DNA of 64,000 bases from Nitrospirota bacterium (lineage in GTDB: Bacteria > Nitrospirota > UBA9217). The stretch is taken from assembly GCA_963818475.1 (NCBI GenBank), contig CAWFSF010000006.1:736001-800000 (forward strand). The letters are read 5' to 3'. A program made the position numbers and the translations under genes. The notes beneath the pieces are model-generated. The model was not told the DNA's origin, made no database searches, and saw only the letters and a list, made by a program, of their open reading frames with translations. This document shows positions 1 to 64,000 of the stretch, in pieces. Position 1 is the stretch's first letter; each line of letters opens with the position of its first letter.

Positions 1-35
1 AGCCCGTAAGACCTTATGAAAATTTCCCTTTTTCG

Positions 36-512
36 ATGGTTCTCTTCGCGATCCTGGTGACTCTTTCGATCTATGCCCTTGGCGTGGTCATTCTTTCCGG
101 CTTCGGGAATATTGCGGCTGCGCTCTATCTGCTTTACTGCCTCGGCGCCGAGATCCATGTTATGAAAATGAGCTGTGTCGACTGCTGCTACTACGGCAAA
201 TGGTGCGCATTCGGCAGGGGCAAAGTGGCCCCTTTCCTTTTCAAGCAAGGAGATCCGAAGCGGTTTACGTCCAAATCCATGTCGTGGAAAGACTTGCTGC
301 CTGATATGCTTGTGTTGCTGGTCCCGCTGGTCGGAGGTATTGCGCTCCTGATCCGAGGTTTCTCATGGGGCATGGCGATGATGCTCGCGGCACTGTTGGC
401 GTTGGCATTCGGCGGCAATTACGTCGTCAGGAGCCGAATAGCCTGCAAATACTGCAGGCAGCGTGAACTCGGGTGTCCTGCGGAGCAGTTTTTCGGCAAG
501 CAGCGGGCGTAG
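36..512 (+). CDS. Hypothetical membrane protein with Cys clusters (start may lie upstream)
   Basis: About 4 hydrophobic segments; CVDCCYYGKWC and CKYCRQRELGC motifs. Confidence 0.6.
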   Translation: MVLFAILVTLSIYALGVVILSGFGNIAAALYLLYCLGAEIHVMKMSCVDCCYYGKWCAFGRGKVAPFLFKQGDPKRFTSKSMSWKDLLPDMLVLLVPLVGGIALLIRGFSWGMAMMLAALLALAFGGNYVVRSRIACKYCRQRELGCPAEQFFGKQRA

Positions 513-679
513 CGAAAAGAGCTGCCGCCGGAACAGCGCATTTGTAAGGAAAATCTCGGGTGTCAACACTGGCTTAACCGGTCCATTCAGTATAGCGCTA
601 TGGCAAGGTCGGCTGGTCGGGTAGAGCGAAGCAATGCGGGGTGTTTATGCTGGTTGAATCCCCCAAGAGGACGCGTCAT

Positions 680-1600
680 ATGCAAACAATACTGGGAGCA
701 GGCGGCGTAATCGGATCGGAATTGGCAAAAAGTCTCCCTCAATTCACCGACCGGATCAGGCTGGTGAGCCGTCATCCCCGAAAGGTCAATGCGAGCGATG
801 AGCTCTTTTCAGCCGATCTCCTGAACGCTGAGCAGACGTCGCAGGCCGTGGAGGGCTCCGACGTCGTCTACCTGACCGCGGGCCTCCCGTACAACCTCAA
901 GATATGGCAAAACCAGTGGCCAACGATCATGCGCAATGTCCTCGACGCCTGCAAGAAGCACCGCGCAAAATTCGTTTTTTTCGATAATGTCTATTGCTAC
1001 GGCCGGGTGAACGGCTGGATGACCGAAAGCACCCCGGTCAATCCTGCAAGCAAAAAGGGCATGGTCAGGGCGCAGATTGCCGATATGGTCCTGGAAGAGA
1101 TAGCACACGGTACTCTTCAGGCCCTTATTGCCAGGTCAGCGGATTTTTACGGGCCCAACACGCCGCTCAGTTTTGTAAACGTCATGGTCTTTGAGAATTT
1201 ACGAAACGGCAAAAAAGCGCAATGGATGATCAACGATACCGTGCTGCACTCGCTCACTTACACACCTGACGCAGGAAAAGCGACCGCTCTCCTGGGAAAT
1301 ACCGATTCTGCCTACGGCCAGATCTGGCATTTGCCGACGGACAGAAACGCTTTGACAGGCAGGGAGATTATCGAAATGGCTGCGCGCGAGTTCAATGTGA
1401 AGCCCGGTCACACCACGCTTCCCCGATGGATGCTGCGGATGGCGGGGCTCTTCAGCGGGGTCATCAGGGAAAGCGTGGAGATGCTGTATCAAAATGATTC
1501 CGACTATCTCTTTGACAGCAGCAAGTTCGACAAGGCCTTCGACTTCAAGACAACAAGCTACGAACAGGGCGTCAAAGAGACCGTGCGTTCCATGAGATGA
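680..1600 (+). CDS. NAD-dependent epimerase/dehydratase (atypical SDR)
   Basis: MQTILGAGGVIG Rossmann motif; DNVYCYG; ARSADFYGP. Confidence 0.9.
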   Translation: MQTILGAGGVIGSELAKSLPQFTDRIRLVSRHPRKVNASDELFSADLLNAEQTSQAVEGSDVVYLTAGLPYNLKIWQNQWPTIMRNVLDACKKHRAKFVFFDNVYCYGRVNGWMTESTPVNPASKKGMVRAQIADMVLEEIAHGTLQALIARSADFYGPNTPLSFVNVMVFENLRNGKKAQWMINDTVLHSLTYTPDAGKATALLGNTDSAYGQIWHLPTDRNALTGREIIEMAAREFNVKPGHTTLPRWMLRMAGLFSGVIRESVEMLYQNDSDYLFDSSKFDKAFDFKTTSYEQGVKETVRSMR

Positions 1601-1724
1601 TGCCTGTTGCTGACAAAGGGATGAAAACTCATGCCGGGATGAACCCTAAGAACGCACCTGTCATTTCTGACAGGTGACAGCGAGCAATAAATCAGTTACA
1701 ATCATGCAATAAATTGTCGAGGGC
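1415..1724 (+). repeat. Copy 1 of a ~310 bp duplication (epimerase 3' end plus downstream DNA)
   Basis: Aligns by eye with 4822-5129 with scattered substitutions. Confidence 0.9.
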
Positions 1725-1816
1725 GCTTTCGGCCCCAAATGCATCAACGTCTCCAAGTCGGTAAGGAAAATATAGGCAACTCAATCTTTAAGTCTCCATA
1801 CGGTCCATACGGTCGA

Positions 1817-1879
1817 ATCAACGTTTCCCATTTTTCGTTCTACGCCCGCCGCTACGCCGCGAGTGACTTATCGTTAAAA
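1817..1879 (+). other. Degenerate attC-like site followed by a short ORF (about 1882-2223)
   Basis: AAC...GCTACGCCGCGAGTGACTTATCGTTAAAA end resembles the right arm of an attC; ATG follows directly. Confidence 0.35.
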
Positions 1880-2173
1880 CATATGAGGTACATCTCGGAA
1901 GGGCCGTATTAGCTACTCCAGAAGGGCAAAAGTACGAGGCCTCTTGGGGTGAGGTCATGCAAGTCGTAATCCCGGCTTGTGTACCCGCAGGATCTACATC
2001 ACCTGCCAACTTGGGAAAATTCACATTTGTTGCGAGCGTTGCATCGTCTGGCCTGGTTTCCGATGTCGAAGTGAGGCCGAGCACAGTGGTATCTCGTTGC
2101 TTTGCAGCGCATTTCAGTGGGGCGCAGCTGCCACCACCACCGAAAATGGGAAAAAATGGTGCGCTCTTTCCAA

Positions 2174-2215
2174 TTGCTGACGTGTTGGAAATTATTGCTG
2201 ACGTGTTGGAAATTA
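2174..2215. repeat. 21 bp tandem duplication
   Basis: TTGCTGACGTGTTGGAAATTA x2. Confidence 0.85.
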
Positions 2216-2384
2216 TTCCGTGAGCTGCGCTCTTCCGCTGGAATAGCGGGGCTGAAATCGCATAGAGATGCGGGTGCAGCGTGGGCTAAAGATTAGATCT
2301 TTGGCTGGAAACCAGAACAGAGACCTTGCATCTCTCAGCGGCTCATCGTCTCTGCGGGAGAAAAGAATTTCATTTAAAAACGCT

Positions 2385-2924
2385 ATGAAGATACACGAAC
2401 ACGCTTCTCTTCTTGATGACATCCTTGAAAGCCGGCGTGAGTCCCTCGACAAAGACTTCGATGCCTATAGGAACCATTGTTATCGCGTCCTGAATTTTTG
2501 CCTCGCATTTTGTGGAGAAAGTGCAGAGACTGAGAGCAAGGTGTCTATCGCTGCGGCATTCCATGACCTGGGGATCTGGGTGAACAAAACCTACGATTAC
2601 CTTGAGCCATCTAAACAACTTGCTCGCGAGTATCTTGCAATAGCGGGTCAGGGCGGATGGACCGAAGAGATCGAATCCATGATCGAGCAGCATCACAAGC
2701 TCAGAAACTATAAAGCCGATCCGGGCTGGTTGGTGGAGCCCTTCCGAAAAGCGGACTGGATCGATGTATCGAGAGGATGGCTAACGTTTGGATTGCCTTC
2801 CGCCTTTGTGGTGGAGGTTCTGTCGAAGTTTCCGAACGCAGGGTTTCATAAACGGCTTGTCGACTTGACCTGGCAGCGGCTTAAGGCTCATCCCTTTAGC
2901 CCTTTGCCCATGATGAGGCTATGA
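2385..2924 (+). CDS. HD-domain phosphohydrolase-like protein
   Basis: YRNHCYRV...AAAFHDLG...HHK...ADWID pattern. Confidence 0.8.
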   Translation: MKIHEHASLLDDILESRRESLDKDFDAYRNHCYRVLNFCLAFCGESAETESKVSIAAAFHDLGIWVNKTYDYLEPSKQLAREYLAIAGQGGWTEEIESMIEQHHKLRNYKADPGWLVEPFRKADWIDVSRGWLTFGLPSAFVVEVLSKFPNAGFHKRLVDLTWQRLKAHPFSPLPMMRL

Positions 2925-3011
2925 GCATAACGATGCGCTTTTGACTCCAAGAGGAACCAGGGGGAGTAGAGATGTTTGCCTTTGTGATTAACGAAATGAT
3001 CGTGAAAACCC

Positions 3012-3419
3012 ATGATTGACAAAACAGAGAAAAGGTCACCTGCCCTCGGCTCGCAGGAAGAAACTGACGCAATAAGGCGGGAAAAACGATACAACGTTCC
3101 TGATGCCTGTCAGCAGTACATCAAGTTGCTGGTAAAGCACGGCGACGAATTCGTGCCCGCTATTCTCGGCAACTTCAGCCGCAATGGCATTCTGTTCGAG
3201 TGTCCCGTGTCGTTCGGTCAGGGAGAGCATACAGCGTGTACCATATCGATTTCTTTGTTGCTTGCTCGTGAAATATCATTTGATATTAAGGTCAGGTACT
3301 GCTACGCGGATCAGGTCTCCTATATTATAGGAGCTTCTATTGATACCATTTCAGATGAGATCTGGTTTGATGCCTTTGTTGAAGTGTATGATCTTATCGC
3401 GCTCCGCGGCTCCGTATAA
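3012..3419 (+). CDS. PilZ-domain protein
   Basis: RREKR...NFSRNG matches RxxxR and (D/N)xSxxG. Confidence 0.7.
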   Translation: MIDKTEKRSPALGSQEETDAIRREKRYNVPDACQQYIKLLVKHGDEFVPAILGNFSRNGILFECPVSFGQGEHTACTISISLLLAREISFDIKVRYCYADQVSYIIGASIDTISDEIWFDAFVEVYDLIALRGSV

Positions 3420-3470
3420 CAGCCGCCTTTTGGCATGTTCAGAATGACAATTGCCGGGATTCAGTTGACT

Positions 3471-3506
3471 TTACCCTCTCCCAGAGGGGAGAGGGTTGGG
3501 TGAGGG
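3471..3506 (-). repeat. CCCTCACCC...CCCTCTCCC palindromic repeat, reverse orientation
   Basis: Same family as 36390 and 40088. Confidence 0.6.
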
Positions 3507-3644
3507 ATCTTTATGGGCATCATTTTCACTCGGACTGATCTGTATTTCCTGTTTCATGCGCCTGCTTCGAGACAAGGTCGACTCGTCTATCGCGGTCGTC
3601 GAACGAGCAGAAAGGCAAAGACAGAAATGCAAAGAGCAAAAGAC

Positions 3645-4190
3645 ATGAAAGCAAAACAACGTGAAGAACTACTCAGAGCATTGAAAGCCCGTTTTGAGAA
3701 AAACATGAACCGCCATAAAGGTCTTGAATGGGCTAAAGTACAAGCAAAGCTGGAAGCTAATCCTGAAAAACTGTGGTCACTCAATGAAATGGAAAGAACC
3801 GGCGGTGAACCGGATGTTGTTGGTCATGATAAAAAGACGGGCGAATACATTTTTTATGATTGTTCAGCGGAAAGTCCTAAAGGCCGCAGAAGTGTTTGTT
3901 ACGACCGTGAAGCGCTGGAGTCAAGGAAAGAACATAAACCAGAAAATAACGCTATTGATATGGCAGCTGCCATGGGCATTGAGCTTTTAACGGAAGAACA
4001 ATATCGAGAGTTGCAGAAACTTGGAAATTTCGATACGAAAACGTCGAGCTGGGTGAAAACACCTTCTGATATTAGAAAACTCGGCGGCGCCCTCTTTGCT
4101 GATCGCCGCTACGACCATGTCTTCGTGTATCACAACGGTGCGGACTCTTACTATGGCGCCAGGGGGTTCCGTGGCTCGCTAAGGGTCTAA
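3645..4190 (+). CDS. DUF4256 family protein
   Basis: ALKARFEKNMNRH, MERTGGEPDVV, YHNGADSYYGARGFRG. Confidence 0.9.
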   Translation: MKAKQREELLRALKARFEKNMNRHKGLEWAKVQAKLEANPEKLWSLNEMERTGGEPDVVGHDKKTGEYIFYDCSAESPKGRRSVCYDREALESRKEHKPENNAIDMAAAMGIELLTEEQYRELQKLGNFDTKTSSWVKTPSDIRKLGGALFADRRYDHVFVYHNGADSYYGARGFRGSLRV

Positions 4191-4207
4191 ATTTTGCGCA
4201 GATAGTC

Positions 4208-4320
4208 GGTAGGGTAGAGGGGAGCGAAACGCGACGGGTTCGCCGATTGATTCCGAGAATCGAGCATCGGTATCGGCCAGCTTAAAGGCGTTGGGTTTCA
4301 CTTTGTTCTACCCAACCTAC
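4208..4320. repeat. GTAG-type REP doublet (REPIN-like)
   Basis: GTAGGGTAGAG...TTCTACCCAACCTAC inverted pair. Confidence 0.55.
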
Positions 4321-4647
4321 CGGCTATCGTGTGGTGTAGTCAATTTACTCCTGAATCTGTTGAAGTTGCACTTCTTTGAAATATAGCATGTTGGATTCTG
4401 TATTCATTGAAGTATCTCATCGTCGTCGTTGCCAAGTCATGACATCAAGCATATATTCCGACCAAGAAACCGTGAGGCTTTACACGAAGACATAAGGTAT
4501 AGCTGTGCGGAAAAATCAAGGATGCCGAATTGAAAAAGTTTATTATTTCATAAACCGGCTCGCGATCGAGTTCAACGGTTAAATTTTGGCCGACCAAACC
4601 TAAGCGATAATAGAATTAATTTTGAAGGCATTCCAGTTTTTATTGGA

Positions 4648-5007
4648 TTGTTCAGCGCTCTTTCTCTTATCCTTTCTGTCATCTATGATTGGGGATATTT
4701 TATCGCTTTAGACATTTCTTTTGCAGAAGCACCCACGTCATTGTCGGATCATATCAAGAGCGCTTTAATTTGGGTGCCCCCTGCAGCCTTGATTATTTTT
4801 ATAGTGGCTGTTATAGAACTGACGCTTCCCCGATGGATGCTGCGGATGGCAGGACTCTTCAGCGGGGTCAGCAGGGAAGACGTGGAAATGCTGTATCAAA
4901 ATGATTCGGACTATCTCTTTGACAGCAGCAAGTTCGACAAGGCCTTTGACTTCAAGACCACAAGCTATGAAAAGGGCGTCGAAGAGACCGTGCGGTCCAT
5001 GAGATGA
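4648..5007 (+). pseudogene. Chimeric ORF: AT-rich membrane-protein fragment fused in frame to the duplicated epimerase C-terminus
   Basis: Last ~61 aa nearly identical to the end of 680..1600. Confidence 0.7.
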
Positions 5008-5129
5008 TGCCGGTTGCCGATAAACGGATGGAAATTCATGCCAGATGAGCCCAAGAACGCACCTGTCACTTCTGACAGGTGACAGCGAACAATAAATAAG
5101 TTACAATCATGCAGTAGATTGTCGATGGC
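4822..5129 (+). repeat. Copy 2 of the ~310 bp duplication
   Basis: Matches 1415-1724. Confidence 0.9.
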
Positions 5130-5210
5130 ACTTCTGCTTGAATTTTTCGACGCAACTTCAACAACAACGTCCCTAAATCGGTCCGGTTCGCGGCGAGTCA
5201 CCGGCACGTT

Positions 5211-5427
5211 GAGTCTGTAGGAAAACCCCTAAAAGGCACATTTTAGGCCCTTGATGGCAGCAACACAATTTGCCTGATGATAATAAGAATGATACTGACG
5301 GTGATTCTCGGCCCGAATGACGGGCTTTTCCTCGCTTGATGATCATCGCAAGACATCGTTGAAGTTTAATCACGTTAAGCGAAGCCTGGTGCGTTGGTGT
5401 TTGAAAAGGTACTTTTCCTACAGACTC
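5211..5427. mobile_element. MITE with perfect 15 bp TIRs and a GTT flank duplication
   Basis: GAGTCTGTAGGAAAA...TTTTCCTACAGACTC, with GTT on both sides. Confidence 0.8.
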
Positions 5428-5599
5428 GTTATATCGAAAAAGAAAGAAGATAAATGCCGCAGGCATCTGACCACGGATGTCTTATTATAAAGAACGCACA
5501 TTAAGAGGAGGTGTCTTATGAAAGTTAAGAGAAGCGCGAAGGGCCTCAAGAAGATTGGACTGGAAGATATGTATCGGCTGAACCGGCTGTCTGAGGAAA

Positions 5600-5781
5600 T
5601 AGACGGTAGAGTACACAAACGGCTTCCATACTTCATCGAGCAAGTGTATAATCGGAAACGACTGCATGCATCACTGGATTATGTTCCTCCGTTGAAGACG
5701 AGGCAATGCTGATAAACCAGAATAAAAATCCACCCTGTCCGATTACTCTAAGCTGACTGTCGAAACCTAGGGTGCAGTTCA
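5600..5781 (+). mobile_element. IS3-family remnant (transposase C-terminus and right end)
   Basis: LPYFIEQVYNRKRLHASLDYVPP is a typical IS3 OrfB end; terminus ...AGGGTGCAGTTCA. Confidence 0.75.
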
Positions 5782-6211
5782 GTGTGGGCTTTAGGGGGCT
5801 GTTTCTACAGCTCGTAGATGGGAACAAGATGGAAAGGAGACAATTATGGTCATGTGAAGGATAGTCGACAGCGTCTTACCTTGCCTTCCATCGGAAATCT
5901 TTGCGATGGTTAGGAAGCGAAAGCTGAGAGTCCAGTTACGCGCAATACCATGCGCTACTGAAAACTCTTTGTATGTTAACCGGTCGTCAATTCCGGGAAG
6001 AGGCTGAGAACGTGCAGCGCATTAGCGGGGTAGGGCGTGCAGCAGCAATACCGTCTTCGCCACATAGATCGAGAACGCTCAGAAATTTGCGAGTCATAAG
6101 AGGGAATTCTCGCTTGACCGACTAGCTGGAACCCAGAGAAGACAACCGGGATTTCAATCAGTTTAGATTCGGTGAGAGATAAATATAGAGCGAAATTGAA
6201 TTGAAATAAAA

Positions 6212-6289
6212 CCGTAACAAGCGCATCATTCGGACCTCAAAAAGCTGTGCGCGCTCCGCTTTTGCGTCCGGTTATGCACCTCGTTAATT
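6212..6289 (+). other. Solitary attC site
   Basis: TAACAAGCGCAT...palindromic core...ATGCACCTCGTTAATT, followed by RBS and ATG. Confidence 0.7.
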
Positions 6290-6300
6290 TTCAAGAGGAG

Positions 6301-7127
6301 ATGAATATGGTAGATAATTCCATAATTAATATAGGTGAGCTATCAAAGCCGGCAACTGTGTTAATCGAGAGAATTTCAGATGCTGTCGGTGGTATTTTCA
6401 AGCCATGTCAAATTAATCCGTGTTGCAAAAGCTGAAATCGAAGCGGATGCTACGTGCTGAATCTCAACTCCAAATTACAGACCTTCATCGACGTGCTCTT
6501 CATCGGTTCTTGGAAGAAGAGGCGAAAAAACAAACTAACATTGAGAAAATAACTCAAAAAGCATTACCTCACGTTGACGAGAATGCAGCACCGGACAAAA
6601 TTGAGGATGATTGGATAACAAATTTCTTTGATAAGTGTCGGCTGATTTCAGACTCTGAAATGCAACGTTTATGGTCACGCGTTCTTTCTGGTGAAGCTAA
6701 TGTGCCCGGCTCATATTCTAAAAGGACAGTCGATTTCTTATCATCATTAGACAAGAGAGATGCAGAAATTTTTACTCGATTATGTACTTTTAAAATTGAA
6801 ATCGGTGATGTAGTGCCGATGGTCTATAACTTGGAAAGTGAAATTTATTCCAGGCACGAAATAAATTTCAATTCATTAAGCCATCTTGAGAGCATAGGTT
6901 TGATTCAGTTTGATGGTATGACAAGTTTCGCACGGTCGAAACTGCCAGAAAAGATAACCGTTCTGTATTACGGTTCTCCTGCCGATCTTGAATTTCCGGG
7001 CGCTGAAAACAACCAAATGATTCTTGGAATGGTTCTGCTCACACAAATTGGCCAAGAACTCGCCCCAATTTGTAATTCCTCACCTGACCCAGGGAACTTT
7101 GGGGACGTCGTTACTTACATTGCATAA
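6301..7127 (+). CDS. DUF2806 family protein (frameshifted near 6410-6445; C-terminus probably truncated)
   Basis: GELSKPATVLIERISDAVGG; IEDDWITNFFDKCRLISD; PGSYSKRT. Confidence 0.8.
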
Positions 7128-7205
7128 CACTTAATGTGTGCATGGTTTGGGAAGATTGGAATCCAGGCAGCAACGCAACGTAAGTAACAACGCTATGTCA
7201 CCAAA
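7101..7205. repeat. Inverted-repeat element at the DUF2806 3' end
   Basis: GTCGTTACTTACATTGC...GCAACGTAAGTAACAAC. Confidence 0.55.
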
Positions 7206-7272
7206 GCGCCCCTTATTGAGCTTGTCTTGGCGCGCCTCTTAAATTAACCAATTGGCAGATCTGACCGAATGG

Positions 7273-7287
7273 GCTTACAATGTAAGC
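7273..7287. promoter_or_regulatory. Palindromic operator upstream of the mazEF-type module
   Basis: GCTTACA-A-TGTAAGC perfect palindrome 25 bp before the antitoxin ATG. Confidence 0.6.
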
Positions 7288-7312
7288 ACATGGTAAAAGG
7301 ATGGTACCTGTT

Positions 7313-7561
7313 ATGAAAACCCATTTGATTCAAGTTGGAAATTCGCGAGGCATAAGGCTGCCGAAACTTTTCATCTCACAGGCCGGATTGACCGATGAAG
7401 TCGAAATTCATATAAGAGATGGTGCAATAGTTATAGAGAACGCATCTTCGCCTCGTGAAGGCTGGGCTAAAGCAGCCAAAGCAATCCATGATCGTGCTGA
7501 AGATGTATTGCTTATGCCATCGAACCCTACCCGTTTTGACGAAAAGGATTGGAAGTGGTAA
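7313..7561 (+). CDS. AbrB/MazE/SpoVT family antitoxin
   Basis: IQVGNSRGIRLPK; PREGW; FDEKDWKW. Confidence 0.9.
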   Translation: MKTHLIQVGNSRGIRLPKLFISQAGLTDEVEIHIRDGAIVIENASSPREGWAKAAKAIHDRAEDVLLMPSNPTRFDEKDWKW

Positions 7562-7778
7562 TGTCCGATGCCGTGCGCCGTGGCGATGTATTCCTGATCT
7601 CGCTCGATCCAGTATCCTTTCCGAATCGCATGCCGGTTTCAAGGACGTGCAGGCCATATCGTTCTGGATCAGATTCGCACAGTCGATCGCGAGCGTCTGG
7701 TTAAGAAACTCGGCAAACTCTCTGCTTCCACACTATCAAATGTTTTGGCAATTTTGCAGGAGATGTTCGCGCCCTAAT
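7555..7778 (+). pseudogene. PemK/MazF toxin with an internal deletion
   Basis: VRRGDVFLISLDP joined out of frame to YPFRIACRFQGRAGHIVLDQIRTVDRERLVKKLG...QEMFAP; the RP segment is missing. Confidence 0.8.
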
Positions 7779-7944
7779 TGTTTCGGCTCAGACTTGGATC
7801 TGTAGTTATTGTTCCTCCACCCCTCCATCCGTCGCCTTCTCTTTCTCTCGAAACAGCGCTCCTTTGTTTCCTTGTATGTTGATCCCCATGCGATCAGACC
7901 CTCCGATGGTATAATATATACAGGGAAGAAGGAGGCGAACGAAC

Positions 7945-8427
7945 ATGACGAAGAAACCGGCAATTACCCATAAGATCACGCCGCATCTCTGGTTCGACAA
8001 GGAGGCCAGGGAGGCGGCTGAGTTCTACACTTCGGTGTTCCCCAAGTCGAAGATCAAGAGCACAACGACGCTCAATGACACACCGTCCGGCACGGTGGAG
8101 GTCGTCACCATCGACCTCATGGGGCAGGAGTTCATGCTGCTCTCGGCCGGGCCGCTCTTCAAATTCAACGAATCGATCTCGTTCATCATCCGCTGCAAGA
8201 CCCAGAAGGAGATCGACTACTACTGGGAGAAGCTCTCTGCTGTACCGGAAGCGGAGCAGTGCGGCTGGCTCAAGGACAAGTACGGCCTGTCGTGGCAGAT
8301 CGTTCCGGCGGCCATGGACAAAATGATGAAGGACAAGAACAGGGAGCGGCTTGCCCGGGTGACCGAGGCATTCCTCAAGATGAAGAAGTTCGACATCAAG
8401 ACGCTCGAACGGGCATATAAGGGCTGA
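7945..8427 (+). CDS. VOC/PhnB-like protein (3-demethylubiquinone-9 methyltransferase family)
   Basis: KITPHLWFDKEA; FKFNESISF; CGWLKDKYGLSWQIVP. Confidence 0.9.
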   Translation: MTKKPAITHKITPHLWFDKEAREAAEFYTSVFPKSKIKSTTTLNDTPSGTVEVVTIDLMGQEFMLLSAGPLFKFNESISFIIRCKTQKEIDYYWEKLSAVPEAEQCGWLKDKYGLSWQIVPAAMDKMMKDKNRERLARVTEAFLKMKKFDIKTLERAYKG

Positions 8428-8503
8428 CCTGGCAGGAGAAACAGCAGGCTCAGGTTGTTCAATTTACACTGAAGCATGAGAGGACTAGGGGGTCATTTCT
8501 TTG

Positions 8504-8632
8504 CGGGCTGTTGCCCAAACCCAATTTTGTCTCCCTGAACGTAGTGAAGGGTCTGCCATCACGTTGTAAATGCGAGATTCTTCGCTGCGCTCAGAATGAC
8601 ATTTTATGTAAAGTCATTTGAGCAACAGCCCG
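8504..8632. mobile_element. MITE-like element with 16 bp imperfect TIRs
   Basis: CGGGCTGTTGCCCAAA...TTTGAGCAACAGCCCG around a CTGAACGTAGTGAAG/TTCGCTGCGCTCAG hairpin. Confidence 0.7.
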
Positions 8633-8811
8633 TTTGACCGTGACAATGATGGCAAGGAGAAAGAAGCAATCCCAAAAAAAGGGCTCCAAAAAAGGCATGA
8701 GGTGGTTGCTCGGATCAAGTCCCGCCCATGAAATCTTACCGTCTCCTCATCCGCCCGGAAGCAGAGTTCGACCTTGCGGCGTCAATTCGGAAGTAAGTTC
8801 AACTCTACATA

Positions 8812-8840
8812 TTGACGTCTGCATACTAGCGGTATATAAT
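8812..8840 (+). promoter_or_regulatory. Sigma70 promoter, probably giving a leaderless transcript
   Basis: TTGACG-17 bp-TATAAT; ATG at 8847 with no RBS. Confidence 0.7.
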
Positions 8841-8846
8841 ATTTGC

Positions 8847-9077
8847 ATGAAAACAACCATCGACACAATCATAGCGGAAGTTCTTTCTCTTTCGCCGCAA
8901 GCGCGTGCCTTTGTGGCGGAAAAACTCATCGAGAGCCTCGATGCAGAGCCCGAGGTTGTTCTGTCTCCCGCCTGGCGAGAGGAAGTGCGCAAGCGTTGCC
9001 GCGAGATAGACGAAGGATCAGTGAAACTGCGTGATGCCGAGGATGTCTTTGCCCGAGGCTACGCGGCGCTCGGATGA
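8847..9077 (+). CDS. Addiction module antitoxin (TIGR02574-like)
   Basis: LSLSPQARAFVAEKLIESLD...AWREEVRKR; overlaps the toxin start. Confidence 0.85.
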   Translation: MKTTIDTIIAEVLSLSPQARAFVAEKLIESLDAEPEVVLSPAWREEVRKRCREIDEGSVKLRDAEDVFARGYAALG

Positions 9078-9370
9078 AACCGGTTCGATTCCACCCTGAA
9101 GCCGATGCTGAGATGATGTCAGCGGCACGTTTTTACGAGGCCCGGCAAAAGGATCTCGGAAAACGTTTCTTTAACGTCCATTCAGGACGCTCTCCACAGA
9201 ATCCAAGTAAACCCCCTCCTGTATCAAGAAATAGAGAAGGCGTTCGTCGCTGCCTTACAATGACGTTTCCTTTCGCTGTCGTTTTCCGGGACATGCCGGG
9301 TCAATTTGTGATCATTGCGGTGATGCACCTGCATCGTGACTCTGAATATTGGAAAAACCGTCAGCCTTAA
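9074..9370 (+). CDS. RelE/ParE family toxin (middle segment shifted by compensating indels)
   Basis: FHPEADAEM...FYEARQKDLGKRF; VRRCL..FPF; IIAVMHLHRDSEYW. Confidence 0.85.
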   Translation: MKPVRFHPEADAEMMSAARFYEARQKDLGKRFFNVHSGRSPQNPSKPPPVSRNREGVRRCLTMTFPFAVVFRDMPGQFVIIAVMHLHRDSEYWKNRQP

Positions 9371-9386
9371 TCCAACAGCTAAAACG

Positions 9387-10226
9387 ATGAAAATAACCCG
9401 TCGTCAATTTCTGAAGCGCGCCTGCGCATTCGCGGGGATAGGACTTGCCGCTAGCTATCCGTTCTGCATCGAACGCTACATCATTCTTACGAATACCTAT
9501 CGGATTCCCGTGCCCAATCTACCAAGCGCTTTCTCAGGGATCAGGATCGTCCAATTGACGGACCTGCACTACGGGGCACTTGTTCCCCTTGGGGTCATTC
9601 GACATGTTGTAGAGCGGGCAAACCAATTAAAGCCCGATCTTATTGTCTGCACAGGGGACTACGTTCACGAAAAGAATTCATCTGTTCAGATCGATCAGGT
9701 TTGGCCTGTTCTTTCGCAGCTGTCCGCGCCACTGGGCGTATATTCTGTCCTGGGGAACCATGATCATTGGGCTGATACTGAGCGTTCCGATCATTGGTTG
9801 AAACGTACCGGACAGGACCTTCGGCATAAGTCGGTTCGCATAGAACGACAGGGACAGCATCTATGGCTGGCTGGTGCGGGCGACTTCTGGGAAGACCATA
9901 AGAGCCTTGACACGCTCTTGGGCGATCTCCCGGATACCGATTGTCGGATAGTACTTGCGCACAACCCTGACACAGCAGATACGTCATATTCTTCCCGAAT
10001 TGATCTGATGGTATCAGGCCATACCCATGGAGGGCAGGTCAACATTCCGTTCATCGGCCCGCCTGTGCTGCCGGTACAAAATAAGAATTACTCAAGCGGC
10101 TTGAAACGTTCTCCGCGCGGCTGCAGGGTGTTCATTTCCAAGGGCATCGGTTGGGCGATCTACCCTGTCAGGTTCAATTGCCTCCCTGAAATCGTGGTTT
10201 TGGAATTGGTTCCGGGGAAAGCATAA
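9387..10226 (+). CDS. YkuE-like metallophosphoesterase with a twin-arginine-like N-terminus
   Basis: TRRQFLK; DLH, GD, GNHD, HNPD and GHTHGG motifs. Confidence 0.9.
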   Translation: MKITRRQFLKRACAFAGIGLAASYPFCIERYIILTNTYRIPVPNLPSAFSGIRIVQLTDLHYGALVPLGVIRHVVERANQLKPDLIVCTGDYVHEKNSSVQIDQVWPVLSQLSAPLGVYSVLGNHDHWADTERSDHWLKRTGQDLRHKSVRIERQGQHLWLAGAGDFWEDHKSLDTLLGDLPDTDCRIVLAHNPDTADTSYSSRIDLMVSGHTHGGQVNIPFIGPPVLPVQNKNYSSGLKRSPRGCRVFISKGIGWAIYPVRFNCLPEIVVLELVPGKA

Positions 10227-10263
10227 GAAGGAACCTAAGCGCCGAGACGTGCCTGTCGGTTAT

Positions 10264-10350
10264 TCCCCATGGCACACATGCGCTCCTTGTCACCTTTCTT
10301 GCGTGCTCTAATCCTTACCCCAACCCCGCACGTCCCTGGAGCGGACCTAA
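10264..10350 (+). repeat. Internally deleted copy of the repeat at 13159-13420
   Basis: Shares CCCATGGCAC..ATGCGCTCCTTGT..CACCTTTCTTGCGTGC and AACCCCGCA..TCCC.GGAGCGG blocks. Confidence 0.7.
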
Positions 10351-10474
10351 CACCTAGACAAGTTAACGACCCACATTAAAGTCTGAAGAAACCCTATTCT
10401 TACCTGCTATACTATTTATTATCCACATGATCCTGTTGGATCACACAGGACGAATACCTTCGTAGGAAATTACC

Positions 10475-11848
10475 ATGGACACACTTGTTCTCTCACGAAT
10501 TCAGTTTGCCGTCACGACCTTATTCCACATCCTTTTTCCTACCTTAACGATGGGGCTCTCGGTGTATCTTGTGGCAGTTGAGTCCCTGTGGCTCTGGACA
10601 AAGGACGAGCGCTATTACCGCATGTATCGTTTCTGGGTGAAGTTCTTTTCCCTCAATTTCGCGGTGGGAATCGTCACCGGCATTGTACTGGAGTTTGAAT
10701 TCGGCACGAACTTTTCCGGCTTTTCCCAAAGGGTGAGCAACGTCTTGTCCCCTCTTCTGTCTTTCGAAGTCATGACCGCCTTTTTTCTGGAGTCGGGTTT
10801 TCTCGGCATCATGCTGTTCGGATGGAACAAAGTGTCCCGCCAGATGCATTTTCTGGCCACCTGTCTGGTGGCAGTGGGAACCATTTTGTCGGCTTTCTGG
10901 ATCCTGGCTGCAAACTCCTGGATGCAAACCCCGGCGGGCTACAGCCTTGTGGACGGAACGTTCATGCTCACCGATTTCACTGCGGCCCTTCTTAACCCTT
11001 CCGCACTGGTGCGCATTACTCATATGACCGTGGCGGCACTCGAGACCTCTGTTTTCGTCGTTGCCGGGGTCAGCTCATACTTTCTCCTGAAAGGGAAACA
11101 GCGTGCTCTTTTCAGACCTTCATTAGGGATCGCCCTGGTGATGGCCGCCCTGTTTGCCCCGCTTCAGGTATTTGTGGGAGATCAGAGCGGCCAGCACGTG
11201 GTCCGCTATCAGCCTGCCAAAGCCGCCGCCATCGAGGCCCATTGGGAGACAAACACGAACGAAGGGGCGCCTTTTTCCCTGGTCGCTCTTCCCGACATGC
11301 AGGCGGAGAGGAATGTCTTCGACCTATCCATACCGAACGGCCTCAGCCTGCTGGCAACTCACACGCTTCATGGCCGGGTGACGGGACTCAAGGAATTTCC
11401 GCCGGAAAACCGTCCGAACGTCCTCGTTCTGTTCTGGACCTTTCGGGTCATGATCGCAATCGGATTTATTTTTCTCCTGGTCATGGCATGGGCGTTCCTC
11501 CTCTGGAGAAAGGGAAAGCTGTATGAGTACCGGCCGTTTCTCTGGACCTTGCTGATCATTCACCCCCTCGGTTTTATCGCGGTCGAGACCGGATGGATAA
11601 CTACCGAGATGGGCCGCCAGCCCTGGCTGGTCTACAATCTGATGCGAACAGCCGAAGGCATCTCTCCCATTCAGGCGGGCAATGTTGTCTGGTCGCTCGG
11701 TCTGTTTCTGCTCATCTTTGCGGCAATTGGTTTGACCTATTCATTTTATATCATGAAGATGATAGGACAGGGTCCGGATGTGTCCAGCCCGATCCCTGAT
11801 GTTCAACGTCCGGCTGGAATGCGTCCGCTCAAGGACGATCGGGAGTAA
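10475..11848 (+). CDS. cydA: Cytochrome bd ubiquinol oxidase subunit I
   Basis: LSRIQFA..FHILF; EFEFGTN; NSWMQTPAG; QPAKAAAIE; EMGRQPW. Confidence 0.95.
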   Translation: MDTLVLSRIQFAVTTLFHILFPTLTMGLSVYLVAVESLWLWTKDERYYRMYRFWVKFFSLNFAVGIVTGIVLEFEFGTNFSGFSQRVSNVLSPLLSFEVMTAFFLESGFLGIMLFGWNKVSRQMHFLATCLVAVGTILSAFWILAANSWMQTPAGYSLVDGTFMLTDFTAALLNPSALVRITHMTVAALETSVFVVAGVSSYFLLKGKQRALFRPSLGIALVMAALFAPLQVFVGDQSGQHVVRYQPAKAAAIEAHWETNTNEGAPFSLVALPDMQAERNVFDLSIPNGLSLLATHTLHGRVTGLKEFPPENRPNVLVLFWTFRVMIAIGFIFLLVMAWAFLLWRKGKLYEYRPFLWTLLIIHPLGFIAVETGWITTEMGRQPWLVYNLMRTAEGISPIQAGNVVWSLGLFLLIFAAIGLTYSFYIMKMIGQGPDVSSPIPDVQRPAGMRPLKDDRE

Positions 11849-11887
11849 TTGTCGTGTCAAATTCTTCTCAAAATGGAAAGAATAATT

Positions 11888-11992
11888 TCTCGCAGAGGCG
11901 CAGAGCTCGCAGAGGAAAGCTTAAAACATCTTGGGTTAAAACCACGGCATAGGTTTTGCTTTAACTCTGCGGCCTCTGCGAGCTCTGCGAGA
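11888..11992. repeat. Nonamer palindromic element between cydA and cydB
   Basis: CGCAGAGGCGCAGAGCTCGCAGAG...CTCTGCGGCCTCTGCGAGCTCTGCG. Confidence 0.8.
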
Positions 11993-12039
11993 GACGATAT
12001 TTTGTTCCGGTTTGTTCGAACAACAACGGGGTACATTAC

Positions 12040-13036
12040 GTGGACATTATTCACATCTGGATCGCCCTTCTTGGCCTGGCCGTCATCCTCTATGTGGTAC
12101 TGGACGGTTTCGGTCTCGGAATAGCGCTCCTGTTCCCCTTCACTCCTGATGAGAAAGAGCGTGATCTGTTGATAAGCAGCATCGCGCCGGTCTGGGACGC
12201 GAACCAGACATGGCTCGTCTTCGGCGGAGCGTCCCTCTTTGTCGCCTTTCCTCTGATGTACGGCGTCCTTTTGAGCGCTCTGTATATCCCGATCGTCACC
12301 TTGCTCTACGGCCTGATCTTCCGCGGTGTGTTCTTCGAATTCCGGGCCAATGCAACACGGAAAAGGTTGTGGGACAGGATCGTTCTTCGTGGGAAGCCTC
12401 GCTGCGGTGGTCGCCCAGGGCTTGACGCTCGGCGGCATTCTCTCCGGGACGAGGATCGTCGGCAGCCATTTTGCGGGCAATTCTTTCGACTGGCTGAACC
12501 CCTTTTCAATAGCCATGGCCGTGGGATTGACCGCCGGCTATGTCCTCCTCGCCTCCACCTATCTCATCATCAAGACAACAGAGACAGTGCAAGAGCGGGC
12601 TTATGGCCTGGCCTTCCGTTCGGCATTGGTCGTTCTTTTTTTCCAGGTTCTCATGGTCGTCTGGACACCCTTTTATTACCCCCAGGCACTGACCAATTGG
12701 CTGAGTCCACCCAGGATCTATTTCGTCTGGATCTTCCCGGTGCTCGGCCTGCTGGCTTTCTATGGGATCATCAAAAGCCTGAGAACCAAGCGCGAGATCA
12801 TGCCGTTCGTATCCAGTGTCATTTTCTTTTTCGCCGGGTACCTGGGCCTCTTCAGTTCGATGTACCCCTATGCCGTTCCGCCCAGCATCACCTTTCATGA
12901 CGCAGCAGCACAGCGGGAAACACTTCGAATCACCCTCTGGGGAGCGGCCATAATTTTACCGGTTGTTCTCGGATACACGATCTATAGTTATTCGGTTTTC
13001 AGGGGCAAGGTAGGCAAGGAAGGGTATTATCACTGA
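12040..13036 (+). CDS. cydB: Cytochrome bd oxidase subunit II (frameshift near 12380)
   Basis: YVVLDGFGLG; PVWDANQTWLV; YSVFRGKV. Confidence 0.9.
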
Positions 13037-13158
13037 TTTCCCCAGCGAAACAGGGTAGCCGGTCTTGAAGCAATGCCGGCAGCAAAAGCTGCAGGGTCAC
13101 CCATTTATTGCAGCCGCACGCGTGAGCGGGTTGCTCCTTAATCTGTTATCTCCCATCT

Positions 13159-13420
13159 TCCCCATGGCACATGCGCTCCTTGTGCTCTTTGTCACCTTTC
13201 TTGCGTGCCCAAGAAAGGTGACCCAAAGAAGGGCACCCGGCGAATATTCTTAACGCCATGCTCGGTCGTCCTCAGTACATTTCGGAAACTCGCCCTGCGG
13301 GCTCAGACAGTCCGAAATGCTTCACCCTCGGACTCGGTCGCCCGGCTAAATTTTCGCATGGGGAACTGCTGTGAGGGTCTGACTCACCCAAACCCCGCAT
13401 ATTCCCGGAGCGGCCCTATG
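13159..13420 (+). repeat. Structured intergenic repeat (TTCTTGCGTGCCCAAGAAAGGTGAC type)
   Basis: GTCACCTTTCTTG...CAAGAAAGGTGAC hairpin; partial copy at 10264. Confidence 0.65.
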
Positions 13421-13562
13421 AATTTCTTGGGCACCCGTCTTGGCCTAGGTAGCGTCCCGCAGGGCGAACGCGCATGTCTGAGGCCGCAGGCCGAGTTTGC
13501 GCGAACGAGCGGACGTGGTCTTAATGGCTCGGTAGTATAATATATACAGATGGAGAACGAAC

Positions 13563-13931
13563 ATGTCAAAATTACACGACCCGAGAGTGTTATTCGCAGC
13601 CGAGCGGACATTATTGGCCTGGAATCGAACGAGCATATCGATCATGGCCTTTGGTTTTGTCATAGAGCGCTTTGGCCTCTTTCTGCAGATCACCGGCAGG
13701 GAAGAGTCTAAGCTATTCCACCGTCACCTCTCTTTCTTTGTTGGTGAGTCCTTTATGCTGCTGGCATCATTACTGGCCATTTACTCGATAGTTCAGCACA
13801 AGAAGATACTGCGGTCCATCAACGTCGATGACGTACCTGCTGGTTATAACCTTTCCATGGGAATGATCGCGAATGGAATTATCGGATTCCTGGGGATACT
13901 ATTAAGTGCCTATGTGTTCTGGGGTCTCTGA
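13563..13931 (+). CDS. YidH/DUF202 family membrane protein (Vtc1-like)
   Basis: DPRVLFAAERTLLAWNRTSISIMAFGFVIERFG; 3 TM segments. Confidence 0.9.
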   Translation: MSKLHDPRVLFAAERTLLAWNRTSISIMAFGFVIERFGLFLQITGREESKLFHRHLSFFVGESFMLLASLLAIYSIVQHKKILRSINVDDVPAGYNLSMGMIANGIIGFLGILLSAYVFWGL

Positions 13932-14200
13932 CTTAGGATCGCTCCGTGTCCTTGTTGGCAAATATATAACTCACGCGTTCCATATTTAAACACATCCTCA
14001 AATATTCAATCTTCATAATAATCCTCTCTGAAAAAACAAACCGCTACTGATTTAAAGCCCGAAAACAAAGGCCCATATCATCGTTTCGCCCCTGTTTCTC
14101 CACCCCTTATCCGCAGCCAACTGTTCACTACCGTTCATATCTGAAACGCGCAGCTTTCCACTCAAACCAACTTTACTTCAGCAAAACAATGACATACGTG

Positions 14201-14217
14201 TTGGCACTGCGAATGCA
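14201..14217 (+). promoter_or_regulatory. Sigma54 (-24/-12) promoter
   Basis: TTGGCACTGCGAATGCA is GG-N10-GC; IHF-like AT tract just upstream; long upstream intergenic region. Confidence 0.75.
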
Positions 14218-14258
14218 ATATAGTCAGCAACGCAGTGCACCTGCGAAGGAGGGTTTAT

Positions 14259-14813
14259 ATGGGAAAGAGACAGTTGCTGTTCGTCACTTACGGTGGAGAA
14301 AATCTGGAAGAAGGGGTTTCGTACGCCATTGAGCTGGCAAAGGCGATGTACGAGGACATTACGCTTCTCCTCGTTAAAAAGCCGACCAATCTCATGGACA
14401 AGCTCGGGGACCTGATGACGGCGGTCAGCTTTGCCGAAGCTGACGAGCACGAGACGGCGCGGGAGATCATGGCCGGCGATTCGCCGGAAAAGCAGGCTGC
14501 CTACGACGTGAAGCTCGCCGAGCTCATGGCCCGGTGCAAGCAGGAGGGGATCTCCGTGAACGTCCAGAGGACCGATCTGGATACGGTCTCGGGCATCCGG
14601 TCGTATCTCAAGAACAACAATGGCATCGACAAGGTCGTGCTCAGCCCGGTCATGACCGAGTCCGGGAATGTTACGTCCAAGGATCTGAACCGGCTGGTGC
14701 GCACTGCATCGCGTCCGATCGTGACCATGACGCGGCAGGCGGCGGCGTGGCGTAGGGAACAGAGTCAACGGCGTCTCTCGCAAAGGCGCAAAGGTCGCAA
14801 AGGGAATCCTTAA
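14259..14813 (+). CDS. USP-fold-like hypothetical protein (true stop may be the TAG at 14755)
   Basis: RQLLFV..EEGVSYAIELAK; LVRTASRPIVT; RBS GAAGGAGG. Confidence 0.7.
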   Translation: MGKRQLLFVTYGGENLEEGVSYAIELAKAMYEDITLLLVKKPTNLMDKLGDLMTAVSFAEADEHETAREIMAGDSPEKQAAYDVKLAELMARCKQEGISVNVQRTDLDTVSGIRSYLKNNNGIDKVVLSPVMTESGNVTSKDLNRLVRTASRPIVTMTRQAAAWRREQSQRRLSQRRKGRKGNP

Positions 14814-14961
14814 ATCTACATCTATTTATTTAAACCAAGGACGAGCTTTTCTTTGCGAGCATAACGTCTGTAAAAAATGAGAAGCTTCGGAGACAAAGAC
14901 AAACAAACAGCAACTCAAGGTTTACGCTCTTCTTGGCGCACTTTGCGCCTTTGCGAGAGAC
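14773..14961. repeat. Nonamer palindromic element
   Basis: CTCTCGCAAAGGCGCAAAG...CTTTGCGCCTTTGCGAGAG. Confidence 0.8.
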
Positions 14962-15009
14962 CGACCTGATCCGTTTTTATGAATTTAATCTGAAAAGGAG
15001 CTTACGTAC

Positions 15010-15936
15010 ATGTACCTGTATTTACCTGTAGCATTGACCAGCATCAACATCCTGATCCCCGTGGGGCTCGGGCTTGCCGTGGGCCTGCTTTCCGGCCTGT
15101 TCGGCGTGGGCGGCGGATTCCTTCTGACGCCGCTGCTTATCATGTTCGGCATACCGTCGACCGTTGCCGCGGCAACGGACTCCAACCAGATCGTGGCAGC
15201 GTCGACCTCGGGCACCTACGCGCACTGGAAGGTCGGGAACGTCGACTTCAAGATGGGGCTCTATCTCCTGGTCGGCGGCTTTGTCGGCGGCATTCTCGGC
15301 GTCCAGTTGATCAAACTGCTCCATGCCATGGGCAACGCCGATTTCGTGATCAAGATGACCTACATCCTTATGCTCGGCATCGTCGGCGTCTACATGTTCA
15401 TCGAGAGCCTCCAGAGCATGCGGAAGAAAAAGAACAGCTGTCGAAGAAGCGAAGGAAGAGAAAGAGTCCGCCGTGGGCAGGTTCCTGAAGTCTCTGCCGC
15501 TCCAGACCCGTTTTGAAAAGTCGGGCATCACCCATTCCATCTTCGTCCCGATCGTGCTCGGCGCGCTTCGTCGGCATCCTCGCGGCGATCATGGGCGTGG
15601 GCGGCGGGTTCCTCATGGTCCCGATCATGGTCTACATGCTCAGGATGCCGATGCACGTCGTGGTCGGCACGAGCCTGTTCCAGATCCTGTTCACCTGCAT
15701 CGAGGTCACGTTCCTGCAGGCCTACACCAACCACAGCGTGGACTTCATCCTTGCGGTGCTCCTGCTGCTGGGTTCGACCGTGGGCGCCCAGATCGGCGCT
15801 GTCCTTCGGCAAGAAACTCAAGGCAGAGCAGCTCAAGATCCTTCTCGCCACGATCGTGCTTGCCGTGACCGTGAAGATCGTTTTTGAGATGACGCTGACA
15901 CCGTCGTTACTTCTTTCCCAGGTTGGAGGACACTGA
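15010..15936 (+). CDS. Sulfite exporter TauE/SafE (TSUP) family protein (several frameshifts)
   Basis: Two GLFGVGGGF / MGVGGGF repeats; VVGTSLFQI. Confidence 0.9.
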
Positions 15937-16743
15937 TGAAACATTTTAGATTGCGGATTGCGGATTGCGGATTGGCGGTCATTACCGCTTTTGTATTCAT
16001 GATCACTTTTGGATTTGCCGCTCCGGCGTCGGCCATGCTGACGGCCAAGGCGAACCATGATCATATCACCATCGATTTCTTCTATCACGGAAGCACCGTG
16101 AGCGTAAAGGGCAATCTCGGAGCCGGGAACGGACCTGGTCATCAAGATAACCTCTCCTGAAGGCCATCAGCTCTTGAAGAAGAAGGGCAAGGTCGGGGGA
16201 ATGCTCTGGATGAACGTGGGACAGCTCAAGTTCGAGAACACGCCGAACTTCTACGAGGTCTTCAGCACGAAGAAGCTTGAGGACATCCTGAGCAAGGAAG
16301 AGATGGAAAAGAACGTGATCGGTTTCCCGGCTCTGGCGAAACACGTGGAGATCACGCCGGTCGCGAACGAGGAAGAGAAGGCCAAATGGTTCGATGAGTT
16401 CGTCAAGTTCAAGGAGGACTCCAAGGTGTATACCAGCTCGGACGGGAATATCACGACTAGCAAGAACGCCGAAGGCAAACAGGAATACTTTATCCTGACG
16501 GACTGGCCCTACCAGGCCCAGCCGGGCGATTATCTGGTGACGGTCTATGCAGTGAAGGACCATAAGGTCGTGGAGCAGGCCAACCTCGAAGGTGAACGTC
16601 GAGCAGGTCGGCATGGTCAAGATCGCTGGCAGGCATGGCCAAAGAACATGCCGGCAATGTACGGGTTCCTGTCCATCGGGGTCGCGCTGAGCGCCGGCTT
16701 CGGCGTGAGCATGGTGTTCAGAAAAGGCGGAGGCTCACACTGA
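15936..16743 (+). CDS. TIGR02186-family membrane protein (frameshifted)
   Basis: Signal peptide; ITIDFFYHG; KKGKVGGMLWMN; C-terminal TM; usual TauE partner. Confidence 0.8.
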
Positions 16744-17606
16744 TGTATAACTCCATTGTAGTCGGATATGACGAGTCGCTGTCGAGCAAGGCGGCGCTCA
16801 AGGAAGCGTCGCTCCGGATCAAGCGGACTGGGCGGGAAACTTATCCTCGTGCATTCGGTCTTTTTCGACCAGGAGGAGTTCGCCATACTGCCGGCGCAGA
16901 TGGAGAAGCGGTTCGAGTTCGGGACCCGCGTCTGTCTGGATGCAAAGAAGGACCTTCATGACGAGTTCGGTTTGAACGGAAGCGTGGATTCGCTCGTGTG
17001 TCAGGGCGAGCCGCCCGAGGTGCTTATCGATATCGCCCAGGAGAAGCAGGCGGACCTGATCGCGCTCGGCACCTACGGCAGAAAAGGGCTTAAGCGGCTG
17101 CTGATGGGCAGCGTGACGTCACAGGTGATCCTGAACTCGCCCTGCGACGTGCTCGTGGTTAAGAAGCCCTGCTCGAAATGCGCAGGCGCTTACCAGTCGC
17201 TCCTGGTGCCCTTTGACGGGTCGGAGACGAGCAAAAAAGCGCTGGTCCGGGCCTGCGAGCTGTCAAAGATCGACAATTCCGAGATCTCGGTCCTCTATGT
17301 GATCCCCCGGTACGAGGAGATGATGGATTTCTTCAAGACCGAGACCATCACCAAGAGCCTGTTCCAGGAAGCGGAAAAGATCATGGCCCAGGCGAAGGAG
17401 ATCGCTGCTCTGCAGAAGGTGCAGATCAAGGCGGTGGTCCAGGAAGGCCATGCGGCGAGAAGATCGTCGAGATCGCTGACACGTTCAAGAACGATCTGAT
17501 CGTCATGGGTACCCATGGCTGGCGGGGCATGAACAAGGCGCTCATGGGAAGCACGGCTGAGCGGATCATCGCAAATGCCTCGTGCCCGGTGTTGATCGTA
17601 AGATAG
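16743..17606 (+). CDS. Tandem universal stress protein (frameshifted)
   Basis: IVVGYDES; GTYGRKGLKRLLMGSV; second domain LVPFDGS...MGTHG..LMGSTAE. Confidence 0.9.
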
Positions 17607-17624
17607 GGCGACAGGCTAGCCTGT

Positions 17625-17768
17625 CGAATTGGAAATTGGGCGTAGCGACAGGAGACTGTCGAATTGGAAATTGAAGATTGGAAATTTAAGATTGGAAATT
17701 TAAGATTGGAAATTGAGCGGTGGATTTTCTAAATTTACAATATACAATTTCCAACTTCCAGTCTTCAA
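17625..17768. repeat. Heptamer tandem repeats in inverted arrangement
   Basis: (ATTGGAA/ATTTAAG)n...AATTTACAATATACAATTTCCAA. Confidence 0.8.
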
Positions 17769-17803
17769 TGGAGCGGAGCGACAAGAGAGCGGAGCGACAA
17801 GAC

Positions 17804-18226
17804 ATGAAAGGTTATCGAAAAGTTCTTATAGCATTGAACGGCCACAAGGAAGTGCTGACACAGGGCATCAAACTGGCGCAGGACGAAAAGACCTGGATCA
17901 CGGTCGTCAAGGTGGTGCAGCCTTTTGACGGCGACCTGAACCTGACGGGCATCAAGAACCTGGATGACGTGCTGGACGACGGCGGGAACGCGGCCCTTTC
18001 CGAGATCAGGAAAACCGCGGAGGCAGAGGGCGCCCTGATCAAGACGAGGCTGGAACAGGGTGACGTGCCGCAGCGGATCGTGGAGGTCGCTGAAGAGGAA
18101 CAGTGCGATCTCATCATCATGGGATCGAAGAAAAAGAAGGGCATCTTCAGCCGGCTGTTCGGCGATCACATCGTGGAAAAGGTCATTGACCGGGCTCCCT
18201 GTCCGGTGTACGTCGTCGGGATCTGA
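17804..18226 (+). CDS. Universal stress protein
   Basis: RKVLIALNG; DLIIMGS; KVIDRAPCPVYVV. Confidence 0.9.
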   Translation: MKGYRKVLIALNGHKEVLTQGIKLAQDEKTWITVVKVVQPFDGDLNLTGIKNLDDVLDDGGNAALSEIRKTAEAEGALIKTRLEQGDVPQRIVEVAEEEQCDLIIMGSKKKKGIFSRLFGDHIVEKVIDRAPCPVYVVGI

Positions 18227-18344
18227 AGAATCGGGTCCGGTCTGAGGGCGGCAGCAGGGGAACAGAAGAGCACGATACATGGTTGCGAACGCAACCGGTG
18301 CTCTGCTATCTGAAGACATCATAATAAGGGTATGACACATTCAG

Positions 18345-18378
18345 GAGGAGGCAGGCATCAGCGGCCTCCTCTTTTTTA
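18345..18378 (+). terminator. Rho-independent terminator
   Basis: GAGGAGGC...GCCTCCTC followed by TTTTTT. Confidence 0.7.
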
Positions 18379-18430
18379 TGAGCTTGACCGGGCAAAGCGA
18401 AGCTTAAAAGATCAAAAAGAACAAGACGTC

Positions 18431-18545
18431 GCTCGCAAAGTTCGCAAAAAAAGGCAATTCAAAGGACGCAGAGAAAGACAATATCATTTTGTCTTAAAAA
18501 AGCTGGATGTAAAGATTTCCTTTGCGCCCTTTGCGAGCTTTGCGA
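18431..18545. repeat. Nonamer palindromic element
   Basis: GCTCGCAAAGTTCGCAAA...TTTGCGCCCTTTGCGAGCTTTGCGA. Confidence 0.75.
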
Positions 18546-18586
18546 AAAAAATGTTTTTGTCGTTTTGTTTAGCTTTATGCGGAGAT

Positions 18587-20245
18587 ATGGACATGACAGT
18601 ACAGCATTCATACAACAGACTGGTAACGCGCGGTGTCATTTCCCGCACTGCACTGGACCGGCTTATAGCGGAGGCGTCAGGCATCAGGCGCTGCGCTGGA
18701 AGACCTGCTTTTAAGAGCTGGTGTGCCAAAGCATGAGATCCTCTTCTGCCTTGCCGAGCAGTATGACTGTCCTTTTGTGGAATATGACGAGGGCGTCATC
18801 GTTTCCCAGCAGATCGTCCGGCGCATGGACATGGAGCGGTTGAAGCACGCGTCTCTGGCTTCCGCTCTCCATCTCGAAGGAGAAAGCCGAGGTCATTGCC
18901 TGCTCTCCCGGTGATCCCGGGGTATTGGAGGATATCCGCAGCACGCTGGGCGCCGACGAGGTCGCGTTCAAAGTGGCCCTTCCTTCCGATCTCATAAGGA
19001 TCATCGAACACAATCAGGACCTGAATCCCGGTTTCCCTCCCGCAGCCGGCAGAACGCCGCTCGCAAAGGTGCGGACCTTTCTTGCCAATGCGCGCTCCCA
19101 GTTCGCCTGCTACCGCACCTCGCTGGCAAAGGGGAGGACCGGGCTGGCCTTCTTGCGCACCGGGATCTCGTTCGTAACGACCGCGCTTTTGCTGTTCCGC
19201 GTCTTCGGGATGGGCTATCTCACCATTCTTGAAGCTTTGCTGTTCGCTGCCGGCGTCGGGATGGCGGTAGACGGCCTGCGATGGTATCTGCCTGCGCGGG
19301 CGACGGGAAAGAGCCTGCCCGAGTGTGCTTCTCCGGAACCGACCAACGGCACGAGCGTGCTCGCAGCCGGCTTTAAAGGCGATACTCCCGAATTTCACCG
19401 GACAGCAGAGGTCCCTGGTGCCGACACCCTTCGGCAGGGCTGGAACCGGCTTTCACCCGTGATGCGGCGACGATTCCTGGCGAGCGACCGGACCGATCTT
19501 GCCGAGGAACGGACAACGCTGGCATGCTTTCGGACGCTCATGGCGCGGGCACGGACGGGTCTTTCTTTTACCCGCACCGGCATAACGTTTATCGGTCTGG
19601 GCGTGGCTCTGGCGAGGCAACTCCCCGCAGGACCCTGGAGCGTCGTCGATGCTCTGTTCATCCTGGCCGGTGCGGCCATGGTGGCTGAGGGGTTCTTCTG
19701 GTATGTCCCCGGCCGAAGCGCAGGAGCAAAAGGTTTCGATTCAGTGAAGCGTTCCGAGGAAAAACCGCGCATCTGGGACTTTGTGTTTCCTCCTGCCTTC
19801 GCGCTTACTGCCATGAAACAGACGGCAGCAGGCCCTTCCCCTGGTCAGAGGTTTTTCCGAGCCCGGAATCTGGGCCACGACCGGCCTTGCGCTCGAGCGC
19901 ACGCTTCTTGCCGAACGGCGCAACGTGATGGCACGGCTCCGGACGATCATGGCGCGTTCCAGGACCGGGATGGCGATCATCAGGACAGGTATGAGCATCT
20001 CGGCTGTGGGGCTGGGGCTCCTGGTCTACTTCGGCGCTGCGAGCACGCTCTGGACTCTGTTCGATGCAGCCCTGCTGTTGGTTGGCCTGCTGCTCATCGT
20101 TGACGGGATCTACTGGTATCTGCCTGCTGAACGGGCGAGACAGCAGCTTCCCTACTGTTACGGAGAAATGGAAATTGCCATCCCCGATTACGGCGTTCCG
20201 GCCCGCTCCTGGGGCAAGGCGGTGTTCAGTCATGATGACCTATAG
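18587..20245 (+). CDS. GspE-N/MshEN-like domain fused to three extended DUF202 membrane repeats (frameshifts near 18690, 18850 and 19845)
   Basis: LVTRGVIS...GVPKHEILFCLAEQYDCPFVEYD, then 3 x [(RTxLAxx)n plus 2 TM]. Confidence 0.75.
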
Positions 20246-21449
20246 GATAACCTATGATGTAGATGCCGGGCCGCAAGCCGAGCAGTTCCTCATCCTGCTC
20301 GACTGGGGTGTGCTGACGCAGGAGGAATTCCGTTCTGCCGAGCGTGCGGCGGTCGCCCGGGGCATCGATTTCGAACAGGTCCTCATACGGGAATACGGTG
20401 TCCCGAAACAAACCCTGCTGGCAGCGCTTACCGAATACTATCGATGCCCCTCGATCGAATATGACGAACGGATGCCCGTTCCCGCAGAACTGCTGACCGG
20501 ACTCGACGGCGAACGGCTTTCACTGAACCAGTGGTTCCCGATCATCCACGACAAGAACACGGTCATCATCGCGGCTCGTGACCCCCAGAACCCGCTGCTG
20601 TACGAAGAGGTCCGGAAAGCGATCAAGGCGGAACGCTACGAGTTCCGGGTGGCGCTGGACGAGGACATTCAGTGGTTCATCCAGGACTACCTGCATGCAA
20701 AGCCGGGAACGCTGATCGGGACGGAGCGGACAGGCCTCGCGTACTGGCGCAACACCATGGCCCACTGGAGGACGCGGCTTGCCTGCTACCGGAACGATCT
20801 GGCAGAGGGCCGGACCGATCTCGCCTTCCTCCGCTGGGGGCTGGGGTTTGTCGCCCTGGCAGACGTGCTGCTCCGGTCGCAGACCGACGGTATGGCATGG
20901 GCATACTGGGCACTGAGCGCGGCCGGCACCGTGCTCGGGACCTTCGGCCTCCGGGGGTATCTGAAGGTGCGCAGGACGCGCATGAAGACGCCGGGCCAGC
21001 ATACGCTGGTGGAGGTGACCGCGGCGACACTGCAGTTCCTGGAGAAGTACCACGATCTGGACCAGTGCAGCATCGAACGAACGACAAAAGGGACCATGCT
21101 TGCGCGGCTCGGCGATTGCGTCGGCGGATACAGCACCATCCTCTCTCCCTCTCCGGCAAGCAGGGAACGGACCCATCTGGCACGCGAGCGGAACGTGCTG
21201 GCTGCCCAGCGGACCATCGCCGCCGCGTACCGGACCATTTATGCGCGGGCGCGGACCGGCCTCGCTTTTATCAGGACCGGCGTCGCTTTCACGGGTCTGG
21301 GGTTCGGACTCATGCATTATTTCGCCTTCAGTTGGTCAACGGCTTTTGACGTCCTGCTGATCGCGGCAGGGATCTTCATGGCTATTGACGGGCTGCTGTG
21401 GTATCTGCCGGTGCGGAAGGAACAGGCGGAGGTACCGCGGTGCGGATGA
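20232..21449 (+). CDS. GspE-N/MshEN-like domain fused to two extended DUF202 membrane repeats
   Basis: LLDWGVLTQEE..VLIREYGVPKQTLLAALTEYY..WFPI..IIAARDP, then 2 x [(RTxLAxx)n plus 2 TM]; ORF intact. Confidence 0.85.
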   Translation: MMTYRITYDVDAGPQAEQFLILLDWGVLTQEEFRSAERAAVARGIDFEQVLIREYGVPKQTLLAALTEYYRCPSIEYDERMPVPAELLTGLDGERLSLNQWFPIIHDKNTVIIAARDPQNPLLYEEVRKAIKAERYEFRVALDEDIQWFIQDYLHAKPGTLIGTERTGLAYWRNTMAHWRTRLACYRNDLAEGRTDLAFLRWGLGFVALADVLLRSQTDGMAWAYWALSAAGTVLGTFGLRGYLKVRRTRMKTPGQHTLVEVTAATLQFLEKYHDLDQCSIERTTKGTMLARLGDCVGGYSTILSPSPASRERTHLARERNVLAAQRTIAAAYRTIYARARTGLAFIRTGVAFTGLGFGLMHYFAFSWSTAFDVLLIAAGIFMAIDGLLWYLPVRKEQAEVPRCG

Positions 21450-21542
21450 CGCAAAAGGTTGTACCACGGTGGCTAGGCACAAGATAGAACGTATCGAACA
21501 GTTATGAACCTTTAGAAATCCGTGTTCTGCTAGTTATAGAAC

Positions 21543-22968
21543 ATGATCATGAAAATAGAAAACAAACTCATACTCTCGAACATCATGAACGGCGCGTTCA
21601 TCATCCTGATCGGCTTCTTCGCCTTTCAGAACATGAGCCTCGTGCTTACCAAGCTCAGGTTCGTCGAGATCGCCGACGATCTGAACGCATCTTTTCTCAC
21701 GATGCGACTGTCGGAAAAGAACTATTTTCTCTACCACGACCGCAAGGCGCTCGACGAGATACGGGAAAAGATCACGGACACGATGGACACGATCCAGGGC
21801 GAGAAGAAGGACATCATTCCGGCCATCGGCGAAACAGATCTCAAAAAGCTGGAATCGCTCCTGACGGCCTATTCCGATACGATCGAGGAAGCGCGGGACA
21901 AGAGGCAGCCTGATCCGGAACTGGAGGCGCGGATACGGGCGGCGGGAAAAAAGCTGAAGGAATATTCCGATTCCATAACCCAGCTCGAACGGAAACGGGT
22001 CAGCGATATCATCCTGAACTCGAAGCGGATACTGATCTTCTCGTTCTGGGCCATCCTGTTCTCCGCCTTGTTCATCGGGCATTTCATTTCCCAGAAGATC
22101 CTCAGGTCCTTGCGCGAGATCGAGAAACTGGCAAAGTCCATTTCCGGAGGGCAACTTCAACAAGATAGAAGGGTTCAGGTCCAATGACGAACTGGGCGCG
22201 GTCATCACGGCCATCAATTCCATGTCCGAGGAACTGGGCCATCGCGAGGAGGAGCTTATCCAGTCCAAGAAGCTGGCTTCGCTCGGCATCCTGACCGCGG
22301 GCGTGGCGCATGAGACTCACCAACCCGCTCAACAACATCTCCATGATCGCCCAGACCTACGCCGAGTTGTACGAGAAGCTGAGCGAACAGGACCGCATCG
22401 AGTTCATGAACAAGGTCGATGCGGAGACCGAGCGGATCCGGAAGATCGTGAAGAACCTGCTCGATTTTTCCAAACCCAAGGACGCTACGCCGAGCGAAGG
22501 GGACATCAATTCCGTTATCCAGAAGACGCTCACGCTCGTGCAGAACATGATCGATGTGTCGAACATCGAGACATCGATCCACCTCGCCGACGGTTTGCCC
22601 CATGTGTTCGTCGATGAGCATCAGATCCAGCAGGTCCTGGTGAACCTGGTGACCAATGCGGTCCAGGCCATGTCCACGGGCGGCAGGCTGGTCATTATCA
22701 ACGAGGATCGGGGAAGAACGGAGATTCCGTGGAGATAGGCGTTGCTGATACGGGCAAGGGCATCGCCCCCGAGTTCCTTCCCCATATCTTCGATCCCTTT
22801 TTCAGCACCAAAGGCGAAGGCGGCACCGGGCTCGGGCTTTCGGTCAGCTACGGGATCATCAGGAACCATCACGGAGAGATCAGGGTGGAGAGCAAGGTCG
22901 GCGTCGGCACGACGTTCACGATCGAGCTGCCCCGATACAAGAAAGAGGAGACGAACGATGAAGAGTAA
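21543..22968 (+). CDS. Membrane HAMP sensor histidine kinase, NtrB-like (frameshifted)
   Basis: 2 TM with a periplasmic helical domain; [14 protein letters not shown]; NAVQA; DTGKG; FFSTK; GTGLGL. Confidence 0.9.
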
Positions 22969-23329
22969 CAGGATCATGGTCATTGACGATGAAAAGATCG
23001 TGGGCGACATGGCAAAATTGTCGCTGGAGCAGGAAGGCTATGTTGTGGAGACGTTCCTGAACGCCGAGCCTGCGCTGAAGCGACTGCAGGAGGAAAAATT
23101 TGACGTTGTCGTGACGGATTACAAGATGAAAGGCATCGACGGCATGGAGGTGCTCCGGACTGTGAAGGACCTCTATCCCACGACCCAGGTCATCATGATA
23201 ACCGCCTTTGCCAATCTCGATGCGGCCATCGAAGCGCTCAGGCGGGACGTTCACGATTTCTTCCCCAAGCCGGTCAAGATCAAGGAATTAAAAGCATCGA
23301 TCAAGCGTGCACTTGAAAAGCACGGATAG
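22958..23329 (+). CDS. Single-domain response regulator (receiver)
   Basis: IMVIDDE; VVTDYKM; MITAF; FPKP. Confidence 0.9.
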
Positions 23330-23354
23330 GGCATGAAGCAGGATCGCCGTACAT

Positions 23355-25897
23355 ATGCGGGCATTGCTGCGCGCCCTCAAGCGGGGGCCACGAAACCGGG
23401 AGTCCTTTGAGCAGGTGTTCGGGAACTTCAGGGAGGTCCTCGACCGGAACAACCGTTCTCTCGAGATCATTACCGACATGGGCGATACGCTGGGCGGGGA
23501 TTATCTGTTCGATATCCAGTATGTGCGGAGGTCCTATGCCGAGCTGTACGCGGCAATGGGCGGGTCCCTCGAAAGCTTCACCCGACTGACGCAGGACCGT
23601 TATCCCCAGCTTGCGGAGGTGCTTGCGGGCATCGACGAACGGATCAGGCATGGCATCGAGGAGACCCTGCCCGAATCGAAGGAACTGGTCCTTCCCTATG
23701 ACCGGATCGCCAGCGACAGGCTGCGGGAGGTCGGCGGCAAGAACGCCAACCTGGCAGAGCTCAGGAACGTGTTAAAGTTCGAGGTTCCCGACGGATTCGC
23801 TATCACGACGGGTGCCTTCGATGCGTTCATGCGTCATAACCGTGTTTTTGAGAAGGCCGGACTTCCTGCTGAGAATGGCCCGATGTCCCGAAGCCATGCT
23901 CCGGGAAGTTGTATGAGCTGGTGCTGCACGGCGCCATGCCTCCTGTACTCAGCCGCGCCATCGAACAGGCCGTTCAAAAGATCAGATCGCAGTGCGCCGG
24001 ATGCAGCATCGCCGTTCGCAGCAGCGCAGGCGAAGAGGACGGGGAGTTCTCCTTCGCGGGCCAGTTCGATACGGTCCTGAACGTGCCGCTCGATGCGCGG
24101 GAGATCGAGAAAGCATACCGGAAGGTGATCGCCAGCCTCTTCTCCGGCAAGTCGTCCCTCTATCAGGCCCGGCTGGGCCTTCATCTCAAGGACATGAAAA
24201 TGGCCGTTGCATGCGTGGCCATGGTGGATGCCGAAGCGAGCGGGGTCATATATTCCCGCGATCCCGGCGGGGACCTGAACAGCATGGTCATAAGTTCCAC
24301 CTGGGGTCTGGGTGCTGCCATCGTCGAAGGACAGGCAGACGCCGATCTGTTCATTGTCAGCAGGGAGGGCGATCACGAATTGGTCGGAACGCGGATCGGT
24401 TCCAAAAGCTCCATGGTCGTGCCGGCCGTTGGTTATGGTGTGGTCACGATCGCCACGCCGGCTGATAAGCAAGAGCGGCCGAGCCTGCTTGCCGGGCAGG
24501 TTTCCGAGCTGGCCCGTCTGGCGCTGCGGGTAGAAAAACATTTCAGGAGACCGCAGGATATCGAGTGGGCCATCGACCGGCAGGGGCAGATCGTGCTTCT
24601 GCAGACGAGGCCGCTGCGGACGATCGAGGACAGGTTGCCTGCTGCAGCAGGGCACGTTGATCCTGCCCGCCAGGTCATTGCAAAGGACCTGGGCGTGGCC
24701 GTACAAAAAGGCGCTGCCGCAGGGAAGGTCTTTGTCCTGAAGAACGAACGCGAACTTGATGCCATCCCGCGGGGAGCCATACTGGTCGCGCGCCACGACT
24801 CCTCTCATTTCGTACGCGTCATGACCGAGGTGTCGGCCATCATCACCGATGCCGGGGCACCGACGAGCCACATGGCGGCATTATGCAGGGAATTCAGGAT
24901 CCCGACGGTGGTGAACGCGGTCACGGCAATGGAACTGCTCTCCACGGGGCAGGAAATTACGGTCGCGGTGAATGGCAACGGCGCAACGCTTTATGCGGGA
25001 GCGGACCAACGGCTCGCCGCGCGTGCCATGCGTGATGAGGCGTCCATGGAAGAGCTGTTCGAATTCCGCAAGAAGCGCTATTTGCTGCGCTATATCGCTC
25101 CACTCAACCTCATCGATCCGCTCCGGGATGAGTTCGCACCCGGCGCCTGCAGGACCATGCATGATATCCTGCGGTTCATCCATGAAAAGTCAGTCTCGTC
25201 TTTGATCGAATATGCCGAATATGGCGTGCACTCCGGCACGGTCAGGCTGGACCTGCCGATCCCTGCGGGGATCATGCTCATCGATATCGGGGGCGGACTG
25301 GTGAATCCCGCCCGCGCCGACCATATTCCTGCTGAGCAGGTCACCTCAGAGCCGCTTCGCGCGATCATAAGCGGCATGACCCATCCCGGGACCTGGCGTT
25401 CTGATGCCGTCCCGATGCAGGTCCAAGACTTCATGTCGAGCATGCTGCGCGTGCCGGACCTCATGTCGGATAGCCGCGGAGGGGTCGAAACGAACATGGC
25501 GGTCATCTCAAAAGAATATGTCCACATGAGCCTCAAGTTCGGCTACCATTTTATCGTGCTGGATTGCTTCTGCAGCACGAACGCCCGAAACAACCATGTA
25601 TTTTTCCGGTTCACCGGCGGAGCCACTGACATGTCCAAGCGATCACGGCGGCTTCAGCTGATCGCCCTGATCCTGGAGCAGTACGGTTTTAACATCGGAA
25701 CCAAGGGAGACCTGATCGTAGCCCGCCTTGCCAACATGCCGCAAGCAGAGATGCTTGCCGTTCTGGACCAGCTGGGCCGACTTATTTCCTTCACCCGACA
25801 GCTGGATGCCGTGCTGAACGATGACCACGCAGTGAAGCGCTACGCGCAGTCGTTCCTCGACGGGAACTATGTGTACGCCGGTTCTCCGCAACACTAG
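23355..25897 (+). CDS. PEP synthase/PPDK-like dikinase: ATP-grasp, phospho-His domain and non-canonical C-terminus (frameshift near 23900)
   Basis: VGGKNANL; AVRSSA..ED..SFAGQ; QDIEWA..LQTRP; TSHMAALCREFRIP. Confidence 0.85.
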
Positions 25898-25997
25898 CAC
25901 CGGAGTTGCTCATTATCCATGATTCTGCCCGGTTGATGATACGCCCTTCTCACAATGGTGGCGACGTCGTAAGCATTCCCCGTGGTACTCACTCCAG

Positions 25998-26027
25998 GCT
26001 GAAGGAAAAACTCCTTCAGCTTTTTTT
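25998..26027 (+). terminator. Rho-independent terminator
   Basis: GCTGAAGGA-AAAAC-TCCTTCAGC followed by T7. Confidence 0.8.
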
Positions 26028-26085
26028 GTGATTGCACGGAACTGACAACCTGTGTTACTGTGGCCATGTTGCTTAAAAAATGGGG

Positions 26086-26293
26086 GTAACTATTCAGGTC
26101 AAAAGCAAGGCGTCTCCCGCAGAGTCGCAGAGGCGCAGGGAAGTCGTTAAACGGGGGAAGATCAATTTTTAACCTTTCGTTTGTGAAACAAGGATTATAT
26201 CCGTTGCCATCCCCGCGGCTCAGCGTCTCTGCGCGAAAAGGCTTTCAATTTTGACTTGTTGGAGCCAAATACAAAAACGAGCTGAATAGTTAC
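26086..26293. mobile_element. MITE with 12 bp TIRs enclosing a nonamer palindrome
   Basis: GTAACTATTCAG...CTGAATAGTTAC; internal CGCAGAGTCGCAGAGGCGCAG...GCGTCTCTGCG. Confidence 0.75.
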
Positions 26294-26349
26294 AACGGGT
26301 ATGCGCAGATTGTTCAGTATTAAACGGAGGCCGGGAATATCGATGTTCA

Positions 26350-26630
26350 AGCCTCTATCTTGCCGTGGGGCATTCAGCGCGTCGCGATACCTTTGCCATG
26401 CTCCATACCAAGGGCATTTTTCTCGAACAGAAGCCGATCTCTGTCGGCGTGCGGATTGAGCACCCGGTGGAGATTATAAATCTCATGCGTTATGGCGACA
26501 AATACAAGGACTACTCCGCCATCGGCGCTGCCACCTATTCTCTCAATTACACGGACCGAAAAATAAAGAGGGGCGTGTATACCTTCTGCATGTGTCCCGG
26601 CGGCGAGGTGATGAACCCTTCGTCAGAAGA
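26350..26630 (+). pseudogene. Internal fragment of an FAD-dependent dehydrogenase (COG2509-like)
   Basis: LAVGHSARRDT; GVRIEHP; VYTFCMCPGGEV; both ends missing. Confidence 0.8.
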
Positions 26631-26889
26631 GAACCTCCCTCAGAACATGCTGTTTGTAATATTAGTCAGGTAAAAACTGATATTCCGCTTAATGCATATT
26701 AGTCAGCATTCAAATACTAATGACATCAACCAGTTAAGTCAGGTTTTTTTCTAAAAACATTGACCATAACGACAATCCATGCTACTGTATTTCGTCCCTA
26801 GAATAACTTGTTGGAATAAAACTTGCTCCAACCGGCAATTCGAGACGGGACAAGGCCGCTCGAATATTGGAAGGGAAAGAAACAACGGA

Positions 26890-27130
26890 GATAATAATTC
26901 GATTATTCCTTTACTCCTCGCTTTCATCGCCTTTTTGGGTTGCTCCAAATTTAAAGAAGGTGAATGCATTCAAAATACCGCTGATGGAACCATCTATCGC
27001 ATTACCGCTGTCCACTTCAGTGAATACACACCTTCAAGGGTGGTTCGGTGATAAATGGGGGATTCCTGTAAGCGGCTCGTTCGATGTTATTTGATTCGCG
27101 TTATGTAACGGTAACGTGTCCATATAGTGA
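26890..27130 (+). pseudogene. Small lipoprotein-like ORF remnant
   Basis: LLLAFIAFLGC lipobox; frameshifted; start unclear. Confidence 0.35.
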
Positions 27131-27148
27131 GAAGACAATTAAATAAAA

Positions 27149-27498
27149 TGATTTCTGTAAATGATGTAAAGATGATAATTGTAGCATGGGCGAAAACCCT
27201 TCCTTTTAAAGTCAAGATCCATCTTTTCGGCTCTTTTCTGAAAGGAGATAAGATTCCTTCTGATATTGACATTTCTCTTGAATTTCTTGAACCTTTCTCG
27301 GAGGTAGAACGAACACTCCTTTGGATAAAACATCATAAAAACTGGGAAACGTATCTTTCAGAAAGATTCGGAATGAAGGCCGACCTTCAACTTTATGAAG
27401 CCGACAAAAATATTCCAAAGTACCTTGCATCATCTTCTTTATTGCTATTCGATTCACGGGTATCGGAAGCCGAATACGAAATAAATAAGTGCCAATGA
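27149..27498 (+). CDS. Minimal nucleotidyltransferase (MNT) domain protein, probable cassette gene
   Basis: IHLFGSFLKG....SDIDIS. Confidence 0.75.
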
Positions 27499-27564
27499 TT
27501 ATGCCAAGCTCATGCCCTGCATCAAAAAGTGCATATTTAACTAGTCGCATATCCTAAAAAAATA

Positions 27565-27624
27565 TTCCAACCAGAAGGTCGAGAGAGTCGGGGCTACGCC
27601 CCGCTCCTCACCTTCCTGTTGATC
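27565..27624 (+). other. attC site
   Basis: TTCCAAC..GAAGGT(C)GAG..CGGGGC tac GCCCCG..CTCACCTTC..GTTGATC with an extrahelical base. Confidence 0.8.
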
Positions 27625-27668
27625 CATATTTAAAAGAGAAAAATTTATTCTGAAAGAAGTAATAGCCG

Positions 27669-28487
27669 ATGACCTTGACAAATGTAAGAAACTACGTAGT
27701 TGAACATTGGCCCATCTTGGTTACCTTTGGTGTTGGGATATCCGGCCTTATAGCCTTCCTAAGGAATCTTTACCAAATCAAAAATCTCCGACTTCAAAAT
27801 AAGAAGCTCACGAATGATAACCTCAACGATGAATCTACGATAAGCAGTGACGAGGAGCGGCCACCCCGCTATAAAAATACTCTTTCTGAGTTAGATATCT
27901 TGTACACTGATGTTGCTCGAAACAGCCTAACATTGTTGCCGCTTACAAAAAATCAATTTCTTAATCTGCTATCGATTGAGTTAAAAGCCACCCGTTGTTT
28001 TCTCAAATAGATTATGAGTCACTCCCTTTACCGTTAAAAGGAGGATACTTTGCGATTGTAACGAAAGCTAGCAATAAAATTACGTTGGAAACGATTTCAA
28101 AAAGTGCCGTTAAAAGAGAGCTATTTTGATGCTTGGTCGCAATTGTCGCAGTTATATTTTCAAGCTTACAGATTACCTTTTCGATCTAATCACAACATAC
28201 TGAGCAACGAGAACGAATTCAAGAGATCTTCTAAATTACTAAACCACCTTATTGTCTCTGCACAAAAATATATTAATCAGACAAGGGTGATAGATGATAA
28301 AAACGTGCGTATAGCCTGCCATGACTTAAAAACACGAGCGGCCGCTGCAAGCTTAAAAGCAGAATTCGAATATTTAAAATATATGGATTCGATGGATTCC
28401 TCTTTGCTAGGCAGTATCGCTGTTCAGATGGATATAATAGTTTCCTCTATACACAAAATTCTTGTTGAGTACAGCGTGCCGAAATGA
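27669..28487 (+). CDS. Hypothetical protein with an N-terminal TM, split into 27669-28010 and 28104-28487 (probable frameshifts)
   Basis: AT-rich ORFs directly after attC; no recognised family. Confidence 0.5.
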
Positions 28488-28554
28488 TGCTCTTGTTGTG
28501 AAGCAGTTAGCATAATGGCAAATACTAATTCATGCAGTAGCATCAAAACGCGAA

Positions 28555-28986
28555 ATGGGTAAGCCAAAAAAAAGCATTTTGCTGGTTGATGACGAAGAGT
28601 CTATGTGTGATCTGATTAAAGCTTTTCTAGATAGCGATAGTCAAAGCGTTACAGTTGCGCATAATGGTGATGAAGCTCTTACTCTTTTTAAGAAACAATC
28701 ATTCGACCTAGTGATAACTGATGTTAGAATGCCAGGCATGGACGGAATTCAGCTGCTCGCTCAAATTAAAAAAATTGACTCGAAAATTGATGTGTTCATG
28801 CTTACTGCTTTTGGCGACATTAAAACGTACCAAGAAGCGATAAGCTTGGGGGCAGCAGAATACATTAATAAGCCAACAACTATAAATGAGATCAAGAGTC
28901 TTGTGCAAAATTATCTTAGTAGTTCAAGAAGTGCCTATATATCTCGGATAAAATCAAAAATTATTCGGTTTTGGCTTAAATTATGA
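28555..28986 (+). CDS. Receiver-domain response regulator inside the cassette array
   Basis: ILLVDDE; ITDVRMPGMDG; LTAFG; YINKP; AT-rich. Confidence 0.85.
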   Translation: MGKPKKSILLVDDEESMCDLIKAFLDSDSQSVTVAHNGDEALTLFKKQSFDLVITDVRMPGMDGIQLLAQIKKIDSKIDVFMLTAFGDIKTYQEAISLGAAEYINKPTTINEIKSLVQNYLSSSRSAYISRIKSKIIRFWLKL

Positions 28987-29018
28987 CTGTGTAATGAAAG
29001 TTTTATCATGCCATCTGA

Positions 29019-29078
29019 TTTTAACAGGCGCGTCCACATCGCCTCGCCAATAAGCGGCGAGTGACGCGCGTGTTAAAT
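29019..29078 (+). other. attC site
   Basis: TTTTAAC..CGCGTC(C)AC..TCGCC..GGCGAGTGACGCG..GTTAAAT. Confidence 0.85.
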
Positions 29079-29094
29079 GTCTAGGAGATACAAT

Positions 29095-29463
29095 ATGGAA
29101 GACAAGCTCCTAATAGCAATTGCAGGTGGATTTATTGGTGGTGTCCTTGGGGTAATTGGTACAATTGTCAGTTCTTATTTTGGCCCTAGAAAATTAGAAG
29201 AATGGCGAGAGAAAAGAAAAGCCGAAAAATGGGATGGACCAAGGAAACGTCTTCTGCTTAACATGTTGAATGGCCCGACCATGCAACTGCGGTCAATTGA
29301 AACTCTTTGCAGAGCTTCTGGTACCGAACCAGAAGAATGTCGGCGTCTGCTAATAGAAATTCAAGCAAGAGGTATCCGTCTTAAAGGAAATAGAGAAGGT
29401 TGGGTATTAATAAAAAATAGGCCGCTTGAACAATTAACTGAAGATGAAGAAGCTGCCATTTAA
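29095..29463 (+). CDS. Cassette-borne hypothetical protein (N-terminal TM, possible winged-helix C-terminus)
   Basis: RBS AGGAG; stop codon lies within attC R'' ATTTAAC. Confidence 0.75.
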   Translation: MEDKLLIAIAGGFIGGVLGVIGTIVSSYFGPRKLEEWREKRKAEKWDGPRKRLLLNMLNGPTMQLRSIETLCRASGTEPEECRRLLIEIQARGIRLKGNREGWVLIKNRPLEQLTEDEEAAI

Positions 29464-29517
29464 CAATCGGGTCGAGGCCGACGCGCAAGAAACGCGCGTC
29501 TCACCCGCATGCTGTTC
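29458..29517 (+). other. attC site (degenerate R')
   Basis: ATTTAAC..CGGGT(C)GAG..ACGCGC..GCGCGTCTCACCCG. Confidence 0.75.
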
Positions 29518-29591
29518 CAGCGGTTGGGAAGCGCCGCTGGAATGCCGGCGATAACTCGCTAATTGCCTTGAAACGTGGCTGAGAAACGCCG

Positions 29592-29655
29592 CAGGAACCA
29601 GGCAATCAACATCGACGCCCGCTGCGCGGGCAGCGAGTTATCGCCGGCATTATGT
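29592..29655 (+). other. Degenerate attC site closing a very short ORF-less cassette
   Basis: AAC..GGCAATCAAC..GCCCGC..GCGGGC..GTTATCGCC..ATTATGT. Confidence 0.6.
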
Positions 29656-29732
29656 GTTCTAGAAATGATGAGATTCGATCGGGAGCTGACAATGGATTTT
29701 CGCTCTGATCCCATACGTATATAGAGAGTGCA

Positions 29733-30624
29733 ATGAAGTCAGGTTATATATATGTTTTGGTGCACCCGTCCGATCCTGACCTTTACAAGATTGGAATAAC
29801 AATCCGTAAACCCGAACAGCGATTGGCTCAGCACAATAGCGATTACACCCAAATAGCAGGCCATATTGTTAAAGAAACTGGTCAGAAATGGGAATTGAAG
29901 GAATACCATGCCGTCCCTGATCCTTATTGGGCCGAAAGGGTCTTTTGGGGGAACAACACCTTTCGCAGATGTCCCGTATCGATATGGAGTTGAAGTTGAA
30001 AGGATGGCCTGGGATCAAGTACAGCTAGGACTAGATGCAGCAAAGAAAGCGGGTGTCCTGCCAGGACCAGATCCTTTGCCGGATCATGTGTATGCCTATA
30101 CAGCATCGATCAAAAAACGACTGGAAGGCCGTGGCATCACCCTTTTAGGTTACGTGCGAAGTATTATAAGTGGAAAGGCTAACTTTCGATGCAGCAATGG
30201 CCACGAATGGCGGACGACACCCAAGCATGTGGGAGAAGGTCAAGGCTGTCCTGAGTGCGGGATCGGTGAACAAGATCCAGAAGCAATCAGGCAAAGGATT
30301 AAGGCAGGCGTAATATGTCTATTAACGCACCCTGACAAGCCAGGATTTGTAAGGATTGGGCTGGGTTACGGCACACTCGAAGAGGTTTGCAGAGAAAGTC
30401 CTTGGGGCGACTGGGAGGTGCATCGCAATCGAAATGTCGAGGAAGTCGCTTTAGCTGAATCACTAATCTGGGAATTGCTGGGTGAACTCCTACCCCATGG
30501 TAGCGAACCAATCAAAAAGGATTTGAATGAAGCAGAGGATGCCTTCCGCAAATTGATTTACGCGATGCAAGAAGAGATTGCTTTTGAGGAGAGAAGAAAA
30601 GAGGACACTCATAAGACTGACTGA
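29733..30624 (+). CDS. GIY-YIG (T5orf172-like) nuclease with a zinc ribbon and a second degenerate GIY-YIG (frameshift near 29950)
   Basis: GYIYVL..LYKIGIT..PEQRLAQHN; CSNGHEW..GCPEC; GVICLLTHPDKPGFVRIG. Confidence 0.75.
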
Positions 30625-30646
30625 ACATAATGTAATGGGAAAAAAC

Positions 30647-30706
30647 ACATAGCAAGCCAACCCAGGCGACGCCAAAGATCTGCACGCCTGGTTTCATTCG
30701 TTAGCA
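30647..30706 (+). other. attC site (degenerate R'')
   Basis: ACATAGC..AACCCAGGCG..CGCCTGGTT..GTTAGCA. Confidence 0.7.
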
Positions 30707-30734
30707 TGCACTACTATATAGGTACAGAGAATCC

Positions 30735-31646
30735 ATGAACTCGCAGGAACCATTAAACAAAACGGAGCAGCAACAGAAATATATTGGATGGCATGTTGTT
30801 GCTATTCTCGATCTGTTGGGACAGCAAGATGCGCTTAGAAATTTAACGGTATTGCCAAATCGCAATAATAAAGAAGAATTTGATGAATTCAAACGTAAAG
30901 TAGAGGAATTTTATAAACCATTCTACGCAATTAGAAAATTCTTTACGAGCAGCATTCAAATATATCAAGCTGGAAAAGATATTAGTCAATTATCACCGGA
31001 CGAACAAGATTTTTTGAAATCATTCAGAAACTCTCCCATCTTCCTGCGACATTTTTCAGATTCATTAATCGCTCACGTTCCCTTGAACAAAGATATCAGC
31101 AAGTTTCCTTGCAGGGCTATCTATGGGGTACTCGCGGCTACAGCCCAAACAATGGTCTCATGCCTTGCAAATAAAATGGCACTGCGTGGTGGAATAGAAC
31201 TCGGGATAGCCATGCACCTTGATGAAAATGAGATATATGGTCCAGCATTGGCAAGGGCACATACATTGGAAAACAAAATAGCTCAATACCCCCGGATACT
31301 TATCGGCGATGAGCTTGTTCGTTACCTTCATGCTGTTGCTGGACAAGATCCTAGTAGCTCTGAAGCAAGAGTGAACAGCGGCTTGGCAGCAAAATCTTTA
31401 GAACTACTCGCTGTGGATGACGATGGCCAGATGTTTCTTGATTATTTGGGACCACACTTTCGAGATGCGCTTCAGCATTTACCGATAAGCAAAGAAGCCG
31501 TTCAAATGGCATATAATTTTGTCATTGAACAGTCCATTAAACATAAAGAGTCTCGCAACTCAAAGTTAGGCTTTCGATATACGTTGCTTCGGAATTACTT
31601 CGAGTCTCGACTAGCGTTATGGGGGCTATCTACCGCACTTGAATAG
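30735..31646 (+). CDS. Class III nucleotide-cyclase-like cassette protein
   Basis: VAILDLLG; FSDS; LRGGIELG; IYGPALARAHTLE..AQYPRILI. Confidence 0.65.
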   Translation: MNSQEPLNKTEQQQKYIGWHVVAILDLLGQQDALRNLTVLPNRNNKEEFDEFKRKVEEFYKPFYAIRKFFTSSIQIYQAGKDISQLSPDEQDFLKSFRNSPIFLRHFSDSLIAHVPLNKDISKFPCRAIYGVLAATAQTMVSCLANKMALRGGIELGIAMHLDENEIYGPALARAHTLENKIAQYPRILIGDELVRYLHAVAGQDPSSSEARVNSGLAAKSLELLAVDDDGQMFLDYLGPHFRDALQHLPISKEAVQMAYNFVIEQSIKHKESRNSKLGFRYTLLRNYFESRLALWGLSTALE

Positions 31647-31684
31647 CGGTCGAGACGAGCAAGATGATTCCTTAATGTATTATG

Positions 31685-31739
31685 TGCCAACAATCGTTCC
31701 ACGCCGACCGCTTCGCGGCATGTGAACTCATCGTTCAAA
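31685..31739 (+). other. attC site
   Basis: TGCCAAC..GTTC(C)AC..GCCG..CGGC..GTGAAC..GTTCAAA. Confidence 0.75.
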
Positions 31740-31973
31740 TGCAAGTTTCAACCGGTAATCGTTAGTTCTTCTGACTAATCGTAACCCACAGTTGCACGTG
31801 TAATCAACATATGATACCGCTACCCGATGGTAGCGGTTGATAAGCATTTTTTTAAGCGAGGCATAGATCCATGAAACAGAGATCTATGCTTTTTTTGTGC
31901 ATTTTTTCTTGACAAAGACGGTTCATTGACTTAAAGTTAAACAGTTGTTTTATAATAGTGGAGGGTTGATGTT

Positions 31974-32394
31974 ATGCGTAACATGCGGTTATTTATAGGT
32001 TTATTGTGCTTCATTTTCCTGTTTGCTTCTGCTGCCCTGGCCCAGTTTCCTGTCATTAGTGCCGACGACGTCAAGGTATGGATGCGCGGCAAAGCAGAAG
32101 GTCGTGCTCATTGACTCGCGGCTGCCTGAGGAATATCAACAGGCCCATCTTCCGGGAGCCATCAGCATCCCGGCAGAGCGCATGAAGCTGGAGGCGAAAA
32201 AGCTTCCCAAGGACAAGACCACGCCGCTCATTTTTTATTGCCGGGGCGAGGGATGCACTCTCAGCAGGACTGCGGCATATGCTGCGATGGAAATGGGATA
32301 CACCCATCTTATGATCTATCAGGCGGGATTGCCTGACTGGCTGCTGCGCGGGAACCCGGTCCAAAAGGGCGACAAGCCGGGATCGCTCAAGTAA
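31974..32394 (+). CDS. Exported rhodanese-domain protein (frameshift near 32090)
   Basis: Signal peptide; IDSR..EYQQAHLPGA; FYCRGEGC; GLPDW. Confidence 0.85.
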
Positions 32395-32419
32395 GGCGCG
32401 GAACAGGAGATACGATAGC

Positions 32420-33223
32420 ATGGCCATAAAGAGAGAAAAAGAGAACTATACGATCCAGTCCGTGTCGCATGCGCTGGACATCCTCGAGTCCTTTACCAAG
32501 AACGAGGACGAACTCGGCGTGACCGGTCTGTCAAAACGACTGGGACTGCACAAGAACAATGTCTTCCGTTTGCTTGCCACGCTTGAGCACCGGGGCTATA
32601 TCGAGCAGAACCATCTGACCGAGAACTACCGCCTCGGCCCGAAGACGCTGCAGATCGGATCGATCTTCATCGAGCAGCGGGAGTGCCGCCGGCAGGCGCG
32701 GCCGATCCTCGAGGGCCTCATGGCATCCTCGGGAGAGACGGCGGTGGTGGCGGTGTTGCGCGGCAATAAAGTGATCTATATGGACAGCGTCGAGACCGAC
32801 AGGACGGTGCGGGCCGTGTCGCGCATCGGGGCCATGCTCCCGGCGTACTGCACGGCAGTCGGAAAGATCCAGCTTGCCCAGCTCGCGGCTGACGATGTCG
32901 AACGGTTGTACCCGGAGCGCGACCTGCCTGTCGTCACCACGAAGACGATCACCAGCCGCGCTGTCCTGGCTGCTGAACTGAAGAAGGCGCTGGAGCAGGG
33001 ATATGCGCTGGAGAACGAGGAGGCCGAGCTCGAAGTGCGCAGCATTGCCGCCCCGATCAGGGATTTTTCGAAGAAGGTCATTGCAGCCGTGGGCATTGTG
33101 GCGCCGGCAAGCCGGCTGACCGACGAACGGATCGAAAAGAACAGGATCAGCGCCATGCTCATCGAGGCCGGCAATGCCATTTCCGTCAAGATGGGCTGCA
33201 GCGGCCCCCTCGCGAAGAAGTAA
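32420..33223 (+). CDS. IclR family transcriptional regulator
   Basis: IQSVSHALDILE HTH; LPAYCTAVGK; SIAAPIRD. Confidence 0.95.
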   Translation: MAIKREKENYTIQSVSHALDILESFTKNEDELGVTGLSKRLGLHKNNVFRLLATLEHRGYIEQNHLTENYRLGPKTLQIGSIFIEQRECRRQARPILEGLMASSGETAVVAVLRGNKVIYMDSVETDRTVRAVSRIGAMLPAYCTAVGKIQLAQLAADDVERLYPERDLPVVTTKTITSRAVLAAELKKALEQGYALENEEAELEVRSIAAPIRDFSKKVIAAVGIVAPASRLTDERIEKNRISAMLIEAGNAISVKMGCSGPLAKK

Positions 33224-33293
33224 CAACAGCCTGCATCGGGGCGTCCGAGTCCTTTGTTGACACCTTCGATTCAGCTATGTTATTATCGCTCGA

Positions 33294-34124
33294 ATGATGA
33301 GAGAACAAAAATGGGACCGTCTCCGGGAACTGCTCCGGGAGATGAAGCTTGCCGTCCTTGCCTATTCAGGCGGGGTGGACAGTTCCCTGCTGCTTCGCGC
33401 GGCATCGGAGGTCATGGGGCCGCACTTGATCGCGGTCACCGCTGTTTCCGATACCTACCCGCAGGGCGAACTCGAGGCCGCGCAGGCCTTCGTCCGCAGT
33501 CTCGGCGTTACGCACCGCATCCTTCACACCGGAGAACTGGATAACGAGCAGTTCGTGCAGAACACGCCAGAACGCTGCCTTCACTGCAAGACCGAGCTGT
33601 TCGCAAAACTCGCTGCCATAGCCGCCACCGAAGGGATCCCCTTCATTCTTGACGGTTCGAACACCGACGATCTCACGGACCATCGCCCGGGAAGACGGGC
33701 GGCTGAAGCCTATTCCGTGCGGAGCCCGCTGGTAGAAGCGGGGATCAATAAGGCCGATGTCCGCCACCTCGCCTCGTTGCTGAACCTTCCCCAGTGGGAC
33801 AAACCGTCGCTCGCCTGCCTTTCCTCCCGCATTCCCTACGGCACCAGGATCACCAGGGATATCCTCGACAGGGTCCAGCGGGCGGAGGACTGTCTGCACG
33901 GTCTCGGCTTCCGTCAGGTGCGCGTACGCCATCATGGCGATACGGCGCGCATCGAGCTCGACAAAAACGATTTTTCGCGGCTGCTTGCCGCTGATGTTGC
34001 GGACCGGGTGGTGGCATCGCTCAAGGAACTGGGATATACCTATGTCAGCCTCGACCTTGCCGGGTATAGGACGGGGAGCATGAATTTAGGATTGGACAGC
34101 GTAAGTAATCAACAAAGAATATAA
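33294..34124 (+). CDS. larE: ATP-dependent sacrificial sulfur transferase LarE
   Basis: AYSGGVDS PP-loop; CLHCK; RPGRRA; ACLSSRIPYG; RVRHH; GYRTGSMN. Confidence 0.9.
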   Translation: MMREQKWDRLRELLREMKLAVLAYSGGVDSSLLLRAASEVMGPHLIAVTAVSDTYPQGELEAAQAFVRSLGVTHRILHTGELDNEQFVQNTPERCLHCKTELFAKLAAIAATEGIPFILDGSNTDDLTDHRPGRRAAEAYSVRSPLVEAGINKADVRHLASLLNLPQWDKPSLACLSSRIPYGTRITRDILDRVQRAEDCLHGLGFRQVRVRHHGDTARIELDKNDFSRLLAADVADRVVASLKELGYTYVSLDLAGYRTGSMNLGLDSVSNQQRI

Positions 34125-34228
34125 CCTTTGACACGGAAGAAGCTGATAACGGCTATGATAAAGGCGGATACACCAAGGTCTTATCCTGATTTTTCATAAT
34201 TTAATCCGCCCTGATCCGTGTCAAAGGT
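34124..34228. repeat. Palindromic intergenic element with a 14 bp IR
   Basis: ACCTTTGACACGGA...TCCGTGTCAAAGGT. Confidence 0.75.
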
Positions 34229-34305
34229 CTTTTGCCTGTTTCCGTTGTTGTAGGTTTCGCCCGGTTAGAAATAACATCATAATATCCGCGGTACGAGGTG
34301 GGAAG

Positions 34306-35583
34306 ATGAAGGTATTGGTTATAGGCGGTGGGGGCAGGGAGCATGCGCTGGTCTGGAAGGTCTCGCAGAGCCCGCGGGTCGCGAAGATCTATGCAGCGCC
34401 GGGCAACGCAGGCATTTCGCAGCTGGCTGAATGCGTGCCGGTGAAGTCCGACGATATCTCCGGGCTGCTCGCGTTTGCCAAAGCGAACAGGATCGATCTT
34501 ACGATCGTCGGCCCCGAGGTCCCGCTCTCCATGGGCATTGTCGATGAGTTCGTACAGGCAGGCCTGCGCATCTTCGGCCCGAGCAAAAAGGCCGCGGAGA
34601 TCGAGGCAAGCAAGACCTTTACGAAGGACCTCATGAAGAAATACCATATTCCCTCGTCGGAGTACGGGATCTTCACGGACCGAAAGGCTGCCGAGGCCTA
34701 CGTGCGCGAAAAGGGAGCGCCCATCGTGGTGAAGGCCGACGGTCTGGCCGCAGGCAAGGGCGTGGTCGTTGCCGAGACCGTGGAGGAAGCGCTTGCCGCC
34801 CTCGATATGATCATGGCCCAAAAAGCTTTTGGCGCTGCCGGAGACCGCGTGGTGATCGAAGAGTGCCTGAAAGGGGAGGAAGCGTCGTTCATGGCCTTTA
34901 CGGACGGCAAGACCGTGGTGCCCATGGCGTCGTCGCAGGACCATAAACGCGTGTTCGATCTGGACAAAGGGCCGAACACGGGAGGCATGGGCGCCTATTC
35001 TCCTGCTCCCATCGTGACCAGGGCGATCGAGCGCCAGGTCATGGAAAAGGTGATGATCCCGACGGTGCAGGCCATGGAAAAGGAAGGCCGTCTGTTCAAG
35101 GGCGTGCTTTACGCCGGCCTCATGATCCATGAAGGCGTGGCCAAAGTGCTTGAGTTCAACGCGCGCTTCGGCGATCCCGAGACGCAGCCGATCATGTCCC
35201 GGCTCGATACGGACCTGATCGACATCATCGAGGCCATCCTGGACAACTCGCTCGCGAAGGTCGCGATCACGTGGAAACCCGATTCAGCGGTCTGCGTGGT
35301 CATGGCATCAGGCGGGTATCCCGGCGAATACGAGAAGGACAGGGAGATCACGGGCCTTGAAAAAGCGGCAATCCGGAAGCAGGTGATGGTCTTTCACTCG
35401 GGAACAGCGCTGCGGAACGGCAAGGTCGTGACCGACGGCGGCAGGGTGCTCGGGGTCACGGGACTGGGGCCGAGCGTTGCCGCTGCCATTGATCATGCCT
35501 ATGCCGCAGTGCGGGACATTTCCTTTGACGGGGCGCACTATCGCAAGGACATCGGCGCGCGGGCGCTCGAGACGGGGAGCTGA
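34306..35583 (+). CDS. purD: Phosphoribosylamine-glycine ligase
   Basis: GGGGREHAL; KADGLAAGKG; GPNTGGMGAY; EFNARFGDPE. Confidence 0.97.
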   Translation: MKVLVIGGGGREHALVWKVSQSPRVAKIYAAPGNAGISQLAECVPVKSDDISGLLAFAKANRIDLTIVGPEVPLSMGIVDEFVQAGLRIFGPSKKAAEIEASKTFTKDLMKKYHIPSSEYGIFTDRKAAEAYVREKGAPIVVKADGLAAGKGVVVAETVEEALAALDMIMAQKAFGAAGDRVVIEECLKGEEASFMAFTDGKTVVPMASSQDHKRVFDLDKGPNTGGMGAYSPAPIVTRAIERQVMEKVMIPTVQAMEKEGRLFKGVLYAGLMIHEGVAKVLEFNARFGDPETQPIMSRLDTDLIDIIEAILDNSLAKVAITWKPDSAVCVVMASGGYPGEYEKDREITGLEKAAIRKQVMVFHSGTALRNGKVVTDGGRVLGVTGLGPSVAAAIDHAYAAVRDISFDGAHYRKDIGARALETGS

Positions 35584-36351
35584 TGGCGCAAAAAGCCACC
35601 ATAACCGCGATCGCCCGTTTTCTGAACAGAACGCTGCGGGTCAGGTCCATCAAGGACGCTTCCGTGAACGGCCTGCAGGTGCGGTCGCGCAAAGCCGGGG
35701 AGATCAGGATGGTCGGTTTTGCCGTCGACGGGTGCCTGTCGACCTTTGAGAAGGCGAAAGAACTGGGTGTGGAACTGCTGGTGGTGCACCATGGCATAGC
35801 CTGGAGGCCGCAAAAGGACCGGGACCTGGAGAAGGGCCGGGCTGCCTGGCTCAGGAAGAACAACATGGCGCTCTATGCGGTGCATCTGCCGCTCGATCTG
35901 CATGAGGAATACGGGAACAACATGCAGCTCTGCCGTTTGCTCGGGGTGCAGGACCCGAAAAAATTCGGGAGATATCACGGCATCAAGATCGGCTACGCAG
36001 GGACCTTCAAGAGGGCTGTCAGCCTGAATGCCGCAGCATCCGTCCTGAACCGAGGATCTGGACACCCAATGCCGCGTTCTTCCCTTCGGGAGCAAACGGC
36101 TCAGCTCGATCGGGATCATCTCCGGCGGCGGAGGAAGCCTGTTAAAAGAAGCCTGCTCAGCCAAGCTCGACTGCTTTCTGGTGGGAGAGATCGATCTGGC
36201 GGTGTACAACGCGGCGCGGGAATACGGCATGAACCTCATTGTGGCCGGCCACTATGCGACCGAGACCGTCGGGGTGAAGGCCCTGCTGCCGCTGGTCAGG
36301 GAGTCTTTTGGCGTGAACACGGTATTTGTGCCGGATAAAAAAGAGCTATAG
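35583..36351 (+). CDS. Nif3-like dinuclear metal protein (frameshift near 36060)
   Basis: NGLQV; VHHG; HLPLDLH..GNN; AGHYATE in the second frame. Confidence 0.9.
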
Positions 36352-36389
36352 CTGTCCGTAGGGGCAGTAAATGAAAACGAATTATATAT

Positions 36390-36470
36390 GCCGACGAGTC
36401 GGCACCACGGTGAATGAAACCCCTCACCCTACCCTCTCCCCTCGGGGGAGAGGATAAAGGTGAGGGGGAT
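36390..36470 (+). repeat. CCCTCACCCTACCCTCTCCC repeat, copy 1
   Basis: Near-identical to 40088-40158, including the GCCGAC..GTCGGC hairpin. Confidence 0.85.
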
Positions 36471-36495
36471 TTACAGGTGAAGGAAGGGAGTTGTT

Positions 36496-37174
36496 ATGGC
36501 CAAACCAGTAGTAGGGATCTTGATGGGGAGCGATTCCGATCTCCCGGTCATGCAGGAAGCGGCAGCCATGCTGCAGGAGTTCGGCATTGAATATGAGATG
36601 TCGATCGCTTCGGCGCACCGGACGCCCAAAAAAGTGCATGGAGTACAGCCAGACCGCTGAGAAGCGCGGGATCAAGGTCATCATTGCCGGCGCCGGCTGG
36701 GCAGCGCATCTGGCCGGTGTCATCGCGTCGCACACGACGCTCCCGGTGATCGGCGTGCCGATCGATTCTTCGCCGCTCAAGGGGCTTGATGCGCTCCTGG
36801 CCACGGCGCAGATGCCGGCCGGCGTGCCGGTAGCCACGATGTCCCTGGGCAAATCGGGCGCGAAGAACGCAGGGATCTTTGCAGCGCAGATCATCGCCAC
36901 GAGCGACGTAAAGATCGCGAACCGGATCAAGGTCTTCAAAGTGGAGATGGAACGCGAAGTGGAGGAAAAGGCGAAGCGGCTCATTGCCATTTCAACCGTC
37001 AGGCCGACACTGAAAGAAGCAAAAGAACCGAAAGAGCTGAGAGAACCAAAAGAGCCGAGAGAACCAAAGGAGCCTGAAGCTGCCGAGGCTGCGCCGGCCA
37101 AAAAGAAATCGCGCCGCCGGCGCTGGAAGAAAAAGACGGGTGGCACGACGCCCGGTCAGGAACCGGCATCGTGA
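36496..37174 (+). CDS. purE: N5-CAIR mutase with a C-terminal low-complexity tail (frameshift near 36630)
   Basis: MGSDSDL; SAHRTP; IAGAG; LPVIGVP; [10 protein letters not shown]. Confidence 0.93.
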
Positions 37175-38023
37175 GGACCGACCTCGAGTGTCTGCCCTGT
37201 TTCTTCGGCCAGATCACCCGAACCTTGAAGCACGCAGGCGTCAACGGGGACCAGGGCCGCAGCATCGCGCGCCGGGCCGGAGAGATCGTCGCCAGCGCCT
37301 CCCTTGATGAGGTGCCGGCACGGACCTCAACGCTCATCCACCGGTTTTTGCGCTCGGAGAGCGGCGTCGACCCCTACCATGAGGTCAAGACAACGTACAA
37401 CCGCATCGCCCTGGACCTGCTGCCGGAGCTTATGCGGATCGCTGGGCGGCATGCCGGACCGGCTTGAGGGCGGGGTCCGGGCAGCCATTGCCGGCAACGT
37501 CATCGACTTCGGCATCTATGATCACATCGATCTGCGGCGCTCCATTGAAGAGTCCTTCCATCTTGAACTTTCCCGGGGTTCCTTTGATGCCTTTCGGCGC
37601 GCCGTAGAAACCGCCGGCCGCATCCTCTATCTGTGCGACAATGCCGGCGAGATCGTGTTCGACCGCGTGCTGCTCCGGATCCTGCAGGAGAAGGGGAAAT
37701 CAGTGACCGTGGCGGTCAAGGGCGCGCCGGTCATTAACGATGCAACGCTCGATGACGCGGCTGAAGCCGCGATGACGGAATATGCCGAGCTCATCGACAA
37801 CGGCAGCGACGGGATCGGCACGCTTCTCGAGTCCTGTTCGGAACGTTTTCAGGACGCCTACCGGTCGGCCGACATGATCATCAGCAAAGGCCAGGCTAAT
37901 TTCGAGACTCTGGAGCAGACGCGCGATCCGCGCCTGTTCTTTCTGTTCAAGGTAAAATGCCCGGTGGTCGGCCGCGCATTGGGCCGGGAGAATGGCGATA
38001 TCGTGCTGACGCAGGGTTCCTGA
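37171..38023 (+). CDS. ARMT1/DUF89 damage-control phosphatase (frameshift near 37450)
   Basis: ECLPC; AIAGNVIDFG; DNAGEIVFD; SKGQANFE; KVKC. Confidence 0.9.
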
Positions 38024-38056
38024 ATTTCGAATTGCGGATTTCGGATTGCGGATTTT
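38021..38056. repeat. Heptamer repeat tract
   Basis: ATTTCGA ATTGCGG ATTTCGG ATTGCGG. Confidence 0.7.
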
Positions 38057-38092
38057 TCTGTTCCCAACTGTTATCTGCAGAAAATATGATCT

Positions 38093-38743
38093 ATGGGCGC
38101 AGAGATAGTTACCTTTGATCCGGTTCATCCTGATCCGGCGTTTGCGCGTTGCAGCGACGTCATTAGTGCGGGGGGCGTCATCGCCTATCCCACGGATACG
38201 TTCTACGGGCTTGGCGCTGATCCGAGGAACCCCGATGCCGTCAAAAGGCTTTTTGAGATCAAAGGCAGGCCGGCTGGTCAGCCGATCCTGCTTCTGCTGC
38301 ACGACCGCAGCATGGTGCGGGAATGGGCACAGGGGATTACGTCAGAGGCGGCAGCGCTCATGGATGCCTTCTGGCCCGGTCCGTTGACCCTGGTCTTCAC
38401 CGCACTGCCGACTGTGCTTCAGGAATTGACCGGAGGCACGGGTCGTATCGGCCTCCGGGTACCGGGCAATACAGTGACGCGTCGTTTGCTGGAAGCTCTG
38501 GGGACAGCGCTCACCGGGACGAGCGCCAACCGTTCAGGAGGCCCTGACCTGCAGACAGCCCGGGACGTGGCCGGGGTGCTCGGAGAGCGGGTGGACCTGA
38601 TCCTCGACGCCGGCAGAACATCGGGAGGGAAAGCGTCGACCGTCGTCGATGTCAGCGCTGCCGGACTGACGCTGGTCCGCGAAGGTGCTGTTTCAGAACA
38701 AGAGCTCAGGGACACCTGGCATAAATTCAAGAAAAAGGCCTGA
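38093..38743 (+). CDS. tsaC: L-threonylcarbamoyladenylate synthase (TsaC/YrdC)
   Basis: YPTDTFYGL; KGRP; FWPGPLT; TSANRSG; STVVD. Confidence 0.92.
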   Translation: MGAEIVTFDPVHPDPAFARCSDVISAGGVIAYPTDTFYGLGADPRNPDAVKRLFEIKGRPAGQPILLLLHDRSMVREWAQGITSEAAALMDAFWPGPLTLVFTALPTVLQELTGGTGRIGLRVPGNTVTRRLLEALGTALTGTSANRSGGPDLQTARDVAGVLGERVDLILDAGRTSGGKASTVVDVSAAGLTLVREGAVSEQELRDTWHKFKKKA

Positions 38744-38754
38744 AAGGAATTTGC

Positions 38755-40074
38755 ATGAAAAAAGTATTTGTTCTGGACACCAACGTACTGCTCCACGATC
38801 CCCGGGCGATCTTTTCGTTCGAGGACAACGATGTGGTGATCCCCATCGTGGTGATCGAGGAACTCGACAAGTTCAAGAAGGGCGTTGACGAGATCGGCAG
38901 GAACGCGCGCCAGGTCTCGCGGATCCTTGACGAATACCGGCTGAAGGGCAAACTTTCGCAGGGCGTGCCGCTCGAAGGCGGGGGGAACCTGCGCGTCGAG
39001 CTGAACCACCAGTCGCCGGAGCACCTGCCGAATGAACTGATTGCGGAAAAGGCGGACAACCGGATCCTTGCCACTGCCCTGAACCTGAAGCATGACGACC
39101 TGCCGGTGATCCTGGTGACCAAGGACACGAACCTTCGCATCAAGGCCGACGCGCTCGGCATGACGGCCGAGGACTACGAGTCGGACACGATCACGCTCGA
39201 CGAACTGTACTCCGGCGAGACCGAACTGCTGGTGGCGCCGGGTGCGATCGACGATTTCTATGCCAGGGGAGAACTGCAGCCCGGGGATCCGACGCCCCTG
39301 CCGAACCAGTTCGTGCTGCTGAAGAACAGCGCCAACGAGTCGCAGACGGCGCTGGCGCGGTACAGCAAACAGAAGAACGCTTTTGTCCCGATCGCCAACG
39401 CCAAAGCACGGCGTCTGGGGCATCTCCGCAAAGAACAAGCAGCAGCAGTTCGCCCTCGACCTGCTTGCTGAACGACGATATCCGCCTGGTGACGCTGGTG
39501 GGCAAGGCGGGCACCGGCAAGACGCTGCTCGCTCTTGCCGCGGGACTGGAAAAGACCATCGAAGTGCGGTCGTTCCAGCGGCTGGTCGTATCCCGCCCCG
39601 TGTTCCCCATGGGCAAGGACATCGGATTCCTGCCCGGCGATATCGATGAGAAGCTGCAGGCCCTGGATGCAGCCCATCCGCGACAACCTCGATTTCCTCG
39701 TCGGCTCCTCGGGCGGGCCCGGCCGGGTCAAGGGAAAGAAGGACCTGCAGAGCCTCTTCGATCTCGGCATGATCGAGGTCGAGCCGCTCACCTACATCCG
39801 CGGCCGGAGCATGCCGAACCAGTACCTGATCGTGGACGAAGCGCAGAACCTGACGCCCCACGAGATCAAGACGATCATTACGCGCGCCGGCGAGGGCACC
39901 AAGGTCGTGCTGACCGGCGATCCCTATCAGATCGACAACCCCTACATCGATTCATCGAGCAACGGGCTCACCTACGTGGTCGACCGGTTCAAGGAAGAGT
40001 CCATTGCCGGTCATATCACGCTGGTGAAGGGTGAGCGTTCCGACCTTGCGGAACTGGCAGCAACGCTCTTGTAA
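38755..40074 (+). CDS. PhoH2 family PIN-PhoH protein (several frameshifts)
   Basis: VLDTNVLLHDP; GKAGTGKT; YIRGRS; DEAQNLT; GDPYQID. Confidence 0.9.
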
Positions 40075-40087
40075 CCATAACAGCCCT

Positions 40088-40158
40088 GCCGACTTGTCGG
40101 CAGAACAATGAATGAAAACCCTCACCCTACCCTCTCCCCTCGGGGGAGAGGATAAAGG
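40088..40158 (+). repeat. CCCTCACCCTACCCTCTCCC repeat, copy 2
   Basis: Matches 36390-36460. Confidence 0.85.
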
Positions 40159-40211
40159 AATGTACGGATGCAACACATATCCTAACCTGTCCACCATAAA
40201 AGGAGAGACCA

Positions 40212-40670
40212 ATGGCAAAAAACACATGCGCTACACCGGGTTTTGAAAAGCTGCTCGTTGCAACGGACGGCTCTCAGTTCAGCAAGGCAGCAGTCCAGGA
40301 GGCGATCGCTCTCGCCCGTGCCTGCTCAAGCACCCTGTACGTTCTGCTGGTGATCGAAGTAAACGCCGAGATCGATCTCTGGGCCGCCGAGGCTGCGGAC
40401 AAACTTGAAAAAGAAATGAGGAAGTATCTCGACGGGATAAAGGCGAAGGCGGCAAAAGAGGGGGTCAAATGCGAGACCATCCTGCATCTTGGCGATGAGC
40501 CCTACAAGGATATTGTTTCCGAAGCCGCCAAGCGGAAGGTCAAAACGATCATTATGGGCAGCCACGGGCGCACCGGACTGACCCGGCTCATGATGGGCAG
40601 TGTCGTCTCACGCGTCATCGGCCACGCTCCCTGCAAGGTACTGGTGGTTCCGACAAAGGCCGGCAAATAG
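40212..40670 (+). CDS. Universal stress protein
   Basis: LLVATDGS; MGSHGRTGLTRLMMGSV. Confidence 0.93.
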   Translation: MAKNTCATPGFEKLLVATDGSQFSKAAVQEAIALARACSSTLYVLLVIEVNAEIDLWAAEAADKLEKEMRKYLDGIKAKAAKEGVKCETILHLGDEPYKDIVSEAAKRKVKTIIMGSHGRTGLTRLMMGSVVSRVIGHAPCKVLVVPTKAGK

Positions 40671-40785
40671 TGCGGCAGAATGTTTTGGATCCGGGCTTGC
40701 GGAACTGCTGCACTTGAAACAGGGCGAGCCTGGATTCAATTTCTTGCTGGAAAAATCCCTGAAGAGTGTGGTACTATAGAGCGTT

Positions 40786-41652
40786 ATGGCGAAAATTCTT
40801 GAAAAACGGCTCATTCGCAAGCCCGATGTCTTTTACTACAAGATCGCGGCTCCGCTGATCTCGAAGAAGGCCCTGCCAGGCCAGTTCGTCATTATCCGCC
40901 TGCATGACAAAGGCGAACGGATCCCACTCTCTCTTGCCGCTATTGACCCCGCAGAAGGGACAATCAGCCTGATCGTGATGTCGGTCGGGAAGACCACGCA
41001 TCAGTTCTCCACGTTCAATGCCGGAGATGATATCCTCGATCTCTGCGGTCCCCTCGGCCAGCCCACCCATGTGGAAAACGTGGGGAGGGTGGTGCTGGTG
41101 GGCGGCGGTTTTGGTGTGGCGCCGCTCTATCCCATCGCCCGTGCGTTCAAGGAAGCCGGGAACGCGGTAACGGTCGTCATGGGCGCCCGCAGCAGCGATC
41201 TCCTCATCTACGAGCAGGAAATGCAGCAGGTTGCTGACCGGGTGGTCATTACGACTGACGATGGGAGCAGGGGGATGAAGGGCGTGGTGACCACCGCGCT
41301 CGTGCAGGAACTGGAGCAGCGCGGCGCGGACCTGGTCGTCTGCGTCGGCCCTGCGATAATGATGAAATTCGTGGCCGATGCCACGAAGCCCTTTAAGGTC
41401 CCGACCATAGTCAGCCTGAATCCGATCATGGTCGATGGCACCGGCATGTGCGGCGGGTGCCGGGTGACCGTCGGCGGTGTTACCAAGTTCGCCTGTGTGG
41501 ACGGCCCGGAATTTGACGGGCACCTGGTGGATTGGGAATCGCTGATGCAGCGTCAGAAGGGATATCACCGGGAAGAGCGGGAATCCTTTGACGCCTGGAA
41601 GGACCGGCACCAGCGCATGCTCGATAAAGATCATCAACCCCTCTGCGAATAG
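40786..41652 (+). CDS. nfnA: Electron-bifurcating transhydrogenase small subunit (NfnA/SudB)
   Basis: GERIPLS; GPLG; GGGFG; MVDGTGMCGGCRV..CVDGPEF. Confidence 0.9.
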   Translation: MAKILEKRLIRKPDVFYYKIAAPLISKKALPGQFVIIRLHDKGERIPLSLAAIDPAEGTISLIVMSVGKTTHQFSTFNAGDDILDLCGPLGQPTHVENVGRVVLVGGGFGVAPLYPIARAFKEAGNAVTVVMGARSSDLLIYEQEMQQVADRVVITTDDGSRGMKGVVTTALVQELEQRGADLVVCVGPAIMMKFVADATKPFKVPTIVSLNPIMVDGTGMCGGCRVTVGGVTKFACVDGPEFDGHLVDWESLMQRQKGYHREERESFDAWKDRHQRMLDKDHQPLCE

Positions 41653-41665
41653 GAACGGTAGCTTC

Positions 41666-43090
41666 ATGACTGACTCCCCGGCGGCAAAACGTACGGCCGC
41701 AAAAAAAATAGCGCCTCAGAAAACCCCCATTCCGGAGCAGGATCCGCAGACACGCCGTTCCAACTTCGGCGAAGTATCTCTGGGATACACCCCTGAGCAG
41801 GCTAAACTTGAGGCGGGACGCTGTCTGAACTGCGCCAAGCCGACCTGCGTTTCCGGCTGCCCCGTCGGCGTGCCGATTCCGCGCTTCATTCAGGCGCTGA
41901 AAAGCGACAATATCAGTGCGGCCCTCGATATCATCAAAGAAGCGAACCTGCTTCCTGCGGTCTGCGGCCGCGTCTGCCCGCAGGAGAGCCAGTGCGAGCA
42001 GCGCTGCACCCTGGGCAAGAAGTTCGAACCCGTGGCCATCGGCAGGCTGGAGCGCTTCGCCGCGGACTGGATCATGCAAAGCGGCCTCACGGAAGTCCCG
42101 AAGATCGCTCCGTCAACCGGCAGGCGGGTGGCTATCGTGGGAAGCGGACCGGCCGGACTGGCCTGCGCTTTTGAACTTGCCAAGGCGGGCCACGCCGTCA
42201 CCATCTATGAGGCTTTTCATGAAGCGGGCGGCGTTCTCCTGTACGGCATCCCCGAGTTCAGGCTGCCGAAACGGATCGTTGCCGCAGAGATCGAGGTGCT
42301 CAGAACGATGGGAGTGCAGATCGTGGCGAACGCTGTGGTCGGCAGGCTCGTTTCCGTTGATGAGCTCCTCGCTGAGTTCGATGCCTGTTTCATTGCCACC
42401 GGAGCGGGGACGCCGAAGTTCATGTGCATCGAAGGCGAGAACCTCAATGGCGTCTATTCGGCCAACGAATTCCTTACCCGCATCAATTTCATGCGCTCGC
42501 ACTCCTTTCCCGATTACGATACCCCCATCAAGAAGGGACAGCACGTCGCTGTTGTCGGCGGCGGCAATGTGGCCATGGATTCCGTGCGAACGGCGCTTCG
42601 CCTGGGCGCCCGCGAAGGGATCATCGTCTACCGCCGGTCCGAGGAGGAGATGCCGGCCCGGCGTGAGGAGGTCCATCATGCACGGGAGGAAGGCGTGCGC
42701 TTCGAGCTCCTGACCGATATCGTCCGCATCATCGGCAGCGAAGGGTTCGTCACCGGGATCGAATGCGTCAGGATGGGTTTGGGAGAACCGGATGCCGGCG
42801 GCCGGAGAAAACCGGTCAAGATCAAAGGCTCCGAGTTCCGGATCCCCGTGGACATGGTCATCATGTCCATTGGAACCAATCCTAATCCCCTGGTCCCGCA
42901 GAGCACCAGGGACCTGGCGCTGACCACCTGGGGTTATATCGTTGCCGACGACAAAACCGGCGAAACAAGCCGTCCCGGATTGTATGCCGGCGGCGATATT
43001 GTTACGGGTTCGGCAACGGTTATCTCCGCCATGGGGGCCGGCAGACGGGCAGCCGGGGCCATTCATGACTATGTCATGAGGAAACAGTAA
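41666..43090 (+). CDS. nfnB: Transhydrogenase large subunit (NfnB/SudA, GltD-like)
   Basis: RCLNC..CVSGCP; CGRVCPQESQCE; GSGPAG; GGGNVAMD; follows nfnA. Confidence 0.88.
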   Translation: MTDSPAAKRTAAKKIAPQKTPIPEQDPQTRRSNFGEVSLGYTPEQAKLEAGRCLNCAKPTCVSGCPVGVPIPRFIQALKSDNISAALDIIKEANLLPAVCGRVCPQESQCEQRCTLGKKFEPVAIGRLERFAADWIMQSGLTEVPKIAPSTGRRVAIVGSGPAGLACAFELAKAGHAVTIYEAFHEAGGVLLYGIPEFRLPKRIVAAEIEVLRTMGVQIVANAVVGRLVSVDELLAEFDACFIATGAGTPKFMCIEGENLNGVYSANEFLTRINFMRSHSFPDYDTPIKKGQHVAVVGGGNVAMDSVRTALRLGAREGIIVYRRSEEEMPARREEVHHAREEGVRFELLTDIVRIIGSEGFVTGIECVRMGLGEPDAGGRRKPVKIKGSEFRIPVDMVIMSIGTNPNPLVPQSTRDLALTTWGYIVADDKTGETSRPGLYAGGDIVTGSATVISAMGAGRRAAGAIHDYVMRKQ

Positions 43091-43157
43091 ACTCCTTGAC
43101 AGCCTATAGACGTTATGCTAAGTTAGCCGAACCTTTTACTTGCCGCAGGAGGTAGCA

Positions 43158-44662
43158 TTGGAACGACAAAAAGGAATTGTTGAAATTGTTGCGGAGAAGG
43201 TCTGGAAGTTCTTCTCGTCAGTGAAGCTGGCTGTCATTCTGCTCATTATCCTGGCGATCGTTTCGGTCATCGGCACGGTGATACAGCAGAACGAGTCTCC
43301 TGAAAAGTATCTGCAGGAATACAGCGAGACCACGGTCCAGCTGTTCGAAATGCTCGGTTTCTTCGATATGTATCACACGTGGTGGTTCGTGATCCTGCTG
43401 TTCCTGCTCACGGCAAATCTGACGGTCTGCACGCTCGAACGCTTGCCGCATACCTTAAAGATCATGACCGCGCCGCTGAAGCCGATCGATGACGAGGGAT
43501 TGAAGGTATTGCAGCTCAAGAAAGAGCTCACCGTGAAAGGCGGGATGGAAAAGGCCGAAGAGCGCGTTCTCAAGGTGTTCAAGGCCCACGGGTACCGGCC
43601 GCTCGAAACGCGGAGCGCCGGGCTCTTCCAGCTGGCGGCACAGAAGGGCGTCTACAGCAGGCTCGGCGTCTATGTCACGCACCTCAGCATTATCCTCATC
43701 TTTGTCGGCGCCTTGACCGGCGCATTCTTCGGGTTCAAGGCGTTCCTGAACCTTCCCGAGGGACAGGCTTCCGACAGTGGTCTATCTCAGGAACGAACCC
43801 ATGTGGGACCAGATCATGGCAGCTCTCGGCATCGCCAAAAGCCCGGTGATCTACAATCCCGACGGCGGGGTGCCTGCCATGCCGCTGGGGTACTATGTGC
43901 ATTGCAACAGCTTTGATGTGGACTACTACCAGGGTCCCCAGGGCCCCACGGGCATGCCTTCGGAATACCACAGCACGCTCAGCGTCTACAACCTGGACAG
44001 AGAAAAGGTCCTTGATAAGCGCATCCGGGTGAACGACCCGCTTACCTACCGGGGCATCACCTTTTACCAATCCAGCTACGGGCCGATACCCGAGGCTCCC
44101 GGCACGGTCCAGTTGAACATCCGACCCAAGAACAGCACGGCACGCAGGAGAGACCGTTTCCATTGAAATGGGTCAGGCAGTGTATGTGCCGTCCATCAAA
44201 AGGACCATCAAGGCGACCAGCTTTGCGCCCTTAGGCATGAGAAACCCGGCCACGGGAGAGGTGCAGTTCTACCACAGCAATAACGACGAGTATATCAATC
44301 CGACGGTGGAGCTCGAGGTCCTGAACAACAACCGGACGGTCTACAAAACCTATGTCATGAAAACGGACAATGGTGCGCCTTATATGCCTGAGGACTATAT
44401 CATCAGCTTTGTCCACTACTTCGGCACACGCTATACGGGGCTGCAGGTCACCAAGGATCCCGGCGTATGGGTCGTGTATACGGGATTCATCATGCTCTGC
44501 ATCGGGCCGCTCATCGCCTTCTTTGGCTCGCACCGGAAGCTCTGGGTGCGCGTTCAGGACCGGAAGGGACAGGCTGTCGTGACCATCGCCGGATCGGCGA
44601 ACAGGAACCGTCTTGGCTTCGAACGCGTGTTTAACCAGATCGTGGAAGAGATCTCAAAGTAG
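43158..44662 (+). CDS. resB: Cytochrome c biogenesis protein ResB/Ccs1 (frameshifted)
   Basis: FSSVKLA..GTVIQQ; CTLER; THLSI; VNDPL..FYQSSY; GLQVTKDPG. Confidence 0.9.
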
Positions 44663-44676
44663 CATCGGAGGGATAG

Positions 44677-45931
44677 ATGGAAAGCTCCTTACTCTTTAAT
44701 ATTGCAACGCTGGCATATCTCGTGGCGATGGTGCTCTATATCAGCTTTCTCGCCTTCAAAAAGGACGGGATCGGCCTGACCGCAACGATCGTCACCTGCT
44801 GCAGGTTTCATCGTGCAGACCATCGCCCTGTTCAGCCGGTGGTGGGAATCCTACCAGATGGGCGCGGACATCGGCAGGGTCCCGCTTTCCAATCTCTATG
44901 AATCGCTGGTATTCTTCACCTGGAGCACGGTACTGATCTATCTTATCGTGGAGTACAAGTATAAGGCCCGGGCCTTCGGCGCCTTCGTGATGCCGGTCGC
45001 GTTCCTCGCGCTTGCTTTCATCAATGTGGCGGGCATCAGCAGCGATATCACCCCGCTTGTCCCGGCGCTCAAGAGCAACTGGCTTTTTTATCATGTGCTC
45101 ATCAGCTTCCTCGGCTACGCGGCGTTCGGCGTTGCTTTTGCCGTCAGCATGGTTTATCTGCTGATGAATACCGATGAACGGGGCAAGACGGCAAACTTGT
45201 TCTACGGCATCGGGGCACTGATCATACTGGCCGTGGCCGGTTACATGCTCACGAGCCTGAGCGCACAGTGGAAAACAGCTTTCTGGCTTGGTCTTGGCGT
45301 GCTGGTCCTTGCATGGTTCATTTACCTCATCGTGAACGGTGCAAATAATAAATCGCAGGTATTCCTGTTCTGGGCGGGCTGTGTGACCCTGGCCGTTGTG
45401 CTGCTGCTCGCCATGGGTGTCGATTTCGTGTATCTGATCACCTTCAAGAACATGGCATCAGGCGAGTCTTTCAAAAAACACCTGTTCGAAGGCACCTTTG
45501 TCAGTCATTCGACACCGGTCGTGATCCTGAGCTGGGCTGCCACGGTAGGCTTTTTCTGGCTTATCTGGTCCCAGGGGATGAAGCTCAAGACCCTGCTTAA
45601 ATCGTACATGCCGAACCTGGACCTGCTCGATGATGTGACCTACCGCATGATCGCCATTGGCTGGCCGCTTTTGACCGGCGGCATCATTACCGGCGCGGTC
45701 TGGGCGAACAGCGCCTGGGGAACCTACTGGAGCTGGGACCCGAAAGAGACCTGGTCGCTCATCACCTGGTTCGTCTATGCCATTTATCTGCATGCGCGGT
45801 ATGTGCGCGGCTGGAAGGGGACACAGATGGCGGTAATATCGGCTGTCGGTTTCCTCGCCGTGATCTTCACCTACCTCGGCGTGAACCTGGTGCTTTCGGG
45901 GCTGCATTCCTACGGAGGCATGGGGGAATAA
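44677..45931 (+). CDS. resC: Cytochrome c biogenesis protein ResC/CcsA with extra TM segments (frameshift near 44800)
   Basis: PLSNLYES; LVPALKSNWL..H; GAVWANSAWGTYWSWDPKETW; GLHSY. Confidence 0.92.
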
Positions 45932-45961
45932 AATAATAATACTTTATCCCGGTCATTCATG

Positions 45962-46008
45962 GGGCCGTTGTTCACAGCATGGCTGTGAACAACGGCCCTT
46001 TTTATTTT
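45962..46008 (+). terminator. Rho-independent terminator
   Basis: GGGCCGTTGTTCACAGC..GCTGTGAACAACGGCCC followed by a T-rich tail. Confidence 0.8.
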
Positions 46009-46113
46009 GTCCATATTTACAGGGCCTGATCGTTCCGCGTTTCCCCATTTGTTGATGGTGGTATAATTAATTATAAGCTCGGTATCCTGTATGCCACAAG
46101 AGGGAGGTGCCCT

Positions 46114-46500
46114 ATGAGAACGTTCGCATGCAAAAGTCTGGGAAATAACTGCACCTGGAAGCATATTGCTAAAACAGAAGAGCTCCTGGCCGATGTCGTG
46201 GCTCTCCATCTCAGAGAGGTTCACGGAATGAAGTCGCTGACGCCTGATCTGGTCGCCAAGATCAAGAACCTGTCGACGAACCCGGATCCGGTCGATATGG
46301 CGGCCGGGGAACAACTTGTGATGAAGGAGTTCAGGTGTCAGGACCTCGGAACTGCCTGTTCGTGGCGCTACGTTGCCCAGACCGAGGAATTGCTGGCAGA
46401 CGGCGTTGCCGTTCATGCACGGGAAGCACATGGCATTCGGGAGTTTACCCCTGAGCTTGTGGCTAAAGTGAAGATCTTGTCACACGAATGGCAAGGATAG
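46114..46500 (+). CDS. Tandem DUF1059 (small metal-binding) protein
   Basis: Two CxxLGxxCxW...TEELL...HxREvHG repeats. Confidence 0.85.
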   Translation: MRTFACKSLGNNCTWKHIAKTEELLADVVALHLREVHGMKSLTPDLVAKIKNLSTNPDPVDMAAGEQLVMKEFRCQDLGTACSWRYVAQTEELLADGVAVHAREAHGIREFTPELVAKVKILSHEWQG

Positions 46501-46603
46501 TGAGCGACAAGCGTGACGCCGTACTCTGTGGAGATGGGATTTTGTTCAGCATGACAGGAGTGAGTATTGACTCAGCGGTTTTCAGGATCGGAGACCGTGT
46601 ATC

Positions 46604-48163
46604 TTACCGCTTGAGCGTAATATCAACACGCTTGTCAATGGAATAGATCGGGTATGTCTTGAAGTCTTTTACCCAGGGTTGAATGACGTAATAATCCGCC
46701 CGGTGCCACATGAAGACCCAGGGTGCGTTCTGGACGATGCGGTCTTCAGCTTCCAGGTACAGTCGGAACCGCTTCGTATCACTGGTAGTTCGCTGGGCGG
46801 TTTCGATGATCCGGTCGAGGTCCTGGTCGATGAGGCGCGTTCGATTCCCGGAAGGGCCGACGCTTGATGAGTGGAACAACGGAAAAAGAAAGTTTTCGGG
46901 ATCAGGATAGTCGGCCCACCAGGAGAGCCAGAAAGCGTCCGGCTCTCCCTGGTTCACGGCATGTTTGAACGCACTCCAGTCAAGCTGGGTGATCTCCGCT
47001 TTAAGCCCCACCGCTGCAAGGTAGTTCTGTATCACTCCAACGATGTCCAACACTTCGGGATCTGCTGAAATAAAGATCCTGATCACCGCGCCGGTTGCTC
47101 CTGCCTGGCTGATAAGCGCTTTTGCCTTTTCCGGATCATAGGCGTACCCTCTGTCCAGGGAGGGCCGGATATTGTTCTTCCAGAGCCGCGGCGGTACAGG
47201 GCCGGTTGCCAGCACGCCGCGTTTTTCAAAGACCGTGTTCAGGATATGCCGGCGGTCGATGGCCATGTTCACTGCCTGGCGGACCCGCAGATCACTGAAG
47301 GGCGGCCGTGTGCAGTTCAGCCCCAGGTAGTAGCTGTTCAGCCCCGGGTTTCCGAAGACAAGGTCCCTCCAGGCAGGGTCGGTCGTAAAATGGCGGTATT
47401 CCGCCGAGGGGATCAGGAGCACGTCGAGCCTTCCGGTCTCGAACTCAAGCACCGCAGTGAGGTCTTCCGGGATCACGCGGTAGACGATGCCGTTCAGCTT
47501 CGATCTGCCGTCGTAGTAGTCTTCCCGGGCTTCAAGGATAAGGTCCTGACCGTGCTTCCATTCCCTGAGGACAAAGGGGCCGCTCCCTTGCGGGTGCGTC
47601 CCGAAGTCCTGGCCCAGGCGTTCAACCTCTTCGCTCGGCACGACATAGGCTGTTATCATGGCGAGCAGCGACAGAAAGGGGCCAAAGGGTTTTTCCAGCC
47701 TGAGCACCAGCGTATGGTCGTCCACGACCCGTATCCCCGAGACCGTTGCTGATTTTCCCGCGATGAAATCACCGGCGCCCTCGATCTTGTCGAGTACCCA
47801 GGTGAGCGGCGCTTTTGTTTTTGGGGTGAGCACGCGTTCAAAAGAATAGCGAAAGTCTTCCGCACGGACCGTTCTTCCGTTGCTGAACCGCACATCTTTT
47901 CTGAGATGGAAGGTGTAGGTCCGCTGGTCCTCCGAGAGGCTCCAGGAACGGGCGATGTCGGGTATGATCGTGAGGTTCTCGTCAAAGCGGACGAGCCCGT
48001 TAAAGAGCTTTGCCGCGATGCCGCCGCCCTGCACATCGGTAATCAGCGCCGGATCGAGGGTTGTGGGATTCGAGTTCAGGCGAAGATAGAGATGGTTGGG
48101 AAGCTTGCCTTCATCACGAGGCTGACAGCCGGCAATACAGACGGTCAGGAGGAGGGAAAGCAT
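46604..48163 (-). CDS. ABC transporter substrate-binding lipoprotein, family 5
   Basis: IAGC lipobox; PTTLDPA; GSGPF; VRQAVNMAIDR; WWADYPDP. Confidence 0.92.
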   Translation of the reverse strand: MLSLLLTVCIAGCQPRDEGKLPNHLYLRLNSNPTTLDPALITDVQGGGIAAKLFNGLVRFDENLTIIPDIARSWSLSEDQRTYTFHLRKDVRFSNGRTVRAEDFRYSFERVLTPKTKAPLTWVLDKIEGAGDFIAGKSATVSGIRVVDDHTLVLRLEKPFGPFLSLLAMITAYVVPSEEVERLGQDFGTHPQGSGPFVLREWKHGQDLILEAREDYYDGRSKLNGIVYRVIPEDLTAVLEFETGRLDVLLIPSAEYRHFTTDPAWRDLVFGNPGLNSYYLGLNCTRPPFSDLRVRQAVNMAIDRRHILNTVFEKRGVLATGPVPPRLWKNNIRPSLDRGYAYDPEKAKALISQAGATGAVIRIFISADPEVLDIVGVIQNYLAAVGLKAEITQLDWSAFKHAVNQGEPDAFWLSWWADYPDPENFLFPLFHSSSVGPSGNRTRLIDQDLDRIIETAQRTTSDTKRFRLYLEAEDRIVQNAPWVFMWHRADYYVIQPWVKDFKTYPIYSIDKRVDITLKR

Positions 48164-48197
48164 GAGCGGAGAAAATAGCGCGGTCGTTCGCCCGTTC

Positions 48198-48905
48198 CTA
48201 CTTTTTCGCGGCGACAATAAGTGCTTTAAATAGTTTCTTGGTGAAGCGGTCATGGTTCGTCTTTTCCGGGTGCCACTGCACGGCGATGAGAAAGTTCTTG
48301 CCACGGGACTCCAGTGCTTCGACCACACCGTCATGGGCTACCGCAGACAGCTTGAGGCTTCTGCCCGGGTTTTTCACGCTCTGGTGATGCGCGCTCCTGA
48401 CGCGCACGGTGTCTGCACCCATGATGCTGAACAGCCGGGTGCCTTCGATGATATCCGCCGGGTGGAAGACCTTTACACCGCTTTTCGCGGGTCCGTGCAT
48501 TTGTGCTTTCGGGACCTGCAGGAGCAGATCCTGATAGAGGGTGCCGCCCAGTGCTACATTGATGAGCTGCGTGCCGTGACAGATAGCGAGCACGGGTTTT
48601 TTCGCCGCGGCTGCGGCGGTGAACAGCTGGATCTCGAAGCGAGTGCGCTCATCAGGAGAGAACGTCATGCGTGCAGCCGGCAGCGGTTTTTCCTTGTAGA
48701 AGCGCGGATGAATGTCATCACCGCCGGTAAATACGAAGCCGTCCAGGTGCTTAACGATGTCGGGTATCGCTGATTCTACCCCCATGATCGGAACAGGAAT
48801 TCCACCGGCCAGCAGCACCGCTTTGCCGTAATCCTGATCGAGGATGTTCAGATTTCTCGTGGGCTGGACCTCGAGATTCATGGTGATGCCGATGAGCGGT
48901 TTCAT
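48198..48905 (-). CDS. Peptidase C26 / PuuD-like gamma-glutamyl hydrolase
   Basis: TGGDDI; LAICHG; HHQ; VQWHPE. Confidence 0.9.
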   Translation of the reverse strand: MKPLIGITMNLEVQPTRNLNILDQDYGKAVLLAGGIPVPIMGVESAIPDIVKHLDGFVFTGGDDIHPRFYKEKPLPAARMTFSPDERTRFEIQLFTAAAAAKKPVLAICHGTQLINVALGGTLYQDLLLQVPKAQMHGPAKSGVKVFHPADIIEGTRLFSIMGADTVRVRSAHHQSVKNPGRSLKLSAVAHDGVVEALESRGKNFLIAVQWHPEKTNHDRFTKKLFKALIVAAKK

Positions 48906-49080
48906 GGGCTGACCTCCAAAAAATGTGTTGGCAAATCAATTTATGTATACCACATTTTTAGAGGAATGTCACTTAAGTTTTTATTTTTCAATGACTTATG
49001 TAAAGCTACAGTTAGCTATATACCTGTTCTCTTAATTTTAAGCGTTCGAGGCCGCTATACCATCATCCTATAAACGGCAG

Positions 49081-49253
49081 TTGGCCGCAGATTTACGCAG
49101 ATTCACGCAGATAAAAAATCAGGCATTCAGGATTAAAGAAGTTTCACCCCTGGGGTGAGTCTTTTATCATGTTAATAGGATTTGTTTTGTAAGTTTTTAT
49201 CCGCGTTTATCCGATTTCGCTTAGAAGCGCCTACTTCTGGTATCTGCGGCCAA
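49081..49253. repeat. Palindromic element with CGCAGAT repeats
   Basis: TTGGCCGCAGATTTACGCAGATTCACGCAGAT...ATCTGCGGCCAA. Confidence 0.8.
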
Positions 49254-49268
49254 ATGCTTTTTTCAGGA

Positions 49269-50192
49269 TCATTTCTTTATCAGCATCTCAAGAACGGCTT
49301 TCTGCGTATGCAGCCGGTTCTCAGCTTCATCGAACACGACTGACTGCGGTCCGTCGATCACGTCAGCAGCGATCTCTTCTCCCCGGTGCGCCGGCAGGCA
49401 GTGCATCACGATGGCGTCAGGCGAGGCGGCCTTCAGCAGCTTCCCGTCGATCTGGTAGCCCTGGAACGCTTTGACCCGCTTTGCATGCTCCGCTTCCTGC
49501 CCCATGCTTGCCCAGACGTCGGTGTAGAGGACATCGGCCTTCATGACCGCCTGGTAGGGATCGCTTGTTGTTTCGATGCATGAGCCGGTCTCCCTGGCCA
49601 CAGCCCGTGCCTCAGAGAGGATCGAGGGGTTCAGTTCGTATCCCTGCGGGCAGGCGATGGAAAAATGCATGCCGGTCTTGACGCACGCCTCAAGCAGCGA
49701 GTTGGCGACATTGTTCCCGTCGCCGATATAGGCAAGCTTGAGCCCCTTGAGGCCGCCTTTTTTCTCCTGGATCGTGAAGAGGTCTGCCAGGGCCTGGCAG
49801 GGGTGGTGCAGGTCGGTCAGGCCGTTGATCACCGGAATGGAGGCATGGAGCGCCAGTTCCTCGACCATTTCCTGGGCAAAGGTGCGGATCATGATGCCGT
49901 CAAGATAGCGCGAAAGCACGCGCGCCGTATCTGCCACGGGTTCGCCCCGGCCGATCTGCAGGTCGTTCGACGAGAGGAACAGGGCCTGGCCGCCGAGCTG
50001 GTACATGCCGACCTCGAAGGACACCCGTGTTCTTGTCGATGATTTTTCAAAGATCATGCCCAGAGATTTGTTGGCAAGGGGGTGGTGCACGATACCCTGC
50101 TTTTGCATCTGTTTGAGCGCTGCGGAGCGGTCGATAATGGCATTCACTTCATCCGGTGTCAGTTTCGATATGGTAAGCAGGTCTTTCTTCAT
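49269..50192 (-). CDS. argF: Ornithine carbamoyltransferase
   Basis: STRTR; HPCQ; SMG; HCLP. Confidence 0.96.
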   Translation of the reverse strand: MKKDLLTISKLTPDEVNAIIDRSAALKQMQKQGIVHHPLANKSLGMIFEKSSTRTRVSFEVGMYQLGGQALFLSSNDLQIGRGEPVADTARVLSRYLDGIMIRTFAQEMVEELALHASIPVINGLTDLHHPCQALADLFTIQEKKGGLKGLKLAYIGDGNNVANSLLEACVKTGMHFSIACPQGYELNPSILSEARAVARETGSCIETTSDPYQAVMKADVLYTDVWASMGQEAEHAKRVKAFQGYQIDGKLLKAASPDAIVMHCLPAHRGEEIAADVIDGPQSVVFDEAENRLHTQKAVLEMLIKK

Positions 50193-50312
50193 AGGTCTCC
50201 AATTCACTCCCTGGCCGATCTGCCGCAACCGGCTTCTCATTTACCGGGGGCATAAAAGTAAGAGGCGGCTCGTACCGCAGCCGCCTTGAGAAAAAAAGAG
50301 GTAACGCCGTTA

Positions 50313-51508
50313 TCAGCGTTTTGAGAATATCGTTGCCAGGGCATCGATCAGCTGATCGATCTCTTCAGTGGACACGATGAGCGGCGGCATGAAGCGCAGT
50401 ACGTTGTCCATGGTGCAGTTGATCAGGAGGCCTTCCTTGAGGCAGGCAGTAACGATATCCTTGCACTCGAAATCGAGCTCCATGCCGATCAGCAGACCCT
50501 TGCCCTCGCACATTCTTTACGAACCCGAATCGTTTTTTCAGGTTTTCCAGGCCCTCAAGGAAGTGCTGACCGTGCTGTTCAACGGCCGGAAGCAGGATGT
50601 TGTCCTCAAGGAGCGCGTCGAGCGAAGCTATCGCTGCTGCACAGGCGAGGGGATTGCCGCCGAAGGTCGAGCCGTGCGATCCCGGCGTGAAGGCCTGGGC
50701 GGCCTTGTCCGTGGCCAGCAGGGCGCCGATGGCCATGCCCGCGCCGAGCCCCTTGGCGAGCGCCGCAACATCGGGCGCGACACCCGTGTGCTCGTAGGCG
50801 AAGAGCTTCCCGGTCCGGCCCATGCCGGTCTGTACTTCATCGAGCATGAGCAGCAGGTTGTGCCGGTCGCAGATATCGCGCAGGGCTTTCAAGATATCCG
50901 GCTGCCGGCACGTTGACGCCGCCCTCACCCTGGATCGGTTCGACCAGGACAGCGCAGGTATGCTCGTTGACCGCCCGCTCGACAGCATCGGCGTCGTTAT
51001 AGGGCACATACCGGAAGCCGTCGACGAGCGGTTCAAAGGTCTTGTGAAATTTTTCCTGGGCCGTTGCGGCCAGTGCTCCCATCGTCCGGCCGTGGAACGA
51101 TCCGCGCATGGTGATGATCTCGAAACGGTTCAGGTGCAGCACCTCACGGCTGTAGCGCCGCGCCAGCTTGATGGCCGCCTCAATCGCTTCCGTTCCCGAA
51201 TTGCAGAAAAAGGCCTTGTCGCCGAAAGAGTTCTGGACGAGCATCTTGGCGAGGTTGATCTGCGGCTCATTATGGTAGTGGTTCGATACATGCATGAGCC
51301 GCTGGGCCTGCTTCTGGAGCGCGACGACGACGCGCGGATGGCAGTGGCCGAGGTTGTTCACGGCCACGCCGGATACGAAATCGAGGTACTCCCTGCCATC
51401 GGAGTCGTAAACCTTCATGCCCCGACCCTTGACGAGCACGAGCGGCTGCCTGCCGTAGGTGTTCATGATGTATTTCTGAGAGTCCGCTATGATGTCGCTC
51501 GTGATCAT
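50313..51508 (-). CDS. argD: Acetylornithine aminotransferase (frameshifted)
   Basis: MNTYGR; NSGTEA; FHGRT; EPIQGEGG; DEVQTG; LAKGLG; HGSTFGGNP. Confidence 0.93.
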
Positions 51509-51569
51509 GATGGGCAAAAGTATCACAAGAAAGCTTAAAAATCAAATATAAAATGGGTATCTGTTGTTA

Positions 51570-51761
51570 TCAAGAACAGGGGGAAACGCGTGGCCGCAGC
51601 GGAATAGAATCCAGCGGACTCTTCCTCTTTGGATATTTTACGCGAAAATCGAGATAATATCTGAGCCACTTTCGGTAGTGAGGGCGAAGAATGAGGGGAA
51701 TTGCCCTATGTGCCATGACTGCGTCGAAGGGTCTTAAAATTCCGTTCGGGATAGGGAGCAT
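51570..51761 (-). pseudogene. intI: Internally deleted integron integrase
   Basis: HYRKWLRYYLDF resembles an IntI N-terminal domain and is joined to a KSPLD C-terminal signature; divergent attI-like site. Confidence 0.6.
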
Positions 51762-51849
51762 AGGACACCAATCGCTGCACATTTTTTGATTCGAATAAGC
51801 CATGTAACCGGATTATTCTTATATAACGTTTTTCTGGAATAGTTAAGTC

Positions 51850-51921
51850 AAAATTATCGTAAGTCGTTGACTTAACTTAAATTCAATGATAGAGTCCCGT
51901 TCATATAATCACTGGTTAGAT
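51850..51921 (+). other. attI-like region
   Basis: AT-rich region divergent from the intI remnant, ending TATAAT...GTTAGAT with an ATG 7 bp later. Confidence 0.55.
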
Positions 51922-51927
51922 TCCGCA

Positions 51928-52370
51928 ATGTTCTTATTCCGTTATCTATCACCTGAGTACGCTGACGCGTTCGTCAAAACGGCGAGGTCCTCTTCCTTAC
52001 CTTGTCGTACTTTCGCGACTACGAGGATGATGGCGTCCGAGCCGACGAATACGAAGGAACACTGGTTCATCTACCCAAACAGGGGTTGAAGACTCGCTTT
52101 GCTAAGACCGGCGAGGAAGATCTCGTTCCCTACACGTTCGAATCGTCCGCTCGCGAAGATGAAATATTTGTTTACTGCATGAGCGCAGAGTGTAGTTCGA
52201 TGCTCGCCTCTCGCTTCAAAGCCGAGGCTTGCGTCGAGATTTTCGACCTTCCGAGGTTTTTCTTTCACCTGCGAGCGGCCTTGACAAAATACCCGCAGGT
52301 CCAAGAATCGCAGTTGGTCTACGACACCGTAAAGTACTACGAGGTATACGAACCACCAATTGTCGCGAGC
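51928..52370 (+). pseudogene. First-position cassette ORF, frameshifted and truncated
   Basis: MFLFRYL..LSYFRDYEDDGVRAD..FVYCMS..ACVEIFD; no attC seen before the next gene. Confidence 0.55.
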
Positions 52371-52423
52371 ATCAGGATGAGAGGAATATCGCATGCGATA
52401 TGCTGTGGGGCAATTGTACTGAG

Positions 52424-53932
52424 ATGCCGATAAAAATAAAAAAATGGGCCGTTGCGGCAACGCTCGCTTTGTGTGCCGGATGCGCGTCGACTGCGCTTGC
52501 AGCAAACGATACGCCCATGGCGTTCATCGACGCCCAGATCGCAGCGAATGCCGGAAAGAGCGGGGTTTATGTACTCGATACAGGCACGGAGGCGCTTCTG
52601 GCCCGGGCATGGCTGGCAGAAAACGCCAAGGAGTCGATCGAGGTCCAGTACTTTATCTGGAGCACGGACAACATCGGCATCCTGGCGGCGGAGGCGCTGC
52701 TGCGCGCGGCGGAGCGCGGAGTCCGGGTGCGCGTGATCGTGGATGACCTGATGGTCGACGCGCCGGACAAGTGGCTGCTCGCTCTGATCCGGCATCCGAA
52801 TATCGACATCCGCATCTATAACCCACAAGCTTCGGTTGGTGTTCCGGTCCAAAAGCGCCTGTTAAACGTGTTGACCAATTTCCGCGCCGTCAACCAGCGC
52901 ATGCACGACAAGACGCTGGTGGTCGACGGCAAGGTTGCTATTACGGGCGGGCGGAACATGGCTGCTGAGTACTTCGACTACCATCACGAGTACAACTTTC
53001 GCGACCGGGATGCGCTGCTGCTCGGCGACGCGGTCAAAGCGATACAGACGAGCTTCGAAAGCTTCTGGAACAGCGAACTGAGTGTTAAGGTCGAGGAACT
53101 CTACGAAGGGTGGGGCTTGATGCAGAAAAACGTGCGCGTGGACGACAAGGAGATCGAGCGGATATATGGCGAGTTGCACGAGTATGAGAAGTCGCCGGAG
53201 AATTTTGCTCCTGAGGTGCGAGCTGCAATAGCATCTACGCCCGCGGCCTTCGCCCGCCTGGCGCAACAGATGACCTGGAGCAACGTGGAGTTCATCAGCG
53301 ATCGACCCGGCAAGAACGACAATAAAGTTTCCCTTCACGGCGGGGGACAGACCACCTCGGCGCTCGGGCGGTTGATCCAGAATGCACAGCATCGCATCGT
53401 GATCCAATCACCCTATCTGGTACTGTCGAACCAGTCGAAGGATCTGTTTCGCCAGGTCATCGCTCGCGGCGTTACGGTGCGCATCAATACCAACTCCCTC
53501 GCCTCGACCGACAATCTTCAGGCCTTTAGCGGGTATCGAAACCAGCGCAACCGGCTGCTCAAGATGGGGCTGCAGATTTTCGAGTACAAGCCCGCCCCGG
53601 ATGTGCAGCGTAAGCTGATGCAGCGCTCTCCGGGGGACACCGGCAAGGCCCCCGTCTTTTCGCTGCATGCCAAAACCATGGTAATCGATGCAAAAACCGT
53701 CTACATCGGAACGTTCAACTTCGACCCGCGTTCCGAGAACCTGAATACTGAGGTCGGCGTGATTATCCACGACGAGGCGCTGGCGCGCGCGGTGGAGGCC
53801 TCGATCGAAACAGACATGGCGCCGAGCAACAGCTGGGACGCTGACAAGGACGATCCGGATCAGTACGTTTCGTATGCAAAGCGAAGCAAGGTGCTGTTCT
53901 ATCAACTGATGCCCATCAGACCTCTTCTATGA
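52424..53932 (+). CDS. Phospholipase D family lipoprotein (ClsC/YmdC-like)
   Basis: Lipobox CAGC; HDKTLVVD and HAKTMVID HKD motifs. Confidence 0.92.
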   Translation: MPIKIKKWAVAATLALCAGCASTALAANDTPMAFIDAQIAANAGKSGVYVLDTGTEALLARAWLAENAKESIEVQYFIWSTDNIGILAAEALLRAAERGVRVRVIVDDLMVDAPDKWLLALIRHPNIDIRIYNPQASVGVPVQKRLLNVLTNFRAVNQRMHDKTLVVDGKVAITGGRNMAAEYFDYHHEYNFRDRDALLLGDAVKAIQTSFESFWNSELSVKVEELYEGWGLMQKNVRVDDKEIERIYGELHEYEKSPENFAPEVRAAIASTPAAFARLAQQMTWSNVEFISDRPGKNDNKVSLHGGGQTTSALGRLIQNAQHRIVIQSPYLVLSNQSKDLFRQVIARGVTVRINTNSLASTDNLQAFSGYRNQRNRLLKMGLQIFEYKPAPDVQRKLMQRSPGDTGKAPVFSLHAKTMVIDAKTVYIGTFNFDPRSENLNTEVGVIIHDEALARAVEASIETDMAPSNSWDADKDDPDQYVSYAKRSKVLFYQLMPIRPLL

Positions 53933-54210
53933 CAGAAGCCGCACGCTATATGCATCCCAATTGGCACGAATTTGCCGCACAAAAAGACCAGTGTACAGGT
54001 TCGCCATTTTCAGCTTCATAATCCCCGTCATTTTTCCTTGCAAGAAATCATTTGCCAGAATTTTTATTGACAAACCTTTGATACTGTTTTATTATCACTT
54101 TTATTCTTTAAAATTAAACGGTTAGATGAATAAATATGTTGAAAATGAAGGATATACGTGGCCCATGCTGGTGCAGGCCGCGACCTAACGTGTAAAGGCG
54201 GATCGAATAA

Positions 54211-55515
54211 GTGGCTAAGAAAGCAATTAACGTCGGCATCATAGGTTTCGGCACCGTGGGAACGGGCACTGCCCGTATCCTGCTTGAGAATGCCGATATT
54301 ATTCAGAGGCGGCTCGGTGCGCCGGTGGTGCTCAAGAAGATCTCTGATCTTGATGTCAAGCGTGATCGCGGAATATCGCTCGGCAGCGTGCAACTGACGA
54401 CCAGTGCTCAGGACGTCCTGACGGATCCGGACATCGATGTCGTTATCGAACTTATCGGCGGGTATAAACCTGCCAAGGAGTTCATCCTGGAAGCGTTCCG
54501 GAACAAGAAACATGTCGTAACGGCGAACAAGGCGCTGCTGGCCGTTCACGGCGAAGAGCTCTATGCTGCTGCTGAAAAAGCGGGCGTGACGCTGGGATAC
54601 GAAGCTTCCGTGGCCGGCGGCATCCCGATCCTTGCGGCCGTCAGGAGCGGGCTCGCGGCAAACAATATTGAATCCATCTACGGGATCGTGAACGGCACCT
54701 GCAATTATATCCTGACGCTCATGACGAACGCAGGCCGGAAGTTCGACGAGGTGCTCAAAGAAGCCCAGGCAATGGGGTATGCCGAGGCTGACCCGACCTT
54801 CGATATCGAGGGCATAGACTCGGCGCATAAGCTCGCCGTTCTCACCATGCTGGCCTACGGCACGCCGGTCAGGTTCGACGACATCTACACCGAGGGAATC
54901 TCGAAGATCACCCCGCTGGACATTGATTTTGCCAAAGACCTGGGCTACAAGATCAAGCTTCTGGCCATCACCAAGAAGGTGAATGGTGAGATCGAGGCGC
55001 GGGTGCATCCCACCATGCTTCCCGAGACCTATCCGATAGCGTCGGTCGACGGCGTTTTTAACGCTCTCGCCGTGGTGGGAGACGCTGTCGGTTCGACCAT
55101 GTTCTACGGCAGGGGAGCAGGAGATATGCCCACGGGCAGCGCGGTCGTGAGCGATGTCATCAGTATCGGCCGCGACATTCTCGCCGGCTCTGTGGGACGG
55201 TCGCCCGTAACGGCATTCCGTGACCGGAAACCGCTCAGAATACGGAAAATGGACGATATCACGTCGTGCTATTATCTTCGCTTCTCGGCACTGGATAAAC
55301 CGGGGGTGCTTTCCCGCATCACGGGCGTACTCGGGAAGAACAACATCAGCATCTCGTCGATGCTTCAGAAGGGCCGCAAGGTGGACGAAGCGGTGCCCAT
55401 CGTCATGATGACCCATGAGGCGGTGGAGCGCGACGTGCGCAAGGCGCTTGACGAGATCAACAAGATGGATTGTGTGTCCGGTTCCACTGTAGTGATCAGG
55501 GTGGAAGAGGGATGA
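54211..55515 (+). CDS. hom: Homoserine dehydrogenase with a C-terminal ACT domain
   Basis: GFGTVG; VVTANK; EASVAGGIP; GYAEADP. Confidence 0.96.
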   Translation: MAKKAINVGIIGFGTVGTGTARILLENADIIQRRLGAPVVLKKISDLDVKRDRGISLGSVQLTTSAQDVLTDPDIDVVIELIGGYKPAKEFILEAFRNKKHVVTANKALLAVHGEELYAAAEKAGVTLGYEASVAGGIPILAAVRSGLAANNIESIYGIVNGTCNYILTLMTNAGRKFDEVLKEAQAMGYAEADPTFDIEGIDSAHKLAVLTMLAYGTPVRFDDIYTEGISKITPLDIDFAKDLGYKIKLLAITKKVNGEIEARVHPTMLPETYPIASVDGVFNALAVVGDAVGSTMFYGRGAGDMPTGSAVVSDVISIGRDILAGSVGRSPVTAFRDRKPLRIRKMDDITSCYYLRFSALDKPGVLSRITGVLGKNNISISSMLQKGRKVDEAVPIVMMTHEAVERDVRKALDEINKMDCVSGSTVVIRVEEG

Positions 55516-55524
55516 AGAAAATTA

Positions 55525-55632
55525 GTCAAATTCCCAAATAATAACCAAATACGAAATTCGAATGAGAGAAACGTTTGGGATTTTGAACTTGGAATTTATT
55601 TGCGATTTGGCGATTGTGTTTTGGGATTTTCA
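55525..55632. repeat. Inverted heptamer-repeat hairpin
   Basis: AAATTCCCAAAT..CCAAAT / TTTGGGATTTT..TTGGAATTT. Confidence 0.7.
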
Positions 55633-55644
55633 CCGGAGGTGGTT

Positions 55645-55906
55645 ATGGCTGACGATATCAAAGTTGATAAGACAATCGATCTGAAGGGCCAGGTCTGTCC
55701 CTATACGTTTGTCCGCTCAAAGCTTGGCTATTGAGAAGATGAACCTCGGTGAAGTGCTCGAGGTCATCCTCGACCATAAACCCGCGGTGGATAACGTGCC
55801 CAAGAGCATGGAGAACGAGGGACAGAAAGTTCTGAAAATCGATCAGGTTGGTGAGAAAGAGTGGCATCTCTTTGTCCGGAAGGACAAGGAGAAGGTAAGG
55901 AAGTAA
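55645..55906 (+). CDS. TusA/SirA family sulfurtransferase (frameshift near 55722)
   Basis: IDLKGQVCPYTFVRSK; GEVLEVILDH. Confidence 0.88.
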
Positions 55907-55963
55907 TTTCGGGTTGCGGATTTCGGATTGAAAGATCTGGAATTCGAATTCAGGTGGAAACCT

Positions 55964-56767
55964 ATGGATTTTACTGAAGATCAAATATTGCGTTACAGCA
56001 GGCACATCCTGCTCCCTGAGGTCGGGGGGGAAGGCCAGGAGAGGATCCTGAACGCCAGAGTGGTGCTGGTGGGCGCCGGCGGGCTCGGCTCTCCGGTGGG
56101 GTACTATCTTGCAGCCGCCGGCGTGGGGACGATCGGGGTCATTGATAACGACCGCGTGGAAATATCGAACCTCCAGCGCCAGATCGCGCACAATACCAGC
56201 AGGCTCGGCGTGTTAAAGGCCGATTCCGCCAAGGAGACCTACGAAACGCTGAACCCTGATGTGAAGGTCGTTACGCATAAAGAACGGCTCACGTCCACGA
56301 ACATCAAGGACATCATCAAGGACTACGACATCGTGGTGGACGGGAGCGACAACTTCCCGACCCGCTATCTGGTGAACGATGCCTGTGTCATGCTCAAAAA
56401 GACGCTCGTGAGCGCCGCTGTTTTCCGCTTCGAGGGTCAGGTGATGACCATTGTACCGGGCGAAGGCCCCTGCTACCGGTGCCTCTTCGAGATACCTCCG
56501 CCGCCGGGGATGGTCCCGTCCTGCCAGGAGGCGGGGATACTGGGCGTCGTGACGGGCGTCATCGGAACGATACAGGCGACCGAGGTGATCAAGATGATCC
56601 TCGGGATCGGCCAGCCGCTCAAAGGGTCGCTGCTGCTCTGGAACGCCCTCGATATGAGCTTCCGCAAGGTCAAAGTGCCGCATAACCGCGAGTGCCCGGT
56701 CTGCGGCGAGCACCCGACCATTACCGAGTTGATCGACTACGAGCAGTTCTGCTCCATGAGCCACTGA
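55964..56767 (+). CDS. moeB: MoeB/ThiF family E1-like adenylyltransferase
   Basis: RYSRH; GAGGLG; SNLQRQ; PCYRC; SCQEAG; CPVC. Confidence 0.92.
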   Translation: MDFTEDQILRYSRHILLPEVGGEGQERILNARVVLVGAGGLGSPVGYYLAAAGVGTIGVIDNDRVEISNLQRQIAHNTSRLGVLKADSAKETYETLNPDVKVVTHKERLTSTNIKDIIKDYDIVVDGSDNFPTRYLVNDACVMLKKTLVSAAVFRFEGQVMTIVPGEGPCYRCLFEIPPPPGMVPSCQEAGILGVVTGVIGTIQATEVIKMILGIGQPLKGSLLLWNALDMSFRKVKVPHNRECPVCGEHPTITELIDYEQFCSMSH

Positions 56768-56769
56768 TA

Positions 56770-56802
56770 TATTGCGGAATGCGGATTTCGGATTGCGGAA
56801 TT
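56770..56802. repeat. Heptamer repeat tract
   Basis: ATTGCGG AATGCGG ATTTCGG ATTGCGG. Confidence 0.7.
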
Positions 56803-56829
56803 AGTACCGCGAACGACGCGGCAAACAAT

Positions 56830-57270
56830 ATGCTGGTGATTACACAGGCAGACATGCAACGCATTTTTGAACATTGCGGACGCGAGTTTCCCAACGAAGC
56901 CTGCGGTATCCTGGGTGGGCATGATAGTACCGTTGAAACAGTATTTCCCATGACCAATGCGCGTCCGAGCCCGCATTACTATGAAATGGACCCGGAGGAG
57001 CAATTCCAGGTGATGAAGGATATGCGGCAGGCAGGGCTTGAGATGGTCGGCATCTACCACTCTCACACGGGTGGTCCTGCATACCCCTCGAGCGTTGACG
57101 TTGAACGGGCATACTGGCCCGGGACGGCATTGCCCAATTACCCTGAAGCCCATTACCTGATCGTTACGCTGCTCGATCGAAAAAAACCAACAGCACGGGT
57201 CTTCACGATAGCGGAAAAACAGATCAAGGAAGCGGAGCTGCTCATTGCTTCGGAGGAGAACAGCCGATGA
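56830..57270 (+). CDS. JAMM/MPN+ (Mec-like) metallopeptidase
   Basis: EACG...YHSH.....PSSVD. Confidence 0.9.
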   Translation: MLVITQADMQRIFEHCGREFPNEACGILGGHDSTVETVFPMTNARPSPHYYEMDPEEQFQVMKDMRQAGLEMVGIYHSHTGGPAYPSSVDVERAYWPGTALPNYPEAHYLIVTLLDRKKPTARVFTIAEKQIKEAELLIASEENSR

Positions 57271-58499
57271 CGTATGTCAAGAGCCTGCGATGCGTCGAAT
57301 GCGGCAGGGAATACAAGATCGACCCCATCTATGTCTGCGAGTTCTGCTTCGGGCCGCTTGAAGTAACCTACGATTACGAGCGGATCAAGCGCGATATGAC
57401 GCGCCAGAAGGTCGAGTCCCGGCCGCACAATATGTGGCGGTACCGCGAGCTGCTGCCGATCGACGGCGATCCCGTCACGGGGTTCGACACCGGCTACACC
57501 CCGTTGATGAAGGCTCGGAATCTTGCACGCGCGTGGGGTGTCCGGGAGATTTACCTGAAGGACGATTCCGTGAACCATCCGACCCTGTCCTTCAAGGACC
57601 GTGTCGTGGCCGTGGCCGTCACTAAGGCAAAGGAGTTCGGATTCGATACGGTGGCCTGCGCGTCCACGGGCAACCTGGCGAATTCGGTGGCTGCTCAGTC
57701 CGCGCGGGCGGGCATGAAGCGCTTTATCTTCACCCCTGCGGACCTCGAGCTGTCGAAGACCATCAACTCGATGATCTATCATCCGAACCTGGTGACGGTG
57801 GACGGCAACTACGACGAGGTGAACCGGCTCTGCTCCGAGGTGGCGAACAAATACCGCTGGGCTTTTGTGAACATCAATATCCGGCCGTTCTACGGCGAAG
57901 GGTCCAAATCCCTGGGATTCGAGGTTGCCGAACAGCTGGGGTGGAAGACGCCGCACAACATCGTGGTGCCCAATGCCAGCGGTTCGCTCATGACCAAAAT
58001 CTGGAAGTCCTTCAGGGAGCTTGAAAAGCTCGGCCTCATCCCGCCCGTCAGGACCAAAGTGTTCGCGGCGCAGGCCACGGGCTGCAATCCCATCACCACG
58101 GCGATCAAGGAAGGCAGCGATGTTATCAGGCCGGTGAAGCCCAGGACCATCGCGAAATCCCTGGCCATCGGGAATCCCGCAGACGGGTATTATGCAGCCA
58201 AGGTCACGCAGGATACGGGCGGGTATGGTGAAGATTCTACGGACCAGGAGATCGTGGACGCCATGAAGCTCCTTGCCGAGACCGAAGGGGTCTTTGCCGA
58301 GACTGCCGGCGGCGTGACGGTTGCTGCCGCTAAAAAACTTGTCGAATCCGGCAGAATTTCAAAAGACGAATCGCTCGTGATCTGCATCACCGGCAACGGC
58401 CTCAAGACCACGGAAGCGGTCGTTGACCATCTCCTGAGGCCGACGCCCATCAGGCCGAACATCGAAGCGTTCGAGGAGCTGCTGAAGAAGCTGCAATAG
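57267..58499 (+). CDS. thrC: Threonine synthase-family PLP enzyme (sulfur-carrier-linked type)
   Basis: N-terminal CxxC..CxxC; SFKDR; ASTGN; ITGNGLK. Confidence 0.88.
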   Translation: MTYVKSLRCVECGREYKIDPIYVCEFCFGPLEVTYDYERIKRDMTRQKVESRPHNMWRYRELLPIDGDPVTGFDTGYTPLMKARNLARAWGVREIYLKDDSVNHPTLSFKDRVVAVAVTKAKEFGFDTVACASTGNLANSVAAQSARAGMKRFIFTPADLELSKTINSMIYHPNLVTVDGNYDEVNRLCSEVANKYRWAFVNINIRPFYGEGSKSLGFEVAEQLGWKTPHNIVVPNASGSLMTKIWKSFRELEKLGLIPPVRTKVFAAQATGCNPITTAIKEGSDVIRPVKPRTIAKSLAIGNPADGYYAAKVTQDTGGYGEDSTDQEIVDAMKLLAETEGVFAETAGGVTVAAAKKLVESGRISKDESLVICITGNGLKTTEAVVDHLLRPTPIRPNIEAFEELLKKLQ

Positions 58500-58515
58500 T
58501 AACTAGGTAGGTGAG

Positions 58516-58592
58516 AAGGCTGAAGGTGGAAGGATTTTCGGGAATGGCTTGATACGAGCAGTGATATACTTCAGCCGTCAGCCTTCAGTCTG
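58516..58592. repeat. Inverted heptamer-repeat hairpin
   Basis: AAGGCTGAAGG...CTTCAGCCGTCAGCCTTCAG. Confidence 0.65.
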
Positions 58593-58630
58593 AGCACCTG
58601 CAGTAATGTTTTTTCCAGGAGGATTGCATT

Positions 58631-58909
58631 ATGGCCATCAAGGTACTAATTCCCACACCGCTGCAAAAACTGACGAACGGTCAGGCCGAAGTAGAATGTA
58701 GCGCAACGAACGTTCTGGAGCTGGTTGAGGCCCTGGAAAAGGACTACCCGGGGATGAAGGAACGGCTTTCGGACGGCGGCAAGATCCGCAGGTTCATCAA
58801 TATCTATGTGAACGAAGAGGACATCCGCTTTGTGAACAAGGAAGAGACCGCGATCAAGGATGGGGACAATGTATCGATCGTCCCTGCCATCGCAGGTGGG
58901 CGCGGGTAG
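58631..58909 (+). CDS. MoaD/ThiS/CysO-like sulfur carrier ending GG-RG
   Basis: IPTPL; [11 protein letters not shown]; [10 protein letters not shown]. Confidence 0.93.
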
Positions 58910-59019
58910 GTCTCGGGCGTCCGGAAGGTACGCGGGTTGTCGGTCGAAGGGAAATCATAACACCGCAGGCACGGTTTGTATCTTGGTGATCGCTGCGAAG
59001 AGCAAGCCAGGGAGGCACA

Positions 59020-59259
59020 ATGGCGACAAAGAGGGTTAAATTGACGTTTCCGCAGGACTTGATCAAGGAACCCGTTATTTTCAATATGGCGAAGAAGTAT
59101 GACGTGATGCCGAATATCCGCCGGGCCAAGGTCACCGAGAGTGTGGGTGAAGTCGTCCTCGAACTGGAAGGGGCGGATAAAAACCTGGAAGCAGGGATCG
59201 CCTACCTGAAGGAGCGGGGAGTGAAGGTGGAAGCCGTGGAAGGCGATATCGTCGGCTGA
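59020..59259 (+). CDS. NIL-domain protein
   Basis: VKLTFPQDLIKEPVI; NIRRAKV; VLELEG. Confidence 0.88.
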   Translation: MATKRVKLTFPQDLIKEPVIFNMAKKYDVMPNIRRAKVTESVGEVVLELEGADKNLEAGIAYLKERGVKVEAVEGDIVG

Positions 59260-59370
59260 TCATTGGAACAACGGCGGTGCAGCAAAGCAGTGTCCGCGAG
59301 AGTGTCGGGACCGTGGGTCACGGCAGGCGACACGGTGGCATGAGCAGGAACGGTACGGGTGAACCGAATT

Positions 59371-60600
59371 ATGAAATATATCATTCTTCTTGGCGATGGA
59401 ATGGCGGACAGGCCGCATGCAGACCTCGGGGGCAAGACGTGCCTGCAGGCTGCCAGGACGCCGAACATGGACCAGCTTGCCTCGCGGGGGCAGGTCGGCA
59501 TGGTACGGACCGTGCCGGAAGGTTTTCCGCCGGGCAGCGATGTGGCCAATCTTACGGTGATGGGCTATGATCCGCGAAAGTATTACTCAGGCCGGTCGCC
59601 GCTCGAGGCGGCGAGCATCGGTGTAGAACTGGGCCCCGATGACGTTGCTTTTCGGTGCAACCTTGTCACCCTTCGCCTTACGGGCGGCAAGTCTGCCGTC
59701 TCCGGCAAGGGCAGGCGCGCCATCATGGAGGATTTCAGCGCCGGTCATATTACCACGCAGGAGGCGCTCCTTCTGATCGAGGAAATCGACAGCAAGCTGG
59801 GCAGCGACCATCTTCGGTTCTATCCCGGCGTGAGCTACCGCCATCTGATGGTATGGAAGGGCGGCAAGGACAAAATCGAGTGCACGCCGCCCCATGACAT
59901 CCAGGACAAGGATATCCTTGACTACCTCCCGCGCGGGGAGGGTGATGATGTCATCAACGCGCTGATGGAGGCATCAACGGAGCTGCTGCTCGCGCATCCC
60001 GTGAACAAGGCCCGACAGGAGAACGGCAAGCGCATGGCGAACAGCATCTGGCTTTGGGGCCAGGGCAAGCGTCCCAGCATGCCGCCTTTCAGGGAAAAGT
60101 TTGGCATCGAAGGTTCGATGATATCCGCCGTGGACCTGACCAAAGGCATCGGTATTTACGCCGGCTTCGAGGTTATCACTGTGCCCGGCGCGACCGGATG
60201 GCTCGATACCAACTATGTGGGCAAGGCGGAGCACGCGCTCTTTTCCCTCAAGACGAAGGATATTGTGTATGTGCATGTAGAGGCTCCGGACGAGGCCGGC
60301 CACACCGGCGATCTTAAGGGCAAGCTCAAGGCCATCGAGGATTTTGACGAGTTCATCGTCGGGAACATCATGCACGGCATGAAACAGTTCGATGAGTACC
60401 GCATCCTGGTGCTTCCCGACCATCCTACACCGATCGAGATCAGGACGCACTCGAGCGATCCCGTGCCGTTCATCATCTACGACAACAGGAATGAACGTCA
60501 GGGCGGGCCGGTATCCTATGACGAGCAGATCGCGAACCGGAAGGATGCTTTGTTCGTGCAGGAAGGTCACATGCTGATGGAGCTTTTTCTGAAAAAATAA
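59371..60600 (+). CDS. apgM: ApgM-family phosphoglycerate mutase / proposed homoserine kinase (TIGR02535-like)
   Basis: GDGMAD; PGSDVAN; HVEAPDEAGH; PDHPTP. Confidence 0.88.
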   Translation: MKYIILLGDGMADRPHADLGGKTCLQAARTPNMDQLASRGQVGMVRTVPEGFPPGSDVANLTVMGYDPRKYYSGRSPLEAASIGVELGPDDVAFRCNLVTLRLTGGKSAVSGKGRRAIMEDFSAGHITTQEALLLIEEIDSKLGSDHLRFYPGVSYRHLMVWKGGKDKIECTPPHDIQDKDILDYLPRGEGDDVINALMEASTELLLAHPVNKARQENGKRMANSIWLWGQGKRPSMPPFREKFGIEGSMISAVDLTKGIGIYAGFEVITVPGATGWLDTNYVGKAEHALFSLKTKDIVYVHVEAPDEAGHTGDLKGKLKAIEDFDEFIVGNIMHGMKQFDEYRILVLPDHPTPIEIRTHSSDPVPFIIYDNRNERQGGPVSYDEQIANRKDALFVQEGHMLMELFLKK

Positions 60601-60636
60601 TCAAATCCGGCTTGTCCGGGATAGGGGAGGAAGTCG

Positions 60637-61857
60637 GTGCTGATAGTACAGAAATACGGAGGAACATCTGTCGGGAATCCCGAGCGTATCAAGAATGTGG
60701 CGCGGCGCGTGTGCCGCACCAAAGAAGAAGGCCATGATGTAGTCGTTGTGCTCTCTGCCATGAGCGGAGAGACGGACAAGCTTATCAACCTTGCAGCTCA
60801 GGTGAGCGACAACCCCGACCCTCGCGAAATGGACATGCTCGTATCCACGGGTGAACGGGTGACCATCGCGCTTTTGGCCATGGCCATCCAGTCGCTGGGC
60901 CATAAGGCGCAGTCGTTTACGGGCAGGCAGGCGGGGATCATCTCAGACAGCGTGCATACGAAGGCGCGGATCGAAAAGATCACGGGCGAGCGGCTGAAGC
61001 AGGCGCTCAAAGCGGGGAAGATCGCCGTAGTGGCGGGTTTCCAGGGTATCACGGAAGGGTCGGACGATGTGACGACGCTGGGGCGCGGCGGCTCCGACCT
61101 TTCGGCAGTTGCGGTCGCTGCAGCGCTCAAAGCCGACCTCTGCGATATTTATACGGACGTGGACGGCGTCTACACTACGGACCCGAACATGGTGCCGCAG
61201 GCCAGAAAACTGGACAAGATCTCCTATGACGAGATGCTTGAACTGGCGAGCCTGGGGGCCAAGGTGCTCCAGACCCGCTCTGTGGAGTTCGCGAAAAAAT
61301 ACAATGTACCGGTACGGGTGCTCTCGAGCTTCAACGATAACCCGGGGACCCTGGTGACCAAGGAGGATTCAGATATGGAAAAAGTAGTGGTGTCCGGTGT
61401 AGCCTACGACAAGAACCAGGTGAAGGTGACGATCCAGGGGGTGCCGGACAAGCCGGGAGTTGCCGCGAAGATCTTCAATACCATATCCGACAATTCGGTC
61501 GTCGTGGATATGATCATTCAGAATATCGGCGAAGGCGGGCTTACGGACATGTCCTTTACCGTGCCCAAGACCGATGCTAAGAAAATCAACGAGGTCATGA
61601 AAAAGGTCGTGGCCGAGATCGGTGCAAAGAACGTGAGCATCAAGGAGGACGTTTCCAAGATATCGATCGTAGGGGTGGGCATGCGTTCTCACTCGGGCGT
61701 TGCGGCAAAGATGTTCTCCGCCATGGCCAAGGAGGGGATCAACATCATGATGATCAGCACGTCGGAGATCAAGATCTCCTGCGTGATCGACGCCAAGTAC
61801 ACGGAGCTCGCGGTCAGGGTGCTTCACGAAACGTTCGAGATGGACAAGGCGGCGTAG
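60637..61857 (+). CDS. lysC: Aspartate kinase
   Basis: VQKYGGTSV; TLGRGGSD; two ACT domains. Confidence 0.96.
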
Positions 61858-61948
61858 CAATTTCGGATTGCGGAATGCGGATTGCGGAATAAACACCAGG
61901 CGGAGCTAGGGTTTCCAATCCGAAATCCGCAATCCGAGATCCGCAATA
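61858..61948. repeat. Inverted heptamer-repeat hairpin
   Basis: ATTTCGGATTGCGGAATGCGGATTGCGG...CCGAAATCCGCAATCCGAGATCCGCAAT. Confidence 0.85.
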
Positions 61949-61988
61949 AGGACACCTGAAATACCGAATGATAAAAACAGAAAGCGTT

Positions 61989-63583
61989 ATGAAAAAATCA
62001 AAAGTACAGCTCTACGACACCACGCTCCGTGACGGGGCGCAGGCAGAGGACGTGAACTTCTCGGTCGAGGACATGGTCCGTGTGGCCAGGAAACTCGACC
62101 AGTTCGGGATGCAGTACATCGAGGGCGGCTGGCCCGGCTCCAATCCCCGCGACGTGAAATTCTTCAAGGAAATGCGGGGGGTCAAGCTGAAGAAGGCCCG
62201 GCTCGTCGCATTCGGCGCCACCCGCCGGGCAAAGCTCAGGGCTTCCGAAGATCCCAGCCTCAGGGCGCTCATTGCATCAGGCGTGTCCGTGGCGACCATC
62301 TTCGGCAAATCCTGGGACCTGCATGTGCTGAAGGCGCTCAGGACGACCTTGCAGGAAAACCTCGCCATGATCAGGGATTCCGTTGCTTTTCTCAAAAAGC
62401 ACATGGACGAGGTCTTCTACGATGCCGAGCATTTCTTTGACGGGTACAAGGCGAATCCGGATTATGCGATCCAGACGCTGCTGACTGCCGAAGCCGCAGG
62501 CGCCGACTGCCTGGTGTTGTGCGATACCAATGGCGGCACTTTGCCGCACGAGGTGGAGCGGATCATCAGCGAGGTCAAGGCGCAGATCAAGGCCCCCTTC
62601 GGCATCCATGCGCATAATGACGCCGAGGTAGCCGTGGCGAACTCGCTTGTTGCCATAAGACTGGGCGGCGTGCAGGTCCACGGCACGATCAATGGGTACG
62701 GCGAGCGCTGCGGCAACGCGAATCTCTGCACCATCATCCCGACCCTCAAGCTCAAGATGGGCGTCGACTGTATCTCCGATGCAGGACTGCAGGGCCTGCG
62801 CGAGGTATCGCGGTATGTCGACGAGCTGGCGAATCTGCCGCACCGCAAGCGCCAGCCTTATATCGGCGACAGCGCTTTTGCCCATAAGGCCGGCGTCCAT
62901 GTCGATGCGGTGGCCAAGAACCCGCTTACCTATGAGCATGTGATCCCGGAGCAGGTGGGAAACAAACGGCGCATCCTGGTCTCTGATATGGCGGGTAAAA
63001 GCAATATTCTTCAGAAAGCGGCCGAGCTCAATATTGCACTTTCCAAGGATAGTCCTGAACTGTCCGAGATCCTCAGGAAGGTGAAGGAACTGGAAAATGA
63101 AGGGTATGAGTTCGAGGGAGCCGAAGGTTCACTGGAGCTCCTTATGCTGCGCGCAGGTCGCGGCTACGAGTCGGTTTTCAATATCTTCGACCGGATCGAC
63201 TACCGGGTGTTCACTGAAAAAAGAAAGATCGACCCCCATCCTCTGAGCGAAGCAACGGTGACCGTCGAGGTCGGCGGTAAGACCGAACATACCGCCGGGT
63301 GGGGCTACGGGACCGGTGAATGCGCTCGATAAGGCCCTTCGCAAGGTGCTGCCCAGATATTTCCCGGGCAAAGGGCTGGAAGATGTACGCCTGCTGGACT
63401 ATAAAGTGCGCGTGCTCACGGCCGCAGAGGGAACGGCAGCCCGCGTGCGGGTGCTGATCGAGTCCGGGGACGGCAGAAACAAATGGGGCACGGTCGGCGT
63501 GTCCGAAAACGTGATCGAGGCGAGCTGGCAGGCGCTGGTGGACAGTATCGAGTACAAGTTGCTGCGGGCGAAGAAAAAAATAA
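61989..63583 (+). CDS. cimA: Citramalate synthase (frameshifts near 63310 and at the 3' poly-A)
   Basis: [10 protein letters not shown]; EGGWPGSNP; HAHND; GERCGN; [10 protein letters not shown]; [15 protein letters not shown]. Confidence 0.9.
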
Positions 63584-63622
63584 GCCGAAGGCGGATCGCG
63601 GTTTATGGAATAGAGGCGCGGA

Positions 63623-64000
63623 ATGATCGAAGAAGAAGGCATTGTCGCAGAGGTCCAGGGGAACATCGCAAAGGTGGAGATACTGAAAAAAAGCGCCTGC
63701 GAGAAGTGTGCCGCTTCAGGGACCTGTCATCCCGGCGACCAGGAGCTCATGGAGGCCGATAATCCGCTCGGGGCGGTCAAGGGGCAGAAGGTAAAGGTCG
63801 TGGTCGCACCGCAGCTCTATCTGAAAGCGTCTCTCATCCTGTACGGCATACCTATGGTTGCGTATGGTCGCCGGCGCCATCCTGGGGAAAAATGCAGCTA
63901 TTGCCTACGCAGGCGAACCGAATTCCGACCTCTGGGCGTTCATCGCCGGCATGACCTGCTTGGTGATATCTTTTTATTTCATAAGGCTGTATAATAATAA
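63623..64000 (+). CDS. RseC/MucC family protein (frameshifted; runs off the window)
   Basis: MIEEEGIV; SACEKC...C; ASLILYGIP. Confidence 0.85.

Follow-up and report, generated by a model that had tools for sequence, protein, structure and literature searches.

Could a Nitrospirota bacterium build a single membrane complex from the products of two overlapping genes and, if so, what would such a complex bind or transport? In this work we have examined these genes, here called A and B, within a stretch of 64,000 nucleotides, the whole of which we refer to as the window. Both encode units of the DUF202/YidH type, to our knowledge a widespread bacterial membrane family without known function, of which only the eukaryotic VTC subunits are understood. 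The first-pass annotation of this DNA had compared the pair with VTC and suggested a VTC-like polyanion channel. The parts of the two genes, together with a further small gene of the same family, are as follows:

13563-13931, strand not given: small DUF202/YidH-type gene, the single-unit DUF202 of the window
18587..20245, + strand: gene A, with an MshEN-like domain, three DUF202 hairpin units and a conserved C-terminal tail; about 551 codons if read through
18587..19029, + strand: MshEN/GSPII-like N-terminal domain of A, which holds two of the three frameshifts; Pfam MshEN 4.1e-8 in the orthologue
19030..19302, + strand: unit A1, a six-Arg ladder helix leading into TM1, then TM2; in the model of the orthologue the two helices span 153-204 and 210-239
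19447..19719, + strand: unit A2, the best DUF202 stretch
19856..20128, + strand: unit A3, whose first rung is Thr, followed by five Arg; it begins just past the third frameshift
20129..20245, + strand: conserved C-terminal tail of A, with a predicted contact to the MshEN-like domain of B
20232..21449, + strand: gene B, intact, 405 aa, with an MshEN-like domain and two DUF202 hairpin units
20271..20696, + strand: MshEN/GSPII-like domain of B, matched by Pfam MshEN (1.9e-11) and by Foldseek
20706..20978, + strand: unit B1, the most divergent, with RWG for RTG at rung 6 and a TM2 without the DG..WYLP motif
21147..21419, + strand: unit B2, a DUF202 unit by Pfam and by the unit alignment

Is gene A functional at all? 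It starts at 18587 or 18593, its stop codon (20243-20245) overlaps the start of B by 14 bases, and in the window it is divided into four frame pieces (frames 2, 3, 1, 2). It had been proposed earlier that protein A spans three frameshifts, and by comparison with two same-genus genomes we traced each to one surplus base, near 18677-18682, 18851 and 19823. Three frameshifts might mean that A is truly a pseudogene and the pair defunct in this strain, which we nevertheless regard as very improbable. The three one-base insertions jointly bring back the original frame, they are absent from every contig of the relatives' metagenomes that covers them (2, 1 and 2 contigs, respectively), and apart from them the pieces are 67-92% identical to the intact orthologue, the two long ones 91% and 92%. 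In the ten relatives fetched, A is an uninterrupted frame of 546-564 aa which overlaps B. One-base insertions of the same kind also disrupt five other genes of the nine-gene cluster to which the pair belongs: a tblastn search with the proteins of a same-genus genome, G004, found 13 frame changes in six of the nine genes of 15010-25897, and in DNA alignments the single-base differences within these genes are mostly one-base insertions. Among the sequencing runs listed, none contained more than 0.10 of the sampled words, and no RNA run was among those that contained them. Since the breaks in A are absent in all compared relatives and five other cluster genes are broken likewise, they are probably assembly errors, a technical signature of this 7-contig assembly. 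They call for caution about the assembly quality of the window and say nothing of its biology, although the function of A in this strain does depend on their being errors. In the domain and structure work the intact same-genus orthologue (L017) stood in for the broken gene.

MshEN and DUF202 were the only Pfam domains above the cut-offs in A and B. Protein B matched MshEN with 44.2 bits (cut-off 23.1) and DUF202 in two stretches (2.6e-7, 31.4 bits, cut-off 23.4). The third piece of A matched DUF202 (4e-8, 34 bits), the fourth remained under the cut-off of 23.4 with 20.7 bits, and the first two pieces matched no Pfam family because their domain is cut by the frameshifts; in intact orthologues DUF202 reaches 28.3-63.8 bits (gathering cut-off 23.4). 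No ATPase domain was detected by Pfam in the window proteins or their orthologues. Among NCBIfam models none matches A, and B is matched only by PilB, through the N-domain alone and with 26.5 bits against a cut-off of 675.65. The translations and Pfam thus bear out the earlier description of overlapping, paired, ATPase-free genes with a GspE/PilB-type N-terminal domain. The same annotation saw each repeat as a helix plus two transmembrane segments. All five strings that it quoted are found in the translations, but in the models of B and of the A orthologue the ladder helix is continuous with TM1, so that each unit consists of one long ladder/TM1 helix and one return helix.

The N-terminal domains have a true MshEN/GSPII fold. 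In the AF2 model of the orthologue, the domain of A aligns with MshE (5htl_B) over 138 residues (Z 14.2, rmsd 3.3), and the domain of B aligns with the same chain over 139 residues (Z 13.9, rmsd 3.6); using Foldseek, the latter also matched the N-domains of PilF, MshE, PilB and XpsE. Could A and B then be secretion or pilus accessory proteins, or c-di-GMP receptors? The fold would allow it, and some homologues are named 'type II secretion protein' in databases. However, Pfam finds no T2SSE ATPase domain in either protein, the ten neighbourhoods scanned contain neither pilus nor secretion genes, and the relaxed c-di-GMP motif (the pattern given in the Methods of PMC5013675) matches 0 of 20 A and B proteins. 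Judged by this pattern the c-di-GMP motif of both domains is lost, and a role of this kind seems to us extremely improbable.

Each hairpin opens with six RTxLAxx heptads, which gives 29 Arg and one Thr in the window. Among 83 A and 82 B sequences (52-93% identity) the Arg residues, spaced 7 apart, are either invariant or conserved to at least 90%, and this conservation of the rung Arg across diverged sequences rules out chance as the source of the ladder repeats. The motif RT-x-LA-xx-RT is present in 35 of 35 aligned units, where it forms rungs 5-6, with G, A or S before the rung-5 Arg. This agrees with the earlier assignment of the motif to DUF202, as do the above-cut-off Pfam matches in B and in the third piece of A. 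The small DUF202 protein of the window, which has the canonical motif, also aligns to rungs 5-6 (hhalign E 3e-4, with a probability of only 38.6%). Outside the ladder, seven residues of the C-terminal tail of A are invariant (P519, Y520, C521, Y532, G533, W539 and F544); the tail has a pLDDT below 50 when A is modelled alone.

Is the number of units constant? In 10 of 10 fetched relatives A has three units and B has two, and an eleventh locus outside that count, L018, contains the same two ORFs. When a sample of 251 genomes of the phylum was searched with the unit profile (E<=1e-6), 62 matched, 45 of them with exactly five units and 17 with one, and none with two, three, four or six. G004 brings the genomes with exactly five units to 46, a count which, like the others, overstates independence since the genomes of one family are kin. 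Among all 256 genomes searched none had two, three or six units, and one, G022, had four because its contig starts inside A. Five of the 17 single matches were opened and proved to be canonical DUF202 ORFs of small size (98-146 aa). When 35 units from seven genomes were placed in a tree, A1, A2, A3, B1 and B2 each formed one group, with four changes as the minimum, and B1 had a branch length of 2.26. The proposed total of five thus proved true in every complete case, and the question of whether repeat number and linkage vary among homologues can be answered: the count is constant, and A and B overlap and are conserved as a pair. Evidently bacteria, too, fix the number of DUF202 units at five.

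Several database representatives that look like MshEN with one unit (P0278, P0286, P0374, P0279, P0292 and P0315) appear to be truncated or frameshifted fragments of A and to represent no distinct architecture. P0264, of 399 aa and with two units, resembles an A protein with units 1 and 2 recombined; as one cluster without context it was kept out of the exceptions to the 3 + 2 count. The DUF202 gene at 13563 was considered as a further member of the complex and dropped, since the predicted ring is complete with five units and the gene lies outside the conserved neighbourhood; nor is it syntenic in G004.

Do A and B contact each other? The prediction of the A+B complex gave an ipSAE of 0.76 (runs 0.76, 0.78 and 0.72) against 0.00 for the best of three controls, a mark which 58 of 80 solved complexes attain, as do 2 of 110 mismatched pairs, counts that hold only roughly because the alignments were our own. 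The runs share at least 71% of contacts, with a partner pLDDT of at least 67. According to the prediction, A1 (153-204) lies on B2 (312-363), A3 (423-477) lies on B1 (162-209), and residues 515-527 in the tail of A touch residues 52-88 and 148-155 of B. At both A/B seams helix n is engaged through heptad positions g, a, d and e and helix n+1 through a, b, e and f; positions a (Arg) and e (Ala) belong to both sets and would thus be axial. Arg residues of the same rung are predicted to touch (A R174 and B R334), and the Thr of one helix to meet the Arg of the next. Taken together, the predicted contacts would close a ring that runs A1-A2-A3-B1-B2, and Arg would lie where a helix faces both of its neighbours. 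This favours the pseudo-pentameric barrel of five helices with inward Arg that had been suggested for A+B, with the qualification that ring closure and Arg orientation were deduced from the inter-chain contact lists alone, which cover the A1/B2 and A3/B1 seams. The contacts also set B1 one heptad off the register of A3 (an offset of about 268-269 versus 262 expected), and the ring may therefore depart from flat fivefold symmetry. Moreover, VTC structures are public, and the complex prediction may have succeeded because the model had memorized VTC, in which case it would be no independent inference.

Modelled as a single chain with AF2, A reaches a pLDDT of 82.2 and a pTM of 0.77, and B reaches 76.7 and 0.54; the ladder/TM1 helices are 48-55 residues long. 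After MshEN, the helical part of A is matched best by two toroids designed as circular tandem repeats, 8e0o_B and 7rdr_A (both with Z 10.9 and 166 aligned), in a range where helical similarity may mean merely a common arrangement. Overall, the helical parts of the A and B models matched generic bundles such as syntaxin and STAT as well as designed toroids, all at Z 8-11, and matches of this kind are frequent for helical models. In the protein atlas the nearest clusters are 'DUF202' and 'DUF202/MshEN' proteins (scores 0.77-0.87), which we take as leads only.

The explanation which we prefer, and to which we would give about an even chance, is that A and B each make up half of an inner-membrane complex, a five-hairpin Arg-lined ring that binds or passes an anion or polyanion. 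Its observed basis is the domain content, the linkage, the fixed 3 + 2 count and the invariant Arg. The two proteins would be made in equal amounts from the overlapping genes and assemble 1:1, their 3 + 2 hairpins closing a pseudo-fivefold ring in the predicted order. The five long inner helices would form a helical barrel which spans the membrane as TM1 and reaches about four heptads (roughly 40 Å) into the cytoplasm, with the five return helices (TM2) packed on its outside. Within the heptad R-T-x-L-A-x-x, Arg and Ala would point toward the axis while Thr and Leu seal the seams between helices, so that the lumen would bear up to six Arg rings. Such a lumen could be stable or useful only when filled with anions, and we infer conduction: the most likely job of the complex would be to bind an anion or linear polyanion and to pass it between cytoplasm and periplasm. 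The two MshEN-like domains, without their c-di-GMP motif, would sit at the cytoplasmic mouth, where the conserved tail of A may dock on the domain of B. If the barrel is real, it would be a rare natural long helical barrel with a charged lumen. Thirty buried guanidinium groups are energetically costly, and the helices could instead be solvent-exposed or form a lipid-facing stalk.

What does the neighbourhood tell us about the function of the pair? The conserved genes around it in the window are:

15010-15933, + strand: TauE/SafE-family permease, upstream, in four frame pieces
15936-16740, + strand: Alph_Pro_TM membrane protein, upstream, in two pieces
16743-17603, + strand: tandem USP, upstream, in three pieces
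17804-18223, + strand: single USP, upstream, intact
21549-22962, + strand: HAMP histidine kinase, downstream, in four pieces
22958-23326, + strand: receiver-only response regulator, downstream, intact
23340-25897, + strand: PEP-synthase-like dikinase, downstream, in two pieces

In the preferred explanation the USPs, the kinase/receiver pair and the dikinase presumably regulate or feed the complex. The HAMP histidine kinase and the receiver adjoin the pair in 8 of 10 loci, which would also suit a non-conducting stalk, that is, a coiled-coil scaffold or sensor in which the five ladder helices recognize anionic lipids or a soluble polyanion and signal to the kinase and receiver, with no transport. 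MshEN-type domains are docking and regulatory modules, and relatives with one hairpin carry very long ladders, one of them (P0303) fused to a receiver domain. Yet the membrane part is homologous to the unit that forms the channel in VTC, and the strict conservation of five distinct positions and of the TM2 motifs suits a defined pore better. We consider the stalk unlikely.

On the other side, immediately upstream of the pair and in its orientation, the window and 9 of 10 fetched loci carry the TauE, Alph_Pro_TM and USP genes, L025 being the locus without an Alph_Pro_TM match. Alph_Pro_TM (TIGR02186, PF09608), on which we found no publication, is encoded in 34 of 37 genomes with the pair. Perhaps, then, A and B form a channel for sulfur oxyanions or other small anions (sulfite, sulfate, thiosulfate, phosphate, pyrophosphate) that works with the TauE/SafE-family permease module. 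However, Alph_Pro_TM also occurs in 6 of 27 genomes without the pair, three of them 100% complete, so the modules are separable, and six Arg rings appear excessive for a small ion. A small-anion channel is a special case of the Arg-lined ring and does not contradict it, but in this specific form we find it rather improbable.

The dikinase is inherited together with the pair (33 of 37 genomes with it versus 1 of 27 without it), and its C-terminal part matched only unnamed PEP-utilizing clusters in the protein atlas; a weak match of this part to a PhoU_div-containing protein (TM 0.51/0.24) was not used. Such a phosphotransfer enzyme, stacked Arg/Thr rings which fit a linear phosphate polymer, and five DUF202 units as in Vtc1:Vtc3:Vtc4, whose basic pore residues are likewise 7 apart, could all be expected of a strictly VTC-like channel that threads polyphosphate across the inner membrane. 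Against this, Pfam detects neither a TTM/CYTH nor an SPX domain in the two proteins, and of the family's 64 genomes one contained PPK1 (PF02503), itself 4% contaminated, and none contained PPK2 (PF03976), while the same searches matched in 7-8 of 14 control genomes. Consequently, there is no known polyphosphate source in the family, whether the pair is present or not, and with PPK absent from almost all of these genomes its occurrence offers no link to that of the pair. Polyphosphate as the cargo is thus not supported, and we regard the strict form of this channel as decidedly doubtful. Is it possible that the pair, the kinase/receiver and the dikinase make up a counterpart of VTC built from different parts? 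The ATP-driven dikinase, whose C-terminal domain is uncharacterised, would produce a linear anionic polymer, which might be polyphosphate made independently of PPK or a different anion with a phospho- or sulfur-chain, and an Arg nanotube of five hairpins and six rings would thread it across the inner membrane in a lineage free of PPK1 and PPK2. This is a speculation which we think very unlikely to be right, although a family that lacks PPK1 and PPK2 and inherits an unusual dikinase along with the pair does raise the question of which anion or polymer is handled.

We found no published description of the A/B pair, although the supplementary MshEN architectures of Wang et al. 2016 might mention such a fusion. 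None of the literature matches listed for YidH, DUF202 and PF02656 treats the structure or function of bacterial DUF202, and none of those listed brings DUF202 and MshEN together. Searches for VTC itself were also negative: no VTC chain was matched in PDB-chain sequence searches with the B profile, the unit profile or the small DUF202 of the window (E<=10), and none was among the listed fold matches of the A and B models (Foldseek and VIA), where short helical hairpins are hard to detect. The single PDB match of the unit profile, a TetR regulator (E 0.044), was taken as chance.

With MshE, PilB, PilF and XpsE/GspE the pair shares the MshEN/GSPII fold of an N-terminal docking or regulatory module, but no ATPase follows it in A and B. 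Neither of the two 24-residue c-di-GMP motifs is kept, and the same applies to XpsE, which Wang et al. 2016 (PMC5013675) note as non-binding. Small bacterial DUF202/YidH proteins such as the one at 13563-13931 have the same hairpin with RT-x-LA-xx-RT at the start of TM1, but only one unit per chain, two or three rungs and no N-terminal domain, whereas in A and B the units are repeated in tandem, have six rungs and add up to a constant number in the heteromer. One of these small proteins, E. coli YidH, was picked in a screen for D-alanine export and left D-alanine levels unchanged (PMC10299036). Another group of DUF202 proteins (P0347, P0311, P0309, P0381, P0366, P0322 and P0303) shares the heptad and the terminal hairpin with A and B, but has at least a dozen heptads (about 12-25 as counted by eye), no MshEN and one hairpin per chain, so that they are presumably homo-oligomers; they were not found with the A/B neighbourhood. 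The stacked Arg rings have a working analogy in the phosphate porin OprP, where an Arg ladder hands an oxyanion along the pore, although OprP is a beta-barrel of the outer membrane, unrelated in fold and family.

The closest comparison remains the membrane domain of VTC. According to the structural report (PMC9911596), Vtc1, Vtc3 and Vtc4 assemble 3:1:1, each subunit has three membrane helices, and the five TM1 helices make a channel lined by basic residues 7 apart (K24/R31 of Vtc1, K622/R629 of Vtc4), which matches the parallel with a basic five-TM1 pore drawn in the first-pass annotation. Both systems consist of five non-identical units of the DUF202 Pfam family, with basic residues at 7-residue spacing and with inner TM1 helices that form the channel in VTC and are predicted to do so in A/B. 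The differences are also clear. A and B are two chains and not five, with two membrane helices per unit in place of three, MshEN-like domains in place of the TTM polymerase and SPX sensor, and hosts without known polyphosphate kinases. The conserved E30-R83 salt bridge of VTC, described in a preprint (bioRxiv 10.1101/2023.01.27.525886), has no counterpart in A/B, where G, A or S precedes the rung-5 Arg. Finally, where VTC has about two rungs, A/B has six, and in the models the barrel is prolonged into the cytoplasm. The pair would thus extend the pore-lining basic residues of VTC to a six-rung ladder, and it offers a testable idea for all DUF202/YidH proteins, namely that they may form fivefold, anion-binding helical barrels.

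The two genes considered here, A and B, each encode an MshEN-like domain followed by DUF202 units, a unit being a DUF202 hairpin headed by six R-T-x-L-A-x-x heptads, the rungs of a ladder-like helix. A holds three units (A1, A2 and A3) and B two (B1 and B2). In the window they read as follows:

18587 or 18593 (start) to 20243-20245 (stop), + strand: gene A, read in four frame pieces
20232-21449, + strand: gene B, a single uninterrupted frame of 405 aa

The observation in the first-pass annotation is confirmed: all five repeat strings that it quotes were found in translations of the window, and the genes share a 14-base overlap, the stop of A with the start codon of B. Could the broken frame mean that A is a real pseudogene in the window strain? 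Against the orthologous DNA of two same-genus genomes, the only indels in A were three single extra bases, at about 18679-18681, 18851 and 19823, and public-metagenome contigs of relatives (85-95% alike) had one letter fewer at 18677/18682, 18851 and 19823 and no further indels in the same 1.7 kb. Combined, the three insertions regain the starting frame. With nine proteins of the cluster in G004, a genome of the same genus, as tblastn queries, 13 frame changes appeared in six of the nine window genes between 15010 and 25897; in DNA alignments with two same-genus genomes, single-base differences inside the cluster genes were mostly one-base insertions in the window. The assembly of this genome has 7 contigs and is 91% complete. 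Eleven fetched relatives have A intact, with an open frame of 546-564 aa and an overlap with B. We consider it unlikely that the breaks mark a true pseudogene; those in A and its neighbour genes are probably systematic assembly errors. ORF-based readings of this genome call for care, given the one-base insertions at 15010-25897, and for protein-level analyses we used the intact G004 orthologue of A and left the window's A unmended.

Both N-terminal domains have a true MshEN/GSPII fold, with Z scores of 13.9 and 14.2 against MshE 5htl_B, and in B Pfam matched MshEN at 1.9e-11 and DUF202 at 2.6e-7 in two stretches. No ATPase domain was found by Pfam in A or B, either in the window or in intact orthologues, and 20 A and B proteins gave no match to the relaxed c-di-GMP motif of Wang et al. 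2016 (PMC5013675). An MshEN-DUF202 fusion has no NCBIfam model, nor did we find a description of one in the literature. The unit is 91 residues long: its six heptads run unbroken into a membrane helix, followed by a short loop and a return helix, which in four of the five units ends in the motif (D/E)G..WY(L/V)P. AlphaFold2 placed long helices at residues 153-204, 288-342 and 425-479 of A (pLDDT 82.2, pTM 0.77) and 168-215 and 309-363 of B (pLDDT 76.7), each followed by a return helix. As a unit makes two membrane passes, both its ends should be cytoplasmic, and the inter-unit linkers of 45-57 residues are long enough to span the way back to the distal end of the ladder that follows. The window rungs carry 29 Arg and one Thr, at the first rung of A3, and the rung Arg is invariant or at least 90% conserved among 83 A and 82 B sequences.

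The sum of five units per pair, which the first-pass annotation had proposed to check among homologues, held wherever the locus was complete. In all ten loci counted (L018, a further fetched locus, was left out) the unit profile gave three units for A and two for B. Among 251 genomes of the phylum it matched 62 at E<=1e-6. Of these, 45 gave exactly five matches and the other 17 a single one; counts of two, three, four or six were absent, in a search that capped the first-look candidates scored at 20 per genome and that weak extra copies could escape. G004 is the 46th genome with five units, and the only four-unit case, G022, is cut short by a contig that starts within A. The genomes counted span at least six GTDB families and are kin, so that the counts are not independent trials. 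Five of the 17 single-match genomes were opened and contained small canonical DUF202 ORFs (98-146 aa) whose match is limited to the hairpin and the final two or three rungs; two more, G094 and G103, are incomplete genomes with strong matches, which are probably cut pairs. In a maximum-likelihood tree of 35 units from seven genomes, A1, A2, A3, B1 and B2 each formed one group, with four changes, the minimum (support 100/100 for A2 and B1, 100/99 for A3, 87/97 for A1 and 63/46 for B2). The five positions were thus already separate when the lineages diverged, and no loss or exchange of a position followed. Only 427 of 1.84 billion representative proteins matched at E<=0.001, and among the best 150 of these no protein had more than three full units. 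One representative of 399 aa (P0264) resembles an A whose first ladder runs straight into the second hairpin, which leaves two units; recombination or a collapsed assembly could account for it.

How might the five ladders be arranged? Prediction of the A+B complex gave an ipSAE of 0.76 (runs 0.76, 0.78 and 0.72), and the highest value among three controls was 0.00; 58 of 80 solved complexes attain that ipSAE mark, as do 2 of 110 mismatched pairs, a calibration that is only rough here since custom A and B alignments were used. At least 71% of contacts were common to the runs, and partner pLDDT was at least 67. Because VTC, the yeast Vtc1/Vtc3/Vtc4 polyphosphate polymerase/translocase, has been solved, this pass may partly reflect recall of a like complex. 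A1 was predicted to run beside B2, and A3 beside B1; as A2 falls between A1 and A3, and B1 adjoins B2, the simplest arrangement would be a closed ring A1-A2-A3-B1-B2, deduced solely from the inter-chain contact lists for the seams A1/B2 and A3/B1. At both seams the helix that is earlier in ring order uses heptad positions g, a, d and e and the later one a, b, e and f; positions a (Arg) and e (Ala) occur on both faces and would therefore have to face the axis in this model. Same-rung arginines are in contact in the predicted complex (A R174 with B R334), and the Arg of the next helix is touched by the Thr of the preceding one, which would explain the invariant RT pair. The conserved tail of A (515-527) contacts the MshEN-like domain of B. 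A1 and B2 are in register, and the A3/B1 contacts (A 423-477 and B 162-209 in L017, the G004 locus) are about one heptad off the unit alignment. B1 is also the most divergent unit. It may sit one rung deeper in the ring, and its out-of-register place may be an asymmetric, gate-like position or an artefact of the model. In the polyanion channel first suggested, the structural part, a 3+2 pseudo-pentamer with Arg rings, is a predicted arrangement that both conservation and a complex model tested against controls support.

The cargo suggested for it, polyphosphate, is not supported. PPK1 (PF02503) was found in none of the six pair-bearing genomes first checked and in one of the 64 genomes of the host's family, f1 (G169, with 4% contamination), and PPK2 (PF03976) in none of the 64; these searches were positive in 7-8 of 14 control genomes. 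The pair is present in 37 of the 64, and, as judged from sequence searches, the lack of PPK is family-wide and independent of it. The neighbourhood of the pair includes:

15010-18223, same strand as the pair and upstream of it: a TauE/SafE-family permease, an Alph_Pro_TM (TIGR02186) membrane protein and two USP genes
23340-25897: a PEP-synthase-like dikinase with ATP-grasp and mobile His domains (residues 115-568)

TauE/SafE, Alph_Pro_TM and USP genes lie upstream on the same strand in nine of ten fetched loci as well as in the window; L025 has no Alph_Pro_TM match, and the permease has no Pfam score in one of those loci. In family f1, 34 genomes have both Alph_Pro_TM and the pair, 3 only the pair, 6 only Alph_Pro_TM and 21 neither; no literature on this membrane protein was found. 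A HAMP histidine kinase is downstream of the pair in eight of ten loci, followed in at least five by a receiver and the dikinase. The latter is extended N-terminally by about 115 residues, and its C-terminal 285 or so residues belong to no known family; it falls below all NCBIfam cut-offs. Searches with the C-terminal part found orthologues in 33 of the 37 f1 genomes with the pair and in one of the 27 without it, at a limit (at least 53% identity, E<=3e-96) that was set after a gap in the matches was seen, the next being at most 37% identical. On the same contig, the distance from the dikinase to B is mostly 4-7 kb. Given this co-occurrence and spacing, the dikinase is the best candidate partner of the pair. 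Structure comparison with it also brought up a PhoU_div-containing cluster as a weak lead. Positions 26001-32000 and 2001-8000 have a G+C content of 0.42-0.48 (0.52-0.61 elsewhere in the window), and the former stretch is full of short ORFs on one strand.

The window has one more DUF202 gene:

13563-13931: small canonical DUF202/YidH-type gene, 122 aa, two rungs (Pfam 7e-15)

It lies outside the conserved neighbourhood of the pair and is preceded by a 111-aa ORF of no family (13205-13540). Its canonical motif aligns, with low probability, to rungs 5-6 of the unit. Among representative proteins, eight single-hairpin DUF202 proteins (P0347, P0311, P0309, P0381, P0366, P0322, P0302 and P0303, the last with an extra C-terminal receiver domain) repeat the RTxLAxx heptad a dozen or more times (about 12-25 by eye) before the membrane helix; if pentamers, they would form very long Arg-lined tubes. 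Profile searches of PDB sequences at E<=10 brought up no VTC chain, and none was among the listed structural matches of the A and B models. VTC has TTM and SPX domains, whereas A and B have neither; it has three membrane helices per unit, compared with two in A and B, and its conserved E30-R83 salt bridge, described in bioRxiv 10.1101/2023.01.27.525886, has no counterpart in them. According to PMC9911596, the yeast channel consists of five TM1 helices, three from Vtc1 and one each from Vtc3 and Vtc4, and is lined by K24 and R31 of Vtc1 and K622 and R629 of Vtc4, each pair seven residues apart, with the narrowest point at R31. Given these five helices, the seven-residue spacing and the alignment of the small DUF202 motif to rungs 5-6, the ladder of A and B looks like the VTC pore motif lengthened by about four rungs into the cytoplasm.
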